IMG/VR virus record: IMGVR_UViG_3300017565_000001 | Span: 77,741 to 141,740 of that record | Direction: 5' to 3' (one strand) | DNA length: 64,000 nt | From: a virus | Taxonomy: Duplodnaviria > Heunggongvirae > Uroviricota > Caudoviricetes | Shown here: positions 1 through 64,000 of the stretch, one piece after another | Position numbering within the stretch: position 1 is the stretch's first letter | Layout: each line of letters opens with the position of its first letter | Program-made: the position numbers and the translations under genes | Notes under the pieces: model-generated | Databases searched by the model: none | Told to the model about the DNA's origin: nothing | What the model saw: only the letters and a program-made list of their open reading frames with translations

Positions 1-177
1 ACCCTGCATGGCATCGTATGAGTGAACAATGGACCAATCGTTAACGAGTGATTCGCCCAACAGGAAAGTTTGAGTGTACGCCTTGACTGTATTCACCCTA
101 AACAACGAAAGTCGTGGCATACTGGAGAACCAGAAATTGGGTTGTCGATCATAATCTTGCATACCGTTATCGCTCAT
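1..177 (-). CDS. hypothetical protein, partial (N-terminal ~59 aa; gene continues beyond window start)
   Basis: ATG at 177-175 on the minus strand overlaps the TGA of the upstream gene (ATGA overlap). The reading frame stays open to position 1. Confidence 0.4.
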   Translation of the reverse strand, partial: MSDNGMQDYDRQPNFWFSSMPRLSLFRVNTVKAYTQTFLLGESLVNDWSIVHSYDAMQG

Positions 178-665
178 ACTATTGCCCTTGGTTCAACCCT
201 TACGTTCAGAATACGGAGGGCATTGTAAAAGTTGTCACAGCTGAGTCCATCATGCGCGAACACTTGCACGAAATGACCTCGTTGTTCATGTAGAAAGTCC
301 ACACGATCATCAAAAATCACGTATGGCACAATGAGTGGTGACAGATCATGGTCAGTGAAATATTGTCTGACTTCCATACCACGCCGCTCACCAGGCAAAT
401 ATGGGGTTGACCCCACGATATCAACCTGCAGGAAGTCAGCAAGCTGCGCCTCCATCCCTTCTTGATGGCGCCACGAAGTCGACAGAACAGTCTTTGCGCC
501 GGTTTCACGGACAAAGCGTCTGTAGAGCTTTACTGCAATGGGATCAAAATACGGCTCCCAGGTGGTGGGATCGTAATCCTTAGGAGCTTGTCCCAAGGCG
601 GCAACAGAGCGGCTGCTATTCAGCACACCGTCAATGTCAAGAAAGGAAAGTTTGAGATCATCCAT
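174..665 (-). CDS. HAD-superfamily phosphatase-like protein
   Basis: N-terminal LSFLDIDGVL matches HAD motif I (DxDGV/T). FDDR lies near the C-terminus. Size 163 aa. Confidence 0.5.
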   Translation of the reverse strand: MDDLKLSFLDIDGVLNSSRSVAALGQAPKDYDPTTWEPYFDPIAVKLYRRFVRETGAKTVLSTSWRHQEGMEAQLADFLQVDIVGSTPYLPGERRGMEVRQYFTDHDLSPLIVPYVIFDDRVDFLHEQRGHFVQVFAHDGLSCDNFYNALRILNVRVEPRAIV

Positions 666-725
666 GGTTTGGCTACTCTGAGTCAGAAGCCCAGTTTACA
701 GCCAAACCACGGAATGGCAAAGAGT

Positions 726-2585
726 TTACAGACCGATCCACTGTTTGCGATCATCGGCCCGCTTGGGGTTGAAGATCAGATCCAAGGTCTTCTGCATGTT
801 ACCGTCATCAATAATTGGGAATAACTTGGGATTCGTCAAGCTATGCTGCCAGTCTTCCTTCGTCAAAGTGCCGAGACCCTTTGCTCGAGTGATTGACCAA
901 CCCTTATAGTCGTCGGGCTTGAAATCCAGATAGTCATCAGAATACCAATATTTCCGTTGCTTGCCCTTCTCAGCGATGATGAAAGGCGTCATGAAAATGT
1001 TGATGACAGGTGGCAACTTGGGATCAAACAGTTCAGGCCAATAAGTGTAGAAGAAATTGTTCAACAAAGCACCAATGTTCAGACCGTCTGGGTCCATGTC
1101 GTGTGCGATGTAAATCTGCGTATAACGCATCTGCGAACGATCAGCCTTCTGACCTGGTACAATACCAACCGAGTTCATGATGTCACGCAAAGCGCCATCA
1201 GCCAACACGTCCTTGATAGCCGCGCCGTGAACGTTCATGACCTTACCCTTCAGACCCAGACCACCGTGAATCTCTGGATTGCGAACGCTTGCCATACCCG
1301 AGATAGCTGACAGACCTTCAGCCAGGAACAGAATGCACTTGTCTCGCTTGGTGGCAGTGGCATCCATTAGACCAGGAACCTTCTCCCTGAGCATCTTCTT
1401 GGCATCCTTAGCTGCGTCGCTCATGTCCTTTTTCATGGTACGAGCTGCGCAACGTTCATAGATCTCGCTGATCCATTCGGGGAACTTCTTGATAATGTTC
1501 TTGAAGAAGTCGGGATCTTCCAATGCTGCCTTGATGATCTTTGCCGTCTCTTCGTTGTTCAGTCGAGTCTTGCTCTGACTGTTGAAGTTAGGCGCTTCCA
1601 TGCGAGTCACGTTGAACAACAGGAGCCCTTCCGAAATGTCGCTACGGTTCGGCGTCAGCTTACGCTTCTTGCTTTCACGTTCCAGAGCAGTGATCAAACC
1701 GCTGAAGAAGCCACGCTTGAATGCGTCCATGTGTACACCACCGTCGAATGCCGGAATGTTGTTCACCATGGAATGCTGATGTTCGCCAGACTCAAAGAAT
1801 CCAGGAACCAGCCAGAAGTCACTACGGAAAGTGCCTTCATGAATGTTGATCGTGATAGGCTTGAACCCAGGGAACAGGTTCTTTTCAACCGACTTGGCTT
1901 GAATGCGTTCACCCTGATAGTAGATCTTGATCTTGGGATTACACAAAGCCACTTCGTAAATGCGCGAACGCAGGAAGTCTTCAGGCAGAGTCAAGTCCTT
2001 AAACACCTTGGGACTCAGCTTGAACTCCACTCGAGTGCCATGCTTTGCGGTAGCCTTCTTCTTGAGAATGGCTGGAAGAGTAATCAAATCGTCCGCGCCC
2101 TCCTTGAACTCTTGCTTGAAGTATTGACCGTCACGTTCAACTTCCAAAACAAAATATTCGGAACAGAAGTTCACGACAGAAGCACCAATACCGTTCGTAC
2201 CAGCCACTTCACCACGTTCCTGGAAGTTACGGCCTGCGCGAGCATGACTCAATGCCAATGTGGCCATATAGGTTTGATGTTCTTCAGAATAGTCGATGGG
2301 AATACCACGACCATTGTCCTGAACACTGAACACCATAGTGTTGGGATCATAGGTGACATCGATACGATCACCGTGACCATGCCCGGCCACTTCATCAAGC
2401 GCGTTGTCTAGAATTTCACGGAATGCGGTAAACACTGCGGGAACCCACGTGACTTCCTGGGGTTCAGGTGTTCCATCGGGATAGCTCAAAACGGCTTGCG
2501 TATGGGGATCCCTTGACCCCAGATACATCTCAGTACGCAAACGTGCGTGTGAGTAGTCGTTGAGTTTGATAATCTTTTCAGACAT
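726..2585 (-). CDS. type II DNA topoisomerase large subunit (GyrB/T4 gp39-like; GHKL ATPase + TOPRIM)
   Basis: LDNALDE...VQDNGRGIP and GTNGIGASVVN are GHKL ATPase motifs. LAEGLSA is the TOPRIM EGDSA-type motif. 619 aa. Confidence 0.85.
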   Translation of the reverse strand: MSEKIIKLNDYSHARLRTEMYLGSRDPHTQAVLSYPDGTPEPQEVTWVPAVFTAFREILDNALDEVAGHGHGDRIDVTYDPNTMVFSVQDNGRGIPIDYSEEHQTYMATLALSHARAGRNFQERGEVAGTNGIGASVVNFCSEYFVLEVERDGQYFKQEFKEGADDLITLPAILKKKATAKHGTRVEFKLSPKVFKDLTLPEDFLRSRIYEVALCNPKIKIYYQGERIQAKSVEKNLFPGFKPITINIHEGTFRSDFWLVPGFFESGEHQHSMVNNIPAFDGGVHMDAFKRGFFSGLITALERESKKRKLTPNRSDISEGLLLFNVTRMEAPNFNSQSKTRLNNEETAKIIKAALEDPDFFKNIIKKFPEWISEIYERCAARTMKKDMSDAAKDAKKMLREKVPGLMDATATKRDKCILFLAEGLSAISGMASVRNPEIHGGLGLKGKVMNVHGAAIKDVLADGALRDIMNSVGIVPGQKADRSQMRYTQIYIAHDMDPDGLNIGALLNNFFYTYWPELFDPKLPPVINIFMTPFIIAEKGKQRKYWYSDDYLDFKPDDYKGWSITRAKGLGTLTKEDWQHSLTNPKLFPIIDDGNMQKTLDLIFNPKRADDRKQWIGL

Positions 2586-2587
2586 GA

Positions 2588-2908
2588 TTACTTCGTTTGT
2601 CCATTCAAATATTTGTTACGGAGATCTTGTGCCAGAAGAGGGTGGTCGGCTTCGCAAGCATCAGCATACGCTGCGATGGCTTCTCGTGCAAAGGGATCGT
2701 GATGCATATCTAGTACGAAATATTCGCATCCGTCATGCTTGCCACCAGCTTCACTGGTGCCATCTGCTCTTTCCACGATGAATTTGTTGTAGAGACCGCG
2801 TGTTTTGTCCATATTTTCTCTTTGTAGTTGATGGGTAATTGAGTATGAGGCCATAAGAAATGTGACGCAAATATGCATCACCATTAATTTATCCCATTCA
2901 TTTATCAA
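2588..2908 (-). CDS. hypothetical protein (true start possibly at the internal Met near 2812)
   Basis: ORF is translationally coupled to the topoisomerase gene. No motif recognised. Confidence 0.45.
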   Translation of the reverse strand: MINEWDKLMVMHICVTFLMASYSITHQLQRENMDKTRGLYNKFIVERADGTSEAGGKHDGCEYFVLDMHHDPFAREAIAAYADACEADHPLLAQDLRNKYLNGQTK

Positions 2909-2940
2909 TAAATACCTGAATAAGTTTTCGGAGACCCTCC

Positions 2941-3459
2941 ATGCCTAACATTTACAACGTGAGCATTGCTCAAATTGCAGGCCCCGCGGAACAAGGTTTC
3001 ATTGACAACCTGAAGATTCAATATCGCTCCGATGAGCCGTATTCTCTGACTGTTGAGCAATGTGACGCCAACCGTCGTGGTGTTCTGCGTTGGACTCGCA
3101 TTATTGAGTCACTTTCGATGGCTGCTAATCCAACCATTACCAATGTGGAAGCACTGGATGCCACAGCTACCAGTCTAGCCACTGAATTTAATTTCACCGT
3201 TTCGTTTGTGTCTGATGAAGCGCTCACTATTGTTCGTGATGGTGAGACTCTTGAAACTGACGAAGCATTGAAGCAACTCATCGCCGAAGCCCTTGTTGGT
3301 GATGTAGTCAAGCACGTTACTGTCCAAGACCCAGAAATCGAGGGCGAAGACGGTACTATGTTGGCCGGCAAAGTTGAACGAATCCTGGATATGGAAGTCC
3401 TGGGTTTGGGTGACGATGTTGAGACCATCAAGGGCAGTATCACTATCACAATCGAGTGA
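2941..3459 (+). CDS. hypothetical protein
   Basis: 172 aa ORF with an RBS-like GGAGACCC upstream. Confidence 0.55.
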   Translation: MPNIYNVSIAQIAGPAEQGFIDNLKIQYRSDEPYSLTVEQCDANRRGVLRWTRIIESLSMAANPTITNVEALDATATSLATEFNFTVSFVSDEALTIVRDGETLETDEALKQLIAEALVGDVVKHVTVQDPEIEGEDGTMLAGKVERILDMEVLGLGDDVETIKGSITITIE

Positions 3460-3540
3460 TTGATATTCATACAAATTTTTATTGGCAAACTGATCCCAGC
3501 CAGTTTATTCTGGTTGGGAGATACAAGGTATAATTACAAA

Positions 3541-4821
3541 ATGAAACTACTATCTGGCATCATCGTACTACTCCTGGCACTAATAATTTCAGGCATCGCA
3601 GCATATTTCTCAGTTGTTGGTCTTGCGGCACTTTTCTCAGCTGCATTTATTCCCGTGGTAATCATGGGATCGGCCCTAGAAGCCGGCAAATTGGCCGGAG
3701 CGCAGTGGCTTAAATCCAATTGGTCCAATCCCTTGGTGGGGCGTTGGCTCAAGTCCTATCTGCTTTTCGCAGTCTTTGCACTCATGCTTATTACCAGTCT
3801 GGGTATCTACGGCTTCTTGAGTAAAGGTCACTTGGAGCAGGCAGCACCGACGGCAACTCTGGAACTCCAGATTGCGCAGAAGGAACAACAAATCCAAGTT
3901 CTTGAAGATCAAAACAAGCGAGCATACGAACGTATGAATCAGCTTGATGCTGGCTTTAATGCACTGATCAACAACAAGAATGCGACACGCGCCGCTATCA
4001 ACGAGCGGAACAAACAGAAGGCTGATCGTGATGCTCTTGAAAAGCAAATCACAGCCAATAACGATAAGATTCAATCTATCAATCAGGATATTCTGCCACT
4101 CAAGATGCAGACTAATGCGGTTGAAGCCAAGTTGGGCCCAGTCAAATACGTGGCAGACTTGTTTAATGCAACCGACACTGAAGCTGCTGTTCGCATCGTT
4201 ATTTTGATTCTGATGTTTGCGTTTGATCCCCTTGCTATTGTTTTGATGCTCTGCGCTAACATCACGATCTCTGAATGGCTGGCCCAACGTAGGATCAACA
4301 AGGCGGCGAAAGCCGTTCCCCAAGCTCCTCTAGCTCCAGAAGCTCCAGCCATTTCCCCAAAGAATGAAGAACCTATTTCTCAGCCTACCGCTGAAGAATC
4401 AACATTCTTGAATCAGGTGATGGATAATCCAACCATCCCCGACGAAGTAAAGAAGGAAGTTGCCCCGCTGGTTGGGGGCAACAAACCAGCAAAGAAGCCA
4501 AGGGTTTCTCGTAAAAAGAAAGCCACTGAGGATCTGAAGCAGTACATAACAGATGCTCACCCCACTCTGGATCATGCAAAGATCATGGAGAACAAGCAAA
4601 TGGTGGCAATTCTGGAGAAACGTCCCGATTTGTTGGATGACATAATTGAGGTGGTTAGGGAAGCCGACACCACAGCAAAACCAGCAGTAACAGTCCCAAA
4701 GGAAGAAATTCTAGAGGGAAATGACAACAACCAACCAGAAGTCATTCAAACCAATGTACCACAAGAGACTATTGACGGTTTGGCGAAAGGAAAAGCTTGG
4801 CTCAATCGTCCGTCAAAATAA
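3541..4821 (+). CDS. membrane-anchored coiled-coil protein with a Lys-rich C-terminal region
   Basis: MKLLSGIIVLLLALIISGIAAYF is an N-terminal TM helix. A second hydrophobic stretch follows, then a long heptad-like Q/E/K-rich segment. The ORF is open from 3460; ATG at 3541 is preferred (TATAAT upstream). Confidence 0.55.
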   Translation: MKLLSGIIVLLLALIISGIAAYFSVVGLAALFSAAFIPVVIMGSALEAGKLAGAQWLKSNWSNPLVGRWLKSYLLFAVFALMLITSLGIYGFLSKGHLEQAAPTATLELQIAQKEQQIQVLEDQNKRAYERMNQLDAGFNALINNKNATRAAINERNKQKADRDALEKQITANNDKIQSINQDILPLKMQTNAVEAKLGPVKYVADLFNATDTEAAVRIVILILMFAFDPLAIVLMLCANITISEWLAQRRINKAAKAVPQAPLAPEAPAISPKNEEPISQPTAEESTFLNQVMDNPTIPDEVKKEVAPLVGGNKPAKKPRVSRKKKATEDLKQYITDAHPTLDHAKIMENKQMVAILEKRPDLLDDIIEVVREADTTAKPAVTVPKEEILEGNDNNQPEVIQTNVPQETIDGLAKGKAWLNRPSK

Positions 4822-4855
4822 ATACTAGGTGAAATGACAACGAGGATTTCATTAT

Positions 4856-6109
4856 ATGTCAGAAGCGGATAAGAACCTGCATTGCTCCTTTTGTGCGAAG
4901 GACTCTCGCGAAGTCAAGAAGCTAATCCAAGGCCCAGGTGTTTATATTTGCGATGAATGTGTGGATTTGTGCCACTCGATTCTGAGCGATAGTATAGACG
5001 TATCAAAAGCCAAGGAAACAGCACCATCAGTTCAAGACGCTATCCCAAGCCCTAGTAAATTGAAGTCGTACCTTGACCAATATATCATTGGTCAAGACTA
5101 CGCGAAGATGGTTGTGAGTGTAGCTGTTCACAATCATTACAAGCGACTCGCTCATCCCGTTGTTGATGACGTTGAGCTGGAAAAGAGCAACATTTTGTTG
5201 TTCGGCCCTACAGGATCTGGTAAGACTCTGATTGCTCAATCCATTGCCAAGTATTTGGATGTTCCATTCGCAATGGCCGATGCCACTAGTTTGACTGAAG
5301 CAGGCTACGTGGGTGATGATGTCGAAAGCATTGTCACCAAACTCCTGCAAGCAGCTGGCGGTGACGTCCAGAAAGCAGAACGCGGCATCATCTATCTGGA
5401 TGAAATCGACAAGAAGCACAAGAAGGAAGGCGGAAGTAATTCCAAGGATGTTTCAGGGGAAGGCGTGCAACAAGCTCTTCTGAAGATCATTGAAGGTTCG
5501 GAAGTCATGGTTCCAACTGGTGGCAACAAAAAGAGCCCCCAGTCCGAGATGGTAAAGATCAACACCAAGAACATTTTGTTCATTGTCGGTGGCGCGTTTG
5601 TGGGTCTGGAGAAGGTAGTATCCAAGGCCATGCAAAACGGTCCCACGGTTGGTTTTGGTTCTACTGCTCGTGGTGAAAAGCCCGTAAACGAAGTTCTGCG
5701 TCACACACGTCCGGAACACCTGGTTGGTTTTGGTATTATTCCAGAATTGATTGGTCGTTTGCCCGTCCATGCTCCATTGGAAGAACTCTCTAGCGATCAA
5801 CTTGTTCGCGTGTTGACTGAACCCAAGAATGCCGTTATAAAGCAATTCGTCAAGATGTTTGAACTCTCCGGGGTTGAATTGTCCTTTGATGAAAAAGCGC
5901 TTCAGGAAGTAGCCAAGATTGCCAAAGAACGTAAAACTGGTGCTCGAGGTCTCCGTAGCGTTATCGAAAACAAGTTGGTGAAGACTCAATTTGACCTGCC
6001 TGAGTTGAAAGAACAAGGAGCAGTTAAGATTGTGATCGACGCTGACACCATCACAAGCGACAAAGAGCCACATGTCGTTTACTCTGAACAAACTGATGTG
6101 GCCAAATGA
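4856..6109 (+). CDS. clpX: ATP-dependent Clp protease ATP-binding subunit ClpX
   Basis: N-terminal C4 zinc finger (CSFCAK...CDECVDLC). Walker A LLFGPTGSGKTL. Also YVGDDVESI and IYLDEIDK. A VGF loop sits at the position of the ClpP-binding IGF loop. Confidence 0.9.
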   Translation: MSEADKNLHCSFCAKDSREVKKLIQGPGVYICDECVDLCHSILSDSIDVSKAKETAPSVQDAIPSPSKLKSYLDQYIIGQDYAKMVVSVAVHNHYKRLAHPVVDDVELEKSNILLFGPTGSGKTLIAQSIAKYLDVPFAMADATSLTEAGYVGDDVESIVTKLLQAAGGDVQKAERGIIYLDEIDKKHKKEGGSNSKDVSGEGVQQALLKIIEGSEVMVPTGGNKKSPQSEMVKINTKNILFIVGGAFVGLEKVVSKAMQNGPTVGFGSTARGEKPVNEVLRHTRPEHLVGFGIIPELIGRLPVHAPLEELSSDQLVRVLTEPKNAVIKQFVKMFELSGVELSFDEKALQEVAKIAKERKTGARGLRSVIENKLVKTQFDLPELKEQGAVKIVIDADTITSDKEPHVVYSEQTDVAK

Positions 6110-6121
6110 GGATTATTTTTC

Positions 6122-6658
6122 GTGTCAATTAAATTGGAAGTGAATGAGCGTATTCGTGCAACCCAGGTTCGTCTCATTGATGAGACTGGGGCACAGAAGG
6201 GCATTCGCAGTCTGCGCGAAGCTATTAACTACGCTCAATCACGTGATCTGGATCTCGTGAAGATTGCAGATGCCACTCCGCCAGTGTGCAAGGTCTTGGA
6301 TGCTGGCAAGTACCTATATGAACAGCAAAAGCAACAGAAGGCTCACGCCAAGAAACAACGAGCTGCTCAAGTTGAAACCAAGGAAGTTCAATTGCGTCCG
6401 GTAACGGACACGAATGATATGAAGATCAAAGCTCGCAAAGCCAGAGAGTTTCTGGCTGACGGCAATAAGGTCCGAGTAGTCATGCGCTTTCGTGGTCGAG
6501 AAGCTGCCCACAAGCAGATTGGTACGACATTGATGGAATCCTTTATGGCTGAGGTTGGGGACTCCAAGATCGAACAGGCACTCAAAGACAGTGGTCGTGA
6601 GTTGAGTTTGATCCTGGCACCTGCTCCGGCACCCAAGCCTGCACCCGTTGTAGAGTAA
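6122..6658 (+). CDS. infC: translation initiation factor IF-3 homologue
   Basis: Collinear with bacterial IF-3: VNERIRATQVRLID...GIRSLREAI...DLDLVKI...PPVCKVLDAGKYLYEQQK...KEVQLRPVTDTNDMKIKARKAREFLADGNKVRVVMRFRGREAAHKQIG...LSLILAP. Start codon is GTG. Ala/Pro-rich tail. Confidence 0.85.
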   Translation: MSIKLEVNERIRATQVRLIDETGAQKGIRSLREAINYAQSRDLDLVKIADATPPVCKVLDAGKYLYEQQKQQKAHAKKQRAAQVETKEVQLRPVTDTNDMKIKARKAREFLADGNKVRVVMRFRGREAAHKQIGTTLMESFMAEVGDSKIEQALKDSGRELSLILAPAPAPKPAPVVE

Positions 6659-6668
6659 CAACATGAAT

Positions 6669-6700
6669 GAAGGCGATACTTGACGTATCGCCTTCTTCTT
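6669..6700 (+). terminator. intrinsic terminator after the IF-3 gene
   Basis: Perfect 11-bp stem GAAGGCGATAC/GTATCGCCTTC with a 5-nt loop, followed by TTCTT. Confidence 0.65.
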
Positions 6701-6727
6701 GACTAAAAATTCAAATGAACGTAGACT
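6699..6727 (+). promoter_or_regulatory. sigma70-like promoter (TTGACT-N17-TAGACT) containing a TCAAATGAA box
   Basis: Member of the promoter family described in the findings. Sits upstream of the 6766 gene. Confidence 0.45.
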
Positions 6728-6765
6728 TGGTTTATCGTTAATCACAAACACAGGAGGGTCCGCAA

Positions 6766-7104
6766 ATGTTGCTCTGGATCGGTATGGCCATTCTTGTGTT
6801 TGCTTGTTTGTGGCTCCTCAAGGCCTATGTGGGTCTGATCATCAAACTATTCACCAACCCCATCGGCTTGATCCTGATCATCATAGCCGCTATATGGTGG
6901 TTCAATACTGGTACCCCTGCAACCCCGTCTGGTGCAACCATTGCACATGTAACAGATACGGCTTCTACATTGACCCCAAGGGGCTTTAGCGACGTAGCCA
7001 CAGAAGTGTTCTGGTTTATTGTGGCGCTCCCACTGACGATTGCCACATTCATACTCGATTGCATCATATGGATACTTGATGCAATCTTATACGTGATCTC
7101 GTAG
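6766..7104 (+). CDS. small integral membrane protein
   Basis: 112 aa with three hydrophobic helices. RBS CAGGAGGG. Confidence 0.5.
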   Translation: MLLWIGMAILVFACLWLLKAYVGLIIKLFTNPIGLILIIIAAIWWFNTGTPATPSGATIAHVTDTASTLTPRGFSDVATEVFWFIVALPLTIATFILDCIIWILDAILYVIS

Positions 7105-7131
7105 AAAAGGGGCCCAAGGCCCCTTGTTTAT
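7105..7131. terminator. bidirectional intrinsic terminator
   Basis: AAAA-GGGGCC-CAA-GGCCCC-TTGTTTATTT. Lies between convergent genes. Confidence 0.65.
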
Positions 7132-7424
7132 TTCTGGCTGTCTTGCTCGTCACATATCCGCTCAATCATCTTGTAACTTTCAAACGCCTCTTTGAGCGCT
7201 GGAAACTTATCATGTTTGACCTCGGACATCTCCAATTCAGCGACTCTGCCATATAAGTGTGTGACCATTTCATTCAAATATTTTATCTTGAAATACAATT
7301 TGTCTAACTCGTCAAATGTTGGATGGGCGTTGATCTCAACATGATCGTCACGTCGAGTTATACGTATACCTTGGCCTGCCACTAAATCGATTTCGTCCAT
7401 GTAATTCTCCTTCAATAACCACAT
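7128..7424 (-). CDS. hypothetical protein
   Basis: 98 aa ORF ending at the bidirectional terminator. Confidence 0.5.
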   Translation of the reverse strand: MWLLKENYMDEIDLVAGQGIRITRRDDHVEINAHPTFDELDKLYFKIKYLNEMVTHLYGRVAELEMSEVKHDKFPALKEAFESYKMIERICDEQDSQK

Positions 7425-7529
7425 TTTAGGTTATTGGGGACCATGTTCAAAATAATATTGCGACCCCTAGTACCAGCTATTACATTTGTGGCATAACTAG
7501 GTTGTCCATACATAAGAATAATAAGAAAC

Positions 7530-8069
7530 ATGGAAACGCAAATCACTGGCAGCATCAGAACCACAGGTTCTACCTCAAACAAGTTGAAAGTATGTTTGAA
7601 CTTTCGACCAAGTATCGCCGAACAACTAAAGCTGGCAGATCGTCGCTTCGTTCACATTTATCGTGAACCAGAAACGACCATGTATCGCTTGAAGTTTTAC
7701 GAGAAGGATGACGGTCGATGCCGTCCTGTTCAGTACAAGCGAGAAAATGGCAGCGCTCTTGTGATTGTAGATCAAGGAGTATTTGATCTTTCGGTAAACG
7801 AGCAAAAGACAGCGACGCCTATCCCCGCACAGTTGAATGAAGATGGATTGGTTCTTGACATGAATCCTGATGGGTTCCTAAATGCCGAAAATCCTTCCAA
7901 TAAAACCGTGTCAAAGTTGGAGAGCGCCGAAGACAAGATCGAAGCAGGTTTTGATCCCGGGACTTCCTGGGGTGTGGCTTACCGAGAAACGGCCGAAGAA
8001 GATGTCAAGGCGATCATTACTGAATATTTCAAGTTCAAAGCCGGGGTGTTGAATGTTGTCAATAAGTGA
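7530..8069 (+). CDS. hypothetical protein
   Basis: 179 aa ORF. Its end overlaps the start of the next gene. Confidence 0.5.
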   Translation: METQITGSIRTTGSTSNKLKVCLNFRPSIAEQLKLADRRFVHIYREPETTMYRLKFYEKDDGRCRPVQYKRENGSALVIVDQGVFDLSVNEQKTATPIPAQLNEDGLVLDMNPDGFLNAENPSNKTVSKLESAEDKIEAGFDPGTSWGVAYRETAEEDVKAIITEYFKFKAGVLNVVNK

Positions 8070-8772
8070 TGAAACCAAAAAGCTTATCAGCAAACAAGTT
8101 GCCCTGAACATTGACATTGTGACGCCATGTTTACGCATGACCGACTATTCGCTAATGCGAATGTTCAACCTCAAGAAGCAACAGTTGACGGCTCCCATTA
8201 ATGCATTTCGTAGAGCAAATGATATTTTGGCAGCTACGTTTGTTCATTACCTGGCTATCGACCAACAGAACGGCGATGACTGTATCGATGTGAATGGCAA
8301 CGCCATGGAAGTGAAATTGGCTTTCCTCAAAAGCGACGATCTGACTATCAGCAAACAGGGTAATGTGATTCGCAAAGGCAGTGAGAACGGTTTGATTCAT
8401 AATACTCAAGCCAAGTTTAGAGTCCATAACGGAACAGCCAAGGGTCATCACAACAAGGACACATCGTTCATCTTGATCTCAGAAGACCACGCTTGCTTCA
8501 TTGGTGGTTTTATCATGCGTGGCGATAAGGTTGATGAACTACTGACTAGTGGATCGCAAAAGGGTGTGAACAGAAAGATTTCATTGAGCCAATTCATCAA
8601 ACATGGTTATGAAATCAATAGTTCCGTTCCCCATATTGGTTGGGAGCGGTATCACGAATGCTTGAAGAACTTTGTTGCTGGTGCTGAGGGTATGTTGTCA
8701 GTACCACAAGCAGGTGAAGCACACAAAGCTTGGACAGAACTGGCGGATGTGAACAAGCTCCGAAAGTTGTAA
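8053..8772 (+). CDS. hypothetical protein
   Basis: 239 aa ORF. A hairpin GGCACCTTGGTGCC follows it. Confidence 0.5.
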   Translation: MLSISDETKKLISKQVALNIDIVTPCLRMTDYSLMRMFNLKKQQLTAPINAFRRANDILAATFVHYLAIDQQNGDDCIDVNGNAMEVKLAFLKSDDLTISKQGNVIRKGSENGLIHNTQAKFRVHNGTAKGHHNKDTSFILISEDHACFIGGFIMRGDKVDELLTSGSQKGVNRKISLSQFIKHGYEINSSVPHIGWERYHECLKNFVAGAEGMLSVPQAGEAHKAWTELADVNKLRKL

Positions 8773-8853
8773 AGAGAATGGCACCTTGGTGCCATTCTTG
8801 CTATATGGCATCACCATCACTATACTGATATTCTATTCTACCTGGAACTCATC

Positions 8854-9285
8854 ATGACTCACGCTATGTGGTCTTTCTTGGCAACGTCGTTGTTATTTGG
8901 TCTAATGATAGTCTTGCTCCAATCAAGACTACACCGGGTTATTCTGTTCCTGCTGTGGTTTTGGTTAGGGCTCATCACATATCCACAACCAAATGAACGA
9001 ATCCTTCCAGATGAATTCATCCTTGTTGCTGCTGTGGTGCAAGAACCACATGGCGATTACCAGGGAAGAATTTGGTTATGGGCTAGAACAAAAGAAGATC
9101 CTCTGACTCCTATTTCTTTTGATCTGCCATACGATCGAGAAGCGGCACAGGTAGTCAGGGGTTGGATTAAGAAGATTGGTGGTGGCAAGGCCGAGCTAGG
9201 AATCAATCTGAATGCTACTGAAGAATCAAAACAACAAGATCACGGGCCCCAACCATTGAAAGGGCCAAACGAACGAGGCACATAA
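8854..9285 (+). CDS. membrane protein, hypothetical
   Basis: Two N-terminal hydrophobic helices. Confidence 0.45.
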   Translation: MTHAMWSFLATSLLFGLMIVLLQSRLHRVILFLLWFWLGLITYPQPNERILPDEFILVAAVVQEPHGDYQGRIWLWARTKEDPLTPISFDLPYDREAAQVVRGWIKKIGGGKAELGINLNATEESKQQDHGPQPLKGPNERGT

Positions 9286-9286
9286 T

Positions 9287-9868
9287 ATGATCAAAATTTG
9301 CATTATTGGTAACGCTGGCTCTGGTAAGAGCACACTGGCTGGTAAGTTGTTCTCCGCACTTAAACCCAGTGGGGTTAACGTTGAACTGGTACCGGAATTC
9401 ATCCGCAATGACATCCAGATTAACGGTCCCATGCAAAGTGTGTGGGAACAGTACCGCACCCGCTTCAGCCAGAAGGAAATCGAAGATTCGCTCCCACCGT
9501 CAGTGGACTACGCAGTCATCGACTCAGGCACATTGACGCCATTCTTCTACACTTGTTTGTATTCCAACAAGGAAAACGAGCGTGAGCGTTTGGTTCTGCA
9601 GGACATGTATAAGTTCTTCCTGGACGACATTTACAAGCGCCGTTACGATTACGTATTTTTCCTGCCACGTGCGAAGACTTATGCAGCAAACCCCAACATT
9701 CTGACAGATGGAACCAGGTATCAGAGCGTTGACGAAATCGAAACCCTGGAAACGCATATGAATCTGTTCTTTGGCAATCTGCACAAGCTCAGCAATATTC
9801 ATGTGCTCAATTGTGAACTAGACGAACGTCTGGGAACTGTTTTGGAAATTATCGGCTATAAGGGCTAA
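9287..9868 (+). CDS. P-loop NTPase / nucleotide kinase-like protein
   Basis: Walker A IIGNAGSGKSTLAGKL at the N-terminus. 193 aa. Substrate unknown. Confidence 0.6.
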   Translation: MIKICIIGNAGSGKSTLAGKLFSALKPSGVNVELVPEFIRNDIQINGPMQSVWEQYRTRFSQKEIEDSLPPSVDYAVIDSGTLTPFFYTCLYSNKENERERLVLQDMYKFFLDDIYKRRYDYVFFLPRAKTYAANPNILTDGTRYQSVDEIETLETHMNLFFGNLHKLSNIHVLNCELDERLGTVLEIIGYKG

Positions 9869-9870
9869 TT

Positions 9871-10194
9871 ATGTCGTACCGTATGTTCATTGATGACGAC
9901 CGATTCCCTCCTGGGGATGAAAATGATTGGGCGATCTGCCGCAATCTGTTTGAAGTCCAACTGGTGATCGATCATGAGGGAATGCCATCATTCATCTCGT
10001 TCGACCACGACTTGGGCGCAAATCAACCGTCTGGTATGGACATCACTAAGTGGTTGGTTGAGTCTGAATTGGATGGAAAGCTTTCTTTTCCTGAGGATTT
10101 CGACTTTTACGTCCACAGCCAGAATCCCACTGGCGCTGGTAATATCGAGGGTCTACTTCGACAATATTTGCAACAACGCAAGATTGCACCTTGA
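9871..10194 (+). CDS. hypothetical protein
   Basis: 107 aa, acidic. Translationally coupled to the kinase gene. Confidence 0.45.
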   Translation: MSYRMFIDDDRFPPGDENDWAICRNLFEVQLVIDHEGMPSFISFDHDLGANQPSGMDITKWLVESELDGKLSFPEDFDFYVHSQNPTGAGNIEGLLRQYLQQRKIAP

Positions 10195-10251
10195 CTAATT
10201 GGCTTGCCAATCGTAAACTGACTTACATGCTAATCATCTCGGTAAGGACCC

Positions 10252-10548
10252 ATGACTGACACCACTCTCCAAAACCAGACCGTCACCAAGACCGCTACGA
10301 TCTCCTTGTGGAATCTGATCCTGCTGAATGACGATTTCACCCCGATCGACTTCGTGATGCAAGTGCTGATTGAACTCTGTGGCAAGACTGATCAAGAAGC
10401 ATACGCAATCACGATGGACATTCACAACACTGGGCGTGGCGTCGTTTCGACCTACACGGAAGAAATCGCCAAGCAAAAGGCCCACGACATCACGCTGATC
10501 GCCGCGCAGAACAAACATCCGCTCAAAGCGATCGCTGAAGAAGCATAA
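10252..10548 (+). CDS. clpS: ATP-dependent Clp protease adaptor ClpS
   Basis: LILLNDDFTPIDFVMQVL...HNTGRGVVSTYTEEIA...QNKHPL is collinear with the ClpS core (VILVNDDYTPMEFV...HYQGKAICGVFTAEVAE...ENEHPL). Confidence 0.85.
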   Translation: MTDTTLQNQTVTKTATISLWNLILLNDDFTPIDFVMQVLIELCGKTDQEAYAITMDIHNTGRGVVSTYTEEIAKQKAHDITLIAAQNKHPLKAIAEEA

Positions 10549-10570
10549 CAGGTAACTGGTCCTAAATACT

Positions 10571-10600
10571 GGGGAGAACAATTGTTCTCCCCATCAACTT
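10571..10600 (+). terminator. intrinsic terminator
   Basis: GGGGAGAACAATTGTTCTCCCC hairpin followed by a T-rich tract. Confidence 0.6.
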
Positions 10601-10633
10601 TTCCAGCTTACATTTTGACAACATGATTTCGCA

Positions 10634-12205
10634 ATGTTAAAGTGTAGCCACAGAATAAGCTGTCAACCAACAATAAGAACAATGATTAGACAGAAAAAAT
10701 ACGGTAATGATTGGGCAATATTTTTGCCCTCGATTTCACAAATGTACGTTTTGGCACATGCAAAGGGCTGGGGTCGTATGCCAGTTGACTTTGATCTGCT
10801 GAACTTCGTTGATGAAGCGAACGCTCATCACTTCCACTATCCATACGCCCTGTATTCGGCCGGCCATGCTTACTTGGATCCCCAAAAGAGCAATGAACGT
10901 GAACCCATGATTCAAGGCCGTGATCGTACCAAGACGATTATGGTTGGTGACTCGGGTGGGTTCCAGGCCGCAACCGGCGTCCTGGATTTTGACTGGCAGG
11001 ATCCATTGAGCCAGAAGTCGATCGATCAACGCTTGGAGTTGATGCGCTGGCTTGAGCACACGGCCGAATACAGTATGGTTCTTGATTGGCCGGCTTGGGC
11101 TATTGACACTGGACGTCTGCCTCAAACCCTTATGGTTGCAGATCCCACGACTTCGCCCATGCAAGTCACGAACGATCCGTTCAACAACTGCTTGAAGGGC
11201 ACAATCTGGAACAATGAATTCTTCATCAAGAATCGCACACCAGGAGCCACCAAGTTCCTAAACGTTCTGCAAGGTCGTTCAATCGACGAAGCAAACGTGT
11301 GGTATGACGCAGTGAATCAGTTCAGCAGTGTTGAGAAGTATGGTGATCGAGCATTCGAGGGTTGGGCTCTGGGGGGTAGCACCGGGGGCGATCCCAGCCT
11401 CACCATGCGTCTTTTGATTCGACTGCGCGACGACGGACACCTTAATGGTGATGATCGCTGGATTCACGTCCTAGGGCGTTCCAGGCTGTCAACTGCCGTG
11501 TACTTGACGTCACTGAACCAAGCACTCAAACAACACGTAAATGAGAACTGTCAGATCAGCTACGACGCATCAAGTGCGTTCCTGTACTCGGTTAATGGCA
11601 CATACGTGACTGACTTCAATGTGTCACCCAAGCATATGGGTCTAGTGAGCGCTGACATTCCAATGGGTGCTCAATACGTGGGAAGCAAGGAACCCTTCAT
11701 CTATGCAGGTGTGTCTGCTGATCGTTTGGCCGATCCCACCCACTATAAGTCACCAGCCAGCAAGTTGCTGACTATGGGTGATTTGATTCTAGCTCCTGAC
11801 GAAAAGTCCAAGAAGCCATACAGGATGGATACTGCGTCCTACTATTACTTGATGGCGCATAATGTCCAGATGCAATTGAATGCTCTGGAATATGCAAACG
11901 CAAAACTGGACGCCCCCGATGCTGTGGATCATATTCCTGCCATCTTCCTGGAATTCAAGGACTTTGTGCATCGTTTGTTCACTACCGAAACGCCCATGGA
12001 TTTGATCGAACGTGAAGCTGGTAAGTTCAAGGATTTGATTTCTGGTGAGCGTGCTGGTGTTAGCGCACTGGAAAATCAAGAACTGTTCCCCAAGACAGCT
12101 GGTCTGGAAACGATCACGACTGACAACCGCGCCAAGAAGAAGGCACAAAAGCCGCCCAAGCCCGTGGAACCCACTAGTATGTTGGACGCTTTGCTGGCCA
12201 AGTGA
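10634..12205 (+). CDS. dpdA: DpdA-like DNA transglycosylase (tRNA-guanine transglycosylase superfamily)
   Basis: GDSGGFQ catalytic-Asp motif of TGT/DpdA. GWALGGSTGGD at the TGT GG-loop position. No CxCxxC...H zinc site, as in DpdA. Start likely at one of the ATGs at 10743-10790. Basic KKKAQKPPKP tail. Confidence 0.65.
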   Translation: MLKCSHRISCQPTIRTMIRQKKYGNDWAIFLPSISQMYVLAHAKGWGRMPVDFDLLNFVDEANAHHFHYPYALYSAGHAYLDPQKSNEREPMIQGRDRTKTIMVGDSGGFQAATGVLDFDWQDPLSQKSIDQRLELMRWLEHTAEYSMVLDWPAWAIDTGRLPQTLMVADPTTSPMQVTNDPFNNCLKGTIWNNEFFIKNRTPGATKFLNVLQGRSIDEANVWYDAVNQFSSVEKYGDRAFEGWALGGSTGGDPSLTMRLLIRLRDDGHLNGDDRWIHVLGRSRLSTAVYLTSLNQALKQHVNENCQISYDASSAFLYSVNGTYVTDFNVSPKHMGLVSADIPMGAQYVGSKEPFIYAGVSADRLADPTHYKSPASKLLTMGDLILAPDEKSKKPYRMDTASYYYLMAHNVQMQLNALEYANAKLDAPDAVDHIPAIFLEFKDFVHRLFTTETPMDLIEREAGKFKDLISGERAGVSALENQELFPKTAGLETITTDNRAKKKAQKPPKPVEPTSMLDALLAK

Positions 12206-12429
12206 TGGAAGATACCATTCTATTCTTCAAAGCCGAGTATTTGGGTGAAGTTAGGGAATGGCTCGAGGCCATGGGGGTTAACCCCCATGACGCCCTAAGC
12301 AAATTCCCCAAGTTACGGATAGATGGAATTGAGATCTTGATCCTCCCAGATCCGGATCTACAGATGATGTTCAAGCTCGCATTCAGCCATGCCGTATCAA
12401 ACAAATCAATCAAGATAACAAAGATATGA
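12202..12429 (+). CDS. small protein of the FKL(R/A)F-motif family
   Basis: Contains DPDLQMMFKLAFSH near the C-terminus. Paralogous to the 12900 gene. Confidence 0.5.
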   Translation: MMEDTILFFKAEYLGEVREWLEAMGVNPHDALSKFPKLRIDGIEILILPDPDLQMMFKLAFSHAVSNKSIKITKI

Positions 12430-12495
12430 TTGACGTTTGCTACTAATTGACAACGGGCCACCAATAAGCCATACTGAATACACTAACAAGGAACT

Positions 12496-12903
12496 TTGAT
12501 GTATAACAACCCCGTCCCCGTAGCTGTGGGGATTGTGCCAGTTTATGGCGATGATCAAACCGAACGCTTTCTGTTTATTCGCCGAGCAGTGGCACCAATT
12601 GGTGGTGTGGCTTGTGTGAGTGGGTACGTTGATGAACACGAATCCGCAGAACAAGCAATGGCAAGGGAATTCAAGGAAGAGGTTGGTATCGAGACTCTTC
12701 CAGAAAATTGGGTTGTGTTTGCCACCCGCTGCTCGGCGCACAATCGTCTGTTGGTATTCATGAAGCTAGTCAACTACCTGGTTCATGAAGATGACCTGAA
12801 TAGCTTTGTGCCCAATACCGAGGTTTCGGAAGTTCTAGTGGGCGATCGCCATACTGAACTTGTGTTCCCTTTGCAATCGGAAATTCTCAGCAAGCTCCCG
12901 TGA
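12496..12903 (+). CDS. Nudix hydrolase
   Basis: Nudix box GYVDEHESAEQAMAREFKEEVGI (GX5EX7REUXEEXGU). Confidence 0.8.
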   Translation: MMYNNPVPVAVGIVPVYGDDQTERFLFIRRAVAPIGGVACVSGYVDEHESAEQAMAREFKEEVGIETLPENWVVFATRCSAHNRLLVFMKLVNYLVHEDDLNSFVPNTEVSEVLVGDRHTELVFPLQSEILSKLP

Positions 12904-13166
12904 AGATCTATCACATTCACTATCAACAGATTGACGCAGTTACTCAATGGTTATTGGACAACAACGTCAAGCAGGAGAGTAATCCCCTACAATACTTGTC
13001 GGGGGTAGCGTCAGGCAATTCGTCTCGTCCCCTGAGAATGGTTCGCATATGGACTAGTGAAAAGAATTCGAAGCCATCAGGCTATTATGTGAACATCGAA
13101 GACCCCAATCTGATGGCAATGTTTGTTCTGGCCTTTAGTGAATACATCAAGGCTTACGATTTGTAA
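12900..13166 (+). CDS. small protein of the FKL(R/A)F-motif family
   Basis: Contains DPNLMAMFVLAFSEY. Paralogue of the 12202 gene. Confidence 0.5.
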   Translation: MKIYHIHYQQIDAVTQWLLDNNVKQESNPLQYLSGVASGNSSRPLRMVRIWTSEKNSKPSGYYVNIEDPNLMAMFVLAFSEYIKAYDL

Positions 13167-13224
13167 TTTGCAAATAACCACATCCACACCTATACTAAAC
13201 ACTCCATAAAACAAGGATAACAAC

Positions 13225-13743
13225 ATGGATCGCAATCAACCTGTACGTTTCTTCAAGGGCCTGGAAATCGAGGCCACCAACCACTTCCTGCAACCCACCA
13301 TGATCGCCCCTGGCCAGTATGACTACCAGGAATGCAAGGACATGGTTGTTGAACACAACTGCACTCACATTCTGATCGGTTTCATGTATGATCCGGCTGG
13401 TAATCCGCTGGATATGGACATTCCTCGTGCGTTCGAAACCGCCAACAAGCTGATGGCTGATGGCATTCGCGTCACTCTGGAAATTCGTCCGGACCAACTG
13501 ACTGACGAGTTCGTGGCAGCTTGCCCGGAACCCGACAGCGAATTCGGTAAGCTGTTCGTGATCCTGATCGGTACCCGCTTCCCCCGTATGGACAAGATCG
13601 GTGCCTACACGACGCTGAAGCTGCACAGTGATTTCGGCAACACCGAAAACGGTGGCGTGTGGTGTGTGAAGGCTGAAGACTTTAAGGAAGCTGGCATCTT
13701 CACTCCTTGGGTAGCTTACGAATTCGACGAGCACCTCAAGTAA
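13225..13743 (+). CDS. hypothetical protein (codon-optimised, probably abundant)
   Basis: 172 aa. Strong C/G third-position codon bias unlike neighbouring genes. Confidence 0.55.
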   Translation: MDRNQPVRFFKGLEIEATNHFLQPTMIAPGQYDYQECKDMVVEHNCTHILIGFMYDPAGNPLDMDIPRAFETANKLMADGIRVTLEIRPDQLTDEFVAACPEPDSEFGKLFVILIGTRFPRMDKIGAYTTLKLHSDFGNTENGGVWCVKAEDFKEAGIFTPWVAYEFDEHLK

Positions 13744-13768
13744 TTTGATTTACTGTTGAATAATATAT

Positions 13769-13786
13769 GGGGAGCCATTGCTCCCC
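13769..13786 (+). terminator. stem-loop (possible terminator)
   Basis: GGGGAGC-CATT-GCTCCCC. The downstream T-run is weak. Confidence 0.4.
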
Positions 13787-13798
13787 ATAAACATAAAC

Positions 13799-13978
13799 AT
13801 GACAAACGGACGTGACTGGATCTGGGATCCCAAGAAGCAAAAATACAAGAAAGTAACGGCCAAAATGAACAAGGCCCGAGAGAAAAAACGGCAGCAAGAA
13901 AAGTCTTGTAGCAAAAAGAAGAAGAATAGAAGCAACAGTATTTGGACCGTTAGTGGGGGTGGCGTAAATCCACGTTGA
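13799..13978 (+). CDS. small Lys/Arg-rich basic protein (59 aa)
   Basis: ATG at 13799. Content KKQKYKK...KKRQQEK...KKKKNRSN. Confidence 0.3.
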   Translation: MTNGRDWIWDPKKQKYKKVTAKMNKAREKKRQQEKSCSKKKKNRSNSIWTVSGGGVNPR

Positions 13979-14052
13979 CTGGGTTGACCACCAGGAAAAC
14001 CAGTGGCCCAAGTGATTTAATCAAACAGATATTTGATTAACAACATGGCGAG

Positions 14053-14074
14053 AAATTTCTCGCCATTCATTTGA
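14053..14074. promoter_or_regulatory. 22-bp perfect palindrome (hairpin/operator), followed by a TTGACT promoter
   Basis: ATGGCGAGAAATTTCTCGCCAT, preceded by inverted repeat TAATCAAA-N5-TTTGATTA (14028-14052). Confidence 0.4.
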
Positions 14075-14125
14075 CTTTTGTTTCACATGGTAGTACAGTG
14101 AATCATCTAAACTTTGGAGAACATC

Positions 14126-14431
14126 ATGCGCTATCTCATCGCAACCTTTCTGCTGGTCATTGGTGCAAATGCCCAAGCGAACGACACCTGGAAGAAGCAG
14201 TGTTCTGATATTTCCGATACTGCCAAAGCGGTGATGAACGCCAGGCAAGCAGGCGTTCCCACGGCCAAACTCATGGAGGTTGCTGGCGACAACAAGGGTA
14301 TGGAAACGATGATCATCCAAGCCTACGAGCGGCCACGCTACAATTCGCCCGAATACAAGGCTCGTGCTTCGGTGGACTTTGCTGAAACCTGGTACGTCAC
14401 CTGCGTTCGCGTTCTTCGCGATAAGAATTAA
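14126..14431 (+). CDS. secreted/periplasmic small protein
   Basis: Signal peptide MRYLIATFLLVIGANAQA. Confidence 0.55.
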   Translation: MRYLIATFLLVIGANAQANDTWKKQCSDISDTAKAVMNARQAGVPTAKLMEVAGDNKGMETMIIQAYERPRYNSPEYKARASVDFAETWYVTCVRVLRDKN

Positions 14432-14452
14432 TCAATGCTGGTCTAAAGTGCA

Positions 14453-15091
14453 TTGACTCTTGCACCAAACATAGGATACATTATGACGTATGACGTCAAA
14501 ACTGAGGCGGCGCTTGCGCAATTGCGGCCCATTCCGTATAGCTTCTCGTTTATCGAAATGCGAAAATACTTCGCTACGGTTCGAGTTGCTCAGGAACATC
14601 CGGCCGTATTCAAGCAGGGTATGCGCAACATTCATGGCTTCACTGATGAGCGACTTGATGCCGAGGTGAATAGTTCCTTCGATAAGAAGGTGTACTCGTT
14701 CATGTTGAACATCATGTTGGTCGAATATGAGCTGGACGAATTCAAAAATCTACAAGAATACGAGGCTTTGCCGTACTCCCTTTTGGGCCTCGCTCACTTG
14801 TACGCCTCAGGTACTGTTCGCCAAGATCAAGCAAAAGCTCTGTTTGATATGGTGATGGGAAGGCCGGGACTTAAGCTGGATGAAATTCTGATCCTAACCA
14901 ATTTTCTTCAGGAACAACCCATCGCCAACCTGGATGCCATCATCATGCAGGTCATCGCCAACAATCCCAAGCCCATCCAGGAATACAAATCTGGCAAGGA
15001 GAAGGCACTGGGTGCTGTCATGGGTCAAATCATGAAACAAGTTAAGGGTGACGCTTCTGCAATTCGTTCCCGTTTGTTGGAACTCATCTGA
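14453..15091 (+). CDS. GatB/YqeY-domain-containing protein
   Basis: C-terminal IQEYKSGKEKALGAVMGQIMKQVKGDASAIRSRLLEL matches the YqeY/GatB C-terminal domain (YKAGKEK...G.FVGQVMK.TKGKANP). Confidence 0.55.
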   Translation: MTLAPNIGYIMTYDVKTEAALAQLRPIPYSFSFIEMRKYFATVRVAQEHPAVFKQGMRNIHGFTDERLDAEVNSSFDKKVYSFMLNIMLVEYELDEFKNLQEYEALPYSLLGLAHLYASGTVRQDQAKALFDMVMGRPGLKLDEILILTNFLQEQPIANLDAIIMQVIANNPKPIQEYKSGKEKALGAVMGQIMKQVKGDASAIRSRLLELI

Positions 15092-15119
15092 AGTTGTCAC
15101 TTGACGCGAGGGCAGATGA

Positions 15120-15887
15120 GTGTATCATCTGGTTCTTATTCATTTAGGGGGTACCATGGCTGCTGATCGTGCAAGTTTTATTGACCTGATCATCAATGAT
15201 AATGGCGTCACGTTCGGCGCCCTTAAGCTTTCCGAGATCATGGCACAGGGCAAAACCCAAGAAGCAGTCTTGGCCCGCCAGGATTACCTGGCACATCCAG
15301 CAGTAAGGGCTGCGAGCGAATCCGACCTTTTTCACATCGAGCGCTGGTTCACCCATGCAATCGAAACCACCAAAGTCATTCGTGGCCGAGAGATGGAATA
15401 TTTCCTGGAGCGATATCGCCAATATGGCCTTGACGTAGAAACGTCCGTGGGTCCGCGTCCCTACAGCTTCAGCGTGACTCACCACCATGACGGGGTACCG
15501 TACGCTCTGTACCACAATCAAGCCCACGTCGGCCAGTTTGATGTGTCCAAGGTAAAGCACAACATGGAGCACATCCTGCCTTTGATCGAGCGCCATCATG
15601 ACATGATCAAAAGCATTTACGATTACCTGAAAATGAAAGTTGAGGGAGATCTATGGGTCTTGAGTGGTGGTGGTTCCCAGCTGCAAGCATTCTTCACCAA
15701 CAAGACTGGCTATTTGGGTATCTTGTATCTGGACATGGTGAATCTGAGTGATCAGACCCGTTTGAGTGATAGTGGTTTACTCAAAGCCTCTGGGAACGAA
15801 TCGTTCACCCTTGTACCCAATTTCGACCACAACAAAACGCTGTTCAAGAATATGAAAGTACCAGGGGTTAAAGTACGACGTGCCTAA
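15120..15887 (+). CDS. hypothetical protein
   Basis: 255 aa ORF. Start possibly at 15156. Confidence 0.5.
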   Translation: MYHLVLIHLGGTMAADRASFIDLIINDNGVTFGALKLSEIMAQGKTQEAVLARQDYLAHPAVRAASESDLFHIERWFTHAIETTKVIRGREMEYFLERYRQYGLDVETSVGPRPYSFSVTHHHDGVPYALYHNQAHVGQFDVSKVKHNMEHILPLIERHHDMIKSIYDYLKMKVEGDLWVLSGGGSQLQAFFTNKTGYLGILYLDMVNLSDQTRLSDSGLLKASGNESFTLVPNFDHNKTLFKNMKVPGVKVRRA

Positions 15888-16125
15888 ACTCTTGTACCTG
15901 GTCGTCACCGGGATTCCTTCTCCCGGTGACATGACACCGGCATTTTTTGACTTGCTGGACTTCATCAACAATGTTGGTACTGATCAATGTTCATTCTCCA
16001 GAATGAACAAATCGCTCTATGAGAAGCACCATGAAGCCATGATCATTTTCAAGGATCAGAACGATTATGTGCGATTCAAACTGCGATTTTCTGATGACTT
16101 TGCTATACGAACGGCCCACTGTTAA
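15880..16125 (+). CDS. small protein of the FKLRF-motif family
   Basis: C-terminal NDYVRFKLRFSDDF. Confidence 0.5.
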   Translation: MPKLLYLVVTGIPSPGDMTPAFFDLLDFINNVGTDQCSFSRMNKSLYEKHHEAMIIFKDQNDYVRFKLRFSDDFAIRTAHC

Positions 16126-16207
16126 CTTTGGTGACGTTGTCAACAAATAGACTTTAGAGTGGCGCCAATGTAAAGTTCTCCAAACATTTCCCCATAGGAG
16201 AATTCAT

Positions 16208-16603
16208 TTGTCATTCGCTCGCAATATGCAAACCGTAAATGTGGATCGCATCAAGCTTCTGGAAGCCCTGAAGGCCAATCTGGAGATCCATCGTACTGAA
16301 TATGCCCAAGCACTGATCGACTTCAAGGATCGTCTGGAGCAAGATCTGAAGCTGGCCGCCAAGAAGGTCAGTAAGACAGAACCCAAGGACCTGCGTGACT
16401 TCAACTTCACGGTCAATTTCCCTCAGAATCACGAACGTGAATTCATTGAAGTTATTGACATGCTGGAACATTCGGTTGACACCACGATCAACTTGGATTC
16501 GGCAAGCTTCCGCGCTTATATCAAGAATGAATGGGCGTGGGCTCATTCTTTCAAGATGCTGAACAGCAGCTACAAGATTGGCGGCTCGATGCTGGGTAAC
16601 TAA
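16208..16603 (+). CDS. hypothetical protein
   Basis: 131 aa. Codon-optimised. Confidence 0.5.
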   Translation: MSFARNMQTVNVDRIKLLEALKANLEIHRTEYAQALIDFKDRLEQDLKLAAKKVSKTEPKDLRDFNFTVNFPQNHEREFIEVIDMLEHSVDTTINLDSASFRAYIKNEWAWAHSFKMLNSSYKIGGSMLGN

Positions 16604-16620
16604 TCTACCCACATACCAAT

Positions 16621-16645
16621 AAACCACCTTCGGGTGGTTTCATGC
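16621..16645 (+). terminator. intrinsic terminator
   Basis: AAACCACC-TTCG-GGTGGTTT. Confidence 0.5.
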
Positions 16646-16686
16646 CATTTCGTGTTAGAGTTTGGTAAACACACTGGCCTCACGCT

Positions 16687-16929
16687 ATGTTCATAATAAA
16701 ACTGCTAGTAACAAAAGTCTCACCAGAAGGAAATATCTATCGCGCGATATTAGAATGGTGCAATCAAAATGATATTCCATTCCATGAAATAGGAATGGAG
16801 GCAGATGACTGGGATCATCGTATTCGGATGGGAACGGTGCAGATTACCAAGCTCACCCAATTCCAATACATTGAACTCGCGCATGTTCTAAATGGTGATT
16901 ATCAGGTCGAATTCAGGTATTTGCCATGA
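16687..16929 (+). CDS. hypothetical small protein
   Basis: 80 aa ORF. Ends VEFRYLP, a degenerate family motif. Confidence 0.4.
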   Translation: MFIIKLLVTKVSPEGNIYRAILEWCNQNDIPFHEIGMEADDWDHRIRMGTVQITKLTQFQYIELAHVLNGDYQVEFRYLP

Positions 16930-17186
16930 AAGTAATGAACATCGACGTGCTGGCATATGAAGACGAAGGGTTGGCGTTTATTGTTGATCTCGAAGATTTA
17001 ATTTTGAACGACTCGGCGTTCAAACACGTAAGAATAGTCAGATGCATAAATCGATATTCATACGAACGAACTAATCGCAAGTATACCATCTTTTCAAAAA
17101 TAACAGGCTTGAGTGACGAACAGATAGTGATGTTGACGTTGAAACATTCTGGAATCATCCAAATCAAAGTTAACCGTTTGCCCTAG
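16926..17186 (+). CDS. hypothetical small protein
   Basis: 86 aa ORF coupled by an ATGA overlap. Confidence 0.4.
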   Translation: MKVMNIDVLAYEDEGLAFIVDLEDLILNDSAFKHVRIVRCINRYSYERTNRKYTIFSKITGLSDEQIVMLTLKHSGIIQIKVNRLP

Positions 17187-17208
17187 GGCTTGACTGATAT
17201 GGCTAACG

Positions 17209-17490
17209 ATGCCATACTGCGAGCACTTTCATAAAGGATCCCAAATGTCCGAAGTTGACCACCTGAAGAACACCAAGACGAAGTCGCTGGAAGATGACAG
17301 CAAGATTTCGGAAGCCGAACTCCATGCAACTCATCCGCACATAAAAGAAGGTTGGGACGACCTGCAAGCTCTACGTCGTGAAATTGCGCTGAAGAAGCAA
17401 GAGGCCAGCCGCAAGGTCGACGCTGAATATAAGGAACGTCTCACTGAGTTGAGCGACAACTACGCTCTTCTGTTGACGATGTCGAGGTAA
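17209..17490 (+). CDS. small coiled-coil protein (cassette copy 1)
   Basis: Ends NYALLLTMSR, paralogous to the 24361 gene. Coupled by GAGGTAAGCATGTCG to the next gene. Start maybe 17245. Confidence 0.55.
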   Translation: MPYCEHFHKGSQMSEVDHLKNTKTKSLEDDSKISEAELHATHPHIKEGWDDLQALRREIALKKQEASRKVDAEYKERLTELSDNYALLLTMSR

Positions 17491-17492
17491 GC

Positions 17493-18569
17493 ATGTCGGT
17501 AACTATTCCCGAAAAGGTGTACGTGGGGTTTCAGGGTCGGCGCGATCAAGACGAAGTACCACTGGGTTTCATGACGCCGTACACGGATGACGAGGCTGGC
17601 AAGAAACGCCAGTCAACTGTTGATCAATGGGCTGGCGGTCGCAACTACGGCAAAACCAAGACGTTCAACAGTGTCATCATCGACAACGAACCCATGTATG
17701 GATTCCGACTGGGACGTGCGATTCGTCGTTCGGGCCACTTTGGCTCCGGTGCCTCGTATGTTCGTATCGAAGACCCCAGGGGCTTTGAGCTGGAAATCAG
17801 CATCGAGAACTTGGTTGCTATTCTGGAAGACGTTGCGATGGAGCGCTGTGAATTCGTGGGCGCTCTTATTTGGGGCCGTGTTGCCGGCAGTCAAAAGAAC
17901 CTGCTTATGGCGGTTGACAGCGATCTGTATCGTGGCGCAGTCAAAACCAAGGCAGCAGTTGCCCAGGCCCTCCCATGCAAAGATTTCAGTATTGGCGACA
18001 AGATCGAAGCAGTGACTGGTGAAACCGGCATCTACATGGGTATGCTGTATGGCGTATCTGATGGTTGGAAAGAGCCCGAAACCATGTCTGGCAAGAAGCC
18101 GGTACTGAAAGTCACGTATGATGACAATTCCGTAGAATACGTGGGGTTCGTGGATCTCAAGGGTTCCATCTTGGAGAAGCATACTGGTAATGCGTTGACG
18201 GTTCAGGATTCCGAAAACGAAATCGCTGCCGCCCTAGCCGTCAATCAGTTCATATGCGATTACAAGGGAACAACAGACGTTATCGCCTGGTTCGCCAAGA
18301 AACCACACATTATTTCTACCCACAAGGCAGTGGGTGAAGATCAAATGCACGTTCTGTTTGACAACGACCCGAGTTCATATTCGTATTTCAAATGTCGAGT
18401 AGGTTATGGCACGGAATACACTATGAAGCGCGATGACAATCGAGTGATTACGATTCAAAAATCCTATCACTATAGCAGTCAGCCCACCCATATCAATATC
18501 GAATGGGACAAAGTTGAACTCGCCGGCCATAAGATCAGCAGCGCGACTAATTCCGTCGACTATTTCTAA
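17493..18569 (+). CDS. hypothetical protein, paralogue L1
   Basis: Shares VYVGFQGRR...PLGFMTPY...KRQ.TVDQWA...FNSV...PMYGF.LGRAIRRS...ASYVRIEDPRGFELEISIENLV with the 18578 and 24603 genes. Confidence 0.65.
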   Translation: MSVTIPEKVYVGFQGRRDQDEVPLGFMTPYTDDEAGKKRQSTVDQWAGGRNYGKTKTFNSVIIDNEPMYGFRLGRAIRRSGHFGSGASYVRIEDPRGFELEISIENLVAILEDVAMERCEFVGALIWGRVAGSQKNLLMAVDSDLYRGAVKTKAAVAQALPCKDFSIGDKIEAVTGETGIYMGMLYGVSDGWKEPETMSGKKPVLKVTYDDNSVEYVGFVDLKGSILEKHTGNALTVQDSENEIAAALAVNQFICDYKGTTDVIAWFAKKPHIISTHKAVGEDQMHVLFDNDPSSYSYFKCRVGYGTEYTMKRDDNRVITIQKSYHYSSQPTHINIEWDKVELAGHKISSATNSVDYF

Positions 18570-18577
18570 GGAAGCAA

Positions 18578-19912
18578 ATGAACGAACTTTCCACCATCAA
18601 GATCCCGCAAACCGTTTATGTGGGCTTCCAGGGTCGTCGTGCAGTCGATGAGGTTCCTCTGGGGTTCATGACGCCCTATGATGAGACCAAGGCAGGCCAG
18701 AAGCGCCAGCAGACGGTTGATCAGTGGGCGAAAGGTTGGGGGAGTAACAAGACCTTCAACAGCGTGACTCTGGAAAACGTTCCCATGATCGGCTTCAAGA
18801 TCGGCCGGGCAATTCGCCGCAGTCGTTCTTGGGGTGGAAATGCTTCCTACGTGCGCATCGAGGATCCGCGTGGTTTCGAACTGGAAATCAGTATCGAGAA
18901 CATGGTCATGGTGATGGATCAAAACATCGTCGAAGACGGTGAGATCATGCAAGAGTGCGTGTGGGGCCGTGATGGTGGCAAAAACATTCTGTTGCCAACC
19001 AACAGCGAACCCTATCAGGCTTCCCTGAACACCACCAAACGCCTCAATGCCGTTCTGTCTCTGAAGGACGTCAAGCCGGGCAGCAAGGTGAAACTGGTGA
19101 CTGGTGAAACCGGTATCTATTACGGTTCGCTCTATCCAATCTTCATCAAACATGAAGCCGAACATACGGATACTCGTTCTGGTTACCGCCACGAACGAAA
19201 TACTACAGAGGTGTACACCCCGGAAATTCGTGGGACGAAACGGTACATTCTGTATACGTCGAAGGGTAAGAAGGGAACCTTCAACGTTTACGCAAGTATC
19301 AAAGTGGCCGAAGTTTTGGAGGAAGCCAAGGAAAAGCTCAAGCCCCAAGATGTCGAGAAGCTGATTGCCACAAAGATTGCCGAAGGCAATAATAAGTTTG
19401 TCAATCATGTAAGCTCGACCAGTTACTACGATCGATTCGTGGGATTGGCGGCCGATCAGACGCTTGACTACGCGATCGTCCAGAAAGACATTGCAGAAGA
19501 TTACGCAAAGACGTTGAAGCACAATCGATATGGAACGACTTACGCCAGTCGTTCCATCTACATGGAGAGTGCTGATGGTCAAATCTATACGGCCAGCAAT
19601 GGTTACATGGATTTCACAACCAACTTCCTGCAGGCAAAGAATACTCCGCGTAAGTATGCGAATATCATGCTGTGTCCGAATCCTGGCAGTTATTGGTCCC
19701 GACATGATGCTGAGATTGAAGTTCAAGGCGGTTTCATCGGCATCAAGGCTGATCTGACAGAAGAAAAAGTTACCGAGTACAAATTCCATCAGCAACAATG
19801 GCATGTGACTGATGAAGAGTTGAAGCGTCTGTTCGTGCTTGACGTGGTGATCAAACTGAAGAGTGGTGAACAATATGTCTATGACTTCGGACGTCAAGAC
19901 ACCGACGACTGA
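18578..19912 (+). CDS. hypothetical protein, paralogue L2
   Basis: N-terminal ~110 aa are near-identical in pattern to L1. 444 aa. Confidence 0.65.
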   Translation: MNELSTIKIPQTVYVGFQGRRAVDEVPLGFMTPYDETKAGQKRQQTVDQWAKGWGSNKTFNSVTLENVPMIGFKIGRAIRRSRSWGGNASYVRIEDPRGFELEISIENMVMVMDQNIVEDGEIMQECVWGRDGGKNILLPTNSEPYQASLNTTKRLNAVLSLKDVKPGSKVKLVTGETGIYYGSLYPIFIKHEAEHTDTRSGYRHERNTTEVYTPEIRGTKRYILYTSKGKKGTFNVYASIKVAEVLEEAKEKLKPQDVEKLIATKIAEGNNKFVNHVSSTSYYDRFVGLAADQTLDYAIVQKDIAEDYAKTLKHNRYGTTYASRSIYMESADGQIYTASNGYMDFTTNFLQAKNTPRKYANIMLCPNPGSYWSRHDAEIEVQGGFIGIKADLTEEKVTEYKFHQQQWHVTDEELKRLFVLDVVIKLKSGEQYVYDFGRQDTDD

Positions 19913-20183
19913 TTGTCCACTTTGTGGTCGAACCCTGGGACTAGTGAATGTGGACAAGCACCACCTCACTCCAAAGTCCCAGGGTGGACATGACAAATTC
20001 TTGATTCATCGTATTTGTCATCGGAAGATTCATGCCACCTTCACTGAGAAAGAATTGGCGCGATCCTACAATACCTGGGAGTCGTTGAAAGCACATGAAA
20101 TGATCCGAGCGTTTGTGGAATGGGTAGCAAAGAAGCCTCCTGAATTCTATGACGGATCGGTATCGAGCAAACGCAAGCGTTGA
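19863..20183 (+). CDS. HNH endonuclease
   Basis: CPLCGR...DKHHLTPKSQGG...HRICHRKIH is an HNH/zinc-ribbon nuclease motif. Confidence 0.7.
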   Translation: MVNNMSMTSDVKTPTTDCPLCGRTLGLVNVDKHHLTPKSQGGHDKFLIHRICHRKIHATFTEKELARSYNTWESLKAHEMIRAFVEWVAKKPPEFYDGSVSSKRKR

Positions 20184-20208
20184 CTCCATGTTCATTTGGT
20201 GCCATAAT
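20180..20208 (+). promoter_or_regulatory. sigma70-like promoter TTGACT-N17-CATAAT with a TTCATTTGG spacer box
   Basis: Sequence read directly. Upstream of the 20235 gene. Confidence 0.5.
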
Positions 20209-20234
20209 GTGGTATCAAGATTAAGGAGCAAACG

Positions 20235-20552
20235 ATGAATTCCTATTCCCACCTCTACTGGTTTTATGCAATGATCAACGTTCAATGGGGCAAACAAGCC
20301 ACAATCAAACGTGACTCTCTGCATAGCCGGTACGAAGTGAACCAATGGGGAATCGATGTAACAGTTCCAGGTCTTACGGCAAGCAAGATGCGCGAAGTTC
20401 TGGCTACTAAGCTTGTGGCTGCTGGTTATACGGAAGATGCAAGTGTGGGTTCGCATCGCGTATTTGCGAAGCGAATTGGCAACGAGCGCCGACATGTTTC
20501 ATTGAGTGGTTACGAAAAAACCCTTCACATTTGGGCAAAGGTTTATCATTAG
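20235..20552 (+). CDS. hypothetical protein
   Basis: 105 aa ORF with RBS AAGGAGCAAAC. Confidence 0.5.
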   Translation: MNSYSHLYWFYAMINVQWGKQATIKRDSLHSRYEVNQWGIDVTVPGLTASKMREVLATKLVAAGYTEDASVGSHRVFAKRIGNERRHVSLSGYEKTLHIWAKVYH

Positions 20553-20609
20553 AAGCTTGACATTGTGGCCACTAGGGGCCAAAATGATTGAACAAACAAG
20601 AAGAACAAT

Positions 20610-21266
20610 ATGGCACTATCATTCTCAGGCCAATTCTTTATGGCCATGGTCCTTGACCGTAATGCACCTAACGAATTTCACGTATCTGTATGGGAACTCG
20701 CCCAGCCACAATTGGCGCAGAAGGCGACCTATCTCAAAGTGAAGGGGGACGATTCTCGGTACCATAAGGCTATCGCCTTTGAACATGAGGCTGACTTCCA
20801 AGCCTTTAATTCATGGTGGAACGAGTACAAGCTGCTAGTCGGCGATGCCATCAAATATCGAGCACTTCCGGAACCTGGAGATGGTGAAGTCATTTCAGGT
20901 GTCATGGTGAAGCATAATCCACATGCGGAGTGGGGGCGAGATCGTTTCCCTACACCTGATGAGTTTCTGGTGGAGTGGTCTTGGATCGTTGAAACTTGCT
21001 CAAGTAAGGTGTGGTGGACACCCTGCCATTGGATCTTCCAAAGCCAGGAAGAAGCAGTCATGTTCAAACTGCATGACGAAGGCAATAAGCGTAAGGACGT
21101 CACCAATGACAATTACGACCCCTACAGGTTTAGGCACGATTATCAACTTGACTCGTTCTCCTCTGAATGTTATGATATGGACGATGAAGGAGAGCAGGAT
21201 AGTCCTATGAGTTTGGAAGATCTCATATCTAGACAATTAAAGAAGAGACCAACTGATTGGCTGTAA
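20610..21266 (+). CDS. FKLRF-motif family protein (large member)
   Basis: FEHEADFQAFNSWW and SQEEAVMFKLHDEG, plus an acidic tail. Homologous to the 27144 and 23638 genes. Confidence 0.55.
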   Translation: MALSFSGQFFMAMVLDRNAPNEFHVSVWELAQPQLAQKATYLKVKGDDSRYHKAIAFEHEADFQAFNSWWNEYKLLVGDAIKYRALPEPGDGEVISGVMVKHNPHAEWGRDRFPTPDEFLVEWSWIVETCSSKVWWTPCHWIFQSQEEAVMFKLHDEGNKRKDVTNDNYDPYRFRHDYQLDSFSSECYDMDDEGEQDSPMSLEDLISRQLKKRPTDWL

Positions 21267-21288
21267 AGAAGGGGAGCATATGCTCCCC
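21267..21288. terminator. bidirectional intrinsic terminator
   Basis: AAGGGGAGCATATGCTCCCCTT between convergent genes. Confidence 0.6.
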
Positions 21289-21292
21289 TTCC

Positions 21293-21911
21293 TTATGGTA
21301 ATCCGTGCAAACCAGAAAACGGTGCGTACCAGTAATTGAGTTTGTTCTCACCAGGCCGATCACGGTCAGGAGCATAGAACGTAAACCCGTCATGCAGCCA
21401 CTCTTCAAAACTGAGAAGTGGCGACAGATTGCCAATAGCCCAGTCACGGGCGTGGACAGCCAAGAAGTCACAACGAAGGTTGTATACGGTCTTGTCATGA
21501 CCTTTGACCTTCACGAACCGACTGTTCTTCAAGTATTCCAGACAGTGGTTGATTAGGTCCTTTTCGGCCTGATAGAACGTCGCGCACACGTTCTTCAACC
21601 GCTCGATCGTGTTGGAGTTCTGCAGTTTGCCCGTCAAAACACACGAACGATTGACGTCGCATACCGCACTGTCGTCGGTGTAGAACGTCAGCTCGTGGGG
21701 CATATGACCCGATTCCACCAGGTATCGGACTGACTCCACGAATGCTACCTTTTCATGGTAACCCGAATGCTTGGGTTGAGCTCGAGCATGACAACCGAAG
21801 CGTTCGACTGCCTGATCACCAGTAAGGGCAACCATACCCCATGACAACAGACATTCCTTGCTCTGATAGTGACGGGCCGAACCACCATCCATGTAAACAA
21901 TAGTATGGGCC
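21293..21911 (-). CDS. rnhA: ribonuclease H
   Basis: IVYMDGGS (first catalytic Asp motif). VKVKGHDKTVYNLRCDFLA resembles the RNase HI C-terminal VKGHAGHPENERCDELA. ORF is open to 21940. Confidence 0.75.
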
Positions 21912-21914
21912 ATA

Positions 21915-22151
21915 TTACTGCCAGAGTGCGGACTTACCATCCGTGTATTCGATGGTTTCGGGCATGTCTTCGGATTTCACTTGCGTGATGATGTTCTTCG
22001 CGAAATAAACGATGAACATGCCGGGCTGCGAAGGGTTGCGTTGAACTTGGCAAGCCTTGCCAGCCTTGTACGTCTTCGTGGTTCCGGTTCCGATCACTTT
22101 TGCAACCAGTTCCTTCTTGGTTTTTGCGGGGCGGGGTGCAGCGTAGCTCAT
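21915..22151 (-). CDS. hypothetical basic protein
   Basis: 78 aa ORF. Confidence 0.4.
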   Translation of the reverse strand: MSYAAPRPAKTKKELVAKVIGTGTTKTYKAGKACQVQRNPSQPGMFIVYFAKNIITQVKSEDMPETIEYTDGKSALWQ

Positions 22152-22225
22152 CTGGATTTCTCCTTGTTCATCATGTTTTGTATTATAGATGAATGTTCAT
22201 ATGAAGTAAAGACTTTTCACCACAT

Positions 22226-22260
22226 GAAAAAAGAGCGGTGGGATTTTCGCCCCACCGCTT
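22226..22260 (-). terminator. intrinsic terminator for the CCA-enzyme gene
   Basis: AGCGGTGGG-N8-CCCACCGCT stem. On the minus strand it is followed by a T6 run. Confidence 0.6.
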
Positions 22261-22352
22261 AAGTGATGAACTACCTTTCGCAAACCGCAGCTATGCAATG
22301 AGGAGCAAAGCTACTAGACCGCATTCTAGCGGCCCTATTGTGAAACGCAAGC

Positions 22353-23567
22353 TTACATGGTTTGATTTTGCATATATTGCAACAAAGCCTCACGTGACAC
22401 GTTGCAATCGTTGTAGAACCAGTATTCCCGCAGGCGCTTCAACGCCGCACCCAAGTCAGGACCAGGTTTCACACCCAACGCCTTTAAGTCATCACCACTG
22501 ACCGGAAACGTCGCTAATTGAAACTTACCGTCCAGGCCTCGCTTCAGCAAATTAACGGCGTAGTCAACATCAAAGTAAACTGCCGCGGCAAAAACCAACT
22601 CCAGCTTCCGCCCCATGACGAAATACTGATACAGGATTTCGGTCGCAGTGACAGCGTAGTCATATGAGACGATGTGCTTGACTACGTCGCGTTCAGCGGA
22701 ACGCCATTTCAATGCCTTGGCAGTTTGCTCAACATGTGCTTCATCGCGCATGAAAGGTGCGAGCAAAACAGCCGCCTGATTACCAAGCATGTGCCGAGCC
22801 ATACTGTCGTGCAACTTTTTGAACCATTCCATGGACGCGGAATCACCGTTAGGCAGAGCAGTATGCTCACTCAAACCCATCTCCATCATGAGGGGATAGA
22901 TCCAATAGCCGCTGAAATGTTCGAGGATCTTGGATGTTTCAGTCCAGATCCGTTCGACACTGATGCCACGCAATCCATGAACACAGTTGCGGATTTCTTG
23001 CTCGGGCAATATGGACTTCAGCTTTTCAGGATGCGGTTGCACTGGATGCATACGGCCCAAGAAACGAAAATAGCGCAAGATGCGCAGATAGTCTTCCGTC
23101 ATACGACCTTCTGCATCACCAACAAAGCGGACGATTCTGTTTTCCAGATCAGCTTGGCCGCCGAAAGGATCCAACAGATTGCCGTCGAAATCAAGCGACA
23201 TTGCATTGATGGTGAGGTCACGACGTGACAAGTCTTCAACCCAGTCACGAGTGTAGGTCATCTTAGCGTAACGGCCGTCGTGCTCGTCCTCAGTACGCAG
23301 ACTGGTGATCTCGTAGGATTCATCCTCCAGAACTACAGTCAGTGTGCCATGCTGCAAGCCCGTTTCCACATACTTGATGCCATGCTTCTGATACAATGCC
23401 AATTGCTCATCAGGGAAGGCGTCAGTGCAGAGGTCCACGTCATGGGGCGGCTCGTTGTTCAGATAATCTCGCACACACCCGCCAACCAAACGCAGGTCAA
23501 AGCCCTCCTGTACGAACAAGTCGCGCAGCGCACGCAAGGGAAGAGGTATCATTTGATTGAGGTGCAT
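22353..23567 (-). CDS. cca: tRNA nucleotidyltransferase (CCA-adding enzyme), class II
   Basis: GGCVRD head motif and RDLTINAM. 404 aa. Confidence 0.85.
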   Translation of the reverse strand: MHLNQMIPLPLRALRDLFVQEGFDLRLVGGCVRDYLNNEPPHDVDLCTDAFPDEQLALYQKHGIKYVETGLQHGTLTVVLEDESYEITSLRTEDEHDGRYAKMTYTRDWVEDLSRRDLTINAMSLDFDGNLLDPFGGQADLENRIVRFVGDAEGRMTEDYLRILRYFRFLGRMHPVQPHPEKLKSILPEQEIRNCVHGLRGISVERIWTETSKILEHFSGYWIYPLMMEMGLSEHTALPNGDSASMEWFKKLHDSMARHMLGNQAAVLLAPFMRDEAHVEQTAKALKWRSAERDVVKHIVSYDYAVTATEILYQYFVMGRKLELVFAAAVYFDVDYAVNLLKRGLDGKFQLATFPVSGDDLKALGVKPGPDLGAALKRLREYWFYNDCNVSREALLQYMQNQTM

Positions 23568-23637
23568 GTGATCTCCTAAGTTTCATCTAGTATATAGGTA
23601 ACCCTGCCAGTAATCAAGTGAAGCTACAATTTCTTTA

Positions 23638-24321
23638 TTGACGATATGGCACATACCGTGCATTATGACTGGCATGAACATCCTATCCAAACTTTTCTAT
23701 TTCCTTACCGGCCAGTTCAACATCCGTTTCAAGACTCGCTATGATGAAGACAAGTATGATCCTTGTGAGGGTGAGACGCTTATTGCCGATGACTACATCA
23801 GTTCTGAGATTGAAGATCAAGATGGAGAATTTGATTTCCTGACTCTCAATGATCGCTTGCATGACGGGCGCCCACTCTTGACGGTAATCAATCATCTTAT
23901 GACGGATGAACTCAAATTCCACATTGCTGTATGGTGGAAGCAAGCGGTTGTTGATCGATCCGCCTATACGTTCTTCATTCATCGAGTTGACGGTGATCGT
24001 TATTTGATGATGATGACTGACAACCAGCAAGCCAAAGACGATGCAAGCGCTTGGTTTGCGGATTATTTTGCCAAGTTTCAGGACGACAAATATTTGGAAC
24101 AATTCGTTCCGGCCCTTCCGGATGGGGAATTCCATGGCCACGTATTGTTCCGTAATACGTATGAAGATCCCAATCCACCAACGATCTTCCAAACGTGGAC
24201 TTATATTTTGACAAACTTCCACGGCAAAGTTTATCGTACTCGCTTGGATCGGCATCGAGACATCTTCTACTTTGAGGACGAAGCTGAACTCCTAATGTTC
24301 AAAATGCAGTTTGTCAAGTAA
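23638..24321 (+). CDS. FKLRF-motif family protein (large member)
   Basis: C-terminal FEDEAELLMFKMQFVK. Confidence 0.55.
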   Translation: MTIWHIPCIMTGMNILSKLFYFLTGQFNIRFKTRYDEDKYDPCEGETLIADDYISSEIEDQDGEFDFLTLNDRLHDGRPLLTVINHLMTDELKFHIAVWWKQAVVDRSAYTFFIHRVDGDRYLMMMTDNQQAKDDASAWFADYFAKFQDDKYLEQFVPALPDGEFHGHVLFRNTYEDPNPPTIFQTWTYILTNFHGKVYRTRLDRHRDIFYFEDEAELLMFKMQFVK

Positions 24322-24360
24322 TACCCAGATACAAATACAACTACAAAATAATAAGAACAA

Positions 24361-24600
24361 ATGTCTGAAGAATACCTTAAAAGCGCCAGAGCGGCTGGCG
24401 CTGCTACCTCCAACGTAACTGAAGCAGAATTGATGATCACTCGCGAAGAAATTCGCGAATCCTGGGAAGCCCTGGAGAGCGTTCGTCTCAAGATCTATCA
24501 AGCAAAAATTGACGCGGTAAATGGTGTCGATTCTCAGTTCCATGATGAACTCAAGGATGCCGAAGCCAATTACGCAATGCTCCTTCAGTTGTCGAGGTAA
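24361..24600 (+). CDS. small coiled-coil protein (cassette copy 2)
   Basis: Ends NYAMLLQLSR. Junction GAGGTAATCATGTCA matches the copy-1 junction. Confidence 0.55.
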   Translation: MSEEYLKSARAAGAATSNVTEAELMITREEIRESWEALESVRLKIYQAKIDAVNGVDSQFHDELKDAEANYAMLLQLSR

Positions 24601-24602
24601 TC

Positions 24603-25796
24603 ATGTCAGTCAATCATAGTATTCAAATTCCCGATCAGATGTTTGTGGCTTTCGTTCGTAGCAATCAGGATGGCTACGTCCACAAAGGTTATACCATTCC
24701 CTATGGCACTGACTCAGCTTCCAAGAAGCGCCAACTCAACTTGCGGCATTCAACCCATGCCGATCGTGAAGGTGGGCTTGAGCCAGTAGTCTTGGAAAAT
24801 AAACCCATGTACGGGTTTAAGATTAGCCGCAAGCTTCGAGCAAACGGCTGGCGTTCTGATATTCAAACCGTTAGCATCGAAGATCCCAGAGGTTTCGAAT
24901 TTGAAGTTTCGGTTGCCAATCTGATCATGCTTACCGACAGCAATTTGATTCATAATGGCGAAATTATTCAGCAATGTGTATGGGCTCGCGATGGTGCAAT
25001 CAACATTTTGCTTCCAATCAATAGCCAACCATATCTGGATGCCGTTGTGAACACTGAGCGGGTATCCAAGCGAGTCAATACTCGATCGGTAAAACCAGGC
25101 AATAAGGTTCTCCTGCATGATGGCATTAAGGGTGTTTACATGGGTTCCATGTATACCATCATGCGTGATTACAACCGCAACTTGAGCATTTCACAAAAGA
25201 AGAAACACATCGTTCGTGTTGAAGGCGATAGTGGTACTTCGGTGGAATATCATGGTTACCCAACAATGAAAATTTCCGAGGTGTTGGATTCCACTCCCCA
25301 AACCAAAGAAGCATTGAGCCAACAGTTGGTGAATGACATCAAGGATAAGACGGTTACATTCCGGAAAGTCACGTCTGGCTATGGGCATGTGTCAACGCTC
25401 ACGTATGGTGACACCTTGATCTTTGCCAAGAAGGAACGGCGGTCGATTTCATACGATGAAGCTATGAAAGCCAAGAGCAACAGTTCGATTTTGGGCGTTT
25501 ATGATGACGAATGTTACCTGATCGAAGGCAACAGTATGGACCCCAATTATCGGTCTTATTACTACCGAAGCCTGGGAGTTGATGAAGTCCAGGCTGTGAA
25601 GATCAACGTATTTGCTTTGGATAAAGGCACGATTGAAATTGTTCAAGAGTACAATATCAACTCATCAAGTTATTACCGTAGTAGGGAACAGAAAACCTAT
25701 CAGATCAACAAGGATGAGATTGACTATTTTGTCTTAGAGTTGACGCTTAAGGATTCTGAGACCAACGTCAACTTCCACGTTAACGATTTGAAATAA
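24603..25796 (+). CDS. hypothetical protein, paralogue L3
   Basis: PMYGFKISRKLRANG...SIEDPRGFEFEVSVANLIMLT is collinear with L1 and L2. Confidence 0.65.
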   Translation: MSVNHSIQIPDQMFVAFVRSNQDGYVHKGYTIPYGTDSASKKRQLNLRHSTHADREGGLEPVVLENKPMYGFKISRKLRANGWRSDIQTVSIEDPRGFEFEVSVANLIMLTDSNLIHNGEIIQQCVWARDGAINILLPINSQPYLDAVVNTERVSKRVNTRSVKPGNKVLLHDGIKGVYMGSMYTIMRDYNRNLSISQKKKHIVRVEGDSGTSVEYHGYPTMKISEVLDSTPQTKEALSQQLVNDIKDKTVTFRKVTSGYGHVSTLTYGDTLIFAKKERRSISYDEAMKAKSNSSILGVYDDECYLIEGNSMDPNYRSYYYRSLGVDEVQAVKINVFALDKGTIEIVQEYNINSSSYYRSREQKTYQINKDEIDYFVLELTLKDSETNVNFHVNDLK

Positions 25797-25837
25797 TGAG
25801 CCACACCTCCCATGTAAATAGCCTGGGAGGTGTTCAT

Positions 25838-26413
25838 ATGAACAAGCCAATCATTTATATCCATGGAGCTTTTAGTACCAAACAAAGCTTCAATTGGATA
25901 GTAGAAAAATTACCCGAGCATCGTGCATATTTTATCGAGTACGACGCTAGGGATTCAGTAAAAAGTGTGGCAAAACGAGTCAATACCCTAGTTGAAGAAT
26001 TGGGCGGAGCCGACATAGTGGCTCATAGTCTGGGTGGGCTGGTAGCTTTGTTAGCGGCACTTGATAATCCTTTGGTGGGGCGGGTGATAACAATCAGCGC
26101 ACCAATGGGTGGTAGTGATGTAGCTGGAACATTGGCATGGTTGAGTCCGCACGAGCTGTACCAAAGCTTGAACAAGATGGGCCCAGTCATAAGAAAGATT
26201 CATTCATCTAACATTTCTTTCCCACTCTGTAGTATAATCACGACTTCTGGTGGTAGCCCAATGATTAGTGGCGCCAACGACGGAGTAGTATCAGTACAAA
26301 GCCAGAAGGCATTGACTGGTACTCGTCAAATTGAAGTGGACTTGAATCACTTTGAAGTGTTGATGAACAACAATGTGGTTACACTCATAAGGGAGTTTCT
26401 GAATGGTGCCTGA
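25838..26413 (+). CDS. alpha/beta-hydrolase (lipase/esterase-like)
   Basis: IYIHGAF and GHSLGG nucleophile elbow. RBS GGGAGGTG before the ATG at 25838. Confidence 0.65.
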   Translation: MNKPIIYIHGAFSTKQSFNWIVEKLPEHRAYFIEYDARDSVKSVAKRVNTLVEELGGADIVAHSLGGLVALLAALDNPLVGRVITISAPMGGSDVAGTLAWLSPHELYQSLNKMGPVIRKIHSSNISFPLCSIITTSGGSPMISGANDGVVSVQSQKALTGTRQIEVDLNHFEVLMNNNVVTLIREFLNGA

Positions 26414-26891
26414 ATTCATCATGTTGATTGGTTTGCCTGGGTGTGGGAAGTCGACCATCATCAAACTGATCCGCGAGGTGAAGCCCCATCAAGAATATGT
26501 GGTGACAAGTTCAGATAATATGATTATGGAATATGCTGCCAGAAATAATCTGAACTACCGAGAAGCACACGACGCCCTCGATCCCATAGTGCTTCGTAAC
26601 ATGCTGATTGAACAAGCGGCTGAGCTGTTCAGCCGTAATATGTCCATCATCAATGATCAAACGAACTTGAACGATGACATCCGTAAGGCCAAACTGGCAA
26701 TGGTGCCACAACATTACATCAAACGCGCTGTGGTTATCAAGAAGCCCATTGATGTCATCCTGCGCCAACAGAATTCCCTCGAACGCTTGGCGCAAGGGAA
26801 AACTATCCCCAGTGAAGTAATGAACAAAATGATCTCCGAGTTCACTGATCCTGATCCCAAGGATTTTGATGAGATCGTAGTCGTACAGTAG
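26403..26891 (+). CDS. P-loop kinase (AAA_33/PNK-kinase-like)
   Basis: MLIGLPGCGKST Walker A at the N-terminus. 162 aa. Confidence 0.6.
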   Translation: MVPEFIMLIGLPGCGKSTIIKLIREVKPHQEYVVTSSDNMIMEYAARNNLNYREAHDALDPIVLRNMLIEQAAELFSRNMSIINDQTNLNDDIRKAKLAMVPQHYIKRAVVIKKPIDVILRQQNSLERLAQGKTIPSEVMNKMISEFTDPDPKDFDEIVVVQ

Positions 26892-26921
26892 AATTAACCT
26901 GTCAATAACGAGAAAAATAAA

Positions 26922-27134
26922 ATGACACAAGACTCCAAAGTATATGGCCCTTACTCGGGCTTTCAAATGTTGTGCGCAGCCGTCGCCGTGCTGTGCTTGA
27001 TGGCACTGGTTGGCATCATCGGCTTTTTCCCCACCATTCTGTTGCTGGGTTTCTTCACTGCAATGGGCCTCGCGGTTGTTTACGGACGCCCTGGCATCAT
27101 CGAGAACTTCAACAAGAAGCATGATACCGAATAA
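26922..27134 (+). CDS. small membrane protein
   Basis: Two hydrophobic helices. 70 aa. Confidence 0.45.
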   Translation: MTQDSKVYGPYSGFQMLCAAVAVLCLMALVGIIGFFPTILLLGFFTAMGLAVVYGRPGIIENFNKKHDTE

Positions 27135-27143
27135 GGCAAAACC

Positions 27144-27770
27144 ATGAATTTGGTTATGGTTCCGCCACCTTTCGCTGTGGGAAATGGTCGAATTATGGGT
27201 AACGGCATATCAGCCGAAATATACAACCACAACCCAGATGTGATAGTGCATACGTCCGGCCAAGGATCGGTTATGGGATACGGTCGAGTCAACTCTATTA
27301 CGAGTACAGACACCTTTCATTATGACCCAATGGCCGATTACAAAAGTTGGTATGGGTTGGAAGCATCTAGCGTCTTCACTATGATGAACGACGACGAAAT
27401 AATGGCAAGGGTATGGGATCGTTCTGAATTCAACCAATGGTTAGCCCAAAATGTAAAGGACTTGGTGCTAGTTCAGCGTCATTGGCCATCTTGGGTGCTA
27501 GTATTCAAAAGCGAAGCAGATTACCATTCCTTTATTACCTGGTGGACTTATACCGAAAAACAAGAGAAGATGTTCTTACCAATACCGGCTGAATATCAAG
27601 GTAAGAATTACGTGTTCATTCGAGAACTCAAGGAATGGTGTGATGCCAATCTTGTTGACAAATTTGAGCTCGCAAGTCAATCCAGTCGGGTGAAATGCAC
27701 CATCAGAGATCCCCAGGAAGCAGTTATGTTCAGGCTTCGTTGGTCGGAACCAAATAATAACCAACTCTGA
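27144..27770 (+). CDS. FKLRF-motif family protein (large member)
   Basis: FKSEADYHSFITWW and DPQEAVMFRLRW. Confidence 0.55.
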   Translation: MNLVMVPPPFAVGNGRIMGNGISAEIYNHNPDVIVHTSGQGSVMGYGRVNSITSTDTFHYDPMADYKSWYGLEASSVFTMMNDDEIMARVWDRSEFNQWLAQNVKDLVLVQRHWPSWVLVFKSEADYHSFITWWTYTEKQEKMFLPIPAEYQGKNYVFIRELKEWCDANLVDKFELASQSSRVKCTIRDPQEAVMFRLRWSEPNNNQL

Positions 27771-27779
27771 CTTGCTTTC

Positions 27780-28025
27780 TTGCCATATAGGCTTAGACTG
27801 TACATTCACAGCAGGAGAAAATCTTCAATGGAAATGATCTTTCTACTTCCGCAAGGGTACGTGTTGTCAGAAGAAGAGAAACGTCAGTTTCTTGAAGACG
27901 CCGCGAGATTGTTGACTGTACCAAATGACGGTCATGTTCTCCCATCTGAACCTGAATTCTTCTATGATGATGAAGAGGATGAAGAGCTGGTGTTAAAATG
28001 GGGCGGTCAACGCTTCTTGCAGTAA
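27780..28025 (+). CDS. small acidic protein
   Basis: ORF. Start probably ATG 27828. Confidence 0.4.
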   Translation: MPYRLRLYIHSRRKSSMEMIFLLPQGYVLSEEEKRQFLEDAARLLTVPNDGHVLPSEPEFFYDDEEDEELVLKWGGQRFLQ

Positions 28026-28030
28026 ATATC

Positions 28031-36549: not shown

Positions 36550-37899
36550 TTGGCGCCAGATCAGCTATACTGGCACCTGTTCCTATTCGTCACCGGAGAA
36601 AATATTTTGATTGACACCTTTTTCGCATTGCTGGCACTAATTATCGTGTCGGCAGTGTTGCAGAATCGATACAAGATTCCGTCACCCATCACCCTCATCA
36701 CGGTCGTTCTTGCTGGTAAAGCCGCAGGCATGAACGTGTTCTCGGTCACCGGTTCAGGATTCGATGCCTTGGTGGTGTTGGCGTTCCCACTACTCATTGC
36801 GGCTGATGCCATGAAACTGAAATGGGCAGACATGCGCGAACACTGGGCCAGTTTGGTCTGGGTTGCAGGTGTGTCCGTCATCTTCAGTGTGTTGGCGGGT
36901 GTGGTACTGAACAAATTCTTGTTCCTGGATATTCCTCTGACTCTCAGCGCTGTTGCGGTTCTGTTCTGCATCATCAGTGCAACCGACCCCGTGACAGTAA
37001 GTGCCGTGATGGGCAACTTCAAAGTACCGCACAAGCTGAAGATTCTGGTCGAGGGTGAAAGCCTGTTGAACGACGCAACGGCCATTATTGCATTCAGCAT
37101 TGCGCTCATTGCACTGAACTCTCACGATGCTATCACCATGGAATTCGTTGGCACCAAGATCATTAGCGTGATTTGCGGCGCCGCGGTAGTGGGTGCCACG
37201 TTGGGTTTGCTGTCGTTCCGATTGCTGCGCATGAGTGAAGATCCGTTGATCGAAGCATCCATTCTGATCATGACCGCATACGCATCCTATATCGTGGCTG
37301 AAATGTTCCACTTCAGTGGAATCCTGGCTGTGATTGTGAGCATTGTGCTCTGCAGTGAAAAGATTCGCCGACTGCTAGACGGCCAGGTTACGGTGAGTGG
37401 TCTGACTGATGACTTTGGATTGTTGCGTCATACTCCCATGACAGCCGAAAACCACAAGTTCATCACCAAGATCTTTGAATTTGCGGCGATGATGGCTGCT
37501 GGTGCTCTGTTTGTGTCGATCGCTGCTCTGGTCAATTTCAGTGATATGCTCCTGTACTGGAAGGAAATCATTGCTATCTTCATCGTCAGCACCCTGATTC
37601 GATCAGTCACCATGTTGAAGTTTGCGATCGTCAGCAACAAGTCCAACATGATGAAAGCAAAGATCAGCAAGCATTGGTGGTCGGTTCTCACGTTTGCTGG
37701 CAGCAAGGGTGCGATAAGTATCTTGATGGTACATATGATCCCTGACTCCTTTGAGTACAAGAAGCTCTTTGAAGTCATCGTGATCGGCAACATTATTTTG
37801 AGCACGTTTGTTTACGCGGCTGTACTGGCTATCGTAATCCCGCTCAACAAAGCAAAATTTGACAAGGAAGTCGACGACGAAGTGGCTGCTGGCCACTGA
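36550..37899 (+). CDS. CPA1-family Na+(K+)/H+ antiporter
   Basis: About 11-12 TM helices. SATDPVTVSAVMG and EGESLLNDATAIIAF are signature motifs. Confidence 0.8.
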   Translation: MAPDQLYWHLFLFVTGENILIDTFFALLALIIVSAVLQNRYKIPSPITLITVVLAGKAAGMNVFSVTGSGFDALVVLAFPLLIAADAMKLKWADMREHWASLVWVAGVSVIFSVLAGVVLNKFLFLDIPLTLSAVAVLFCIISATDPVTVSAVMGNFKVPHKLKILVEGESLLNDATAIIAFSIALIALNSHDAITMEFVGTKIISVICGAAVVGATLGLLSFRLLRMSEDPLIEASILIMTAYASYIVAEMFHFSGILAVIVSIVLCSEKIRRLLDGQVTVSGLTDDFGLLRHTPMTAENHKFITKIFEFAAMMAAGALFVSIAALVNFSDMLLYWKEIIAIFIVSTLIRSVTMLKFAIVSNKSNMMKAKISKHWWSVLTFAGSKGAISILMVHMIPDSFEYKKLFEVIVIGNIILSTFVYAAVLAIVIPLNKAKFDKEVDDEVAAGH

Positions 37900-37924
37900 A
37901 TAAACTCTAACCTGTAGGTGAAGT

Positions 37925-39211
37925 ATGAAGAAGCGTAATTATTTGATGGTGGGCTACGGCTCTGTGGCTCAAGGTTTGACTCCCCTGCTGTTCAAGCATT
38001 TTGATATAACGGCAGACCAGATTCAGATCCTGACAGCTGATCTCAGAGGTAAAGAGATTGCTGACAAATATGGGATCCCCTTTACGGTGGAACCCCTAAC
38101 ACCAGACAACTATGAACGCTTATTGAGCACTCATTTGCAGGCTGGTGACATCCTGATCAACTTGTCAGTTGACGTGTCCAGCTACGCATTGGTTGAATGG
38201 TGTTTGGAACATGGCGTCATGTACACTGACACCTGTGTGGAACCGTGGGCTGGTGGTTATGGACTCCAAAGCGGAGATCAACCCCTAACCAACGCTCAAC
38301 TACGTGACAATATTTTGACCCTGCGTGAAACGTTTGGTGCTGACGCACCCACGGCTCTTATTGCGCATGGTGCGAATCCAGGTTTAGTGTCCCATTTCAT
38401 GAAGCGTGGTCTCCACGAGATGGCGAAGAACCAACGACTTGACGTTGACGATCTGTCTTTTGGGGAAGTTGCCGAACTTCTAGGGATCAAGACGATTCAC
38501 ATAGCGGAAGTGGACACACAAGAGGATGGCATTCCCCTTAAGTCGGGTGAATTTGCCAATACTTGGTCTGTCGATGGTTTATTGTCAGAAGGCTATCAGT
38601 TTGCTGAAATGGGTTGCGGTACCCATGAAGAATTGGGCATCAGTGCGACGACTGGTACTCATGGAGCAACTACCAAAGTTCGTTCATGGGTACCGAGCCA
38701 GGGTGAGCAAGAAGCTTACATGATCACGCACCACGAAGCTCTGTCTATCAGTGCATTTCTGGATACTGGTAAGTATCGCCCGTCAACCTATTACGCATAT
38801 CGACCGTCACCAAAGACGTGCCAGTCAATCGATAATTGGGTAGAAGATCAATTCAAAGATCCTGAAATAAAAACGCTCATGGGCCCTACCATCAAGTCTG
38901 GCTATGACGAGCTGGGAGTTTTGTTCGTCACTTCAGTTGGCTCTTATTGGTATGGTTCCACACTGAATCATCAAGATGCAATTTCCTTGATCGATCACAA
39001 CAGTGCAACCACCCTTCAAGTCACTGCGACTATTATCGGTGGCCTTAAGTGGATGCTTGAGAACTCTCGCAAGGGTGTGGTCGAAGCGGAAGACACGGAT
39101 TCAGACTTCATTCTGAATCAAGCATTGCCATATCTGGGTGATGTTCGTGGCGTCTCCACTGACTGGACCGTTAGCGATTTGAGCATCAAAGGTTTTCTGA
39201 AAAGTTGTTGA
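37925..39211 (+). CDS. homospermidine-synthase-like / saccharopine-dehydrogenase-fold enzyme
   Basis: Rossmann fold MVGYGSVAQGLTPLLFKHF resembles the HSS N-terminus. 428 aa. Confidence 0.6.
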   Translation: MKKRNYLMVGYGSVAQGLTPLLFKHFDITADQIQILTADLRGKEIADKYGIPFTVEPLTPDNYERLLSTHLQAGDILINLSVDVSSYALVEWCLEHGVMYTDTCVEPWAGGYGLQSGDQPLTNAQLRDNILTLRETFGADAPTALIAHGANPGLVSHFMKRGLHEMAKNQRLDVDDLSFGEVAELLGIKTIHIAEVDTQEDGIPLKSGEFANTWSVDGLLSEGYQFAEMGCGTHEELGISATTGTHGATTKVRSWVPSQGEQEAYMITHHEALSISAFLDTGKYRPSTYYAYRPSPKTCQSIDNWVEDQFKDPEIKTLMGPTIKSGYDELGVLFVTSVGSYWYGSTLNHQDAISLIDHNSATTLQVTATIIGGLKWMLENSRKGVVEAEDTDSDFILNQALPYLGDVRGVSTDWTVSDLSIKGFLKSC

Positions 39212-39263
39212 TTTGGTAGTGCCAGTTGTTTAGGCTGGCACACCTTAACTTCTACCTATAAAA

Positions 39264-39638
39264 ATGAAACGATCCGCAGTTATTCCGCTCCTGATGCTTG
39301 GCACTCTGTCACTCACCGCTTGTGGTGATGGTGGTGATAAGGTTGACACCAAACAAAACCGCTATTCGTCAGTTGAAGATTGCCGCCGTGATTGGGGTAA
39401 CGATTCGCGTGACTGTACTCCCAGAAGCGGGGGCGGCTATGTGGGCCCGCATTACTTTTGGAACCATTCAACCGGCACGCCCATGGCGGTTGGATCGGAT
39501 GGTTCGACTCGCGCACTCTCAAATTCGTATTTGACCCGCCCTGGTGCGGTGTCTGCTGCGACTGGTACCACTTCACAGAGCTCGATTGCTCGTGGTGGTT
39601 TTGGGTCTTCGGCCCGTGCTTCCTCTGTTGGTGGCTAA
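39264..39638 (+). CDS. DUF1190 (YgiB/YjfM-like) lipoprotein
   Basis: Lipobox LSLTAC. C-terminal IARGGFGSSARASSVGG matches the YgiB C-terminus TRGGFGES...SRSMGG. Confidence 0.6.
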   Translation: MKRSAVIPLLMLGTLSLTACGDGGDKVDTKQNRYSSVEDCRRDWGNDSRDCTPRSGGGYVGPHYFWNHSTGTPMAVGSDGSTRALSNSYLTRPGAVSAATGTTSQSSIARGGFGSSARASSVGG

Positions 39639-40759
39639 TGGAACGTCTTCATGTTATGGCTCGGCCAGATAAGGCCGAGAAGCTGGAAAGTATCGGCCTG
39701 TCGTTCCATGGTTGGGATGACTATTGGAACGAAGACGTGTGTTATCGTTTCACGGCAAAGCAAGTTGATGAACTGGAAGAGGCCACAAACGAATTGCATT
39801 CCATGTGTCTTCGAGCAGTCAAGCATGTGATCGATACCCGCCGATTTGCTGAGCTGGGTATTCCCGAAGCATACTGGGATGCAATCGCCAAGTCTTTCGA
39901 ACAAAGCGACTTCACGCTTTATGGTCGGTTTGACTTCGCGTATGATGGCGTGAATCCTCCCAAGATGCTCGAATACAATGCTGACACGCCAACCAGTCTG
40001 CTGGAGAGCGCCGTCGCACAATGGTATTGGATGGAAGACAAGTTTCCAGATGCTGACCAATTCAATTCTCTGCATGACAAGTTGGTTGCTCGCTGGAAAG
40101 CCCTCGATCCCAAGTATCACACTATTCACTTCGCTTCAATCTCTGAAAACGAGGAAGACTGGGTATGCGTCCATTACTTGATGGAAACTGCAATCCAGGC
40201 TGGTCGCATTGCTCGTCACATCTATGTTGAAGACATTGGCTACAATGAAAAGAGTGAAACGTTCGTTGATGTCAATGGTGATGAGATCCTGGCTTTGTTC
40301 AAACTGTACCCCTGGGAGTGGTTGATGGTTGAGGAATTTGGCCAGCACGTTGCCAAATCCAAGACATTGTTTATCGAGCCCATGTGGAAGTCAGTCCTGA
40401 GCAACAAGGGAATTCTGGCTATCTTGTGGGAATTGTTCCCCGATCATCCCAACCTGTTGCCTGCATATCTGGAACCCAACAAGCTGTCATCGTACGCAAA
40501 GAAGCCATTCTTCTCACGTGAAGGTGCGAATGTCGAACTGATTCAAGATGGCAAACAAGTTGCTGCCGACGAAGGTCCCTACGGTGCAGAAGGCCATGTC
40601 TATCAGCAACTCACTGAATTACCGGTATTCGAAGGATGCTATCCAGTCGTTGGCTCATGGGTTGTTGGTGACGAGTCGGCTGGTATTTGCATTCGCGAAG
40701 ATGTGCTGAAGATCACCACCAACATGAGCAATTTCATCCCCCACTATTTCACTGAATAA
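39639..40759 (+). CDS. glutathionylspermidine-synthase-like ATP-grasp amidoligase (YgiC/YjfC family)
   Basis: FDFAYDGVNPPKMLEYNADTPTSLLE is the GspS pre-ATP-grasp signature. About 373 aa. Confidence 0.75.
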
Positions 40760-40774
40760 TCAAGGAGCTTTAAC

Positions 40775-41167
40775 ATGAATCTTACCCCTTTCTTCAATTT
40801 CATCCTGTACTTCTTCACAGGGCTGGTCCTGCTGGGCGTCTTCACCTACATGTACGAAAAGGTCACGCCGTACCGTGAATTCGAACTCATCAAGGAAGGC
40901 AATGTTGCCGCAGCCATTGCACTTGGTGGCGCGATGCTGGGTTTCGTGATCCCGCTCTGCAGTGTGATCTATTTCACCCATAGCCTGGTTGAAATGATCA
41001 AGTGGGCGATTGTAGTTGGTGTGGTGCAACTCATTACCTTCGAAGTCATTCATCGCTTGCATGGTTTTGGTGATTGCGTCAAAGAAGGTCGGGTTGCTGG
41101 TGCAGTATTCCTGGCTTTCAGCTCGATCTCGGTTGGTTTGCTGAACGCACTGAGTATCAGCTACTAA
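40775..41167 (+). CDS. DUF350 (YjfL-like) inner-membrane protein
   Basis: YEKVTPYREFELIKEGNVAAAIALGGAMLGFVIPL matches the DUF350 core. Confidence 0.65.
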   Translation: MNLTPFFNFILYFFTGLVLLGVFTYMYEKVTPYREFELIKEGNVAAAIALGGAMLGFVIPLCSVIYFTHSLVEMIKWAIVVGVVQLITFEVIHRLHGFGDCVKEGRVAGAVFLAFSSISVGLLNALSISY

Positions 41168-41177
41168 TAACCAGGTG

Positions 41178-41206
41178 TTGACTCCTAGTTCATTTGGTAC
41201 CATAAT
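41178..41206 (+). promoter_or_regulatory. sigma70-like promoter TTGACT-N17-CATAAT with TTCATTTGG box and conserved leader
   Basis: Followed by ACATGGTAGACAAACACTAGGAGCAACAC-ATG. Confidence 0.55.
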
Positions 41207-41240
41207 GTGAAACATGGTAGACAAACACTAGGAGCAACAC

Positions 41241-41522
41241 ATGGCGATCGTTACCTCGAAATTCAAGAACATTCCCCTGAACGTTGAAGGTGCGCTGCTC
41301 GCTCGTGAACACCGGACGATGTGTCCCAATGGTTTCAGCGTTGGCCGCATCGACCACTTCACGGTGAAGTCCATGAGTGAACTGGCATCTCGGGTGCGCC
41401 GTCGCATCATCAAAGATGGTTCGGAATTCGGTAAGGGTGAATACGTTACTACCGTGATCATGCAACCCGACCCCTGGGGCACGGAAAACCGTGAAACGGT
41501 CGAAATCCGTTTCACCATCTAA
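41241..41522 (+). CDS. hypothetical protein (codon-optimised)
   Basis: 93 aa ORF behind a strong promoter and leader. Confidence 0.55.
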   Translation: MAIVTSKFKNIPLNVEGALLAREHRTMCPNGFSVGRIDHFTVKSMSELASRVRRRIIKDGSEFGKGEYVTTVIMQPDPWGTENRETVEIRFTI

Positions 41523-41531
41523 GGTACTCGC

Positions 41532-42098
41532 ATGTCTGGTGACAATCAGTGGCGGAACCTAGCCCTAAAGTTCGACGAACATCGAATGCAAGCTCTGGGG
41601 CATTTACGGACCCTGCTCGAACATCCACAGACTCACGCTGATGCAGTTCGTGAGTTCTTGAAAGCACCACCCCTGAGCGGTGAAAAGGTATTGGCCGAGC
41701 GCATACAAGCAATGGCTGGCAATCAACCCAAGTTGGCTGTATGGTATGGTTCCATGCCAGAATCAAACGGCAAAAGCAACTGGACGGCACTGCTACATCG
41801 TGCTGACGAAAGTCCGTTCAGGGGCCAAACGATGACGATTGATCGTTCCGAGTATCCCGATCGTGTTCGTTATGCCGCCGATGAAGTCAGGTATTTGATC
41901 GGTGAAATCTCGGAAGAGCCAGACATTTTGGCGTACGATGCCAACAAGTACACGGGACCGCCCCGCCCACAGATGAGCGCAGAAAACCTGCAGAAATTGT
42001 GGGATATGGCTGGGGAGCTTCTGAAACCTGGTGAGGCCCAGCACATAAAGTATGCTCACTTGCTTGATGCATACCTGGATGGCGAAATTACTTTGTAA
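41532..42098 (+). CDS. hypothetical protein
   Basis: 188 aa ORF. Confidence 0.5.
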   Translation: MSGDNQWRNLALKFDEHRMQALGHLRTLLEHPQTHADAVREFLKAPPLSGEKVLAERIQAMAGNQPKLAVWYGSMPESNGKSNWTALLHRADESPFRGQTMTIDRSEYPDRVRYAADEVRYLIGEISEEPDILAYDANKYTGPPRPQMSAENLQKLWDMAGELLKPGEAQHIKYAHLLDAYLDGEITL

Positions 42099-42116
42099 CC
42101 AGGTGAAATATTTTCT

Positions 42117-42145
42117 TCATTTGGTGTTGACTCCAAGTGAAACCA
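42117..42145 (+). promoter_or_regulatory. sigma70-like promoter TTGACT-N17-TATCAT plus conserved leader
   Basis: Leader ACATGGTAAACAACAGCAAGGAGCAAAAC-ATG. Confidence 0.5.
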
Positions 42146-42189
42146 GGTATATCATTTGATACATGGTAAACAACAGCAAGGAGCAAAAC

Positions 42190-42564
42190 ATGGCACAAGC
42201 AAACGTTTCGATGGCGATCAAGCACATTCGTCGTGTTGCAGCAAGCAACGTGGCAAGCGGTGAAAAGGAACTCGAAAAGTTCGCCAAGAACCTGCAAGAG
42301 CGGCCCGACTATGCGCTGGAGTGGGGCGACAAGGCTTTTCATGATGCTGCCAAGGTGTTCGTCTACAAGCAGGTTGCTGAGCTGGTTGCGGCCACGGATA
42401 ACCTGACTGATGAGCAAATGCTGGAACGTCTGACCAAGGTGATCCAAAGCGAAATCGTTCGCGGTGCTCGCTTCCCCAGCCGCTCGTCCAGCCACTGCAC
42501 GAACCTGATGGCCACGTACAAGCTGGCCGTCTGGGCCGACGCTGGTGAGCTTGTGGGTCTGTAA
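42190..42564 (+). CDS. hypothetical protein (codon-optimised)
   Basis: ATG at 42190 after AGGAGCAAAAC. Confidence 0.55.
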   Translation: MAQANVSMAIKHIRRVAASNVASGEKELEKFAKNLQERPDYALEWGDKAFHDAAKVFVYKQVAELVAATDNLTDEQMLERLTKVIQSEIVRGARFPSRSSSHCTNLMATYKLAVWADAGELVGL

Positions 42565-42636
42565 CCCACATCCACACAAGTTGAGCAAGACGGTGTTACT
42601 CTATGGTGACACAGTCTTCATTTCACTGGAGGTCTT

Positions 42637-42888
42637 ATGCGCAGTCGTTGCCTGCTTCACAAAACCCGTCTTGAAGAGTTCCGTGATTATTGTGCGACAC
42701 AAGGTTGGGTCCTTGAACCCGCCAAGGGCGATTACGAGGTTTTGCGAATGCGGCACAAGGATGTAAAAGAGCCTCTCATGGTTCATGAGAAGTCGGGCGC
42801 AAAAGAACATCTCACTACCTGGGGTCACAGCCAGAAGTGGGTGCAAAAGTTCCTGCGCAACAAACCCAAGGAGACTGTACCCCAATGA
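42637..42888 (+). CDS. hypothetical protein
   Basis: 83 aa ORF. Confidence 0.4.
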   Translation: MRSRCLLHKTRLEEFRDYCATQGWVLEPAKGDYEVLRMRHKDVKEPLMVHEKSGAKEHLTTWGHSQKWVQKFLRNKPKETVPQ

Positions 42889-43142
42889 AGTTTGAATTGA
42901 ATCGCAGAACTCTGCAAGTGCAAATGGTTCGCGATGATGAACTTTCCACACCAGAACTACTGCGTCGAGTCAAATACCAGTTTCGCTCACATATCAATAA
43001 CATGGAAATACTTGATGGGGAAATCCTTGACCTCATCAGCAAAGTGAAGGGTGGAACACGTAATATCAGATATTTGGTCAATGGTGGTAATGTTCTGAGA
43101 TTACGTGACATCGCCAATTTCATCGTCCACCAAATCACTTGA
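42887..43142 (+). CDS. hypothetical protein
   Basis: ATG at 42887 overlaps the upstream stop (ATGA overlap). Confidence 0.4.
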
Positions 43143-43178
43143 TTTCAAATGAAGATGCCACTATAATGTGGCATCTTC
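43139..43178 (+). promoter_or_regulatory. promoter TTGATT-N17-TATAAT whose -10 is flanked by a perfect 11-bp inverted repeat
   Basis: GAAGATGCCAC-TATAAT-GTGGCATCTTC at 43151-43178. Confidence 0.5.
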
Positions 43179-43194
43179 ATGTTTGGAGTCACTA

Positions 43195-43545
43195 ATGACC
43201 TTTGATGAACATCAATTAGCCATGGCAATCGTGGAACGCTTCCACGATGGGGCGCAGAAAGCGGGGATTGTGTGGACCCTAGCCGATCTCGGTCATCGTG
43301 ACGGATTGATGAGCGACGATGACGAGAGTGATGATCCCTACAGCGTCCCACTGTTTGCTGAACATGGTACTGCTATCCGCCATGTCCTGGAGATGGAAAT
43401 CGCCATCTTTGTGTTCCGCAGGCTGAATGGATGTTGGGGTGAAGTGGTTGACGGAATGCACGATGCTCGTTGTCGCTTCATCAACGAATACAGGGAAAAG
43501 ACTGGATACCAGATTGATACCAAGCAAGAAAATTTGATCTGGTAG
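43195..43545 (+). CDS. hypothetical protein
   Basis: ORF. RBS TGGAGTCACTA. Confidence 0.5.
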   Translation: MTFDEHQLAMAIVERFHDGAQKAGIVWTLADLGHRDGLMSDDDESDDPYSVPLFAEHGTAIRHVLEMEIAIFVFRRLNGCWGEVVDGMHDARCRFINEYREKTGYQIDTKQENLIW

Positions 43546-43547
43546 TC

Positions 43548-43576
43548 TTGACGCCAAATGAAGATGTCATTATAAT
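43548..43576 (+). promoter_or_regulatory. promoter TTGACG-N17-TATAAT (CCAAATGAAGATG box), paralogous to the 43139 promoter
   Basis: Same architecture with an imperfect inverted repeat around the -10. Confidence 0.5.
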
Positions 43577-43602
43577 GTGGCATCTATTCATAGGAGAGCG
43601 TC

Positions 43603-43824
43603 ATGTGTCAATGTAACCAAATCGGTGGCCCCTTCATCGCAGAAGACCCGGATTGTCCTGTTCATGGCACCGAGGCTCAAGCCCGCGCACGTCAATTTGA
43701 AATCGCTGACCTCAACACGGTGAGCTTCGTTCCCGAAGGTATCCAAGTTCACACGGAGTACGAGGGTACGATCCTGATCTCACGCGATCTCATCCAACAA
43801 TATCTGCAATCACAAGGAGAATAA
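43603..43824 (+). CDS. hypothetical Cys-containing small protein
   Basis: 73 aa ORF. Confidence 0.45.
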   Translation: MCQCNQIGGPFIAEDPDCPVHGTEAQARARQFEIADLNTVSFVPEGIQVHTEYEGTILISRDLIQQYLQSQGE

Positions 43825-43827
43825 ATC

Positions 43828-44091
43828 ATGTTCAGCCGCAAAACGAATCGTCCTGGTTCCATGCACCGTTCCTCCCTGGACATGCCCATGGGTTGGCTGT
43901 TCAAGGTCGTCCCGTTCTTCGTCTGTGTGGTTTTCGCACTGATACTAGCCTGGTACGTATTTCTGGGTGTCCTTCTCGTCAAGGGTTACGACAAGATCGA
44001 TGAAGTCGGCCTGAAGGGTGCGATGGAATCGGTGTGGTGCGGCAAGCAAGTTGATTGCAAACTACCTTCCTTGACAGAATTCGTTCGTTGA
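43828..44091 (+). CDS. small membrane protein
   Basis: Single TM VVPFFVCVVFALILAWYVFLGVLLV. Confidence 0.45.
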   Translation: MFSRKTNRPGSMHRSSLDMPMGWLFKVVPFFVCVVFALILAWYVFLGVLLVKGYDKIDEVGLKGAMESVWCGKQVDCKLPSLTEFVR

Positions 44092-44161
44092 TGCTCATTT
44101 GGTGTTGACTCTGAGCACCATTCATGTACCATCTACGAGTGATGTATTCAAGGAGGTGTCC

Positions 44162-44746
44162 GTGAGTTCCAAGAAGGTCCGCTCTTTTGGTGAAGCACTT
44201 GAAAAGTACCTGAATTGTACTTTCGTATATCCTTCACCTCAGACGTGGATGAAAGATCACGGTGTGGCGGAAGGCGGAGAACTCATCCTGCCAGGTGGTA
44301 AGCCTGTCGAATATTCACTTACCATCACAAACACTTCCCAAATGGCGGTCATGGTACAAGTGACCGCCCTTTCTTTCAATGGTCATTCATTCAAGGTTCT
44401 GGATTCTGGTTCGTTACCCAAGTCACGGGTGTTGGCTGAAAACGAACTCGAAACGCATGAACGTTTGCTGGGGACCAGAGACAAACGCAGTGTTCTGCAT
44501 TTTGCTCGACGCATTGAACAGGAAATTGCTCGTTTGGTTCGTGTTGCCAACGAACGCAAGCAGCGTAGGGCGCGAGAGCAAGCCAGAGGACTCACCAAAG
44601 AGCAAGTACTCGCTCATCAAATCACCAAACAATTTCCGGATTTGGATCCCGGCCGCGTCGATGCGGTGGTCAAAGTTGCCACACTCTATGCAAAGAACAA
44701 CAAACAAGCAAAAGAACTGGCCGAAGAAATCGTCGGCCTCTTGTAG
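44162..44746 (+). CDS. hypothetical protein
   Basis: GTG at 44162 after RBS GGAGGTG. Confidence 0.45.
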   Translation: MSSKKVRSFGEALEKYLNCTFVYPSPQTWMKDHGVAEGGELILPGGKPVEYSLTITNTSQMAVMVQVTALSFNGHSFKVLDSGSLPKSRVLAENELETHERLLGTRDKRSVLHFARRIEQEIARLVRVANERKQRRAREQARGLTKEQVLAHQITKQFPDLDPGRVDAVVKVATLYAKNNKQAKELAEEIVGLL

Positions 44747-44800
44747 TTGATCCGCAAGCCAAACGAATATAAACTTTGGTTTGTAGAAATTGGAGAACAC

Positions 44801-45074
44801 GATGGAAGTTACCAAGGATTCATTGCAAACCAAGTCAATCTCGGATATTGCTGCCACTATATTCTCGGACTGGAAACCGGTGAGCCCTCATGCTCGTCCG
44901 TACCTGGATGCCATGTTGGATCTACTCACCATCAATGATCAGTATGGCGCAGATTCCGGCTACACGATCGTGGCATACTTCTTGTCCAATGCATCGGGCT
45001 ACCGAGGCGAAACGGCCAAGATGATCAAGGCCGAACTGAAGCGCCGCTGCACTCAATACGAAAAAAGCAAATAG
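44801..45074 (+). CDS. hypothetical protein
   Basis: ORF. Confidence 0.45.
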
Positions 45075-45081
45075 GAGCACC

Positions 45082-45318
45082 ATGTATCACGTTGTCATCT
45101 ACAAAGCTACCCGTCCGCCCAAAGTGGTTCCATCCAAAGAGAATCACACGCTGGCCACTGCGCTGGAAAAGGCGCAAATCTTGTATCAATCCTACGTGGA
45201 ACTGTTCGCTGGTGGATTCACATCCACGGCAACTGCCATCTTGGTCGTCAATGACGATCAACTGGAGATGATCCAGAATGGTAGTTTCGCCGCGACTCAT
45301 CAATACGGGCCTATCTGA
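45082..45318 (+). CDS. hypothetical protein
   Basis: ORF. RBS AGGAGCACC. Confidence 0.45.
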   Translation: MYHVVIYKATRPPKVVPSKENHTLATALEKAQILYQSYVELFAGGFTSTATAILVVNDDQLEMIQNGSFAATHQYGPI

Positions 45319-45917
45319 TGGACCATCAAGCGATCATTCGCAAGTCCGTATCAGCTCAAGGCTTTCTGCCTGCCATGGCCGACCTTCTCATCTACCTGTA
45401 TGGTGAGCCACACCGTCATTATCACGGGCTCGTACATCTTGCGCAGCTCATTGAACGTGTGAGAGACAAAGGCATCAAACTGTCATACGTTCAATGGTTG
45501 GCGCTGTATTTTCATGATGCAGTGAGTAACCTCACTCGCCCCAAGGGTGAGAACGAGCGGCAGTCGGCCGAAATGCTTCGTGCGATTGGTGCCCGATATT
45601 ACATCGGAACAAGTGATATTCAGAAAGCAACGGGAATCATCCTTGACACCATTGACCATCAACCAACTGTTGAAGGATCAGCAATTGTGCTAGATCTGGA
45701 CATGGCCGGGTTGGCAAAACCCTGGGAAGATTTTCTGGATGATTCGGTGTTGGTCTACAAGGAAGTGGAATCTCTAGTGACCTGGGAGGAGTATTCGATT
45801 CGTCGAGCTAAGTTCTTTGAGTCGGTTCTCATCAATCAGAACATCTTCCACACTCCGGAATTCGCCCAAGAAGAAGTGTTGGCGAGAGCCAACATGCAGC
45901 GAGTAATCAACAAATAA
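45318..45917 (+). CDS. putative HD-domain phosphohydrolase
   Basis: HxH...H (RHYHGLVH) followed by ALYFHDAV (HD), with later Asp residues. No GYP motif. Confidence 0.45.
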   Translation: MDHQAIIRKSVSAQGFLPAMADLLIYLYGEPHRHYHGLVHLAQLIERVRDKGIKLSYVQWLALYFHDAVSNLTRPKGENERQSAEMLRAIGARYYIGTSDIQKATGIILDTIDHQPTVEGSAIVLDLDMAGLAKPWEDFLDDSVLVYKEVESLVTWEEYSIRRAKFFESVLINQNIFHTPEFAQEEVLARANMQRVINK

Positions 45918-45927
45918 GGGGCGAAAG

Positions 45928-46260
45928 ATGACATTGAAAACCGGCCATGAAAAGGTGCTGCCACGCAAACGTCCAGTCAGGTTCAACAAACTTGAAACTG
46001 TGGTGTTTCTGTTGATCATTTGCGCCGTCATCTTTGGTGTATTGGCGATCTATCTGGCTTATCATGGCGCATATGCATTGGGGGTCCATTTTGGTTTTGA
46101 TGGTAATACCACTGCCATCCTTACCTTCGTCCTTTACACCTTTGCGCGATACAAGGGGTTTCGGAATCGACGGATTAGTGGATCCATGGCTCGAGGAGTT
46201 TGCAGGATCCTTGAAATGGGTTGCGTGGGTATGGGAATAATCACGCTACTATCCATTTAG
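45928..46260 (+). CDS. membrane protein
   Basis: Two or three hydrophobic helices. Confidence 0.45.
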   Translation: MTLKTGHEKVLPRKRPVRFNKLETVVFLLIICAVIFGVLAIYLAYHGAYALGVHFGFDGNTTAILTFVLYTFARYKGFRNRRISGSMARGVCRILEMGCVGMGIITLLSI

Positions 46261-46325
46261 TGCTTGCAAGTTGCGCCAAATGAACGTAATATACGAACAT
46301 GGTAAACGCAACGGAGCAAACGCAA

Positions 46326-46604
46326 ATGGCATATACTTTCAACGACGTAGTTCGTGAGATCATACTGAAGCGTGATGGCCATCTCTACCTGATCAAAAAC
46401 GTTTTCAGTGCCGCCACTGACGACGAGTTCAAGGAAATCGTCCAAGCCAACATCCCCGCTGGAATCGAATACGAAATCAAGTTTGGCACCGCAAGCGGCG
46501 GTGGTTCGGCCATGTCTGGTGGTTGGGCTACAGCGGCAATTCGCCTGACGTTCAAGAATCAAGATGATCGCAAGAACGTGCGTCGTCACTTCAAGACGCT
46601 GTAA
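46326..46604 (+). CDS. hypothetical protein (codon-optimised)
   Basis: ATG after leader ACATGGTAAACGCAACGGAGCAAACGCAA. Confidence 0.5.
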   Translation: MAYTFNDVVREIILKRDGHLYLIKNVFSAATDDEFKEIVQANIPAGIEYEIKFGTASGGGSAMSGGWATAAIRLTFKNQDDRKNVRRHFKTL

Positions 46605-46629
46605 GCTGTTCAATAAGACTGGAGAAAAC

Positions 46630-46983
46630 ATGTTCAAGTTTCAAGGATCGTACAACAACGGCCGGCCCACCATCAACGGCAAGCGCGTGAGCCTACTCAC
46701 GTGGTACGGTTTTGCCTGGGGCTTGTTCGGCGCAATGATTGCTCTCGCCATCGGCATGTCGGTTCTGTTCTACCTGGGCTTCCAGAAACTCGGCCATCAC
46801 CTGGGTGTGAGTGGGCCAATGATCATGATCATCGTCATGATCGTAGTCATGATCGTGTTTGGTCGCATCAAAATTAACGGGCGTTCGTATAGCCTGATGC
46901 CCGATAACAAGCTCGTTCGAGTTGTTGCTAAAACGATCACGGTGGTGGCGGTAGTTACTGGCCTGTTCTCGATTCTGTTCTGA
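46630..46983 (+). CDS. membrane protein
   Basis: Three hydrophobic helices, including MIMIIVMIVVMIVF. Confidence 0.5.
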   Translation: MFKFQGSYNNGRPTINGKRVSLLTWYGFAWGLFGAMIALAIGMSVLFYLGFQKLGHHLGVSGPMIMIIVMIVVMIVFGRIKINGRSYSLMPDNKLVRVVAKTITVVAVVTGLFSILF

Positions 46984-47076
46984 AAATATTTTCACATGGT
47001 GTTCATTTAGTGCTTGATTTATAGCCAAATGAACGTAGAATGTGATACATGGTAAACAACACAAGGAGTTAACGAA

Positions 47077-47616
47077 ATGGCTGTCACCAACAAGACCCTG
47101 CAAGAGATCCTGGCAAACGTGAACGGCGCTTCGTTCATCTCGTTCGACACCCTGACCGACGTGACTCTCACCGGCGGCAAGAAGAACCCCCACCAAGGCC
47201 GCGTCAAGAAGCTGCACGAAGGCGCCCAAGTGATGGTCTTCCAGAACAAGAAGTCCAACGCTTACGAAAACATGGTGAAGCGTCGCCTGGAAGCCGAGGG
47301 CAAGGATCCGGAAAGCTTCGAACTGAGCCCGCGCAAGTGGGGCACCCGCATTCCCGAGACCCCGTTCATCGAACACAACGGCGGCCTGTACCTGGAAGTG
47401 ATCTTCCTGAAGCCGGGCAAGACGACCCTGCTGGTTGACGGCAAGGTGTACGACGAGAAGCTCCACGGTGAGATCGCTGGTCTGGAGCGCAAGGTCGATG
47501 AAGACTCCCAGGGCGGCCTGGAAAACAAGGTCGAAGTTCGCACGTTCAAGGCCTCCAGCATCCGTCAAATCCGGGTGAACAAGGAAGAGTTCATCCCCCT
47601 GAACCCGGCTGTCTAA
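47077..47616 (+). CDS. hypothetical protein (strongly codon-optimised; probably abundant)
   Basis: GC3-rich codons. Leader ACATGGTAAACAACACAAGGAG. 179 aa. Confidence 0.55.
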   Translation: MAVTNKTLQEILANVNGASFISFDTLTDVTLTGGKKNPHQGRVKKLHEGAQVMVFQNKKSNAYENMVKRRLEAEGKDPESFELSPRKWGTRIPETPFIEHNGGLYLEVIFLKPGKTTLLVDGKVYDEKLHGEIAGLERKVDEDSQGGLENKVEVRTFKASSIRQIRVNKEEFIPLNPAV

Positions 47617-47633
47617 GCTGATCCGTTGAACTT

Positions 47634-47660
47634 GATGGGGGCTACGGCCCCCATCATCGT
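47634..47660 (+). terminator. intrinsic terminator
   Basis: GATGGGGGC-TAC-GCCCCCATC. Confidence 0.5.
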
Positions 47661-47671
47661 TAGGAGATTCA

Positions 47672-48085
47672 ATGCATACGAACGTCGTCGGCCTGCTGCA
47701 TGCCATAACCATGATGTTGCATACGTATTATGTGGCCGGTTACAAGCCGACCGGCCGCACCTGCAAACGAATACAAGCAACGTTTGATATATTAGTGGCT
47801 AATGGTCTCCCATCCGATACCAAGCTGCTCTTGGGACAATATACTCGGGGCCGATTTGTAGTTCGGAACGGTGCTTTCACAACCGTTCTCACTGCCGATT
47901 TCAACGGTACAAGAGCTAGGACGTACAAAGGTGACGGCACTTCGCGAATGTACCAATATGACTTTGATTTGCAAATACCAACTAAAGAAGAATTGGTCGA
48001 ACAGGATGAATGCAAGGTATTCAGTGATCTATATCGAGAGCTCAGCAAAAAGATGATCGAGCTGAATTTGGACGATATAACTTGA
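47672..48085 (+). CDS. hypothetical protein
   Basis: ORF. Confidence 0.5.
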   Translation: MHTNVVGLLHAITMMLHTYYVAGYKPTGRTCKRIQATFDILVANGLPSDTKLLLGQYTRGRFVVRNGAFTTVLTADFNGTRARTYKGDGTSRMYQYDFDLQIPTKEELVEQDECKVFSDLYRELSKKMIELNLDDIT

Positions 48086-48135
48086 TCTCTCCAGCTAATC
48101 ATGTATCATTTGGCTAACTGAACAGGAGACGCCAA

Positions 48136-48414
48136 ATGATAACGCTCACCCAAGAACAAATCGTTGAACGCATCTACCAGAAGGTTCGCACCGAGGGTGA
48201 AGTCGTTCCTCGCAACTACCAGACTATTGGTGGCATGTGGACTGTTGATACTTGGGTTCTGGGCAACGTGAAGGCGCAAATGATGGATGAGGGTTACACT
48301 CATGTCATCATGTGGAAGGGTCTCCGTGTGATCGAAACTCACAACCGTCCCTTACAGTATACCGAGGGGGATGAAGCGGTGTTGCGCCACCTGGCTGGTG
48401 TGCTAGGCTTCTAA
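48136..48414 (+). CDS. hypothetical protein
   Basis: ORF. RBS CAGGAGACG. Confidence 0.5.
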   Translation: MITLTQEQIVERIYQKVRTEGEVVPRNYQTIGGMWTVDTWVLGNVKAQMMDEGYTHVIMWKGLRVIETHNRPLQYTEGDEAVLRHLAGVLGF

Positions 48415-48431
48415 CACACAGGAGGGAAAAC

Positions 48432-48842
48432 ATGAAATTGCTACTGATCGACGTTTCCGGAAGTGCAATGGTTGGCGACTTGTTGTCAAACCTCGTCAAT
48501 CGAATCCTGTTCGATTTCGATGGCGACGTTGCGGCGTTTGATCATCGGTTGGTGATTGAACCCACCAGTAAGGCTGAGTTCAACGTGGAAATGTTGAACC
48601 GTGGTGGCGGTGGTGGCGACCTCTACGGGGCTATGAAATTGATTGACCCCAAATATGACGAGATCACTCTCGTCAGTGATCTCATACTGAATTGGTCTCC
48701 GGAAATCGGAGCGATTCACATCAATCGCATACGCACCATCTACCAAATCGTAAGTGGCGACGACGAGTATGCTGACACCTGGCTTAACAACTTCTTTGGT
48801 GATATCGACTACAAGGATATCCAGGTCATTCGTGTAAGTTGA
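48432..48842 (+). CDS. hypothetical protein
   Basis: ORF. RBS CAGGAGGG. Confidence 0.5.
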   Translation: MKLLLIDVSGSAMVGDLLSNLVNRILFDFDGDVAAFDHRLVIEPTSKAEFNVEMLNRGGGGGDLYGAMKLIDPKYDEITLVSDLILNWSPEIGAIHINRIRTIYQIVSGDDEYADTWLNNFFGDIDYKDIQVIRVS

Positions 48843-48873
48843 TTCACTAAATAGTCATAGGGAGATTACACCT

Positions 48874-49233
48874 ATGACTGAATTTTGGAAAGACCAAGAA
48901 CGCCTTCACCGCCTCGCGGGCATCATCGCCGAAGATGAGGACGAGGACCGTGAAGAAGAAGAGCTGAACGCTCTCTACGACCACGAAAAACAAGTTGAAC
49001 GCCATGTCCTGCAGGTGTTTAAAGAGCTGGCCATTCCAGTAACAGATGGGCCAGTTGCTGTCCTTTACGACACTATCAGCAAGGAAGTCAATGTGATCCT
49101 GGACGATCAGCCTGGTGGGTTCTCTATCAAGCAATTGGCGGGTCTCTACCGTTCAGGTATGGGCGATGACTACATGATCGAAAACCACGACGACGTCCAC
49201 CTACAAGTCACATTCAAGTGGAACGCAGTATAA
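48874..49233 (+). CDS. hypothetical acidic protein
   Basis: ORF. RBS AGGGAGAT. Confidence 0.5.
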   Translation: MTEFWKDQERLHRLAGIIAEDEDEDREEEELNALYDHEKQVERHVLQVFKELAIPVTDGPVAVLYDTISKEVNVILDDQPGGFSIKQLAGLYRSGMGDDYMIENHDDVHLQVTFKWNAV

Positions 49234-49236
49234 GAA

Positions 49237-49262
49237 AAGGGGAGCATAAATGCTCCCCTTAT
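49237..49262. terminator. bidirectional intrinsic terminator
   Basis: AAGGGGAGCA-TAAA-TGCTCCCCTT followed by ATTTCATTGTTTCTTTTT. Confidence 0.65.
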
Positions 49263-49263
49263 T

Positions 49264-50406
49264 TCATTGTTTCTTTTTCAGTACGAACAATCGCTTCGCA
49301 CTCGAATCCAACTCTTCAGTCTCATATCGGTCAGCCAAATATCGTTTGACGATCTTGGTATAGATATTGGCTCTAGCATTGCCGGCACCACCCTTCATAG
49401 CTGAGAACATGATGGTATCTGGAGCGTATTCCTTGATGAACTCATTCAAGCTGGCAATAACCATCGAGAACACTTCCTTTTCACCACCACTACCAGTCGC
49501 ATCGTATCTGGCTTTGCCATCCTTAAGTTCACGGAAGTCGATTTCCCAATATGGGAAGGAACGATCGGTGGCTAGGCCGGCTTCAAACTGAATGATGCGG
49601 TCGTTGATTTCTGCTTCAGTCTTAAAGAAGCTACGACGTTTTGCCAACACCGTATAGTCAACGTTTGAGTTGAACAATTCGTTCAACTGTTGCTCAGTCA
49701 AACCCTCCAGGCTTAGTTGCTTGTCCTTGAGTTCCAGGATTCGATCAAATAGGCGTTGTTGATAGCCACGAGTTCTCAGGATCTTGAAAGCCAGGTTCTC
49801 AGGGCTAAATTCGCCGCCAGCTTCCAGGCCAGCCTTGCGCATGTTCTTGAGATCATCCCACATTGCTTGAGTCTGTTCCAGATCGTCGTGTTGCAGCACC
49901 GTATTGATGCGGTGACTGAATGAATCAACACGGCTCAATACGGACAAGTCATCAATTTCTGCACGGATGCGTTTGGGCACGCTTTCCCACTTGCCACGAA
50001 GTACTGAATAGATACCAATCGAATTGACTGGGTTGTTGACGTTCTGCACATAGAACTCAACATCAAAACCCTTAATCTTTTGATTGTGGGTGAGATTGTA
50101 GAGGTTCTTCTTGGCATCAAACAGTTCAGCGTAGAGTTGTTCCTGGGCAGCCGGTGTTTTAACCACCAGATGCAAGTCGATATCTGAGTGTGGTGTGTAG
50201 GTATACGCAGCGTTTGAACCGCTCACCGTAATATCAACCAAGTTTAGTTCATCAAGACCCAAGAATTCTTGGAACTCAGCGGCCATAGCCAGCAATGCTT
50301 CCCTGACTTCAGGCTTCATATCACCATCGGACCAGATGGCAGGATTGAGTCTTTGGTGGAAAACGATTGCGTCATCCAAATAGCTGTCTTCATCAATATT
50401 GTGCAT
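49264..50406 (-). CDS. Pol-beta-superfamily nucleotidyltransferase with uncharacterised C-terminal domain
   Basis: GS-X10-DxD motif VSGSNAAYTYTPHSDIDLHLVV with a downstream third acidic residue (IKGFDVEFYV). Lone minus-strand gene. ORF is open to 50556. Confidence 0.55.
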   Translation of the reverse strand: MHNIDEDSYLDDAIVFHQRLNPAIWSDGDMKPEVREALLAMAAEFQEFLGLDELNLVDITVSGSNAAYTYTPHSDIDLHLVVKTPAAQEQLYAELFDAKKNLYNLTHNQKIKGFDVEFYVQNVNNPVNSIGIYSVLRGKWESVPKRIRAEIDDLSVLSRVDSFSHRINTVLQHDDLEQTQAMWDDLKNMRKAGLEAGGEFSPENLAFKILRTRGYQQRLFDRILELKDKQLSLEGLTEQQLNELFNSNVDYTVLAKRRSFFKTEAEINDRIIQFEAGLATDRSFPYWEIDFRELKDGKARYDATGSGGEKEVFSMVIASLNEFIKEYAPDTIMFSAMKGGAGNARANIYTKIVKRYLADRYETEELDSSAKRLFVLKKKQ

Positions 50407-50474
50407 GGGAGAGTCTCGCCTAATATACCAACTGGTATTTATGAACGATCGCTGCACCATGTTATAAATTTGGC

Positions 50475-50837
50475 ATGATCCCCAAAGCATCCTTTCTACG
50501 CCTATTGAGCCAACTCGATCTGCATGACTGTGGCTCACCTGCACCAAACCTACCACGTTTAAAGGAGTTGGCCGGGCACGATGTCATGTACGTGCTAGAC
50601 AACTATCCGAATTTCAGAGAAGCGCTGCGTGACTACCTGGTTAGGGAGTATCAGTTGGTGATCAGGTGTAATTTTGATGGGCAGACGTGGCCCATGTGTC
50701 TTGAAGTGCCACAACCGCTCCATAACCAAGCTGACGCGGTAGTTGAAGCCTTCGAATCGGTTGCAGTAATTCGAAGGCTTATCGGGATCAAGGGCTTTGA
50801 CGTACAACCATGTGTGATGGTTAAGCTGGGGAAGTAA
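50475..50837 (+). CDS. hypothetical protein
   Basis: ORF only. Confidence 0.35.
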   Translation: MIPKASFLRLLSQLDLHDCGSPAPNLPRLKELAGHDVMYVLDNYPNFREALRDYLVREYQLVIRCNFDGQTWPMCLEVPQPLHNQADAVVEAFESVAVIRRLIGIKGFDVQPCVMVKLGK

Positions 50838-51654
50838 GCTGTATCGCTACCTCTTCCAATGTGTCTTTGACGCTTGTTAGGCCTCTACCTTGCACCAATG
50901 TGACACTATTCCGCCCAAAGACCTTCATGGCAGCCTCTTGGTGCGCGTGGTTGATAAAGGCTGTCCACAGTACGCAACCTTGACAAGACGGGCCCCTGAG
51001 ACCCACCAGGCGCGGGCTCTCTTCACTGGAAACGAATTTTAGGTCCACAACCCCATCAACCGCTCGTTCCAGCTCTTCTTGTTGCTTCCCCAATGGTCCC
51101 ACTACGAGTAACTTAGGGAGAACTTTGGTTGAACTAAGAGCCTTTGAATGTAACTTAGGGAATTCGTTTTTGAACTCTTCCCGTAACACTTTCATCGTCT
51201 GGCTCGCTATGACCACCGCAATGTTGTGAGCAAAGTCATGAATTATGTTTTCTAGCTTTCGTTCATCAAGCTCACCGTCTTTGGATGAACGAAAGACCAA
51301 CTGATCGTCGGTCTCATGTAGTTGATCCCTTGCTCGCTCCACTGCGGCAGTTCCGTTTAGCTCAGCCTGTTGAGCCGCAGCCTGGGCCGCTTGCTCTTGC
51401 TTCTTACGAACAAGCACTCGAACAGCTTCAAGGACGGGCTTTAGATTCTTGACACCCTGTAGGGATGGGCGTGGGCGATGTAAAGCTAAGGGTAGGGCCA
51501 TTTGAGCGTCATCTATTATTCGACTCAACGGCATGGTGGGCTTTAGTGGGTCCTGGGCGTGAGATTCACAGAATGATATCCACCGCTCGGCCACGAGCTC
51601 AAACTCTTTTGCTCCCCAGCGTATGGGGACACGACGAACTGTTCTTGAATTCAT
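50821..51654 (-). CDS. hypothetical protein
   Basis: 277 aa ORF, divergent from the 51838 gene. Confidence 0.45.
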   Translation of the reverse strand: MNSRTVRRVPIRWGAKEFELVAERWISFCESHAQDPLKPTMPLSRIIDDAQMALPLALHRPRPSLQGVKNLKPVLEAVRVLVRKKQEQAAQAAAQQAELNGTAAVERARDQLHETDDQLVFRSSKDGELDERKLENIIHDFAHNIAVVIASQTMKVLREEFKNEFPKLHSKALSSTKVLPKLLVVGPLGKQQEELERAVDGVVDLKFVSSEESPRLVGLRGPSCQGCVLWTAFINHAHQEAAMKVFGRNSVTLVQGRGLTSVKDTLEEVAIQLTSPA

Positions 51655-51778
51655 TTACGTCCTCGCGAAAGTAGTTCATTCTTAGTGCGGTAACAATTTT
51701 AACTTAGTACCGCGAGTGCATGATACACAAAAACCTAGAATAAACATGAAGTTGCCACATTTTGTTGAATGGTAAACC

Positions 51779-51798
51779 TTCTTGCAATATTGCAAGAA
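51779..51798. promoter_or_regulatory. perfect 20-bp palindrome TTCTTGCAATATTGCAAGAA in a divergent promoter region
   Basis: Read directly. Shares the CAATATTG core with the 28126 palindrome. Confidence 0.45.
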
Positions 51799-51837
51799 TT
51801 ACAATACCATATGAACATTCATCTACAGGAGAAAGCA

Positions 51838-52184
51838 TGACCGCTCTGTCCCCACAAGAAGCTTTGGCTCGCTGCAATGCAAATACTGGTTCCCACATCC
51901 CAGGCTTCGTCATCGATGCAGTGAATGAACTGCTGTTGAAAAAGCTCTCCAGTAGCGGTTCCGCTACCCTGTTCAAGAACGAAGTCGTGGGGCGAATCAT
52001 CAATAGTCCTGCTTTCAAATCCGCACATCCGACCATGGATCCTCGAGAAGCTAAAAACTTCTTGTTTGAACAAAAGTGGTTGGACTTCGAACCGGTGTTC
52101 CGAAACCAGGGCTGGCGAGTTGACACCAAGTGGCCGGCGTTCAACGAAACGTATGAAGGCCGTTGGGTGTTTGAAGCCAAATAA
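51838..52184 (+). CDS. hypothetical protein
   Basis: ATG after RBS CAGGAGAAAGC. Confidence 0.5.
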
Positions 52185-52273
52185 TGCGGCGGTAATCCCA
52201 AGTCCATACAATAATGGCGAGAATTGTCTCGCCATTTTTGTGAGTTCCGTCCGTGGAGTGGGATCAGTATTTT

Positions 52274-52762
52274 ATGAGTTTGGCCTATCTAGTGGCCATG
52301 AAGAGCAAGGACGAAAGTACCAAAGTGGGTACGGTAATCGTTGATGATGAAAATGAAATTCTCGCTACTGGCTATAATGGCTTCCCTCGTGGATTTGACG
52401 ATGACATCGCGGAACGAAAATTCAAACCCCTGAAGTTGGTGTATACCGTTCACTCAGAGCTGAACGCTTGTTTGTCAGCCGCTAGGAAGAATATCAGCCT
52501 GAAGGGGAGTCGTGCTTATGTGACATGGTCTCCATGCAGCAAATGCGCGTTGGCATTGGTTCAGAGTGGAGTCCGAGAAGTCATCATTCATAAAGAGAAT
52601 CCCGTGCGCCCCTCATGGACTGAAGAAGTTCAACTTGGTGCTGATATCCTGGCTGAAGGCGGTGTTACTCTGAGGGAGTGGAGTGGTAGCATCGTGACTC
52701 CAGTCATATTCAAAGGTGGTGAAACTCACGATCATTCATCTGTTGATTGTTGCACCAAATGA
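52274..52762 (+). CDS. dCMP (deoxycytidylate) deaminase
   Basis: HSELNA (zinc ligand HxE) and SPCSKCA (PCxxC). Confidence 0.8.
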   Translation: MSLAYLVAMKSKDESTKVGTVIVDDENEILATGYNGFPRGFDDDIAERKFKPLKLVYTVHSELNACLSAARKNISLKGSRAYVTWSPCSKCALALVQSGVREVIIHKENPVRPSWTEEVQLGADILAEGGVTLREWSGSIVTPVIFKGGETHDHSSVDCCTK

Positions 52763-52802
52763 AGCTATAGTTGGTACATATTTGTTCACCCTTAGGAGCA
52801 AG

Positions 52803-53091
52803 CATGGCCGCTTATAATCTTGATGCCCGCAATTCCCAACACGCTCGTGACATTCGCGCGAACGAATATCAAGAGATGATCGCGAATGAAAAGCCCGATC
52901 ATTGGTTTGCTACGGCGTGCGGTGTGATCATGTTCATAGTTGCCACGGTTTTCATCACGATGCTGGGTTGGATGGACATTCGTGATGCAGCCGATTACCT
53001 GATGAGTCCCGTTCTGGGCGTCGTTGCTGGCTACATTGCTGGTGTTGGGACCTCGTTGTTCGTCAACATGTTTTGTCCCAAGGCTGCGTGA
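52803..53091 (+). CDS. small membrane protein
   Basis: Two TM helices. RBS TAGGAGCAAGC. Confidence 0.45.
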
Positions 53092-53182
53092 TGCGTACTT
53101 GGTTTCCCGTTATTCTGATCGGACTGATTAACCTCGCGGCTGTTTTGCTGTTGTTTCTCATCGCGTTCGCATCCAGAACGTC

Positions 53183-53211
53183 TTGACGCCAAATGAATTA
53201 CTTTGTATCAT
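53183..53211 (+). promoter_or_regulatory. promoter TTGACG-N17-TATCAT with CCAAATGAA box
   Basis: Family member. Confidence 0.5.
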
Positions 53212-53245
53212 TTGGCTACGGTTAGATACAGAGAGGAGAAATACA

Positions 53246-53640
53246 TGGCGCGTCAAAAGAAAAACTACAACGGATGGACGAAGGAACACATCCAGTATCT
53301 GTTGGCCACCAGCAATAAAGCGGTGGAACGCGCCCTGATTCAAATCTACAACCGCCAGACTGCTTATGAGCAACGGGCGGAAGAAGCCCAAGTCCACAAC
53401 AACGCTGGTTTCACCGCGTTTGATGCAGAATTTCTCACAAGCGTGGCTAAGGGCTATCTGCAATACGGCAGCCTGACTGCTCGTCAAATGCCCATCGTCC
53501 GCAAAAAGATGATGAAATACTGGAAGCAACTTCTGGATATCGCGGCAGAAAGCGGCACCATCCCCAAGTTTGATCCACCCCTGGATCCCAAGCGGGGTGA
53601 TCGCGCTACTCCCCGCAAACCTCAAGGTGATCTGTTGTGA
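53246..53640 (+). CDS. hypothetical protein
   Basis: RBS GAGAGGAGAAA. Confidence 0.5.
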
Positions 53641-53873
53641 GTGGCATCAATCGCTGGTACATCGCAACCACAACACCAACCGGATACAAGCGGTTTGGTG
53701 CAAGGGTCATGTACATGAAGCGATCGTGTGATCAGGTTATTGTCATGTACGAGAAGGCCGAACACTTGGTGACGCCTGATGAAGCTCGTGAACTTTTCAA
53801 TCGTCCTGATCTGGTTCCCAGATATTTGCAAAAGCCACTTGACGACTTGCTGGCTATCATCCACAACAATTAA
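53637..53873 (+). CDS. hypothetical protein
   Basis: Coupled ORF. Confidence 0.45.
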   Translation: MSGINRWYIATTTPTGYKRFGARVMYMKRSCDQVIVMYEKAEHLVTPDEARELFNRPDLVPRYLQKPLDDLLAIIHNN

Positions 53874-53915
53874 ATTCTAACCATAAATATCTCACGTTAA
53901 CTCACATGAGATATT

Positions 53916-55520
53916 ATGCATTCAATTTGCTTTGCCTTTCTGGACTTGAGCCATAAGTTTGCTGACAAACAAGTGGCTGACAAGTGTTATCAGATCACTC
54001 GCCTACATGCTAATCGGTTGTTCCCCAAGTCACCAATGTTTTACTCTGGTGACTACGAGGCAATTTTGGCGTGGGCAGACTCCACACATTCCTCATATCT
54101 GATGATACTGGGACCAGGCACCGTTCTGTTAAATGAGCAGGCGGTGCTTAGTTGTATCAGGGAAGTGGGCGAACATGAAACCATGTTATTGGGTGACATC
54201 TCCATCCCATCACCTGCTTATGCGATGCTGGAGTACACTGCTGCCTTTTTGGACTTAGACCAATGGCGACGATCCAAGAAGCCTCATTGGGGTAAACCTG
54301 GTGGCACCCATCCAGTAAAGATTCCATATCAGACTAGTGCCGCACCAGATATACTGACGAGTACAGGTATGACTGAGGACAAGACTACGATTGGTCACGG
54401 TCACAATATCATTCATAAGTCTTTGGAGCACCACAAGCAAGTCAGAACCCTACCAGTGGGATTCAGAAACAATGCGAAGATGATGCCAGTTATCGAGTAT
54501 CAGGATAAACTAGCTGAATGCTTGTTTGAAGATCTTATCTATTACCAGGATGAGCTTGATTCAGAGACATATCTGGTTCTGGCTATGATGTACGATGAGA
54601 CCTTGGAGGGGACTATCTGCAGGCTGACTAATGAGAACGGTTTGGTTCCTTGGAGAATCAAGACGGTACAAGAAGCTAGACAGGATACGAACCAGCCAGT
54701 AGTGGGTGACGACGGACAGTTGAATATTAGGGAAGTAGTTCAACCCATCATTACTAGTCATCAACCTGCCATATTGGATAGTATGGGCCAAGTAATGGCG
54801 AAGTCAACGAATAATACCATATTGATATCAAGCACTACGTTATTGGTTCCAGGACTTCAAGGATCCATCACGGAGTCTTCGCCAATCGTTTCCAATAATA
54901 CCAAGACGCCTACCAAACAACCAACCAAGCTACCAAGGACACCTGGATGTCGTAAACTCCAGGTAGAAATCTCGAAACTCTACAGTGTACCAAACGGTTT
55001 CCGTCCCCTGGAGATATTGATGGAGTATGGCTTCACATCTGATACTGAAGTCATCTATTTTGCTAGAACAACTACGGAGCTGGCATTTAGGCAAGTTCTG
55101 CTAGAAGACTGGGATGGTGAGAACTTCCCCAAATTCATAGGGGATTATGCAGACATGTTTCGCTTCGACATCGCACGTTATGATGTCCCTGCGGTTTGGC
55201 AGAAAGCCCTAGAAACGTTTGGCGGGCCTAAAGAGTTTAAGGACTTGTGGCAAGCATATAAGAAGCTCAGACATCACTATACCCTGGTGGGTAGGGCGAA
55301 ACGTTTTGAATTAGCGGTCGAAGATGGGCCGGGCGTCTATGTTTACTGGGATAACTTGTTCACCAACTACACAACACATTTTCACTCGTCATACGCCGAG
55401 ATAGCTTCTGACTTCTCTTGGTTCTACCAGGACTTGCTAAAGCAAAATCCAGATATGCTAATGGAAGGAACTGACTATTGGGGCCGCCCGTCGTGTAATC
55501 ATTTGAAGCAGCGCGTATAA
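53916..55520 (+). CDS. hypothetical protein (534 aa)
   Basis: Long ORF. No motif recognised. Confidence 0.5.
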   Translation: MHSICFAFLDLSHKFADKQVADKCYQITRLHANRLFPKSPMFYSGDYEAILAWADSTHSSYLMILGPGTVLLNEQAVLSCIREVGEHETMLLGDISIPSPAYAMLEYTAAFLDLDQWRRSKKPHWGKPGGTHPVKIPYQTSAAPDILTSTGMTEDKTTIGHGHNIIHKSLEHHKQVRTLPVGFRNNAKMMPVIEYQDKLAECLFEDLIYYQDELDSETYLVLAMMYDETLEGTICRLTNENGLVPWRIKTVQEARQDTNQPVVGDDGQLNIREVVQPIITSHQPAILDSMGQVMAKSTNNTILISSTTLLVPGLQGSITESSPIVSNNTKTPTKQPTKLPRTPGCRKLQVEISKLYSVPNGFRPLEILMEYGFTSDTEVIYFARTTTELAFRQVLLEDWDGENFPKFIGDYADMFRFDIARYDVPAVWQKALETFGGPKEFKDLWQAYKKLRHHYTLVGRAKRFELAVEDGPGVYVYWDNLFTNYTTHFHSSYAEIASDFSWFYQDLLKQNPDMLMEGTDYWGRPSCNHLKQRV

Positions 55521-55567
55521 ATATCCTATATGTTAACTGGAACAGACCAGAGATAAAGGAAACCCCA

Positions 55568-56365
55568 ATGTCATCGTCACACATTCGCCAAATCATGGAC
55601 CTACTTGAATTCGGACCGGACAGCCGCAATGCTGACGCAATCCGTGATGTAGAAGGTCGTCGCTCGGATTCCAACATTTCGTATGAAGTGGAACCCACCA
55701 AAGTAATCGCCAAACTGGCCAGCTACAAGAGTGCTGAATACACCCGTCTGGCAAAGAATCTTGAACGCATTGATCGTCTGGAGAAGATGACCAAGGCATT
55801 GAAGGAACAAGTCAAGCAAGACACTCGCGATCACGTCGCCGACTTGTTTTCAGCTGATGATACGGTTCGTACCCGTGTTGTTGAAACCGTGTCCTTTGTG
55901 TTCCAACTGACTAAGGATCCTAAGGCAACTACCACCTACAAGTACGCCGAAATTGTCAAGGAATTGACATCGCACCTGACCCCAGAACTGATTACCGTCC
56001 TGGAAAGCCTCAAGAAGAAGTATGAAGGTTCCACGCAGAAGGCTCCAGCTCTGAGCGTATCCAAGAACGAATCCCTGGACCTGAACGAAGGTGTATGGGA
56101 CAGGATCACCGCAGTTCTGCGCAAGTTCAAGAATGCCATCATGAACTGGGCTACTGGTTACGACAAGAAGCTTGATGCTCTGAAGGCCCAGGCTGCAATG
56201 GCTGAAAGTGCCCCAGCTGGCCCTTCAACTGGCTTCATGCGTGAATTGGCTAATAATCAACTCTCTGAAGATGACGGCGATGACGTCGAAGTCGACGGTG
56301 ACGAAGAAGAAGACTTTGGTGATGACCAGGGTCTGACGGAGACAAACCGCCATGTTTCTCGTTGA
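55568..56365 (+). CDS. hypothetical protein with poly-acidic C-terminus
   Basis: C-terminal DDGDDVEVDGDEEEDFGDDQ. Confidence 0.5.
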   Translation: MSSSHIRQIMDLLEFGPDSRNADAIRDVEGRRSDSNISYEVEPTKVIAKLASYKSAEYTRLAKNLERIDRLEKMTKALKEQVKQDTRDHVADLFSADDTVRTRVVETVSFVFQLTKDPKATTTYKYAEIVKELTSHLTPELITVLESLKKKYEGSTQKAPALSVSKNESLDLNEGVWDRITAVLRKFKNAIMNWATGYDKKLDALKAQAAMAESAPAGPSTGFMRELANNQLSEDDGDDVEVDGDEEEDFGDDQGLTETNRHVSR

Positions 56366-57035
56366 ACTTTTCAAGCGTCCTCTAGCTGAAAAGGCACCCA
56401 AGCTCCAATTTGGTGAAATGCATTACGGTACTTGGACAATCAAGTACCGTGAGCAACCCAAGGAAAACGGTGACTACGAAGCTATCGGTATGCACGTCCG
56501 CAATCCTTCCACCCCCAAGGCAGTAGCCAAGACTAAGGAAGAAGCGATCAACAAAGTGAAGACTGAAATTGATCGCCATATGGCCAATGACAAAGCGGCA
56601 CTCAAAGCCAGCAAAGCTACTATTGACTACAACGTGGAATTCACAAAGGACATTTTGCCTGAAACGGGCATCACTGGTGTTCGTTTGACACGTAACGGTG
56701 GTGACGTATTCCTCATCATCGCCGGTGTTGATTATTTGGAAGCTTTCGGCCCTGAGATCTTTGGTGGTGGCCCTGACAGCTTCACCAAGCTACATCCCCG
56801 CAACCCAGAACCCAACGAAGACGGTAAAGGCACTCGCGTCTATGGCTCTAGCCTAACGACGAACCAACTGTCAAATCTCGGCCTTCGTCCTAACGCCAGG
56901 TATGCTCTGGAGTATGTGCAGAAGGACATGGATTACGGTCATCATGTTTACAAGCTCGTATTTGATAGCGATGTGAACAGTAGGGAAGACAAGCGTCGTC
57001 TGAACAAACCTGGTTTGACTATTGCGGTCTTTTAA
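56352..57035 (+). CDS. hypothetical protein
   Basis: 227 aa ORF. Confidence 0.5.
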   Translation: MFLVELFKRPLAEKAPKLQFGEMHYGTWTIKYREQPKENGDYEAIGMHVRNPSTPKAVAKTKEEAINKVKTEIDRHMANDKAALKASKATIDYNVEFTKDILPETGITGVRLTRNGGDVFLIIAGVDYLEAFGPEIFGGGPDSFTKLHPRNPEPNEDGKGTRVYGSSLTTNQLSNLGLRPNARYALEYVQKDMDYGHHVYKLVFDSDVNSREDKRRLNKPGLTIAVF

Positions 57036-57062
57036 TAAATAATCACGAAATCAGGAGTTACA

Positions 57063-57446
57063 ATGAAATCCCTAGCTGAACAATTGCGCGAGTTTATGGA
57101 CCAGATGAGCGAAGCTCCTGTTGCCGTCCGTTACGACTTTGAAACCACTATCCCCAACTGGGAAGAACCCGCTTCCGAAGATGATGACTCGTGGGAAGAA
57201 GAGGTTGATGTTGGTGTGACTTACAGTGTTTCGGGTAAATATTACCCAGCTACCCTCACCCAACCAGAAGAACATCCAGAAATGGATGAAATCAGAGTTT
57301 ATGACCTGGCTACCGGAACTGACATCACCAGCCAAATTTCCCCAGAAGTTATGAAGCGTATCGAAGAACGTGCTTGGGAAGATGCTGACACTCAGGAAGA
57401 ACCCGATCCAGATTACGACCGCGACTATCGCTACGACCGTTTTTAA
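57063..57446 (+). CDS. hypothetical acidic protein
   Basis: 127 aa ORF. Confidence 0.5.
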   Translation: MKSLAEQLREFMDQMSEAPVAVRYDFETTIPNWEEPASEDDDSWEEEVDVGVTYSVSGKYYPATLTQPEEHPEMDEIRVYDLATGTDITSQISPEVMKRIEERAWEDADTQEEPDPDYDRDYRYDRF

Positions 57447-57541
57447 GATTTTACCCTAGGACCGTTAGGTTACGGTAAAAGCCGCGGCATCATGCGGTGC
57501 AGATTACCCGGATTCGCTACCCTGGGTCTGTCAAGGATGCA

Positions 57542-57573
57542 GTAAGGCCCCCGCCAAGGGGCCTTACTTTTGG
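57542..57573 (+). terminator. intrinsic terminator
   Basis: GTAAGGCCCC-CGCCAA-GGGGCCTTAC followed by TTTTGG. Confidence 0.7.
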
Positions 57574-57623
57574 CTGGACGATATGCTACAATGCCATTCA
57601 TATGAAACTACCATGAGAGCCAT

Positions 57624-58034
57624 ATGTTTTGGAATCGAATGATTCGATGGTGCAGGGAAATATTGTTCAAGATCAATCCAGTTAGTGGCATCCTGCTGAC
57701 TGCCAATATCGATGAGTTGAAGCCAATAGGAAAGATTCACGCCATGAAATCAAATGTTGGCGTGATATGGCCATCTCAATATCCCAAGACCTTGCGGTCA
57801 CTGTCCAGCAACATCGTATTGGTCTACCCACCAGAAGTTGAAGAATATTTGGAATCCGTGGGCGCCGTCAAAATGGTAAACACTGATATTGGATTTTATA
57901 TCAATGGTGCTTACACGGACGACATCACCCTACTTAAGGCTCGATTGACGTTTCTGAACCAAGAACCACTCGTTCAGGGTTTGGTGTTTGCCCAAACCTA
58001 TCAAGTAGTTGATTTCAAGTTGAGGTTCATGTGA
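57624..58034 (+). CDS. array member 1 (FKLRF-family)
   Basis: Ends VVDFKLRFM. Its stop overlaps the GTG start of member 2. Confidence 0.55.
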   Translation: MFWNRMIRWCREILFKINPVSGILLTANIDELKPIGKIHAMKSNVGVIWPSQYPKTLRSLSSNIVLVYPPEVEEYLESVGAVKMVNTDIGFYINGAYTDDITLLKARLTFLNQEPLVQGLVFAQTYQVVDFKLRFM

Positions 58035-58372
58035 AATTCTTTATCGAACTATTCAAGAAGGTAAGGCATCGCATCGCTCCTCAATCATATGGCCACGTCG
58101 TCGTGATCGATCGTCGAACGCACGAACATCTTACCATGGGATGGCATCAAGCGTGCAATCCTAATGCTAAACTGCATTGGATGATTATGGCTGCCGATGT
58201 TCAAGAATTCATAGGAGCCAGAGGTGGACGGGTTCTCCCCAATAATTTGGAGGGCTTGAGTACCTTCTACGACTTCCCACCCAGTGAACACGAACAAGAC
58301 CAATATATGCTCCATCGAATTTCATTCCCTGATGAAGAATCTGTGGTGATGTTCAAATTGCGTTTCATGTAA
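58031..58372 (+). CDS. array member 2
   Basis: Ends SVVMFKLRFM. Confidence 0.55.
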   Translation: MKFFIELFKKVRHRIAPQSYGHVVVIDRRTHEHLTMGWHQACNPNAKLHWMIMAADVQEFIGARGGRVLPNNLEGLSTFYDFPPSEHEQDQYMLHRISFPDEESVVMFKLRFM

Positions 58373-58384
58373 GGAATCACATCA

Positions 58385-58738
58385 ATGTTTATGATGAAGC
58401 TACTCAATGAGTTGTTTGAACCGGAGCCACCAAAACCCATACATCGTATGATCAAATTCAATCTGGAGTCTCGAGATGATTTGGCCGACGCTTTTGAGGA
58501 AATTGAACCTGGCCCTCGTTATGTAATGGATTCGAACCAACGTGTTCATGATTTCAACATACCGAGAGTGGTGAAATTCAATGAGGAGGTTGAACGCTTC
58601 TTTATTGACAGGCAGGTCAAAAAGAAGGCTATCTATAGTATGTTCACTCGTTACACGGCAAAAGGCATGGACTTCAGACAAACTCTGTTTTTCGCTTGCG
58701 ACGAGGACATGATCGAATTCAAGCTGAGGTTCTTGTGA
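58385..58738 (+). CDS. array member 3
   Basis: Ends MIEFKLRFL. Confidence 0.55.
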   Translation: MFMMKLLNELFEPEPPKPIHRMIKFNLESRDDLADAFEEIEPGPRYVMDSNQRVHDFNIPRVVKFNEEVERFFIDRQVKKKAIYSMFTRYTAKGMDFRQTLFFACDEDMIEFKLRFL

Positions 58739-58968
58739 TTCAATGGACATTCAGTGATGCCTCGATAAACGAAGGCAAGCGATTCTTCGTTGATCCCGAA
58801 ACCTCAAACTTGGCGGAATTGTTAAAGCCGGAGATTGAAGAGTTCATGGATCAACATGGAATAGTCAAATATCCAAACAAAGAATATCAGGTCATAACAT
58901 TCGGTGCCATAACGCTTTATTTCCCATCAGAAGAAGTTTTGGTGGAGTTCAAACTTCGCTTCACATAG
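58735..58968 (+). CDS. array member 4
   Basis: GTG start in a GTGA overlap. Ends LVEFKLRFT. Confidence 0.5.
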   Translation: MIQWTFSDASINEGKRFFVDPETSNLAELLKPEIEEFMDQHGIVKYPNKEYQVITFGAITLYFPSEEVLVEFKLRFT

Positions 58969-59024
58969 CCTTTACAAATGGCAGAACTGCCAATAGAATT
59001 GGTGCATCACTTCCAGGGGAACTC

Positions 59025-59354
59025 ATGATTTTGTTTTTGGCCCGTCTTCTCAACTATTTGCGTTTCATGGTGAATCACCAGAAATATGGGCACGTGGTTG
59101 ACGTCGAAATCAACAAGTACGATTTTGTGAAAGTTGTGGCCTTCAGAATTGATTTGGGTTATGACTTCAAAGTTCAACCCACCCCAGAAATGAATGATAG
59201 GCTGCGATCGGTTGGCGCAAAAATAGGCCATGTCGAATGTGCCTATTTTTCTCTGGAGAATGAGGCTCGAGGTATGGCTCTCAAGGATCCTTGGGTGAAG
59301 TTTTATTTCCCCACGGCAGAAGCAGCCATTGTATTCAAGCTGGAATGCATGTGA
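59025..59354 (+). CDS. array member 5
   Basis: Ends AIVFKLECM. Confidence 0.55.
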   Translation: MILFLARLLNYLRFMVNHQKYGHVVDVEINKYDFVKVVAFRIDLGYDFKVQPTPEMNDRLRSVGAKIGHVECAYFSLENEARGMALKDPWVKFYFPTAEAAIVFKLECM

Positions 59355-59707
59355 TGTGGGAGAAGCTCAAAACCTTGTTGCGGCCAAGATTAGTGAAGAT
59401 CGCGCCCAAGACCTTCGGCCATCCTGTGACTTTTGATATTGGCCACCATATCGGTTTGGGTGATATCAATGGTCGATACTCCAAACAAAAATCCGATACC
59501 CAATACGTGTTTGTTCCATCCCAAGAGGTGGAAGAATTTCTGGATCAATTCGCTCATTCAGTGAATGTTTCTGATGTCGCAATCACGGATTTCATTGATA
59601 TTAATGCAATGTTGATTGGTGAATCAGTCAATTACGGCAAGGTGACAATAACTTTCTCCGATCCAGCGGTTGCTTGTATTTTCAGACTGCAATTCCTATG
59701 TCCATAA
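59354..59707 (+). CDS. array member 6
   Basis: TGATG overlap. Ends ACIFRLQFLCP. Confidence 0.5.
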   Translation: MWEKLKTLLRPRLVKIAPKTFGHPVTFDIGHHIGLGDINGRYSKQKSDTQYVFVPSQEVEEFLDQFAHSVNVSDVAITDFIDINAMLIGESVNYGKVTITFSDPAVACIFRLQFLCP

Positions 59708-60018
59708 GTTTGGAAAAATACCCCATAGAATCAATCAAAATCAAAGATACCGGAGATTGGTATGAACTCGGTATCTTGACGAAACCTATTGTGCTTGATT
59801 GGGGATCGAGGGAGCATATTGTTCATTTCAGATTTGGGGTAGCGTATGCTCTGCATCTTCCTGATGATATGATGGAGATAGTGTGCCTGAATCCCGAGCA
59901 AGTAGTATGGGTAGGGAATGAAGTTTTCCATCACCGTGAGAACTTCAATTGGCAAATTCTGTTCAAGTTTATGGTCTTTGATGCCAATCTCGCCACCCAA
60001 CTAAAACTCATGATATGA
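59698..60018 (+). CDS. array member 7
   Basis: Ends ATQLKLMI. Confidence 0.45.
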   Translation: MSISLEKYPIESIKIKDTGDWYELGILTKPIVLDWGSREHIVHFRFGVAYALHLPDDMMEIVCLNPEQVVWVGNEVFHHRENFNWQILFKFMVFDANLATQLKLMI

Positions 60019-60398
60019 ACATATTCCGCAAACTGGTTCGATCATTCAGGGTTTGGGCATTCGGTCAACGACCTGTATGGTTTGGCCACAAGGTATCACT
60101 ATGTTGGTCAGACTATTCCTGCTATTGCTTGGAGCCTATGACAGTTTCATGGCCGATCAGCGTTGGTTTGCCTGGACCCATAGCTAGAAATACCATTAGG
60201 AACTTGAAAAATATTGGTGTTGGTGGTCACAGAATGCGGACCGAAGTGAGCGAGTTCCTGATAGAGCATAATGGAGTAGTTGAGACTGTAAAGAAATTCC
60301 ACGCCCAGGAATATGGCGAGGGCCGTTCATATCACATTTTCCACATATGTTTTCTGGACTTGGAAGACTTGGTGGCATTCAAATTGGCGTTCATGTGA
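60015..60398 (+). CDS. array member 8
   Basis: ATGA overlap. Ends LVAFKLAFM. Confidence 0.55.
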   Translation: MNIFRKLVRSFRVWAFGQRPVWFGHKVSLCWSDYSCYCLEPMTVSWPISVGLPGPIARNTIRNLKNIGVGGHRMRTEVSEFLIEHNGVVETVKKFHAQEYGEGRSYHIFHICFLDLEDLVAFKLAFM

Positions 60399-60652
60399 TG
60401 AAAGCAAGCTGGATAATTCAGGATAGACGATTTATCAATAGACGTTCCGTGGGGTTCACATTTGAAATACCTGACGGATCATATGAGGAAATCATTCTCG
60501 CCACCCCCGACCCATGGAGCTACACTCTAACAAAAGCATTCAAGGAATGGGCTATTGACAAGGGACCGTATCGAGTGAGTCTAGATGGTAGCCAAACTCG
60601 TATCGTATTTGCTCGTCGAGATTCAGCCATGATGGCAAAGTTGAGGTTTTGA
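60398..60652 (+). CDS. array member 9
   Basis: TGATG overlap. Ends AMMAKLRF. Confidence 0.5.
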   Translation: MKASWIIQDRRFINRRSVGFTFEIPDGSYEEIILATPDPWSYTLTKAFKEWAIDKGPYRVSLDGSQTRIVFARRDSAMMAKLRF

Positions 60653-60876
60653 TGCAGTCTTTTGATGTGGATTACGATCACGTAAAGCATTGGTTCGTAC
60701 TATCAGATAATGGTGGCCAAGTGATACGACACCTTAAACCTGACGTTCGAACACGATTGGATGAATATGGATTGGTGTCCTATTCTACAAGGACTAAGGA
60801 CAACATCCGCACCGCTCGTTTCGTTTTTATGACGATGGAGGGTGCGGTTGCCGCTAGATTGATGGTTAGCGGATAA
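60652..60876 (+). CDS. array member 10
   Basis: TGATG overlap. Ends AVAARLMVSG. Confidence 0.45.
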   Translation: MQSFDVDYDHVKHWFVLSDNGGQVIRHLKPDVRTRLDEYGLVSYSTRTKDNIRTARFVFMTMEGAVAARLMVSG

Positions 60877-61531
60877 CTTCCATAACCACTTCAAAATCCT
60901 CACAATCACGGTACATCTGTGGTGTGAGGTTGTTGACTTTCTGAATCATGGCTTCCAAATGTGGAAAGTCATTCAAATAGTCTGGGTTGTTCTTCAACGA
61001 ATCCAGAACCATTTCCACACAGCTCACGTGCGAAGTGTCCTGAATGTCAAACAAGTTGTCGTATTCTTTGCCCAACTGCATGGCAAGACCTTCCATGATT
61101 GACTCCCAGTCTTCTGGCTTCAGATTTACTGGGCGCATCACACAAACTGAATCGCAGTCGAAAACATCCATGAACGTGGAATAGTGGACGCCCTCACGAG
61201 TGGCTTCCATCAGCTTGAACTTTTCAAAGTTCTCTGGATTGTCCTCCAGGTCCAAATTCATCAGAATATGCGTGTACTTGGGCCATTTGCCAGTCTTCAG
61301 CAGAGTCAAGATGCTGATGGCGTATGTGCTCAAGTGGCTTTTGCGATTGGTCAGGATCATGTAGTAGCCACCAGCCAGCAGTGTCTTCAATTGTTCATGA
61401 TCTTCAGGGGTCAAGTCATACCCCTTACCACTCTTACTAAATTTGGCCTTTAGCCACGTCCAATTGATTGAACCAATCACATTGGACAATTGCTTCCAAA
61501 GCCAATACCACCAAGTTTTATATTTTGACAT
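60866..61531 (-). CDS. hypothetical protein
   Basis: 221 aa ORF. Trp-rich N-terminus. Confidence 0.5.
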   Translation of the reverse strand: MSKYKTWWYWLWKQLSNVIGSINWTWLKAKFSKSGKGYDLTPEDHEQLKTLLAGGYYMILTNRKSHLSTYAISILTLLKTGKWPKYTHILMNLDLEDNPENFEKFKLMEATREGVHYSTFMDVFDCDSVCVMRPVNLKPEDWESIMEGLAMQLGKEYDNLFDIQDTSHVSCVEMVLDSLKNNPDYLNDFPHLEAMIQKVNNLTPQMYRDCEDFEVVMEVIR

Positions 61532-61641
61532 AGACCCTCCCTCAAAGACTATGCCAAATTATTTAAGGTGAATCTGACGTTCATTAAGTACCAGGTGAAA
61601 CAAATTTCGACAAATCTTTTCATAAAAACTACAATGGCACC

Positions 61642-62601
61642 ATGAATACTGATTACATCCTGGTGACTGGTGGAGCGGGCTTTATTGGCTATCACGTATG
61701 TGTGGGCCTATTGACTGCCGGCCATAGAGTGGTTGCCGTTGACAGCTTGAATGACTACTATTCAGTCAAACTGAAAAGAGACCGAATTGAATATTTGAAG
61801 AAATTGGGGGTCGAATTTAAATGGTTCCCCATAGAAACGCCGACCATCTTTGACAGCGTTATGGCCAAATATCAACCCCGAGCCGTCATTCATCTTGCAG
61901 CTCAAGCGGGTGTCAGGTATTCTGAACAGAATCCCATGGCCTACACGATGGCAAACCTGGTTGGGTTTCAAGAAGTAATTGATGCCTGCAGGAAATACAA
62001 GCCAGAACGTCTACTTTATGCCAGTTCATCAAGTGTTTATGGTAACGTCCAGGGCCCCGCAAATGAGGATCTGCCAGTCAATCCTTTGAGTTACTACGCA
62101 GTTACGAAGGTCGCTAATGAAATGACGGCTAGGCTCTTTGGTGAACAAACCAGCATACCCACGATTGGGATGCGCTTTTTCACCGCATATGGTCCATGGG
62201 GGCGCCCAGATATGGCGTATTGGCATTTCAGTGAAAAGATTCTGAGTGGTTCACCGTTGACCATATATGGCCAAAATGTGGCTAGAGACTTTACCTATGT
62301 GGGCGATGTGGCGGATGCCGTGATCGATCTGATGAAATGTGAATCAACTGGCAATAAAATAATCAACATTGGCAGCAATAATCCCATTTCTGTTGTAGAG
62401 TTAGTGAATAAGCTTCAGAGTCATTATGGCAAACCAGCCGTAATTCAAACTGATAATTTGCCATCTTGTGATCCCCAAATCACATATTGTGATCCCTCAA
62501 GATTACAAGCACTGACTGGGCGAGTCCCCAAGACTTCATTTCAAGATGGTATCAATAAGTTTGCTGAATGGTTTCTAGCATATAACGAAAGATACAAATG
62601 A
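61642..62601 (+). CDS. NAD-dependent UDP-glucuronate 4-epimerase-like SDR
   Basis: ILVTGGAGFIGYHV, NDYYSVKLKRDRIEYL, YASSSSVYG and YAVTKVANE (YxxxK). Confidence 0.8.
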   Translation: MNTDYILVTGGAGFIGYHVCVGLLTAGHRVVAVDSLNDYYSVKLKRDRIEYLKKLGVEFKWFPIETPTIFDSVMAKYQPRAVIHLAAQAGVRYSEQNPMAYTMANLVGFQEVIDACRKYKPERLLYASSSSVYGNVQGPANEDLPVNPLSYYAVTKVANEMTARLFGEQTSIPTIGMRFFTAYGPWGRPDMAYWHFSEKILSGSPLTIYGQNVARDFTYVGDVADAVIDLMKCESTGNKIINIGSNNPISVVELVNKLQSHYGKPAVIQTDNLPSCDPQITYCDPSRLQALTGRVPKTSFQDGINKFAEWFLAYNERYK

Positions 62602-63911
62602 AAATTGCCGTAGTTGGTTGTGGGTTTGTGGGGCTGGCTAATATCTTGGCCCTTGCCAGTAAAGGCCATGAAGTCCTTGGCGTCGAGAACAGCCCTGAAC
62701 GCTTTAATCGATTGGCTGCTTGGCGGTCACCTGTTCATGAGCCCATGTTTGATCAATTGTTGGAACAGGCTCGGGATAACGAACTGGCTGGATCGATTTC
62801 ATTTGCAAACAGTACTGACATCTTTGCCAATCAAGAATTTGATATGGTATTCATTACTGTATCAACGTTGCACCAAAACAACACTCTTACGGAAGCCAAA
62901 GTCAGTGAAGTGTTGCAAGAAGTCGTATCGTTTTATGGCTCCCGCAATCGGGCCCCGATGGTTGTGATGAAGGGCACGAATCCACTTGGTACTGCGGAAT
63001 CTGTCATCAAACGATACAAGCTATCCCCTGACTTCAAATTGATCGTGGCACCCGAATTTCTAAGGGAAGGTCATGCGTTTGATGACGTTATGACCCCGTC
63101 CAGACATGTGATTGGTACTTCAGATTCATTGGTGGACGAAAAATTCAAGAAAGTAATTGACGATTTCCCCGCCGAGCAGTTCTGGATGAGTCACGCACAA
63201 GCCGAGTATGTGAAGACGTCATGCAACAGTTTGTTGGCGGCTCAAATCGCACTCACGCAGGAAATCATTCGAGGCGCTGATCGGCTACATATTGAATCTG
63301 ATTCAATCATGAACGCCATCAAAGCAGATCCACGGCTTAACGGCTATGGGCGGAATGCTGCTATCGGCTGGGGTGGTTCGTGTTTGCCGCCATCTTCTTT
63401 GGAGATGCGTAAACATTCCACGAGTGATTCTCTCCTTCATTACGTGAGTTCGTCGCTCACTGCCAATATAGCTCATTGGGCAACTAAGCTAGGCAATCAT
63501 CTATCAAGTGAAGTGTCTAGCATCGGTGTATGGGGTCTGGGTTTCAAAGAGGGATCAATGAACACCTCTAATTCACCAGTCATAGCCCTATTGAATCACA
63601 TCGTAGCCAGACACGCGGTTTCCAGTATCAAGGCATATGTTCCCGGATACAAGGGGTCAGTTGAAAATGTTCGGATTTCAAACATAGCTGAAGCGAAACT
63701 GGTTGATGATCCCACTGAGGCCATCAGAGATGTTTCGCTCATCATTCTGGGTTGCCCTGATAAGGAATTCAGAGAATACGATCCCGTTATGGCAAAGCTT
63801 ATTGCCAGCAATGCATTTGTGTTTGACGGATTCAACGATCTGAACCAAGCCTCTTGGGAAGGTGCCGGATTCATCTATATGGGGCTGGGTAGGGAAACCT
63901 ACCGCAAGTAG
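62598..63911 (+). CDS. ugd: UDP-glucose 6-dehydrogenase family protein
   Basis: MKIAVVGCGFVGLANILALASKGHEV NAD-binding N-terminus. C-terminal GLGFKEGSMNTSNSPVIALL (UDPG_MGDP_dh_C). Confidence 0.8.
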   Translation: MKIAVVGCGFVGLANILALASKGHEVLGVENSPERFNRLAAWRSPVHEPMFDQLLEQARDNELAGSISFANSTDIFANQEFDMVFITVSTLHQNNTLTEAKVSEVLQEVVSFYGSRNRAPMVVMKGTNPLGTAESVIKRYKLSPDFKLIVAPEFLREGHAFDDVMTPSRHVIGTSDSLVDEKFKKVIDDFPAEQFWMSHAQAEYVKTSCNSLLAAQIALTQEIIRGADRLHIESDSIMNAIKADPRLNGYGRNAAIGWGGSCLPPSSLEMRKHSTSDSLLHYVSSSLTANIAHWATKLGNHLSSEVSSIGVWGLGFKEGSMNTSNSPVIALLNHIVARHAVSSIKAYVPGYKGSVENVRISNIAEAKLVDDPTEAIRDVSLIILGCPDKEFREYDPVMAKLIASNAFVFDGFNDLNQASWEGAGFIYMGLGRETYRK

Positions 63912-64000
63912 TGATATGCGTTGGTACTAATACAAACGCAGCATTGCGGTGGTGGTGGGCTAGTATATCATATGAATATTCACTTGTCATGCATGACTAG

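Follow-up and report, generated by a model that had tools for sequence, protein, structure and literature searches.

Why should a phage keep three diverged copies of one large protein, two of them preceded by a small helical one, close to a gene for an HNH endonuclease, and what could these proteins be doing? The window analysed here, a 64-kb (64,000-nucleotide) stretch of the phage genome, was given a preliminary description as carrying a duplicated two-gene cassette, here called S-L after its small and large genes, which was taken for a diversifying, perhaps counter-defence or host-range, module possibly multiplied by the nuclease. All five open reading frames exist where that description placed them, and BLASTP confirms a real two-gene module that is duplicated, S1-L1-L2 being paralogous to S2-L3 (Table 1). 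Searches of the whole window with each protein (tblastn) return exactly three L and two S genes.

Table 1. Features of the S-L region, with their positions in the window and the basis of each assignment
Feature	Position	Strand	Basis
Sigma-70-like promoter match, TTGACT-17-CATACT with TG, 5′ of S1	17190..17218	+	consensus scan only
S1, small all-helical protein, putative partner of L, 81 aa	17245..17490	+	family HMM, paralogy to S2
L1, large paralogue, 358 aa	17493..18569	+	similarity to L2, PHROG matches
L2, large paralogue, 444 aa, tandem copy without its own S gene	18578..19912	+	similarity to L1 and L3, AF2 model
Small stand-alone HNH protein, HlpB/YisB-like	19875..20183 (ORF from 19863)	+	Pfam, NCBIfam
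CCA-adding tRNA nucleotidyltransferase, between the two cassettes	22353..23567	-	orthologue in relative L004 with PolyA_pol and PolyA_pol_RNAbd
S2, small all-helical protein, putative partner of L, 79 aa	24361..24600	+	paralogy to S1, AF2 model
L3, large paralogue, 397 aa	24603..25796	+	similarity to L1 and L2
Alpha/beta hydrolase, translationally coupled to L3	25796..26413	+	Pfam Abhydrolase_6, E 9e-7
AAA_33 P-loop kinase, PNK/PSTK type	26403..26891	+	orthologue in relative L004 with AAA_33

In pairwise BLASTP comparisons, L1 and L2 are 55% identical over 187 aa (E 2e-69), L1 and L3 are 27% identical (E 2e-31), and L2 and L3 are 31% identical over about 436 columns, which is their full length (E 2e-49). 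The common N-terminal region noticed earlier is indeed a conserved domain, but of about 190 rather than about 110 residues, and the C-terminal parts, which were thought to part company after it, evolve faster without being unrelated, since L2 and L3 align from end to end; in profile-profile comparison the C-regions of L2 and L3 reach a probability of 74%, and those of L1 and L2 46%. The same two rates are seen between orthologues, with about 75% identity in the N-domain and 30-50% in the C-half. Compared to its orthologue in the relative L004, L2 is 75% identical in the N-domain and 30% in the C-half, L3 is 74% and 33% identical in these parts (53% overall), and L1 is 64% identical. Residues R43, DPRGF96-100, W129, R131 and N136 are invariant in the N-domain; there is no His, no Cys and no P-loop among the invariant residues of L.

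The small proteins S1 and S2 are 36% identical over 81 aa (pairwise BLASTP, E 2e-14), the S-family HMM matches S1 with an E-value of 9e-38, and S2 is 73% identical to its L004 orthologue. The most probable start of S1 is 17245, or Met13 of the mechanical ORF that opens at 17209, because its orthologues begin there and the promoter match, whose position is consistent with such a start, spans the first ATG of the ORF. The AF2 model of S2 (pLDDT 84) has helices at residues 4-16 and 21-27 and a single 50-residue helix at 29-78. The stop codon of S1 is 2 nt 5′ of the L1 start, with GAGG within the last S1 codons, and the S1-L1 and S2-L3 junctions (GTCGAGGTAAGCATGTCGG and GTCGAGGTAATCATGTCAG, respectively) are alike because the protein ends are conserved (...SR followed by the stop, and MS...) and the last S codons hold this GAGG ribosome-binding site. 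Further downstream, the AAGGAAG ribosome-binding site of L2 overlaps the L1 stop, and the TAA stop of L3 has one base in common with the ATG of the hydrolase gene. Judged by gene layout, translation of L is coupled to that of S in many lineages: directly upstream of L, most of the loci examined have an S-family ORF of 77-87 aa (33 S matches around 54 L matches), Sinorhizobium phage Phosso and a 547-kb contig among them. No fusion of S to a further domain is seen, and its length stays within 77-105 aa throughout. Even by iterated HMM, S was not detected upstream of the distant L homologues of XacN1, PA5oct, Hakuna, L023 and L027, and many distant members of the L family, such as those of Pakpunavirus, Bastille-like Bacillus phages and PA5oct, have neither S nor an annotated repair neighbour.

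The duplications are old, since the order S-L-L...CCA...S-L is common to L004, the orthologues of which are only 50-64% identical, and at the DNA level the copies retain very little similarity (67% identity over 317 bp and 71% over 82 bp). Two such loci are also found in relatives of 523 kb and 290 kb. Both S and L are real genes under purifying selection, with dN/dS values, relative to a phage whose L2 is 88% identical, of 0.04 for S1, 0.04 for L1, and 0.03 and 0.16 for the N-domain and the C-half of L2. Every part of the module is under purifying selection and no value comes near 1, which does not agree with its being a diversifying module.

The genes around the module give the first indication of what it may be for. 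Locus B is a coupled four-gene operon headed by S2-L3 and followed by the hydrolase and the PNK/PSTK-like kinase, and this operon is conserved in four relatives. The hydrolase gene (best PDB match palmitoyl-protein thioesterase, E 4.5e-5) is kept directly 3′ of L in L004, L010 and L012; the kinase gene (best PDB match L-seryl-tRNA(Sec) kinase, E 1.6e-6) overlaps it by 11 nt and has the equivalent position in the same three relatives. A CCA-adding enzyme accompanies S-L both in the clade of the window, where every relative has its gene between loci A and B, and in the Phosso clade, where it is about 5 kb upstream. The region also holds cRec, NUDIX, AAA_28 and ClpS genes, and conflict/RNA-repair islands of the cRec/NUDIX type are described for jumbo phages in the survey PMC7824862. 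That the module sits in an island of this kind fits the counter-defence role proposed for it at the outset; the location is observed, whilst the role is what the location suggests. No homologue of the RNA ligase, RlaP and Thg1 seeds used was found in the 64-kb window, which counts against a part in RNA repair.

Other loci, however, have such genes. In 37 of the 59 loci examined an RNA-repair gene occurs no more than about 6 kb from L, a number subject to ascertainment bias, as accessory genes of jumbo phages cluster, Pfam recognises few of them, RNA-repair enzymes included, and many of the loci derive from related phages. L adjoins RNA-repair genes (RNA ligases, RlaP, Thg1, CCA-adding enzyme, PNK/PSTK-like kinase) in at least six separately sampled locus groups. 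RlaP immediately precedes L, with stop and start overlapping or abutting, in L034/35, L037 and L038, and in L027 it lies upstream at a distance of 346 bp; the gene for Thg1 directly adjoins L in L042, and the gap is some 750 bp in L023 and L043; and three types of RNA ligase flank S-L in L019, L033, L026/44 and XacN1. Genes for tRNA or tmRNA lie within 6 kb in eight of 50 loci. An RNA-repair component would be expected to be encoded, in several lineages independently, beside enzymes that heal or seal RNA ends, and this is how L is found. The genomic setting, with neighbours that are often translationally coupled, matches that of T4 Pnkp/Rnl1 and of the jumbo-phage RNA-repair islands as far as these are treated in PMC7824862, the RNA-repair section of which does not mention the L/S family. 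The difference is that none of the described components corresponds to L or S, and that L yields neither a Pfam match nor a motif of ligases, kinases or phosphoesterases.

The family itself is large and almost confined to phages. It comprises 3,432 clusters at 50% identity, and tblastn finds it in 374-383 phage records, nearly all sequenced phages having one L copy (380 places in 374 records) as opposed to the three of this phage. Each of L1, L2 and L3 matches four PHROGs of the set phrog_2475, 6266, 30990 and 14061 over the N-terminal domain (E 1e-29 to 1e-11; for L1 against 30990, 2475 and 6266, 3e-24 to 3e-19), examples of which are PA5oct gp276, PaoP5_141, RaK2 ORF485, XacN1 ORF119, Phosso 511, Bacillus phage W.Ph. 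gp153 and Listeria phage P100 gp62. These relatives resemble L in the sequence or the predicted fold of this domain (Foldseek against BFVD, E 1e-20 to 1e-8), in their length of 280-480 aa and in the invariably N-terminal place of the shared domain; they differ in that only a part of them has a recognisable S partner, and all are annotated as hypothetical or of unknown function. Fusions of the N-domain to other domains were not seen among the top 150 of 3,432 matches, positions 17000-26000 had no near-identical DNA match in 50,697 phage records, and literature searches for PA5oct gp276 and for dispensability data on PaoP5 gave nothing useful. Amongst 185,579 bacterial and archaeal species representatives there are only two matches, both in MAG scaffolds, and this near absence from cellular genomes fits a phage-side function rather than host defence or a toxin-antitoxin system.

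As single proteins, S and L have no match in Pfam, NCBIfam or PADLOC, sequence and profile searches of the PDB return only noise, and the L2 model (AF2, pLDDT 88) has no fold match in the PDB. A structure search for known structural-protein folds in the N-domain was negative, and neither the PDB nor BFVD gives a virion-protein match beyond noise, so that a host-range or structural role is not borne out; several neighbours of PA5oct gp276 carry an ESI-MS/MS note in their record, and gp276 itself does not. The idea of a ligase or nucleotidyltransferase, raised by weak Foldseek matches to the Naegleria RNA ligase, was rejected, the TM-scores being about 0.1 and ligase motifs absent. The known repair domains (ligase KxDG, P-loop kinase, 2H/HD/HAD phosphoesterase, TROVE, Archease) were not found in L by Pfam, NCBIfam or PDB sequence searches, and the N-domain is not consistently basic (median pI of the family 6.4, L1 N-domain 5.4), which again argues against RNA repair. 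Not every factor in RNA repair is an enzyme, as Ro60/TROVE and Archease are non-catalytic accessory factors. By analogy, L might be an accessory or specificity subunit encoded beside the repair enzymes, though it has no similarity to either in sequence or fold.

We therefore tentatively regard S-L as an RNA/tRNA-repair or translation-protection accessory module of large, mostly virulent phages, which we consider a serious possibility rather than a probable answer. L would be a cytoplasmic, non-virion, beta-rich protein, whose N-terminal 190 or so residues, resembling an OB-fold barrel in their strand-helix order, would carry the core activity, most likely that of binding RNA (damaged tRNA) or of docking onto a repair enzyme, whilst the fast-evolving C-half may confer specificity, for example for an RNA species, a lesion or a host nuclease. 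The 80-residue S, mostly one 50-residue helix in the model, is assumed to bind L, in step with which its coupling would have it made. The module would have been duplicated long ago in this phage lineage into locus A (S1-L1-L2) and locus B (S2-L3-hydrolase-kinase), and the L paralogues may be specialised, non-redundant factors, much as is proposed for the multiple RNA ligase paralogues of jumbo phages in PMC7824862. It is hard not to carry this further, to a proposal that we find rather doubtful in its entirety, namely that S-L is an unrecognised phage-specific class of RNA-repair or translation-protection factors with a new fold, in which the N-domain binds damaged tRNA, a repair enzyme or a host anticodon nuclease, the C-half picks the RNA or the nuclease, and the paralogue sets of jumbo phages are directed against several RNA-targeting defences.

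Alternatively, L could be a general counter-defence protein unrelated to RNA, with the N-domain as a scaffold, C-halves that inhibit host immune effectors by binding them, a different one for each paralogue, and S as a co-factor. A rapidly changing C-half within a two-rate pattern, the expansion of paralogues, the restriction of the family to phages and surroundings rich in conflict genes, those for NAD/ADPr processing included (cRec, NUDIX, NADAR, NAPRTase), are all in line with this, and so is a gene near L in Bacillus phages for a hydrolase of the metallo-beta-lactamase fold, which could be an Apyc1-type enzyme. We nevertheless find it unlikely, given that dN/dS is well below 1, that the C-halves are still homologous and not swapped, and that 49 family members gave no PADLOC match, no consistent Pfam match and, as the sole anti-defence match, a Tad2-like one in one member (E 0.035); moreover, coupling to RlaP, Thg1 and kinase genes is more specific to RNA work.

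Still harder to accept is that L assists DNA replication or repair, for instance as a novel single-strand- or end-binding protein working with ligase and topoisomerase. In its favour are structural matches to OB-fold, SSB, RPA and LEF-3 proteins, which are weak and all below significance; L differs from OB-fold proteins (SSB, RPA, PriB, baculovirus LEF-3, EF-P domains) in having no significant match or sequence similarity to them and in being much larger, with further beta-rich domains. Genes of DNA and nucleotide metabolism do occur next to L, which speaks for this reading and weighs against RNA repair: topoisomerase IV in seven loci, its subunit A adjoining L in the Phosso clade, thymidylate synthase downstream in three, and DNA ligase immediately after L in RaK2 and close to it in PA5oct. 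The topoisomerase gene is convergent, however, and hence not co-transcribed with L, many large phages lack the family, and core replication factors do not usually come as three diverged paralogues with variable C-halves.

That S and L are a toxin-antitoxin-like or superinfection-exclusion pair, S being the small antitoxin encoded first and L the large toxin after it, is highly improbable, although their order and translational coupling resemble those of type II operons. The DNA-binding antitoxin, known toxin fold and wide chromosomal or plasmid presence of type II systems are not found here: the S model consists almost wholly of a single long helix and shows no DNA-binding fold, PADLOC and Pfam give no toxin match, and the family is nearly absent from cellular genomes. 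In addition, L2 lacks an S of its own, as does L in many lineages.

As to the HNH gene, it does overlap the 3′ end of L2, by 38 nt if its start is at 19875, as is most likely. Its product matches Pfam HNH (E 2e-4) and NCBIfam HlpB (E 7e-17), and is like the HlpB/YisB-type HNH proteins of B. subtilis in its length of about 100 aa and its CxxC...HH...H motifs, but its 62 bits are below the curated cutoff of 130, making it a relative and not an equivalog. The gene has the same place in L004 and L048-L050 (81-90% identity) and is on the other strand in L009; no homologue was detected in the stretches analysed from the 523-kb and 290-kb relatives, the former having an unrelated protein downstream of L. 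That S-L is a mobile cassette recently spread or duplicated by this nuclease, as the overlap with L2 might suggest, is hardly credible and already contradicted, since order and HNH place are shared with L004 despite its divergent orthologues, the copies have lost nearly all their DNA identity, the two relatives just mentioned have two loci each, and the HNH protein, which has no extra DNA-binding domain, is a conserved resident, kept with the whole arrangement in relatives with 50-88% identical L orthologues, instead of a homing endonuclease of sporadic presence in a recent high-identity duplication.

The L family has neither a Pfam model nor a solved or similar structure, and it is present in phages of interest for therapy and experiment (Pseudomonas Pakpunavirus, PA5oct, Bastille-like Bacillus phages, Listeria P100), which makes deletion and pull-down experiments feasible. 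If its link to RNA repair is true, S-L would add an uncharacterised component to phage RNA/tRNA repair, one of the chief ways in which phages evade anticodon nucleases and other immunity aimed at translation. If it acts in counter-defence, more than 3,400 clusters would make it one of the larger parts of phage counter-defence still to be characterised. Should the link fail, S-L would still be a clean case of an ancient and maintained paralogue expansion in a widespread orphan family of phages.

All the ORFs of the preliminary description are present in the window, which belongs to a parent contig of ~424.5 kb, and tblastn over the whole 64 kb finds three copies of the large protein (L1, L2 and L3) and two of its small helical partner (S1 and S2; 36% identity, E 2e-14), and no others. 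S1 probably starts at 17245, the point where its orthologues begin and near which a promoter-like site is found (17190-17218), and the HNH gene overlapping the 3′ end of L2 probably at 19875. The domain shared by the large proteins extends over ~190 residues, instead of the ~110 first proposed. Their divergence beyond this N-domain holds as far as identity is concerned, which among orthologues falls from 66-76% in the first ~190 residues to 30-50% in the remainder, but the C-halves retain a relationship: a single BLAST-linked cluster takes in 126 of 166 C-regions, and profile comparison connects those of L2 and L3 (74% probability) and of L1 and L2 (46%) over their first ~100-125 residues.

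Genes and elements in and around the S-L module (window positions, unless a relative's locus is named)
Feature	Location	Length	Remark
L1	17493-18569	358 aa	55% identity to L2 (first 187 residues, E 2e-69)
L2	18578-19912	444 aa	31% identity to L3, near-whole-length (E 2e-49)
L3	24603-25796	397 aa	27% identity to L1 (E 2e-31)
L1/L2 matching stretch	18012-18034, 19097-19119	23 bp	96% identity, background 67%
AAA_28	9287-9868		orthology to L004
cRec	9871-10194		orthology to L004
ClpS	10252-10548		orthology to L004
ORF with no Pfam family	10634-12205	523 aa	~90% identical to L004 orthologue vs 42-80% for neighbours
NUDIX	12496-12903		orthology to L004
Small ORFs before S1	16687-16929, 16926-17186		second-family likeness by eye only
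Second paralogue family	20610-21266, 23638-24321		shared ~130-aa domain (hhalign 92%)
Second family, weaker link	27144-27770		
Second family, relatives	L010:4277-5685, L001:3780-4001		L010: two tandem copies before S
Terminator-like hairpin	22234-22259 (- strand)	10 bp stem	7 GC pairs, T-run
GGDEF (diguanylate-cyclase-like)	28165-28803		56% identity to L004 orthologue
Phage tmRNA genes	L023:10430-10759, L043:10376-10707, L032:30-467		few kb from L
L7/L12-CTD-like	L056:7300-7755, L057:7327-7749, L002:3189-3710, six other Phosso-clade loci	140-170 aa	best E 1.5e-8
IMP dehydrogenase	L031:4637-5875		CBS domains, Hint_2 match

Among 49 diverse members, the invariant positions of L are R43, N67, G72, F73, D96-P-R-G-F100, N108, W129, R131, N136, L138 and three glycines. 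The AlphaFold2 model of L2 (pLDDT 88, pTM 0.74) is predominantly beta and matches only uncharacterised phage proteins in a viral structure library (W.Ph. gp153, P100 gp62, Atu_ph07 and fHe-Yen9-04 among them), and a fold search with it gave no significant match to characterised proteins. The small protein (~80 aa) has a conserved S/T-E near residue 20 and a C-terminal motif (...AK..A...A..(P)Y/F......Y-A-hydrophobic-L-x-L), and is predicted to form helices at 4-16 and 21-27 and one 50-residue helix (pLDDT 84). Its family comprises at least 193 clusters (90% identity), whose members all measure 77-105 aa and carry no fusions, and in most loci fetched from relatives (L001 to L059) an S-family ORF lies directly upstream of L (33 S matches around 54 L matches), with a gap of 0-36 nt or an overlap (e.g., in Sinorhizobium phage Phosso and a 547-kb contig). 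Both S/L junctions of the window read GTCGAGGTAA-G/T-CATGTC. Their near-identity is real, but it comes from conservation of the two protein ends (...SR stop; MS...) and a GAGG Shine-Dalgarno within the last S codons. It marks translational coupling and not a recombination scar.

L matches four PHROG phage protein families, all function-unassigned, and none in Pfam, NCBIfam or PADLOC. In every one of the 374-383 phage records (out of 50,697) where tblastn finds it, the annotation is "hypothetical"; carriers include Pseudomonas Pakpunavirus, Otagovirus, PA5oct, Bastille-like Bacillus phages, Lak megaphages, RaK2-like phages, XacN1, RsoM2USA and Phosso. The N-domain profile matches 3,432 clusters (50% identity), 3,039 of them at E<=1e-10. 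In each of the best 150 the domain occupies the N-terminus of a protein of ~200-480 aa, and no fusions occur. Across 185,579 genomes representing bacterial and archaeal species, a pattern scan found only two matches, both on MAG scaffolds that are probably mis-binned phage; one of them, with an L homologue, is labelled Candidatus Pacearchaeota and binned as archaeal (L059; JAFCGA010000001.1, 244,767 bp), and is probably a jumbo-phage contig.

This phage-only two-gene module underwent an ancient paralogue expansion that has been maintained. The gene order of the window recurs in its distant relative L004 (a 122-kb contig), as S-L(354)-L(446)-HNH ... CCA-adding enzyme ... S-L(405)-hydrolase-kinase, with one-to-one L orthologues of 64%, 50% and 53% identity, and the tandem L1/L2 copy is therefore older than the split between the two. 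Two S-L loci, ~9-12 kb apart, are also present in each of a 523-kb and a 290-kb contig, so that the two-locus state must be older than the whole clade. DNA similarity between copies is almost erased (67% across 317 bp, 71% across 82 bp); the 23-bp stretch of L1 and L2, encoding VTGETGIY in both, may owe its identity to strong constraint or to a small patch of gene conversion. Compared to the relative L048, whose L2 is 88% identical, dN/dS is 0.04 for both L1 and S1, 0.03 for the L2 N-domain and 0.16 for its C-half, which is purifying selection throughout.

With its conserved N-domain and fast-evolving C-half, L is repeatedly encoded beside RNA/tRNA end-repair enzymes. An RNA-repair gene lies within ~6 kb of L in 37 of the 59 loci examined, a count to be read with the clustering of jumbo-phage accessory genes, the place of repair enzymes among the few Pfam-recognisable ones and the origin of many loci from related phages in mind. 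A Pfam scan of 137 flanking genes from non-redundant loci gave matches that include ribosomal L7/L12-CTD-like proteins (8), topoisomerase IV A (7), Thg1 (3), RlaP (3), T4-type RNA ligase (3), other RNA ligase (2), NUDIX (3), Rv2179c-like exoribonuclease (2), class II tRNA synthetase (2), AAA_33 (2), SmpB (1) and NAD-salvage enzymes. The RlaP gene immediately precedes L in L034/35, L037 and L038, its stop abutting or overlapping the L start (in L027 it lies 346 bp upstream), and Thg1 abuts L in L042 (~750 bp off in L023 and L043). RNA ligases stand upstream of S-L in L019 (OB-plus-RNA_ligase type) and downstream of the module in L033 (T4 Rnl1-type, 79 bp) and L026/44 (544 bp), and the order in XacN1 is RNA ligase, small ORF, L. 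Genes for tRNA or tmRNA occur within 6 kb of L in 8 of 50 loci; L032 has, besides its tmRNA gene, nine tRNA genes immediately before L. In the window, S2-L3 heads a tightly coupled four-gene unit: the hydrolase gene begins within the L3 stop codon and runs 11 nt into the kinase gene. The unit is kept in L004, L010 and L012; its kinase belongs to the AAA_33 family, and the closest solved structure is that of L-seryl-tRNA(Sec) kinase (E 1.6e-6). The CCA-adding enzyme gene separates the two cassettes in every relative of the window clade and, in the Phosso clade, is found ~5 kb upstream of S-L; in the window itself a strong intrinsic-terminator-like hairpin lies just 3′ of it.

A second paralogue family has no match in Pfam or PHROG, and its members stand directly upstream of S-L: one before S2, two in tandem in L010, and PA5oct gp275, just upstream of the L gene of that phage, matches the last ~55 aa of the family (E 0.001-0.002). 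This raises the possibility of a third recurring component in the cassette. In eight loci of the Phosso-like clade the L7/L12-CTD-like gene is immediately upstream of S-L. No other large gene of its region is as conserved as the 523-aa ORF, and the IMP dehydrogenase gene of L031 may, judging by its Hint_2 match, carry an intein.

The leading reading, which we put forward tentatively, is that L, with S, serves as an accessory in repairing RNA/tRNA or protecting translation. The N-domain, although not consistently basic, would bind RNA or a repair enzyme, while specificity would come from the C-half. Jumbo phages carry NAD/ADPr-processing and RNA-repair conflict islands of the kind seen at 9287-12903 (PMC7824862). 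An alternative in which L is a generic protein that inhibits host immunity is unlikely. DNA and nucleotide-metabolism genes also adjoin L, a caveat on the RNA reading; a DNA replication or repair accessory seems more doubtful still. Distant L lineages (XacN1, PA5oct, Hakuna, L023, L027) have unrelated small upstream ORFs instead of S, and a toxin-antitoxin-like pair is very improbable. That S-L is a cassette mobilised by the HNH nuclease is hardly credible, and the nuclease-mediated duplication once suggested finds no tie to this gene, a small stand-alone HlpB/YisB-like HNH resident at the equivalent site in relatives (81-90% identical) and on the opposite strand in L009. The rest of the probability lies with functions outside these readings.

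The genes themselves are no novelty: databases already list the family as orphan PHROGs and hypothetical proteins, including PA5oct gp276. In the literature searched we found no prior description of S as a conserved partner, the two-rate architecture of L, the phage restriction of the family, its recurrent coupling to RNA-repair enzymes or the paralogue expansion in the jumbo-phage clade of the window. S-L, a family with no characterised relative, is placed within phage RNA-repair/counter-defence islands, and is more a sound starting point for experiments than an unexpected find.

Follow-up and report, generated by a model that had tools for sequence, protein, structure and literature searches.

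A short homospermidine synthase linked to a YgiC/YjfC-type ligase, a DUF1190-type lipoprotein and a DUF350 protein: a predicted polyamine module in a giant phage

Polyamines are required in phage replication (PMC9992855), and the polyamine enzymes that viruses encode have recently come to be recognised as a class of auxiliary metabolic genes. The closest described relative of the locus considered here is the hss-gss cluster published for Achromobacter phage Motura and beta-proteobacteria (Li et al., PNAS 2023, PMC9992855, Fig. 4B), in which genes for homospermidine synthase (HSS), a short DUF1190-like lipoprotein, a ligase and a DUF350 protein occur together. The HSS of phage phiRSL1 has been biochemically validated as functional (PMC9992855). 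In Escherichia coli, ligases of the same type, YgiC and YjfC, are encoded in the ygiB-ygiC and yjfL-yjfM-yjfC neighbourhoods, whose function the first-pass annotation of this DNA gave as still unknown. That statement is outdated as regards activity in vitro, since peptide-spermidine ligase activity is attributed to both enzymes (Pederick 2023, as cited in PMC11762307) and their RefSeq product names say the same. According to Sui 2012, as cited in PMC11762307 and PMC12506659, both are devoid of Gsp synthetase activity. An association with PspA and an ion channel has also been described for operons that join a ligase of this kind to DUF350 and DUF1190 genes (Ravi et al., mSystems 2024, PMC11237479).

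Here we describe a four-gene cassette in a giant phage whose relatives include Sinorhizobium phage Phosso and Agrobacterium phage Atu_ph07, as found in the 64-kb stretch of DNA that was analysed (the window). A check of the open reading frames confirmed the four genes at 37925-41167, all on the plus strand, where the first-pass annotation had placed them (Table 1). They are the same four genes, in the same order and orientation, as in the Motura/beta-proteobacterial cluster, with identities to the Motura proteins of 50% (HSS), 54% (lipoprotein, gp274), 61% (ligase, gp273) and 63% (DUF350, gp271). The cassette is already known from phage Motura and beta-proteobacteria, and the present locus is another example of it, not a new system; what is new is the reading of the ligase, the exchanger gene upstream, the co-occurrence of HSS with the other three genes (hereafter the trio) and the motif in the DUF1190 tail. 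The two phage loci differ in lineage, Motura being a Moturavirus and the present phage Phosso/Atu_ph07-like, and in what lies upstream, a CPA1 exchanger here and an NMT1/TAXI-like substrate-binding protein in Motura. Unlike the Motura-type cluster, the present one has no extra small gene between ligase and DUF350. A megablast search of the cassette block against INPHARED returned no match, which leaves the phage without a close sequenced relative in that collection. The GC and GC3 contents of the cassette are as in the rest of the phage, and no tRNA genes were found in the window.

Table 1. Features of the cassette and its upstream neighbour (window coordinates)
Feature	Position	Strand	Length	Basis
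CPA1-type Na+(K+)/H+ exchanger	36607..37899	+	~430 aa	Pfam, TIGR00831, motifs
Homospermidine synthase (HSS), NAD-dependent, short cluster-associated subtype	37925..39211	+	428 aa	PDB, Pfam, residue mapping
Inverted repeat GTGCCAG-9 nt-CTGGCAC, in the HSS/lipoprotein intergenic gap	39219..39241	+		Read from sequence
Short DUF1190-type lipoprotein	39264..39638	+	124 aa	Lipobox, profile comparison, motif
YgiC/YjfC-type ATP-grasp acid-amine (peptide-polyamine) ligase	39638..40759	+	373 aa	Pfam, PDB, residues
DUF350 (YjfL-like) inner-membrane protein	40775..41167	+	130 aa	Pfam, hydropathy

Described at first only as HSS-like, the product of the first cassette gene groups with genuine HSS enzymes. 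All 14 of its PDB matches are homospermidine synthases (1e-90 to 2e-72, spanning residues 3-416), the best being 2ph5 (1e-90), 6y87 (2e-89) and BvHSS (2e-74). Pfam assigns Sacchrp_dh_NADP (7e-27) and Sacchrp_dh_C (5e-15), and the NCBIfam model for carboxynorspermidine synthase matches weakly (E 0.0047). Every substrate-binding or catalytic residue of BvHSS that was checked is kept: D94, E117, Y123, N162, E210, W229 and E237 correspond to D83, E106, Y112, N151, E195, W214 and E222 of the phage enzyme, and H296, E298, Y323, Y325, D361 and T396 to H269, E271, Y290, Y292, D328 and T362. Ten of them, N162, E210, W229, E237, H296, E298, Y323 and D361 together with the ionic slide D94 and E117 (BvHSS numbering, PMC4725965), are also invariant in the orthologues from Motura and L040. 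Characterised HSS enzymes (Blastochloris viridis, P. aeruginosa, Legionella, phiRSL1 and chlorovirus PBCV-1) align with the phage protein over its full length, with 35% identity in the case of phiRSL1, but at about 470-480 aa they are some 45 residues longer, the phage protein being shortened at both ends and by several small internal deletions. Unlike them, it lies in a separate clade holding only cluster-linked HSS. By homology and active site the protein is a homospermidine synthase, and production of sym-homospermidine is predicted.

The open reading frame of the ligase spans 39458-40759, with the ATG at 39638, overlapping the stop codon of the lipoprotein gene (TAATG), almost certainly its true start; the two genes are translationally coupled in this phage. 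The product consists of a synthetase domain alone (Pfam GSP_synth, PF03738, 5e-151) and has no N-terminal CHAP amidase domain. It aligns end to end with YgiC (7uk8, 7e-101, query 1-373 to chain 9-394) and YjfC (7uk6, 2e-92), and is 66% identical to phiRSL1 ORF052 and 60-66% identical to the ligases of bacterial clusters. Matches to E. coli GspS and trypanosomatid trypanothione synthetase cover the C-terminal part only and are far poorer (1e-29 to 1e-36, with GspS at 1e-29). These enzymes share with the phage ligase the ATP-grasp synthetase fold family and all seven triphosphate and catalytic residues, so that the Arg/Asp/Glu/Asn/Lys set expected of the 'GspS-like' protein of the first-pass annotation is in place: R97, D99, E112, N114, K257, K289 and R353 are the counterparts of EcGspS R316, D318, E330, N332, K498, K533 and R598 (triphosphate, Mg and transition-state residues as listed in PMC2427367). 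The polyamine-site Glu is likewise shared (E172), the residue aligned with GspS E391 being Val in YgiC and Asp in YjfC. The glutathione-binding residues, by contrast, are not conserved. EcGspS S335, D387, E392, A443 and T446 correspond to T117, I168, E173, P225 and W228, so that only E392 is kept and the change of S335 to Thr is conservative, and C338 is replaced by S120, a Ser as in YgiC/YjfC. Catalytic residues and altered pocket alike follow the pattern of the two E. coli ligases. This marks the phage enzyme as YgiC/YjfC-type and not glutathione-specific, which argues against the glutathionylhomospermidine proposed for such clusters; by analogy with the E. coli enzymes, it is predicted to join a peptide carboxylate to a polyamine.

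The short protein encoded between HSS and ligase has a signal peptide with an L-T-A-C lipobox, a conserved Y-x-S-x-x-D-C...W-G...C segment and, at its C-terminus, an RGGFG motif followed by a 10-residue tail with terminal Gly-Gly. It is about half the length of its E. coli counterparts (212-223 aa) and falls below the gathering cut-off of Pfam DUF1190 (PF06693; 16.1 bits against 22, E 0.015), as weak a match as its orthologues from Motura (20.9 bits) and phiRSL1 (15.7 bits; ORF051, 41% identity) also give. When 13 short proteins were aligned as mature sequences with 12 canonical DUF1190 proteins, hhalign returned a probability of 93.5% (E 2e-7), and a joint profile recovered Pfam-positive DUF1190 proteins together with short proteins of the phage type. 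Profile homology, lipobox, RGGFG-tail and adjacency to the ligase thus point to a DUF1190-type protein, even though the Pfam threshold is missed. Among 81 DUF1190 cluster representatives the C-terminus is Gly-Gly in 63 (78%) and Gly in 70, Gly making up only about 20% of the remainder of the tail, and RGGFG stands at a fixed spacing of 10 or about 20 residues before the end. Several phage copies end in GS, GA, SA or GE, so the Gly-Gly end is to be read as a tendency; a strict rule was considered and rejected, as it would hold for only that 78% of the broad family. A gene with a DUF1190-type tail adjoins the ligase in 32 of 35 viral ligase loci. The last gene of the cassette encodes a DUF350 protein (PF03994, 2e-33, 115.5 bits against a cut-off of 26) with four hydrophobic segments in a hydropathy scan (about 3-27, 42-68, 70-93 and 105-129) and 31% identity to E. 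coli YjfL.

Upstream, 25 nt before the HSS gene, ends a reading frame that opens with TTG at 36550; a second TTG, at 36607, is preceded by a GGAGA ribosome-binding site and is the probable start. Its product matches Pfam Na_H_Exchanger (PF00999, 1e-31, 110.7 bits against a cut-off of 26.2) and TIGR00831 (4e-37, with a score under the equivalog cut-off), and its translation contains SATDP and ESLLNDA, with the conserved ATDP (TM4) and ND (TM5) motifs of NhaP-type CPA1 transporters. No close relatives were found in INPHARED, IMG/VR or metagenome contigs, the metagenome relatives being of bacterial type and only 30-35% identical; the 'phage' matches returned by tblastn proved to be mostly bacterial contigs mislabelled as phage. 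The gene is missing from all instances of the cassette other than this phage and one related phage contig, L156, where a 430-aa gene occupies the same position and the gene order is the same. Measured against that contig, all module genes are under purifying selection, with dN/dS values of 0.022 for the lipoprotein, 0.040 for the ligase, 0.069 for HSS and 0.34 for DUF350; for the exchanger, at 97% amino acid identity, the value of 0.027 signifies strong purifying selection. It is unusual for a phage to encode a strongly conserved Na+/H+ exchanger, and this one may be the module's fifth member. The cassette is intact and selectively maintained in the giant phage, its predicted work being homospermidine synthesis and polyamine ligation to a peptide. 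A gene of the SPFH/Band-7 type lies 4 kb upstream of the cassette in the window. Promoter and terminator scans of the locus gave signals at background level only, with no convincing terminator within 36550-41167, and operon boundaries were therefore drawn from spacing alone. The inverted repeat in Table 1 is without a T-run and was not called by the terminator scan; it may form a stem-loop in the mRNA.

The first-pass annotation saw in the trio a reproduction of the conserved bacterial ygi/yjf neighbourhood. This holds for the gene set, DUF1190 and DUF350 partners being common to both, but not for the yjf order, since DUF350 stands last in the phage and in the beta-proteobacterial hss clusters and first in E. 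coli yjfL(DUF350)-yjfM(DUF1190)-yjfC. The phage has added HSS and, unlike E. coli, has no genes for PspA, YjfI, YjfK or TolC near the cassette. In the PspA-associated polyamine operons, too, a GspS-related ATP-grasp ligase is accompanied by DUF350, by a lipoprotein of the DUF1190 family and by a protein for ion transport, and the SPFH/Band-7 gene upstream in the window is a further likeness. In those operons, however, ion transport is represented by a K+ channel and polyamine metabolism by AdoMet decarboxylase or polyamine oxidase, where the phage has the CPA1 exchanger and HSS, and their PspA, CesT/Tir-like and DUF2491 genes are absent from the phage module.

Nine of the best 80 bacterial HSS loci have this block too, with gene order and common strand unchanged. 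All identifiable carriers are beta-proteobacteria (Massilia, Herbaspirillum, Uliginosibacterium), and the genes flanking these bacterial cassettes are unrelated to one another; a common transporter or regulator was looked for among them and none was found. The first-pass annotation had proposed a search of other phages, and the block was indeed recovered, in the same order, from Motura and from the jumbo contig IMGVR_UViG_3300017565_000017. In beta-proteobacteria, as in a few jumbo phages, the four-gene cassette forms a self-contained unit. Two phages in INPHARED carry HSS, both with the ligase, which is present in 145 of the 50,697 records; about 143 thus have the ligase without HSS. A scan of IMG/VR for HSS with a single sequence gave no match, and matches were obtained with a three-sequence alignment as the query. 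Many contigs there have a stand-alone HSS; HSS and ligase are both present but unlinked in three large contigs, as in phiRSL1, and the two lie 2.4 kb apart in a phage-like contig of 439 kb. In larger phage genomes or contigs HSS is usually accompanied by the trio, linked or unlinked, which argues for one pathway, while many phages have the trio but no HSS, so that the trio does not depend on homospermidine. In neighbour-joining trees, which are rough and carry no bootstrap values, the cluster-associated HSS and ligase each form a clade of their own.

In the reading that we favour and regard as probable, the cassette is an auxiliary polyamine module in which homospermidine is made and then ligated to an acceptor other than glutathione, with the envelope as its possible destination. 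That a polyamine is made and then joined, at the expense of ATP, to a peptide or another acceptor, as first suggested for this block, remains the best-supported interpretation, and the co-occurrence of HSS and the trio in several phage lineages strengthens it. HSS would, with NAD+, condense two putrescines (or putrescine and spermidine) to sym-homospermidine, as its completely conserved active site suggests. The cytoplasmic ATP-grasp ligase would then activate a carboxylate as the acyl-phosphate and join it to a primary amine of the polyamine, a chemistry to which both the conserved catalytic residues and the in vitro activity of the E. coli homologues point. The polyamine would most likely be the locally made homospermidine, as gene linkage alone suggests, and the loss of the glutathione pocket speaks against glutathione as the acceptor. 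From conserved gene linkage alone, namely the nearly obligatory presence of the exported DUF1190 lipoprotein and the four-TM DUF350 partner, the conjugate may be envelope-directed; the envelope remodelling raised in the first-pass annotation fits such partners, though it is unproven. The CPA1 exchanger may join the unit, for example in pH or cation balance, as its adjacency alone would indicate.

Li et al. 2023 (PMC9992855) proposed glutathionyl-homospermidine for the Motura and beta-proteobacterial clusters, and the phage module would make the same compound if its ligase were a genuine synthetase of the glutathionylspermidine type that used the homospermidine made by the phage. The catalytic core common to ligase and GspS would allow this, and databases do label the phage ligase genes 'glutathionylspermidine synthase', yet we consider it very unlikely: the residue analysis contradicts a glutathione acceptor, retaining one of five glutathione-site residues and a Ser for C338, the matches to YgiC and YjfC far exceed that to GspS, the amidase domain is missing, and Sui 2012, as cited above, found YgiC/YjfC without Gsp synthetase activity. 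It is unlikely that HSS and the trio have independent functions and merely travel together, HSS only enlarging the pool of free polyamine that serves replication and translation and neutralises the charge of a very large genome, and the trio serving an end unrelated to homospermidine such as host spermidine buffering or envelope stress. Chloroviruses and many IMG/VR contigs do have a stand-alone HSS and phage replication does need polyamines (PMC9992855), and the ligase-only phage records noted above agree with such a separation; the linkage is nevertheless seen repeatedly, with identical gene order, in bacteria as well as phages, the HSS and ligase clades run parallel, and nearly every large phage genome or contig with HSS has the trio too, linked or not.

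A different question is whether the ligase acts on the C-terminal carboxylate of the adjacent DUF1190 lipoprotein, which would receive a (homo)spermidine tag before export and become a polyamine-tipped envelope lipoprotein. In the GspS family it is the C-terminal Gly of glutathione whose carboxylate is activated (PMC2427367), and the substrates that E. coli YgiC and YjfC couple to spermidine are peptides (as cited in PMC11762307). The predominance of Gly or Gly-Gly ends at a fixed distance from RGGFG, the adjacency of the genes and their translational coupling in this phage are also consistent with such an acceptor. The lipoprotein, however, is exported, and the ligase is ATP-dependent and has no signal peptide, so that modification must precede Sec export; the phage tails ending in GS, GA, SA or GE also sit poorly with it. 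We judge this proposal unlikely. Equally doubtful, in our estimate, is its general form, in which the DUF1190 tail would be the physiological acceptor of YgiC/YjfC-type ligases, its Gly carboxylate, resembling that of glutathione, being amidated with (homo)spermidine, with DUF350 as membrane partner, HSS as the source of polyamine and the exchanger supporting the reaction or the envelope effect. Putrescinyl-thymine occurs in phage DNA, and an analogy with the phages concerned was the sole basis on which a polyamine-containing hypermodified DNA base had been suggested as the product. The idea finds no support here and is barely credible: the identical cassette sits in bacterial chromosomes among unrelated flanking genes, and the proteins constantly encoded with it are a lipoprotein and a membrane protein rather than DNA-acting enzymes. 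We know of no ATP-grasp ligase in the thymidine hypermodification pathways so far known, and neither the ORFs scanned next to the block nor the larger ones elsewhere in the window included a nucleotide- or DNA-modifying gene (hydroxymethylase, DNA kinase, transferase); the window covers 64 kb of a genome probably exceeding 400 kb.

The locus adds a third phage lineage with a linked HSS-ligase cassette, or a fourth if the IMG/VR contig is counted. Since the ligase does not appear to be a glutathionylspermidine synthase, a different product is to be sought in Motura-type phages and beta-proteobacteria. The Gly-Gly tail of DUF1190 offers a concrete lead on the function of E. coli YgiBC and YjfLMC and, if tagging of DUF1190 is true, it would be a new kind of C-terminal protein modification, present in E. 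coli (YgiBC, YjfLMC) and in many phages.

The four open reading frames (ORFs) that the first-pass annotation placed between 37925 and 41167 were all found there on the plus strand. For the product of the first, all PDB matches are to homospermidine synthases (HSS), spanning residues 3-416 (Legionella 2ph5, E-value 1e-90; P. aeruginosa 6y87, 2e-89; Blastochloris viridis, 2e-74). The substrate-binding and catalytic residues of the B. viridis enzyme (BvHSS) are N162, E210, W229, E237, H296, E298, Y323 and D361, and its 'ionic slide' consists of D94 and E117 (Krossa et al., PMC4725965). On alignment to BvHSS, where chain numbering plus 2 gives the published numbering, all have conserved counterparts in the window protein (N151, E195, W214, E222, H269, E271, Y290 and D328; slide pair D83 and E106); BvHSS Y123, Y325 and T396 are likewise kept, and the same active-site residues are unvarying in the Motura and IMG/VR HSS orthologues. 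Since all BvHSS residues checked are present, the identification of this gene as an HSS with its active site stands.

The ligase ORF almost certainly begins at ATG 39638, overlapping the lipoprotein stop codon (TAATG), and then encodes 373 amino acids, which can be aligned over their whole length with E. coli YgiC (7uk8, 7e-101) and YjfC (7uk6, 2e-92). The seven strictly conserved ATP-grasp residues of E. coli glutathionylspermidine synthetase (EcGspS; R316, D318, E330, N332, K498, K533 and R598; Fyfe et al., PMC2427367) are all retained, as R97, D99, E112, N114, K257, K289 and R353, bearing out the view of a GspS-like protein with its catalytic residues. The glutathione-pocket positions S335, D387, E392, A443, T446 and C338 of EcGspS are occupied by T, I, E, P, W and S in the window ligase, a pattern identical to that of YgiC and YjfC. 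No amidase domain was found in the window ligase, GspS and trypanothione synthetase match it no better than 1e-29 to 1e-36, and the polyamine-site Glu (GspS E391) is kept as E172. E. coli YgiC and YjfC are described as lacking glutathionylspermidine synthetase activity (PMC11762307; PMC12506659) and as ligating peptide to spermidine in vitro (PMC11762307; RefSeq names). Because of the altered pocket, the missing amidase, the weak GspS match, the E. coli enzymology and the retained polyamine Glu, the window ligase is, as judged from its sequence, a YgiC/YjfC-type peptide-polyamine ligase and not a glutathione ligase.

Between these two genes lies a lipoprotein whose Pfam DUF1190 score, 16.1 bits, is below the threshold of 22. 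It shares 54% identity with Motura gp274 and 41% with phiRSL1 ORF051, both weak DUF1190 matches; in Sinorhizobium phage Phosso the ligase is preceded by an unmistakable DUF1190 gene (4e-25). When a profile built from 13 short proteins is compared with one built from 12 canonical DUF1190 members, the match has 93.5% probability (E 2e-7), and a joint profile pulls out short and canonical members alike from a database of 5.8 billion proteins. We treat the lipoprotein as a probable short DUF1190 variant. The E. coli orders are yjfL(DUF350)-yjfM(DUF1190)-yjfC and ygiB-ygiC, whereas DUF350 comes last in the window; the proposed likeness to the ygi/yjf neighbourhood thus holds for the gene set and fails for the yjf order. 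In five IMG/VR loci (L011, L013, L014, L016 and L041) the usual DUF350 place, some 700-900 bp 5' of the ligase, is taken by a 72-aa protein with two TM segments (MNLPENFWIGVFGS...), which may be a half-size DUF350.

Features of the window, with amino acid identity and dN/dS against L156, a related phage contig (synonymous sites are near saturation for these dN/dS values)
Feature	Position	Strand	Remarks	dN/dS	Identity
Topoisomerase II large subunit	726-2585	-			
Three paralogues	17493-18569, 18578-19912, 24603-25796	+	common phrog_6266, phrog_2475, phrog_30990 matches		
tRNA nucleotidyltransferase	22353-23567	-			
SleB-like cell-wall hydrolase	28965-29657	+	Hydrolase_2		
SPFH/Band-7 membrane scaffold	31565-32446	+	Pfam 2e-34		
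RNA ligase	32723-33754	+			
Concanavalin-A-like/LamG ORF	34015-34767	-			
Concanavalin-A-like/LamG ORF	34706-35365	-			
SleB-like cell-wall hydrolase	35436-36167	+	Hydrolase_2; ~6 kb from the first		
Small hydrophobic ORF	36082-36525		between second Hydrolase_2 gene and exchanger		
CPA1 Na+/H+ exchanger	36550-37899 (probable start 36607)	+	Pfam 1e-31; ATDP and ESLLND motifs	0.027	97%
HSS, 428 aa	37925-39211	+	two saccharopine-dehydrogenase Pfam domains; PDB matches	0.069	85%
Inverted repeat	39219-39241		GTGCCAG-9 nt-CTGGCAC, between HSS stop codon and lipoprotein gene; no T-run, uncalled as terminator		
Lipoprotein, 124 aa	39264-39638	+	LTAC lipobox; Pfam DUF1190 sub-threshold	0.022	94%
Ligase ORF	39458-40759	+	GSP_synth domain 5e-151	0.040	90%
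DUF350, 130 aa	40775-41167	+	Pfam 2e-33	0.34	66%
NAD-dependent sugar epimerase/dehydratase	61642-62601	+	overlaps next gene		
UDP-glucose/GDP-mannose dehydrogenase	62598-63911	+			

Topoisomerase II, tRNA nucleotidyltransferase and RNA ligase are typical giant-phage genes. Protein identity in the topoisomerase II large subunit, 63% with Phosso (469 kb) and 57% with Agrobacterium phage Atu_ph07 (490 kb), places the window in a giant phage of this group; ARAGORN found no tRNA genes in its 64 kb. The epimerase and dehydrogenase pair looks like a nucleotide-sugar module. A close relative, the 25-kb Logan contig L156, has the gene order of the window: Band_7, RNA ligase, LamG, Hydrolase_2, a 116-aa gene, Na_H_Exchanger (430 aa), HSS, lipoprotein, ligase and DUF350. 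It holds a single LamG copy; the window has two, both on the minus strand, and the genes around them all run on the plus strand. The Band-7 gene, also in L156, lies about 4 kb 5' of the module, and partners in polyamine/PspA operons include Band-7 proteins (PMC11237479). GC and GC3 of the module agree with the remainder of the phage, and its genes are, by sequence criteria, functional and maintained. The exchanger, likely starting at TTG 36607 behind a GGAGA site, ends 25 nt before HSS and is the neighbourhood's most conserved gene by amino acid identity. No close relatives were found in the phage, IMG/VR and metagenome collections searched, and, L156 apart, it is missing from all other cassette copies; adjacency and co-conservation make it a possible member of the module. 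Bacterial operons with this ligase, DUF350 and DUF1190 include an ion channel (Ravi et al., PMC11237479).

Gene clusters that join hss to a homologue of 'gss', together with genes marked 'hypo' and 'DUF', have been described for Achromobacter phage Motura and a number of beta-proteobacteria; Ralstonia phage phiRSL1 has both genes at separate places, and its HSS is biochemically functional (Li et al., PNAS 2023, PMC9992855). The HSS-ligase cassette is already published; the window adds another instance, and the published cluster is confirmed and extended here. Among other phages the four-gene block was found in Motura (SBP-HSS-lipoprotein-ligase-small ORF-DUF350) and in IMGVR_UViG_3300017565_000017, a 243-kb contig, the only linked copies in IMG/VR. 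In a search of 185,579 species genomes using aligned HSS sequences, nine of the best 80 loci carried HSS-DUF1190-ligase in the order and strand of the window, with DUF350 also visible in seven; the carriers are Massilia, Herbaspirillum, Uliginosibacterium and beta-proteobacterial or unclassified proteobacterial MAGs, and their ligases are 60-66% identical to that of the window. The flanking genes show no kinship among loci, so that the block behaves like a stand-alone unit. In rough neighbour-joining trees with no bootstrap, cluster-linked HSS form their own clade, as do cluster-linked ligases, and phage HSS copies fall together.

The end of the lipoprotein, …IARGGFGSSARASSVGG, was compared across the DUF1190 family (window 39264-39638, search loci L001-L042 and cluster representatives P0001-P0081). 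An ORF ending in the RGGFG-tail motif adjoins the ligase at 32 of 35 viral loci, making DUF1190 and ligase an almost obligatory pair. This conserved tail may mark the substrate of the adjoining ATP-grasp ligase. Tails end in Gly-Gly in 63 and in Gly in 70 of the 81 representatives, against only about 20% Gly in the remainder of the tail, and the distance between RGGFG and the C-terminus is fixed at 10 or about 20 residues. In glutathione it is the carboxylate of the C-terminal glycine that GspS-family enzymes activate (PMC2427367), which makes the lipoprotein tail a plausible natural acceptor. Against this, the lipoprotein is an exported protein and the ligase a cytoplasmic one, and tails ending in GS, GA, SA or GE occur in some phages; we regard the DUF1190 C-terminus as quite unlikely to be the acceptor.

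Glutathionylhomospermidine, suggested as the product by Li et al. (PMC9992855), is contradicted by the glutathione pocket of the ligase and seems highly improbable. Hypermodification of DNA bases is scarcely credible, since bacterial chromosomes hold the same cassette and its partners are membrane proteins. HSS and the trio of lipoprotein, ligase and DUF350 might merely travel together with independent functions. Repeated co-occurrence speaks against this, and we think it unlikely. Of 50,697 INPHARED records, 145 have the ligase; HSS occurs in two phages, each of which has the ligase as well. Three large IMG/VR contigs carry both HSS and a DUF350-DUF1190-ligase trio, separated by about 90 kb; and L157, a 439-kb phage-like JGI contig (3300055083, Ga0540634_0000004), has at 7001-12732 lipoprotein-ligase-DUF350 and, 2.4 kb further downstream, an HSS of 462 aa, a third arrangement of these four genes. 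Such recurrence, with the near-obligatory pair, points to joint action of HSS and the trio. The intact HSS and ATP-grasp catalytic residues support the original proposal of polyamine synthesis and ATP-dependent ligation, and a three-step scheme appears reasonably probable. HSS, to judge from its active site, would convert host putrescine to sym-homospermidine; the ligase, as its catalytic residues and the E. coli enzymology suggest, would join a polyamine amine, most likely of sym-homospermidine, to the carboxylate of a non-glutathione peptide through an acyl-phosphate intermediate; and linkage to the lipoprotein and the four-TM protein would tie the function to the envelope.
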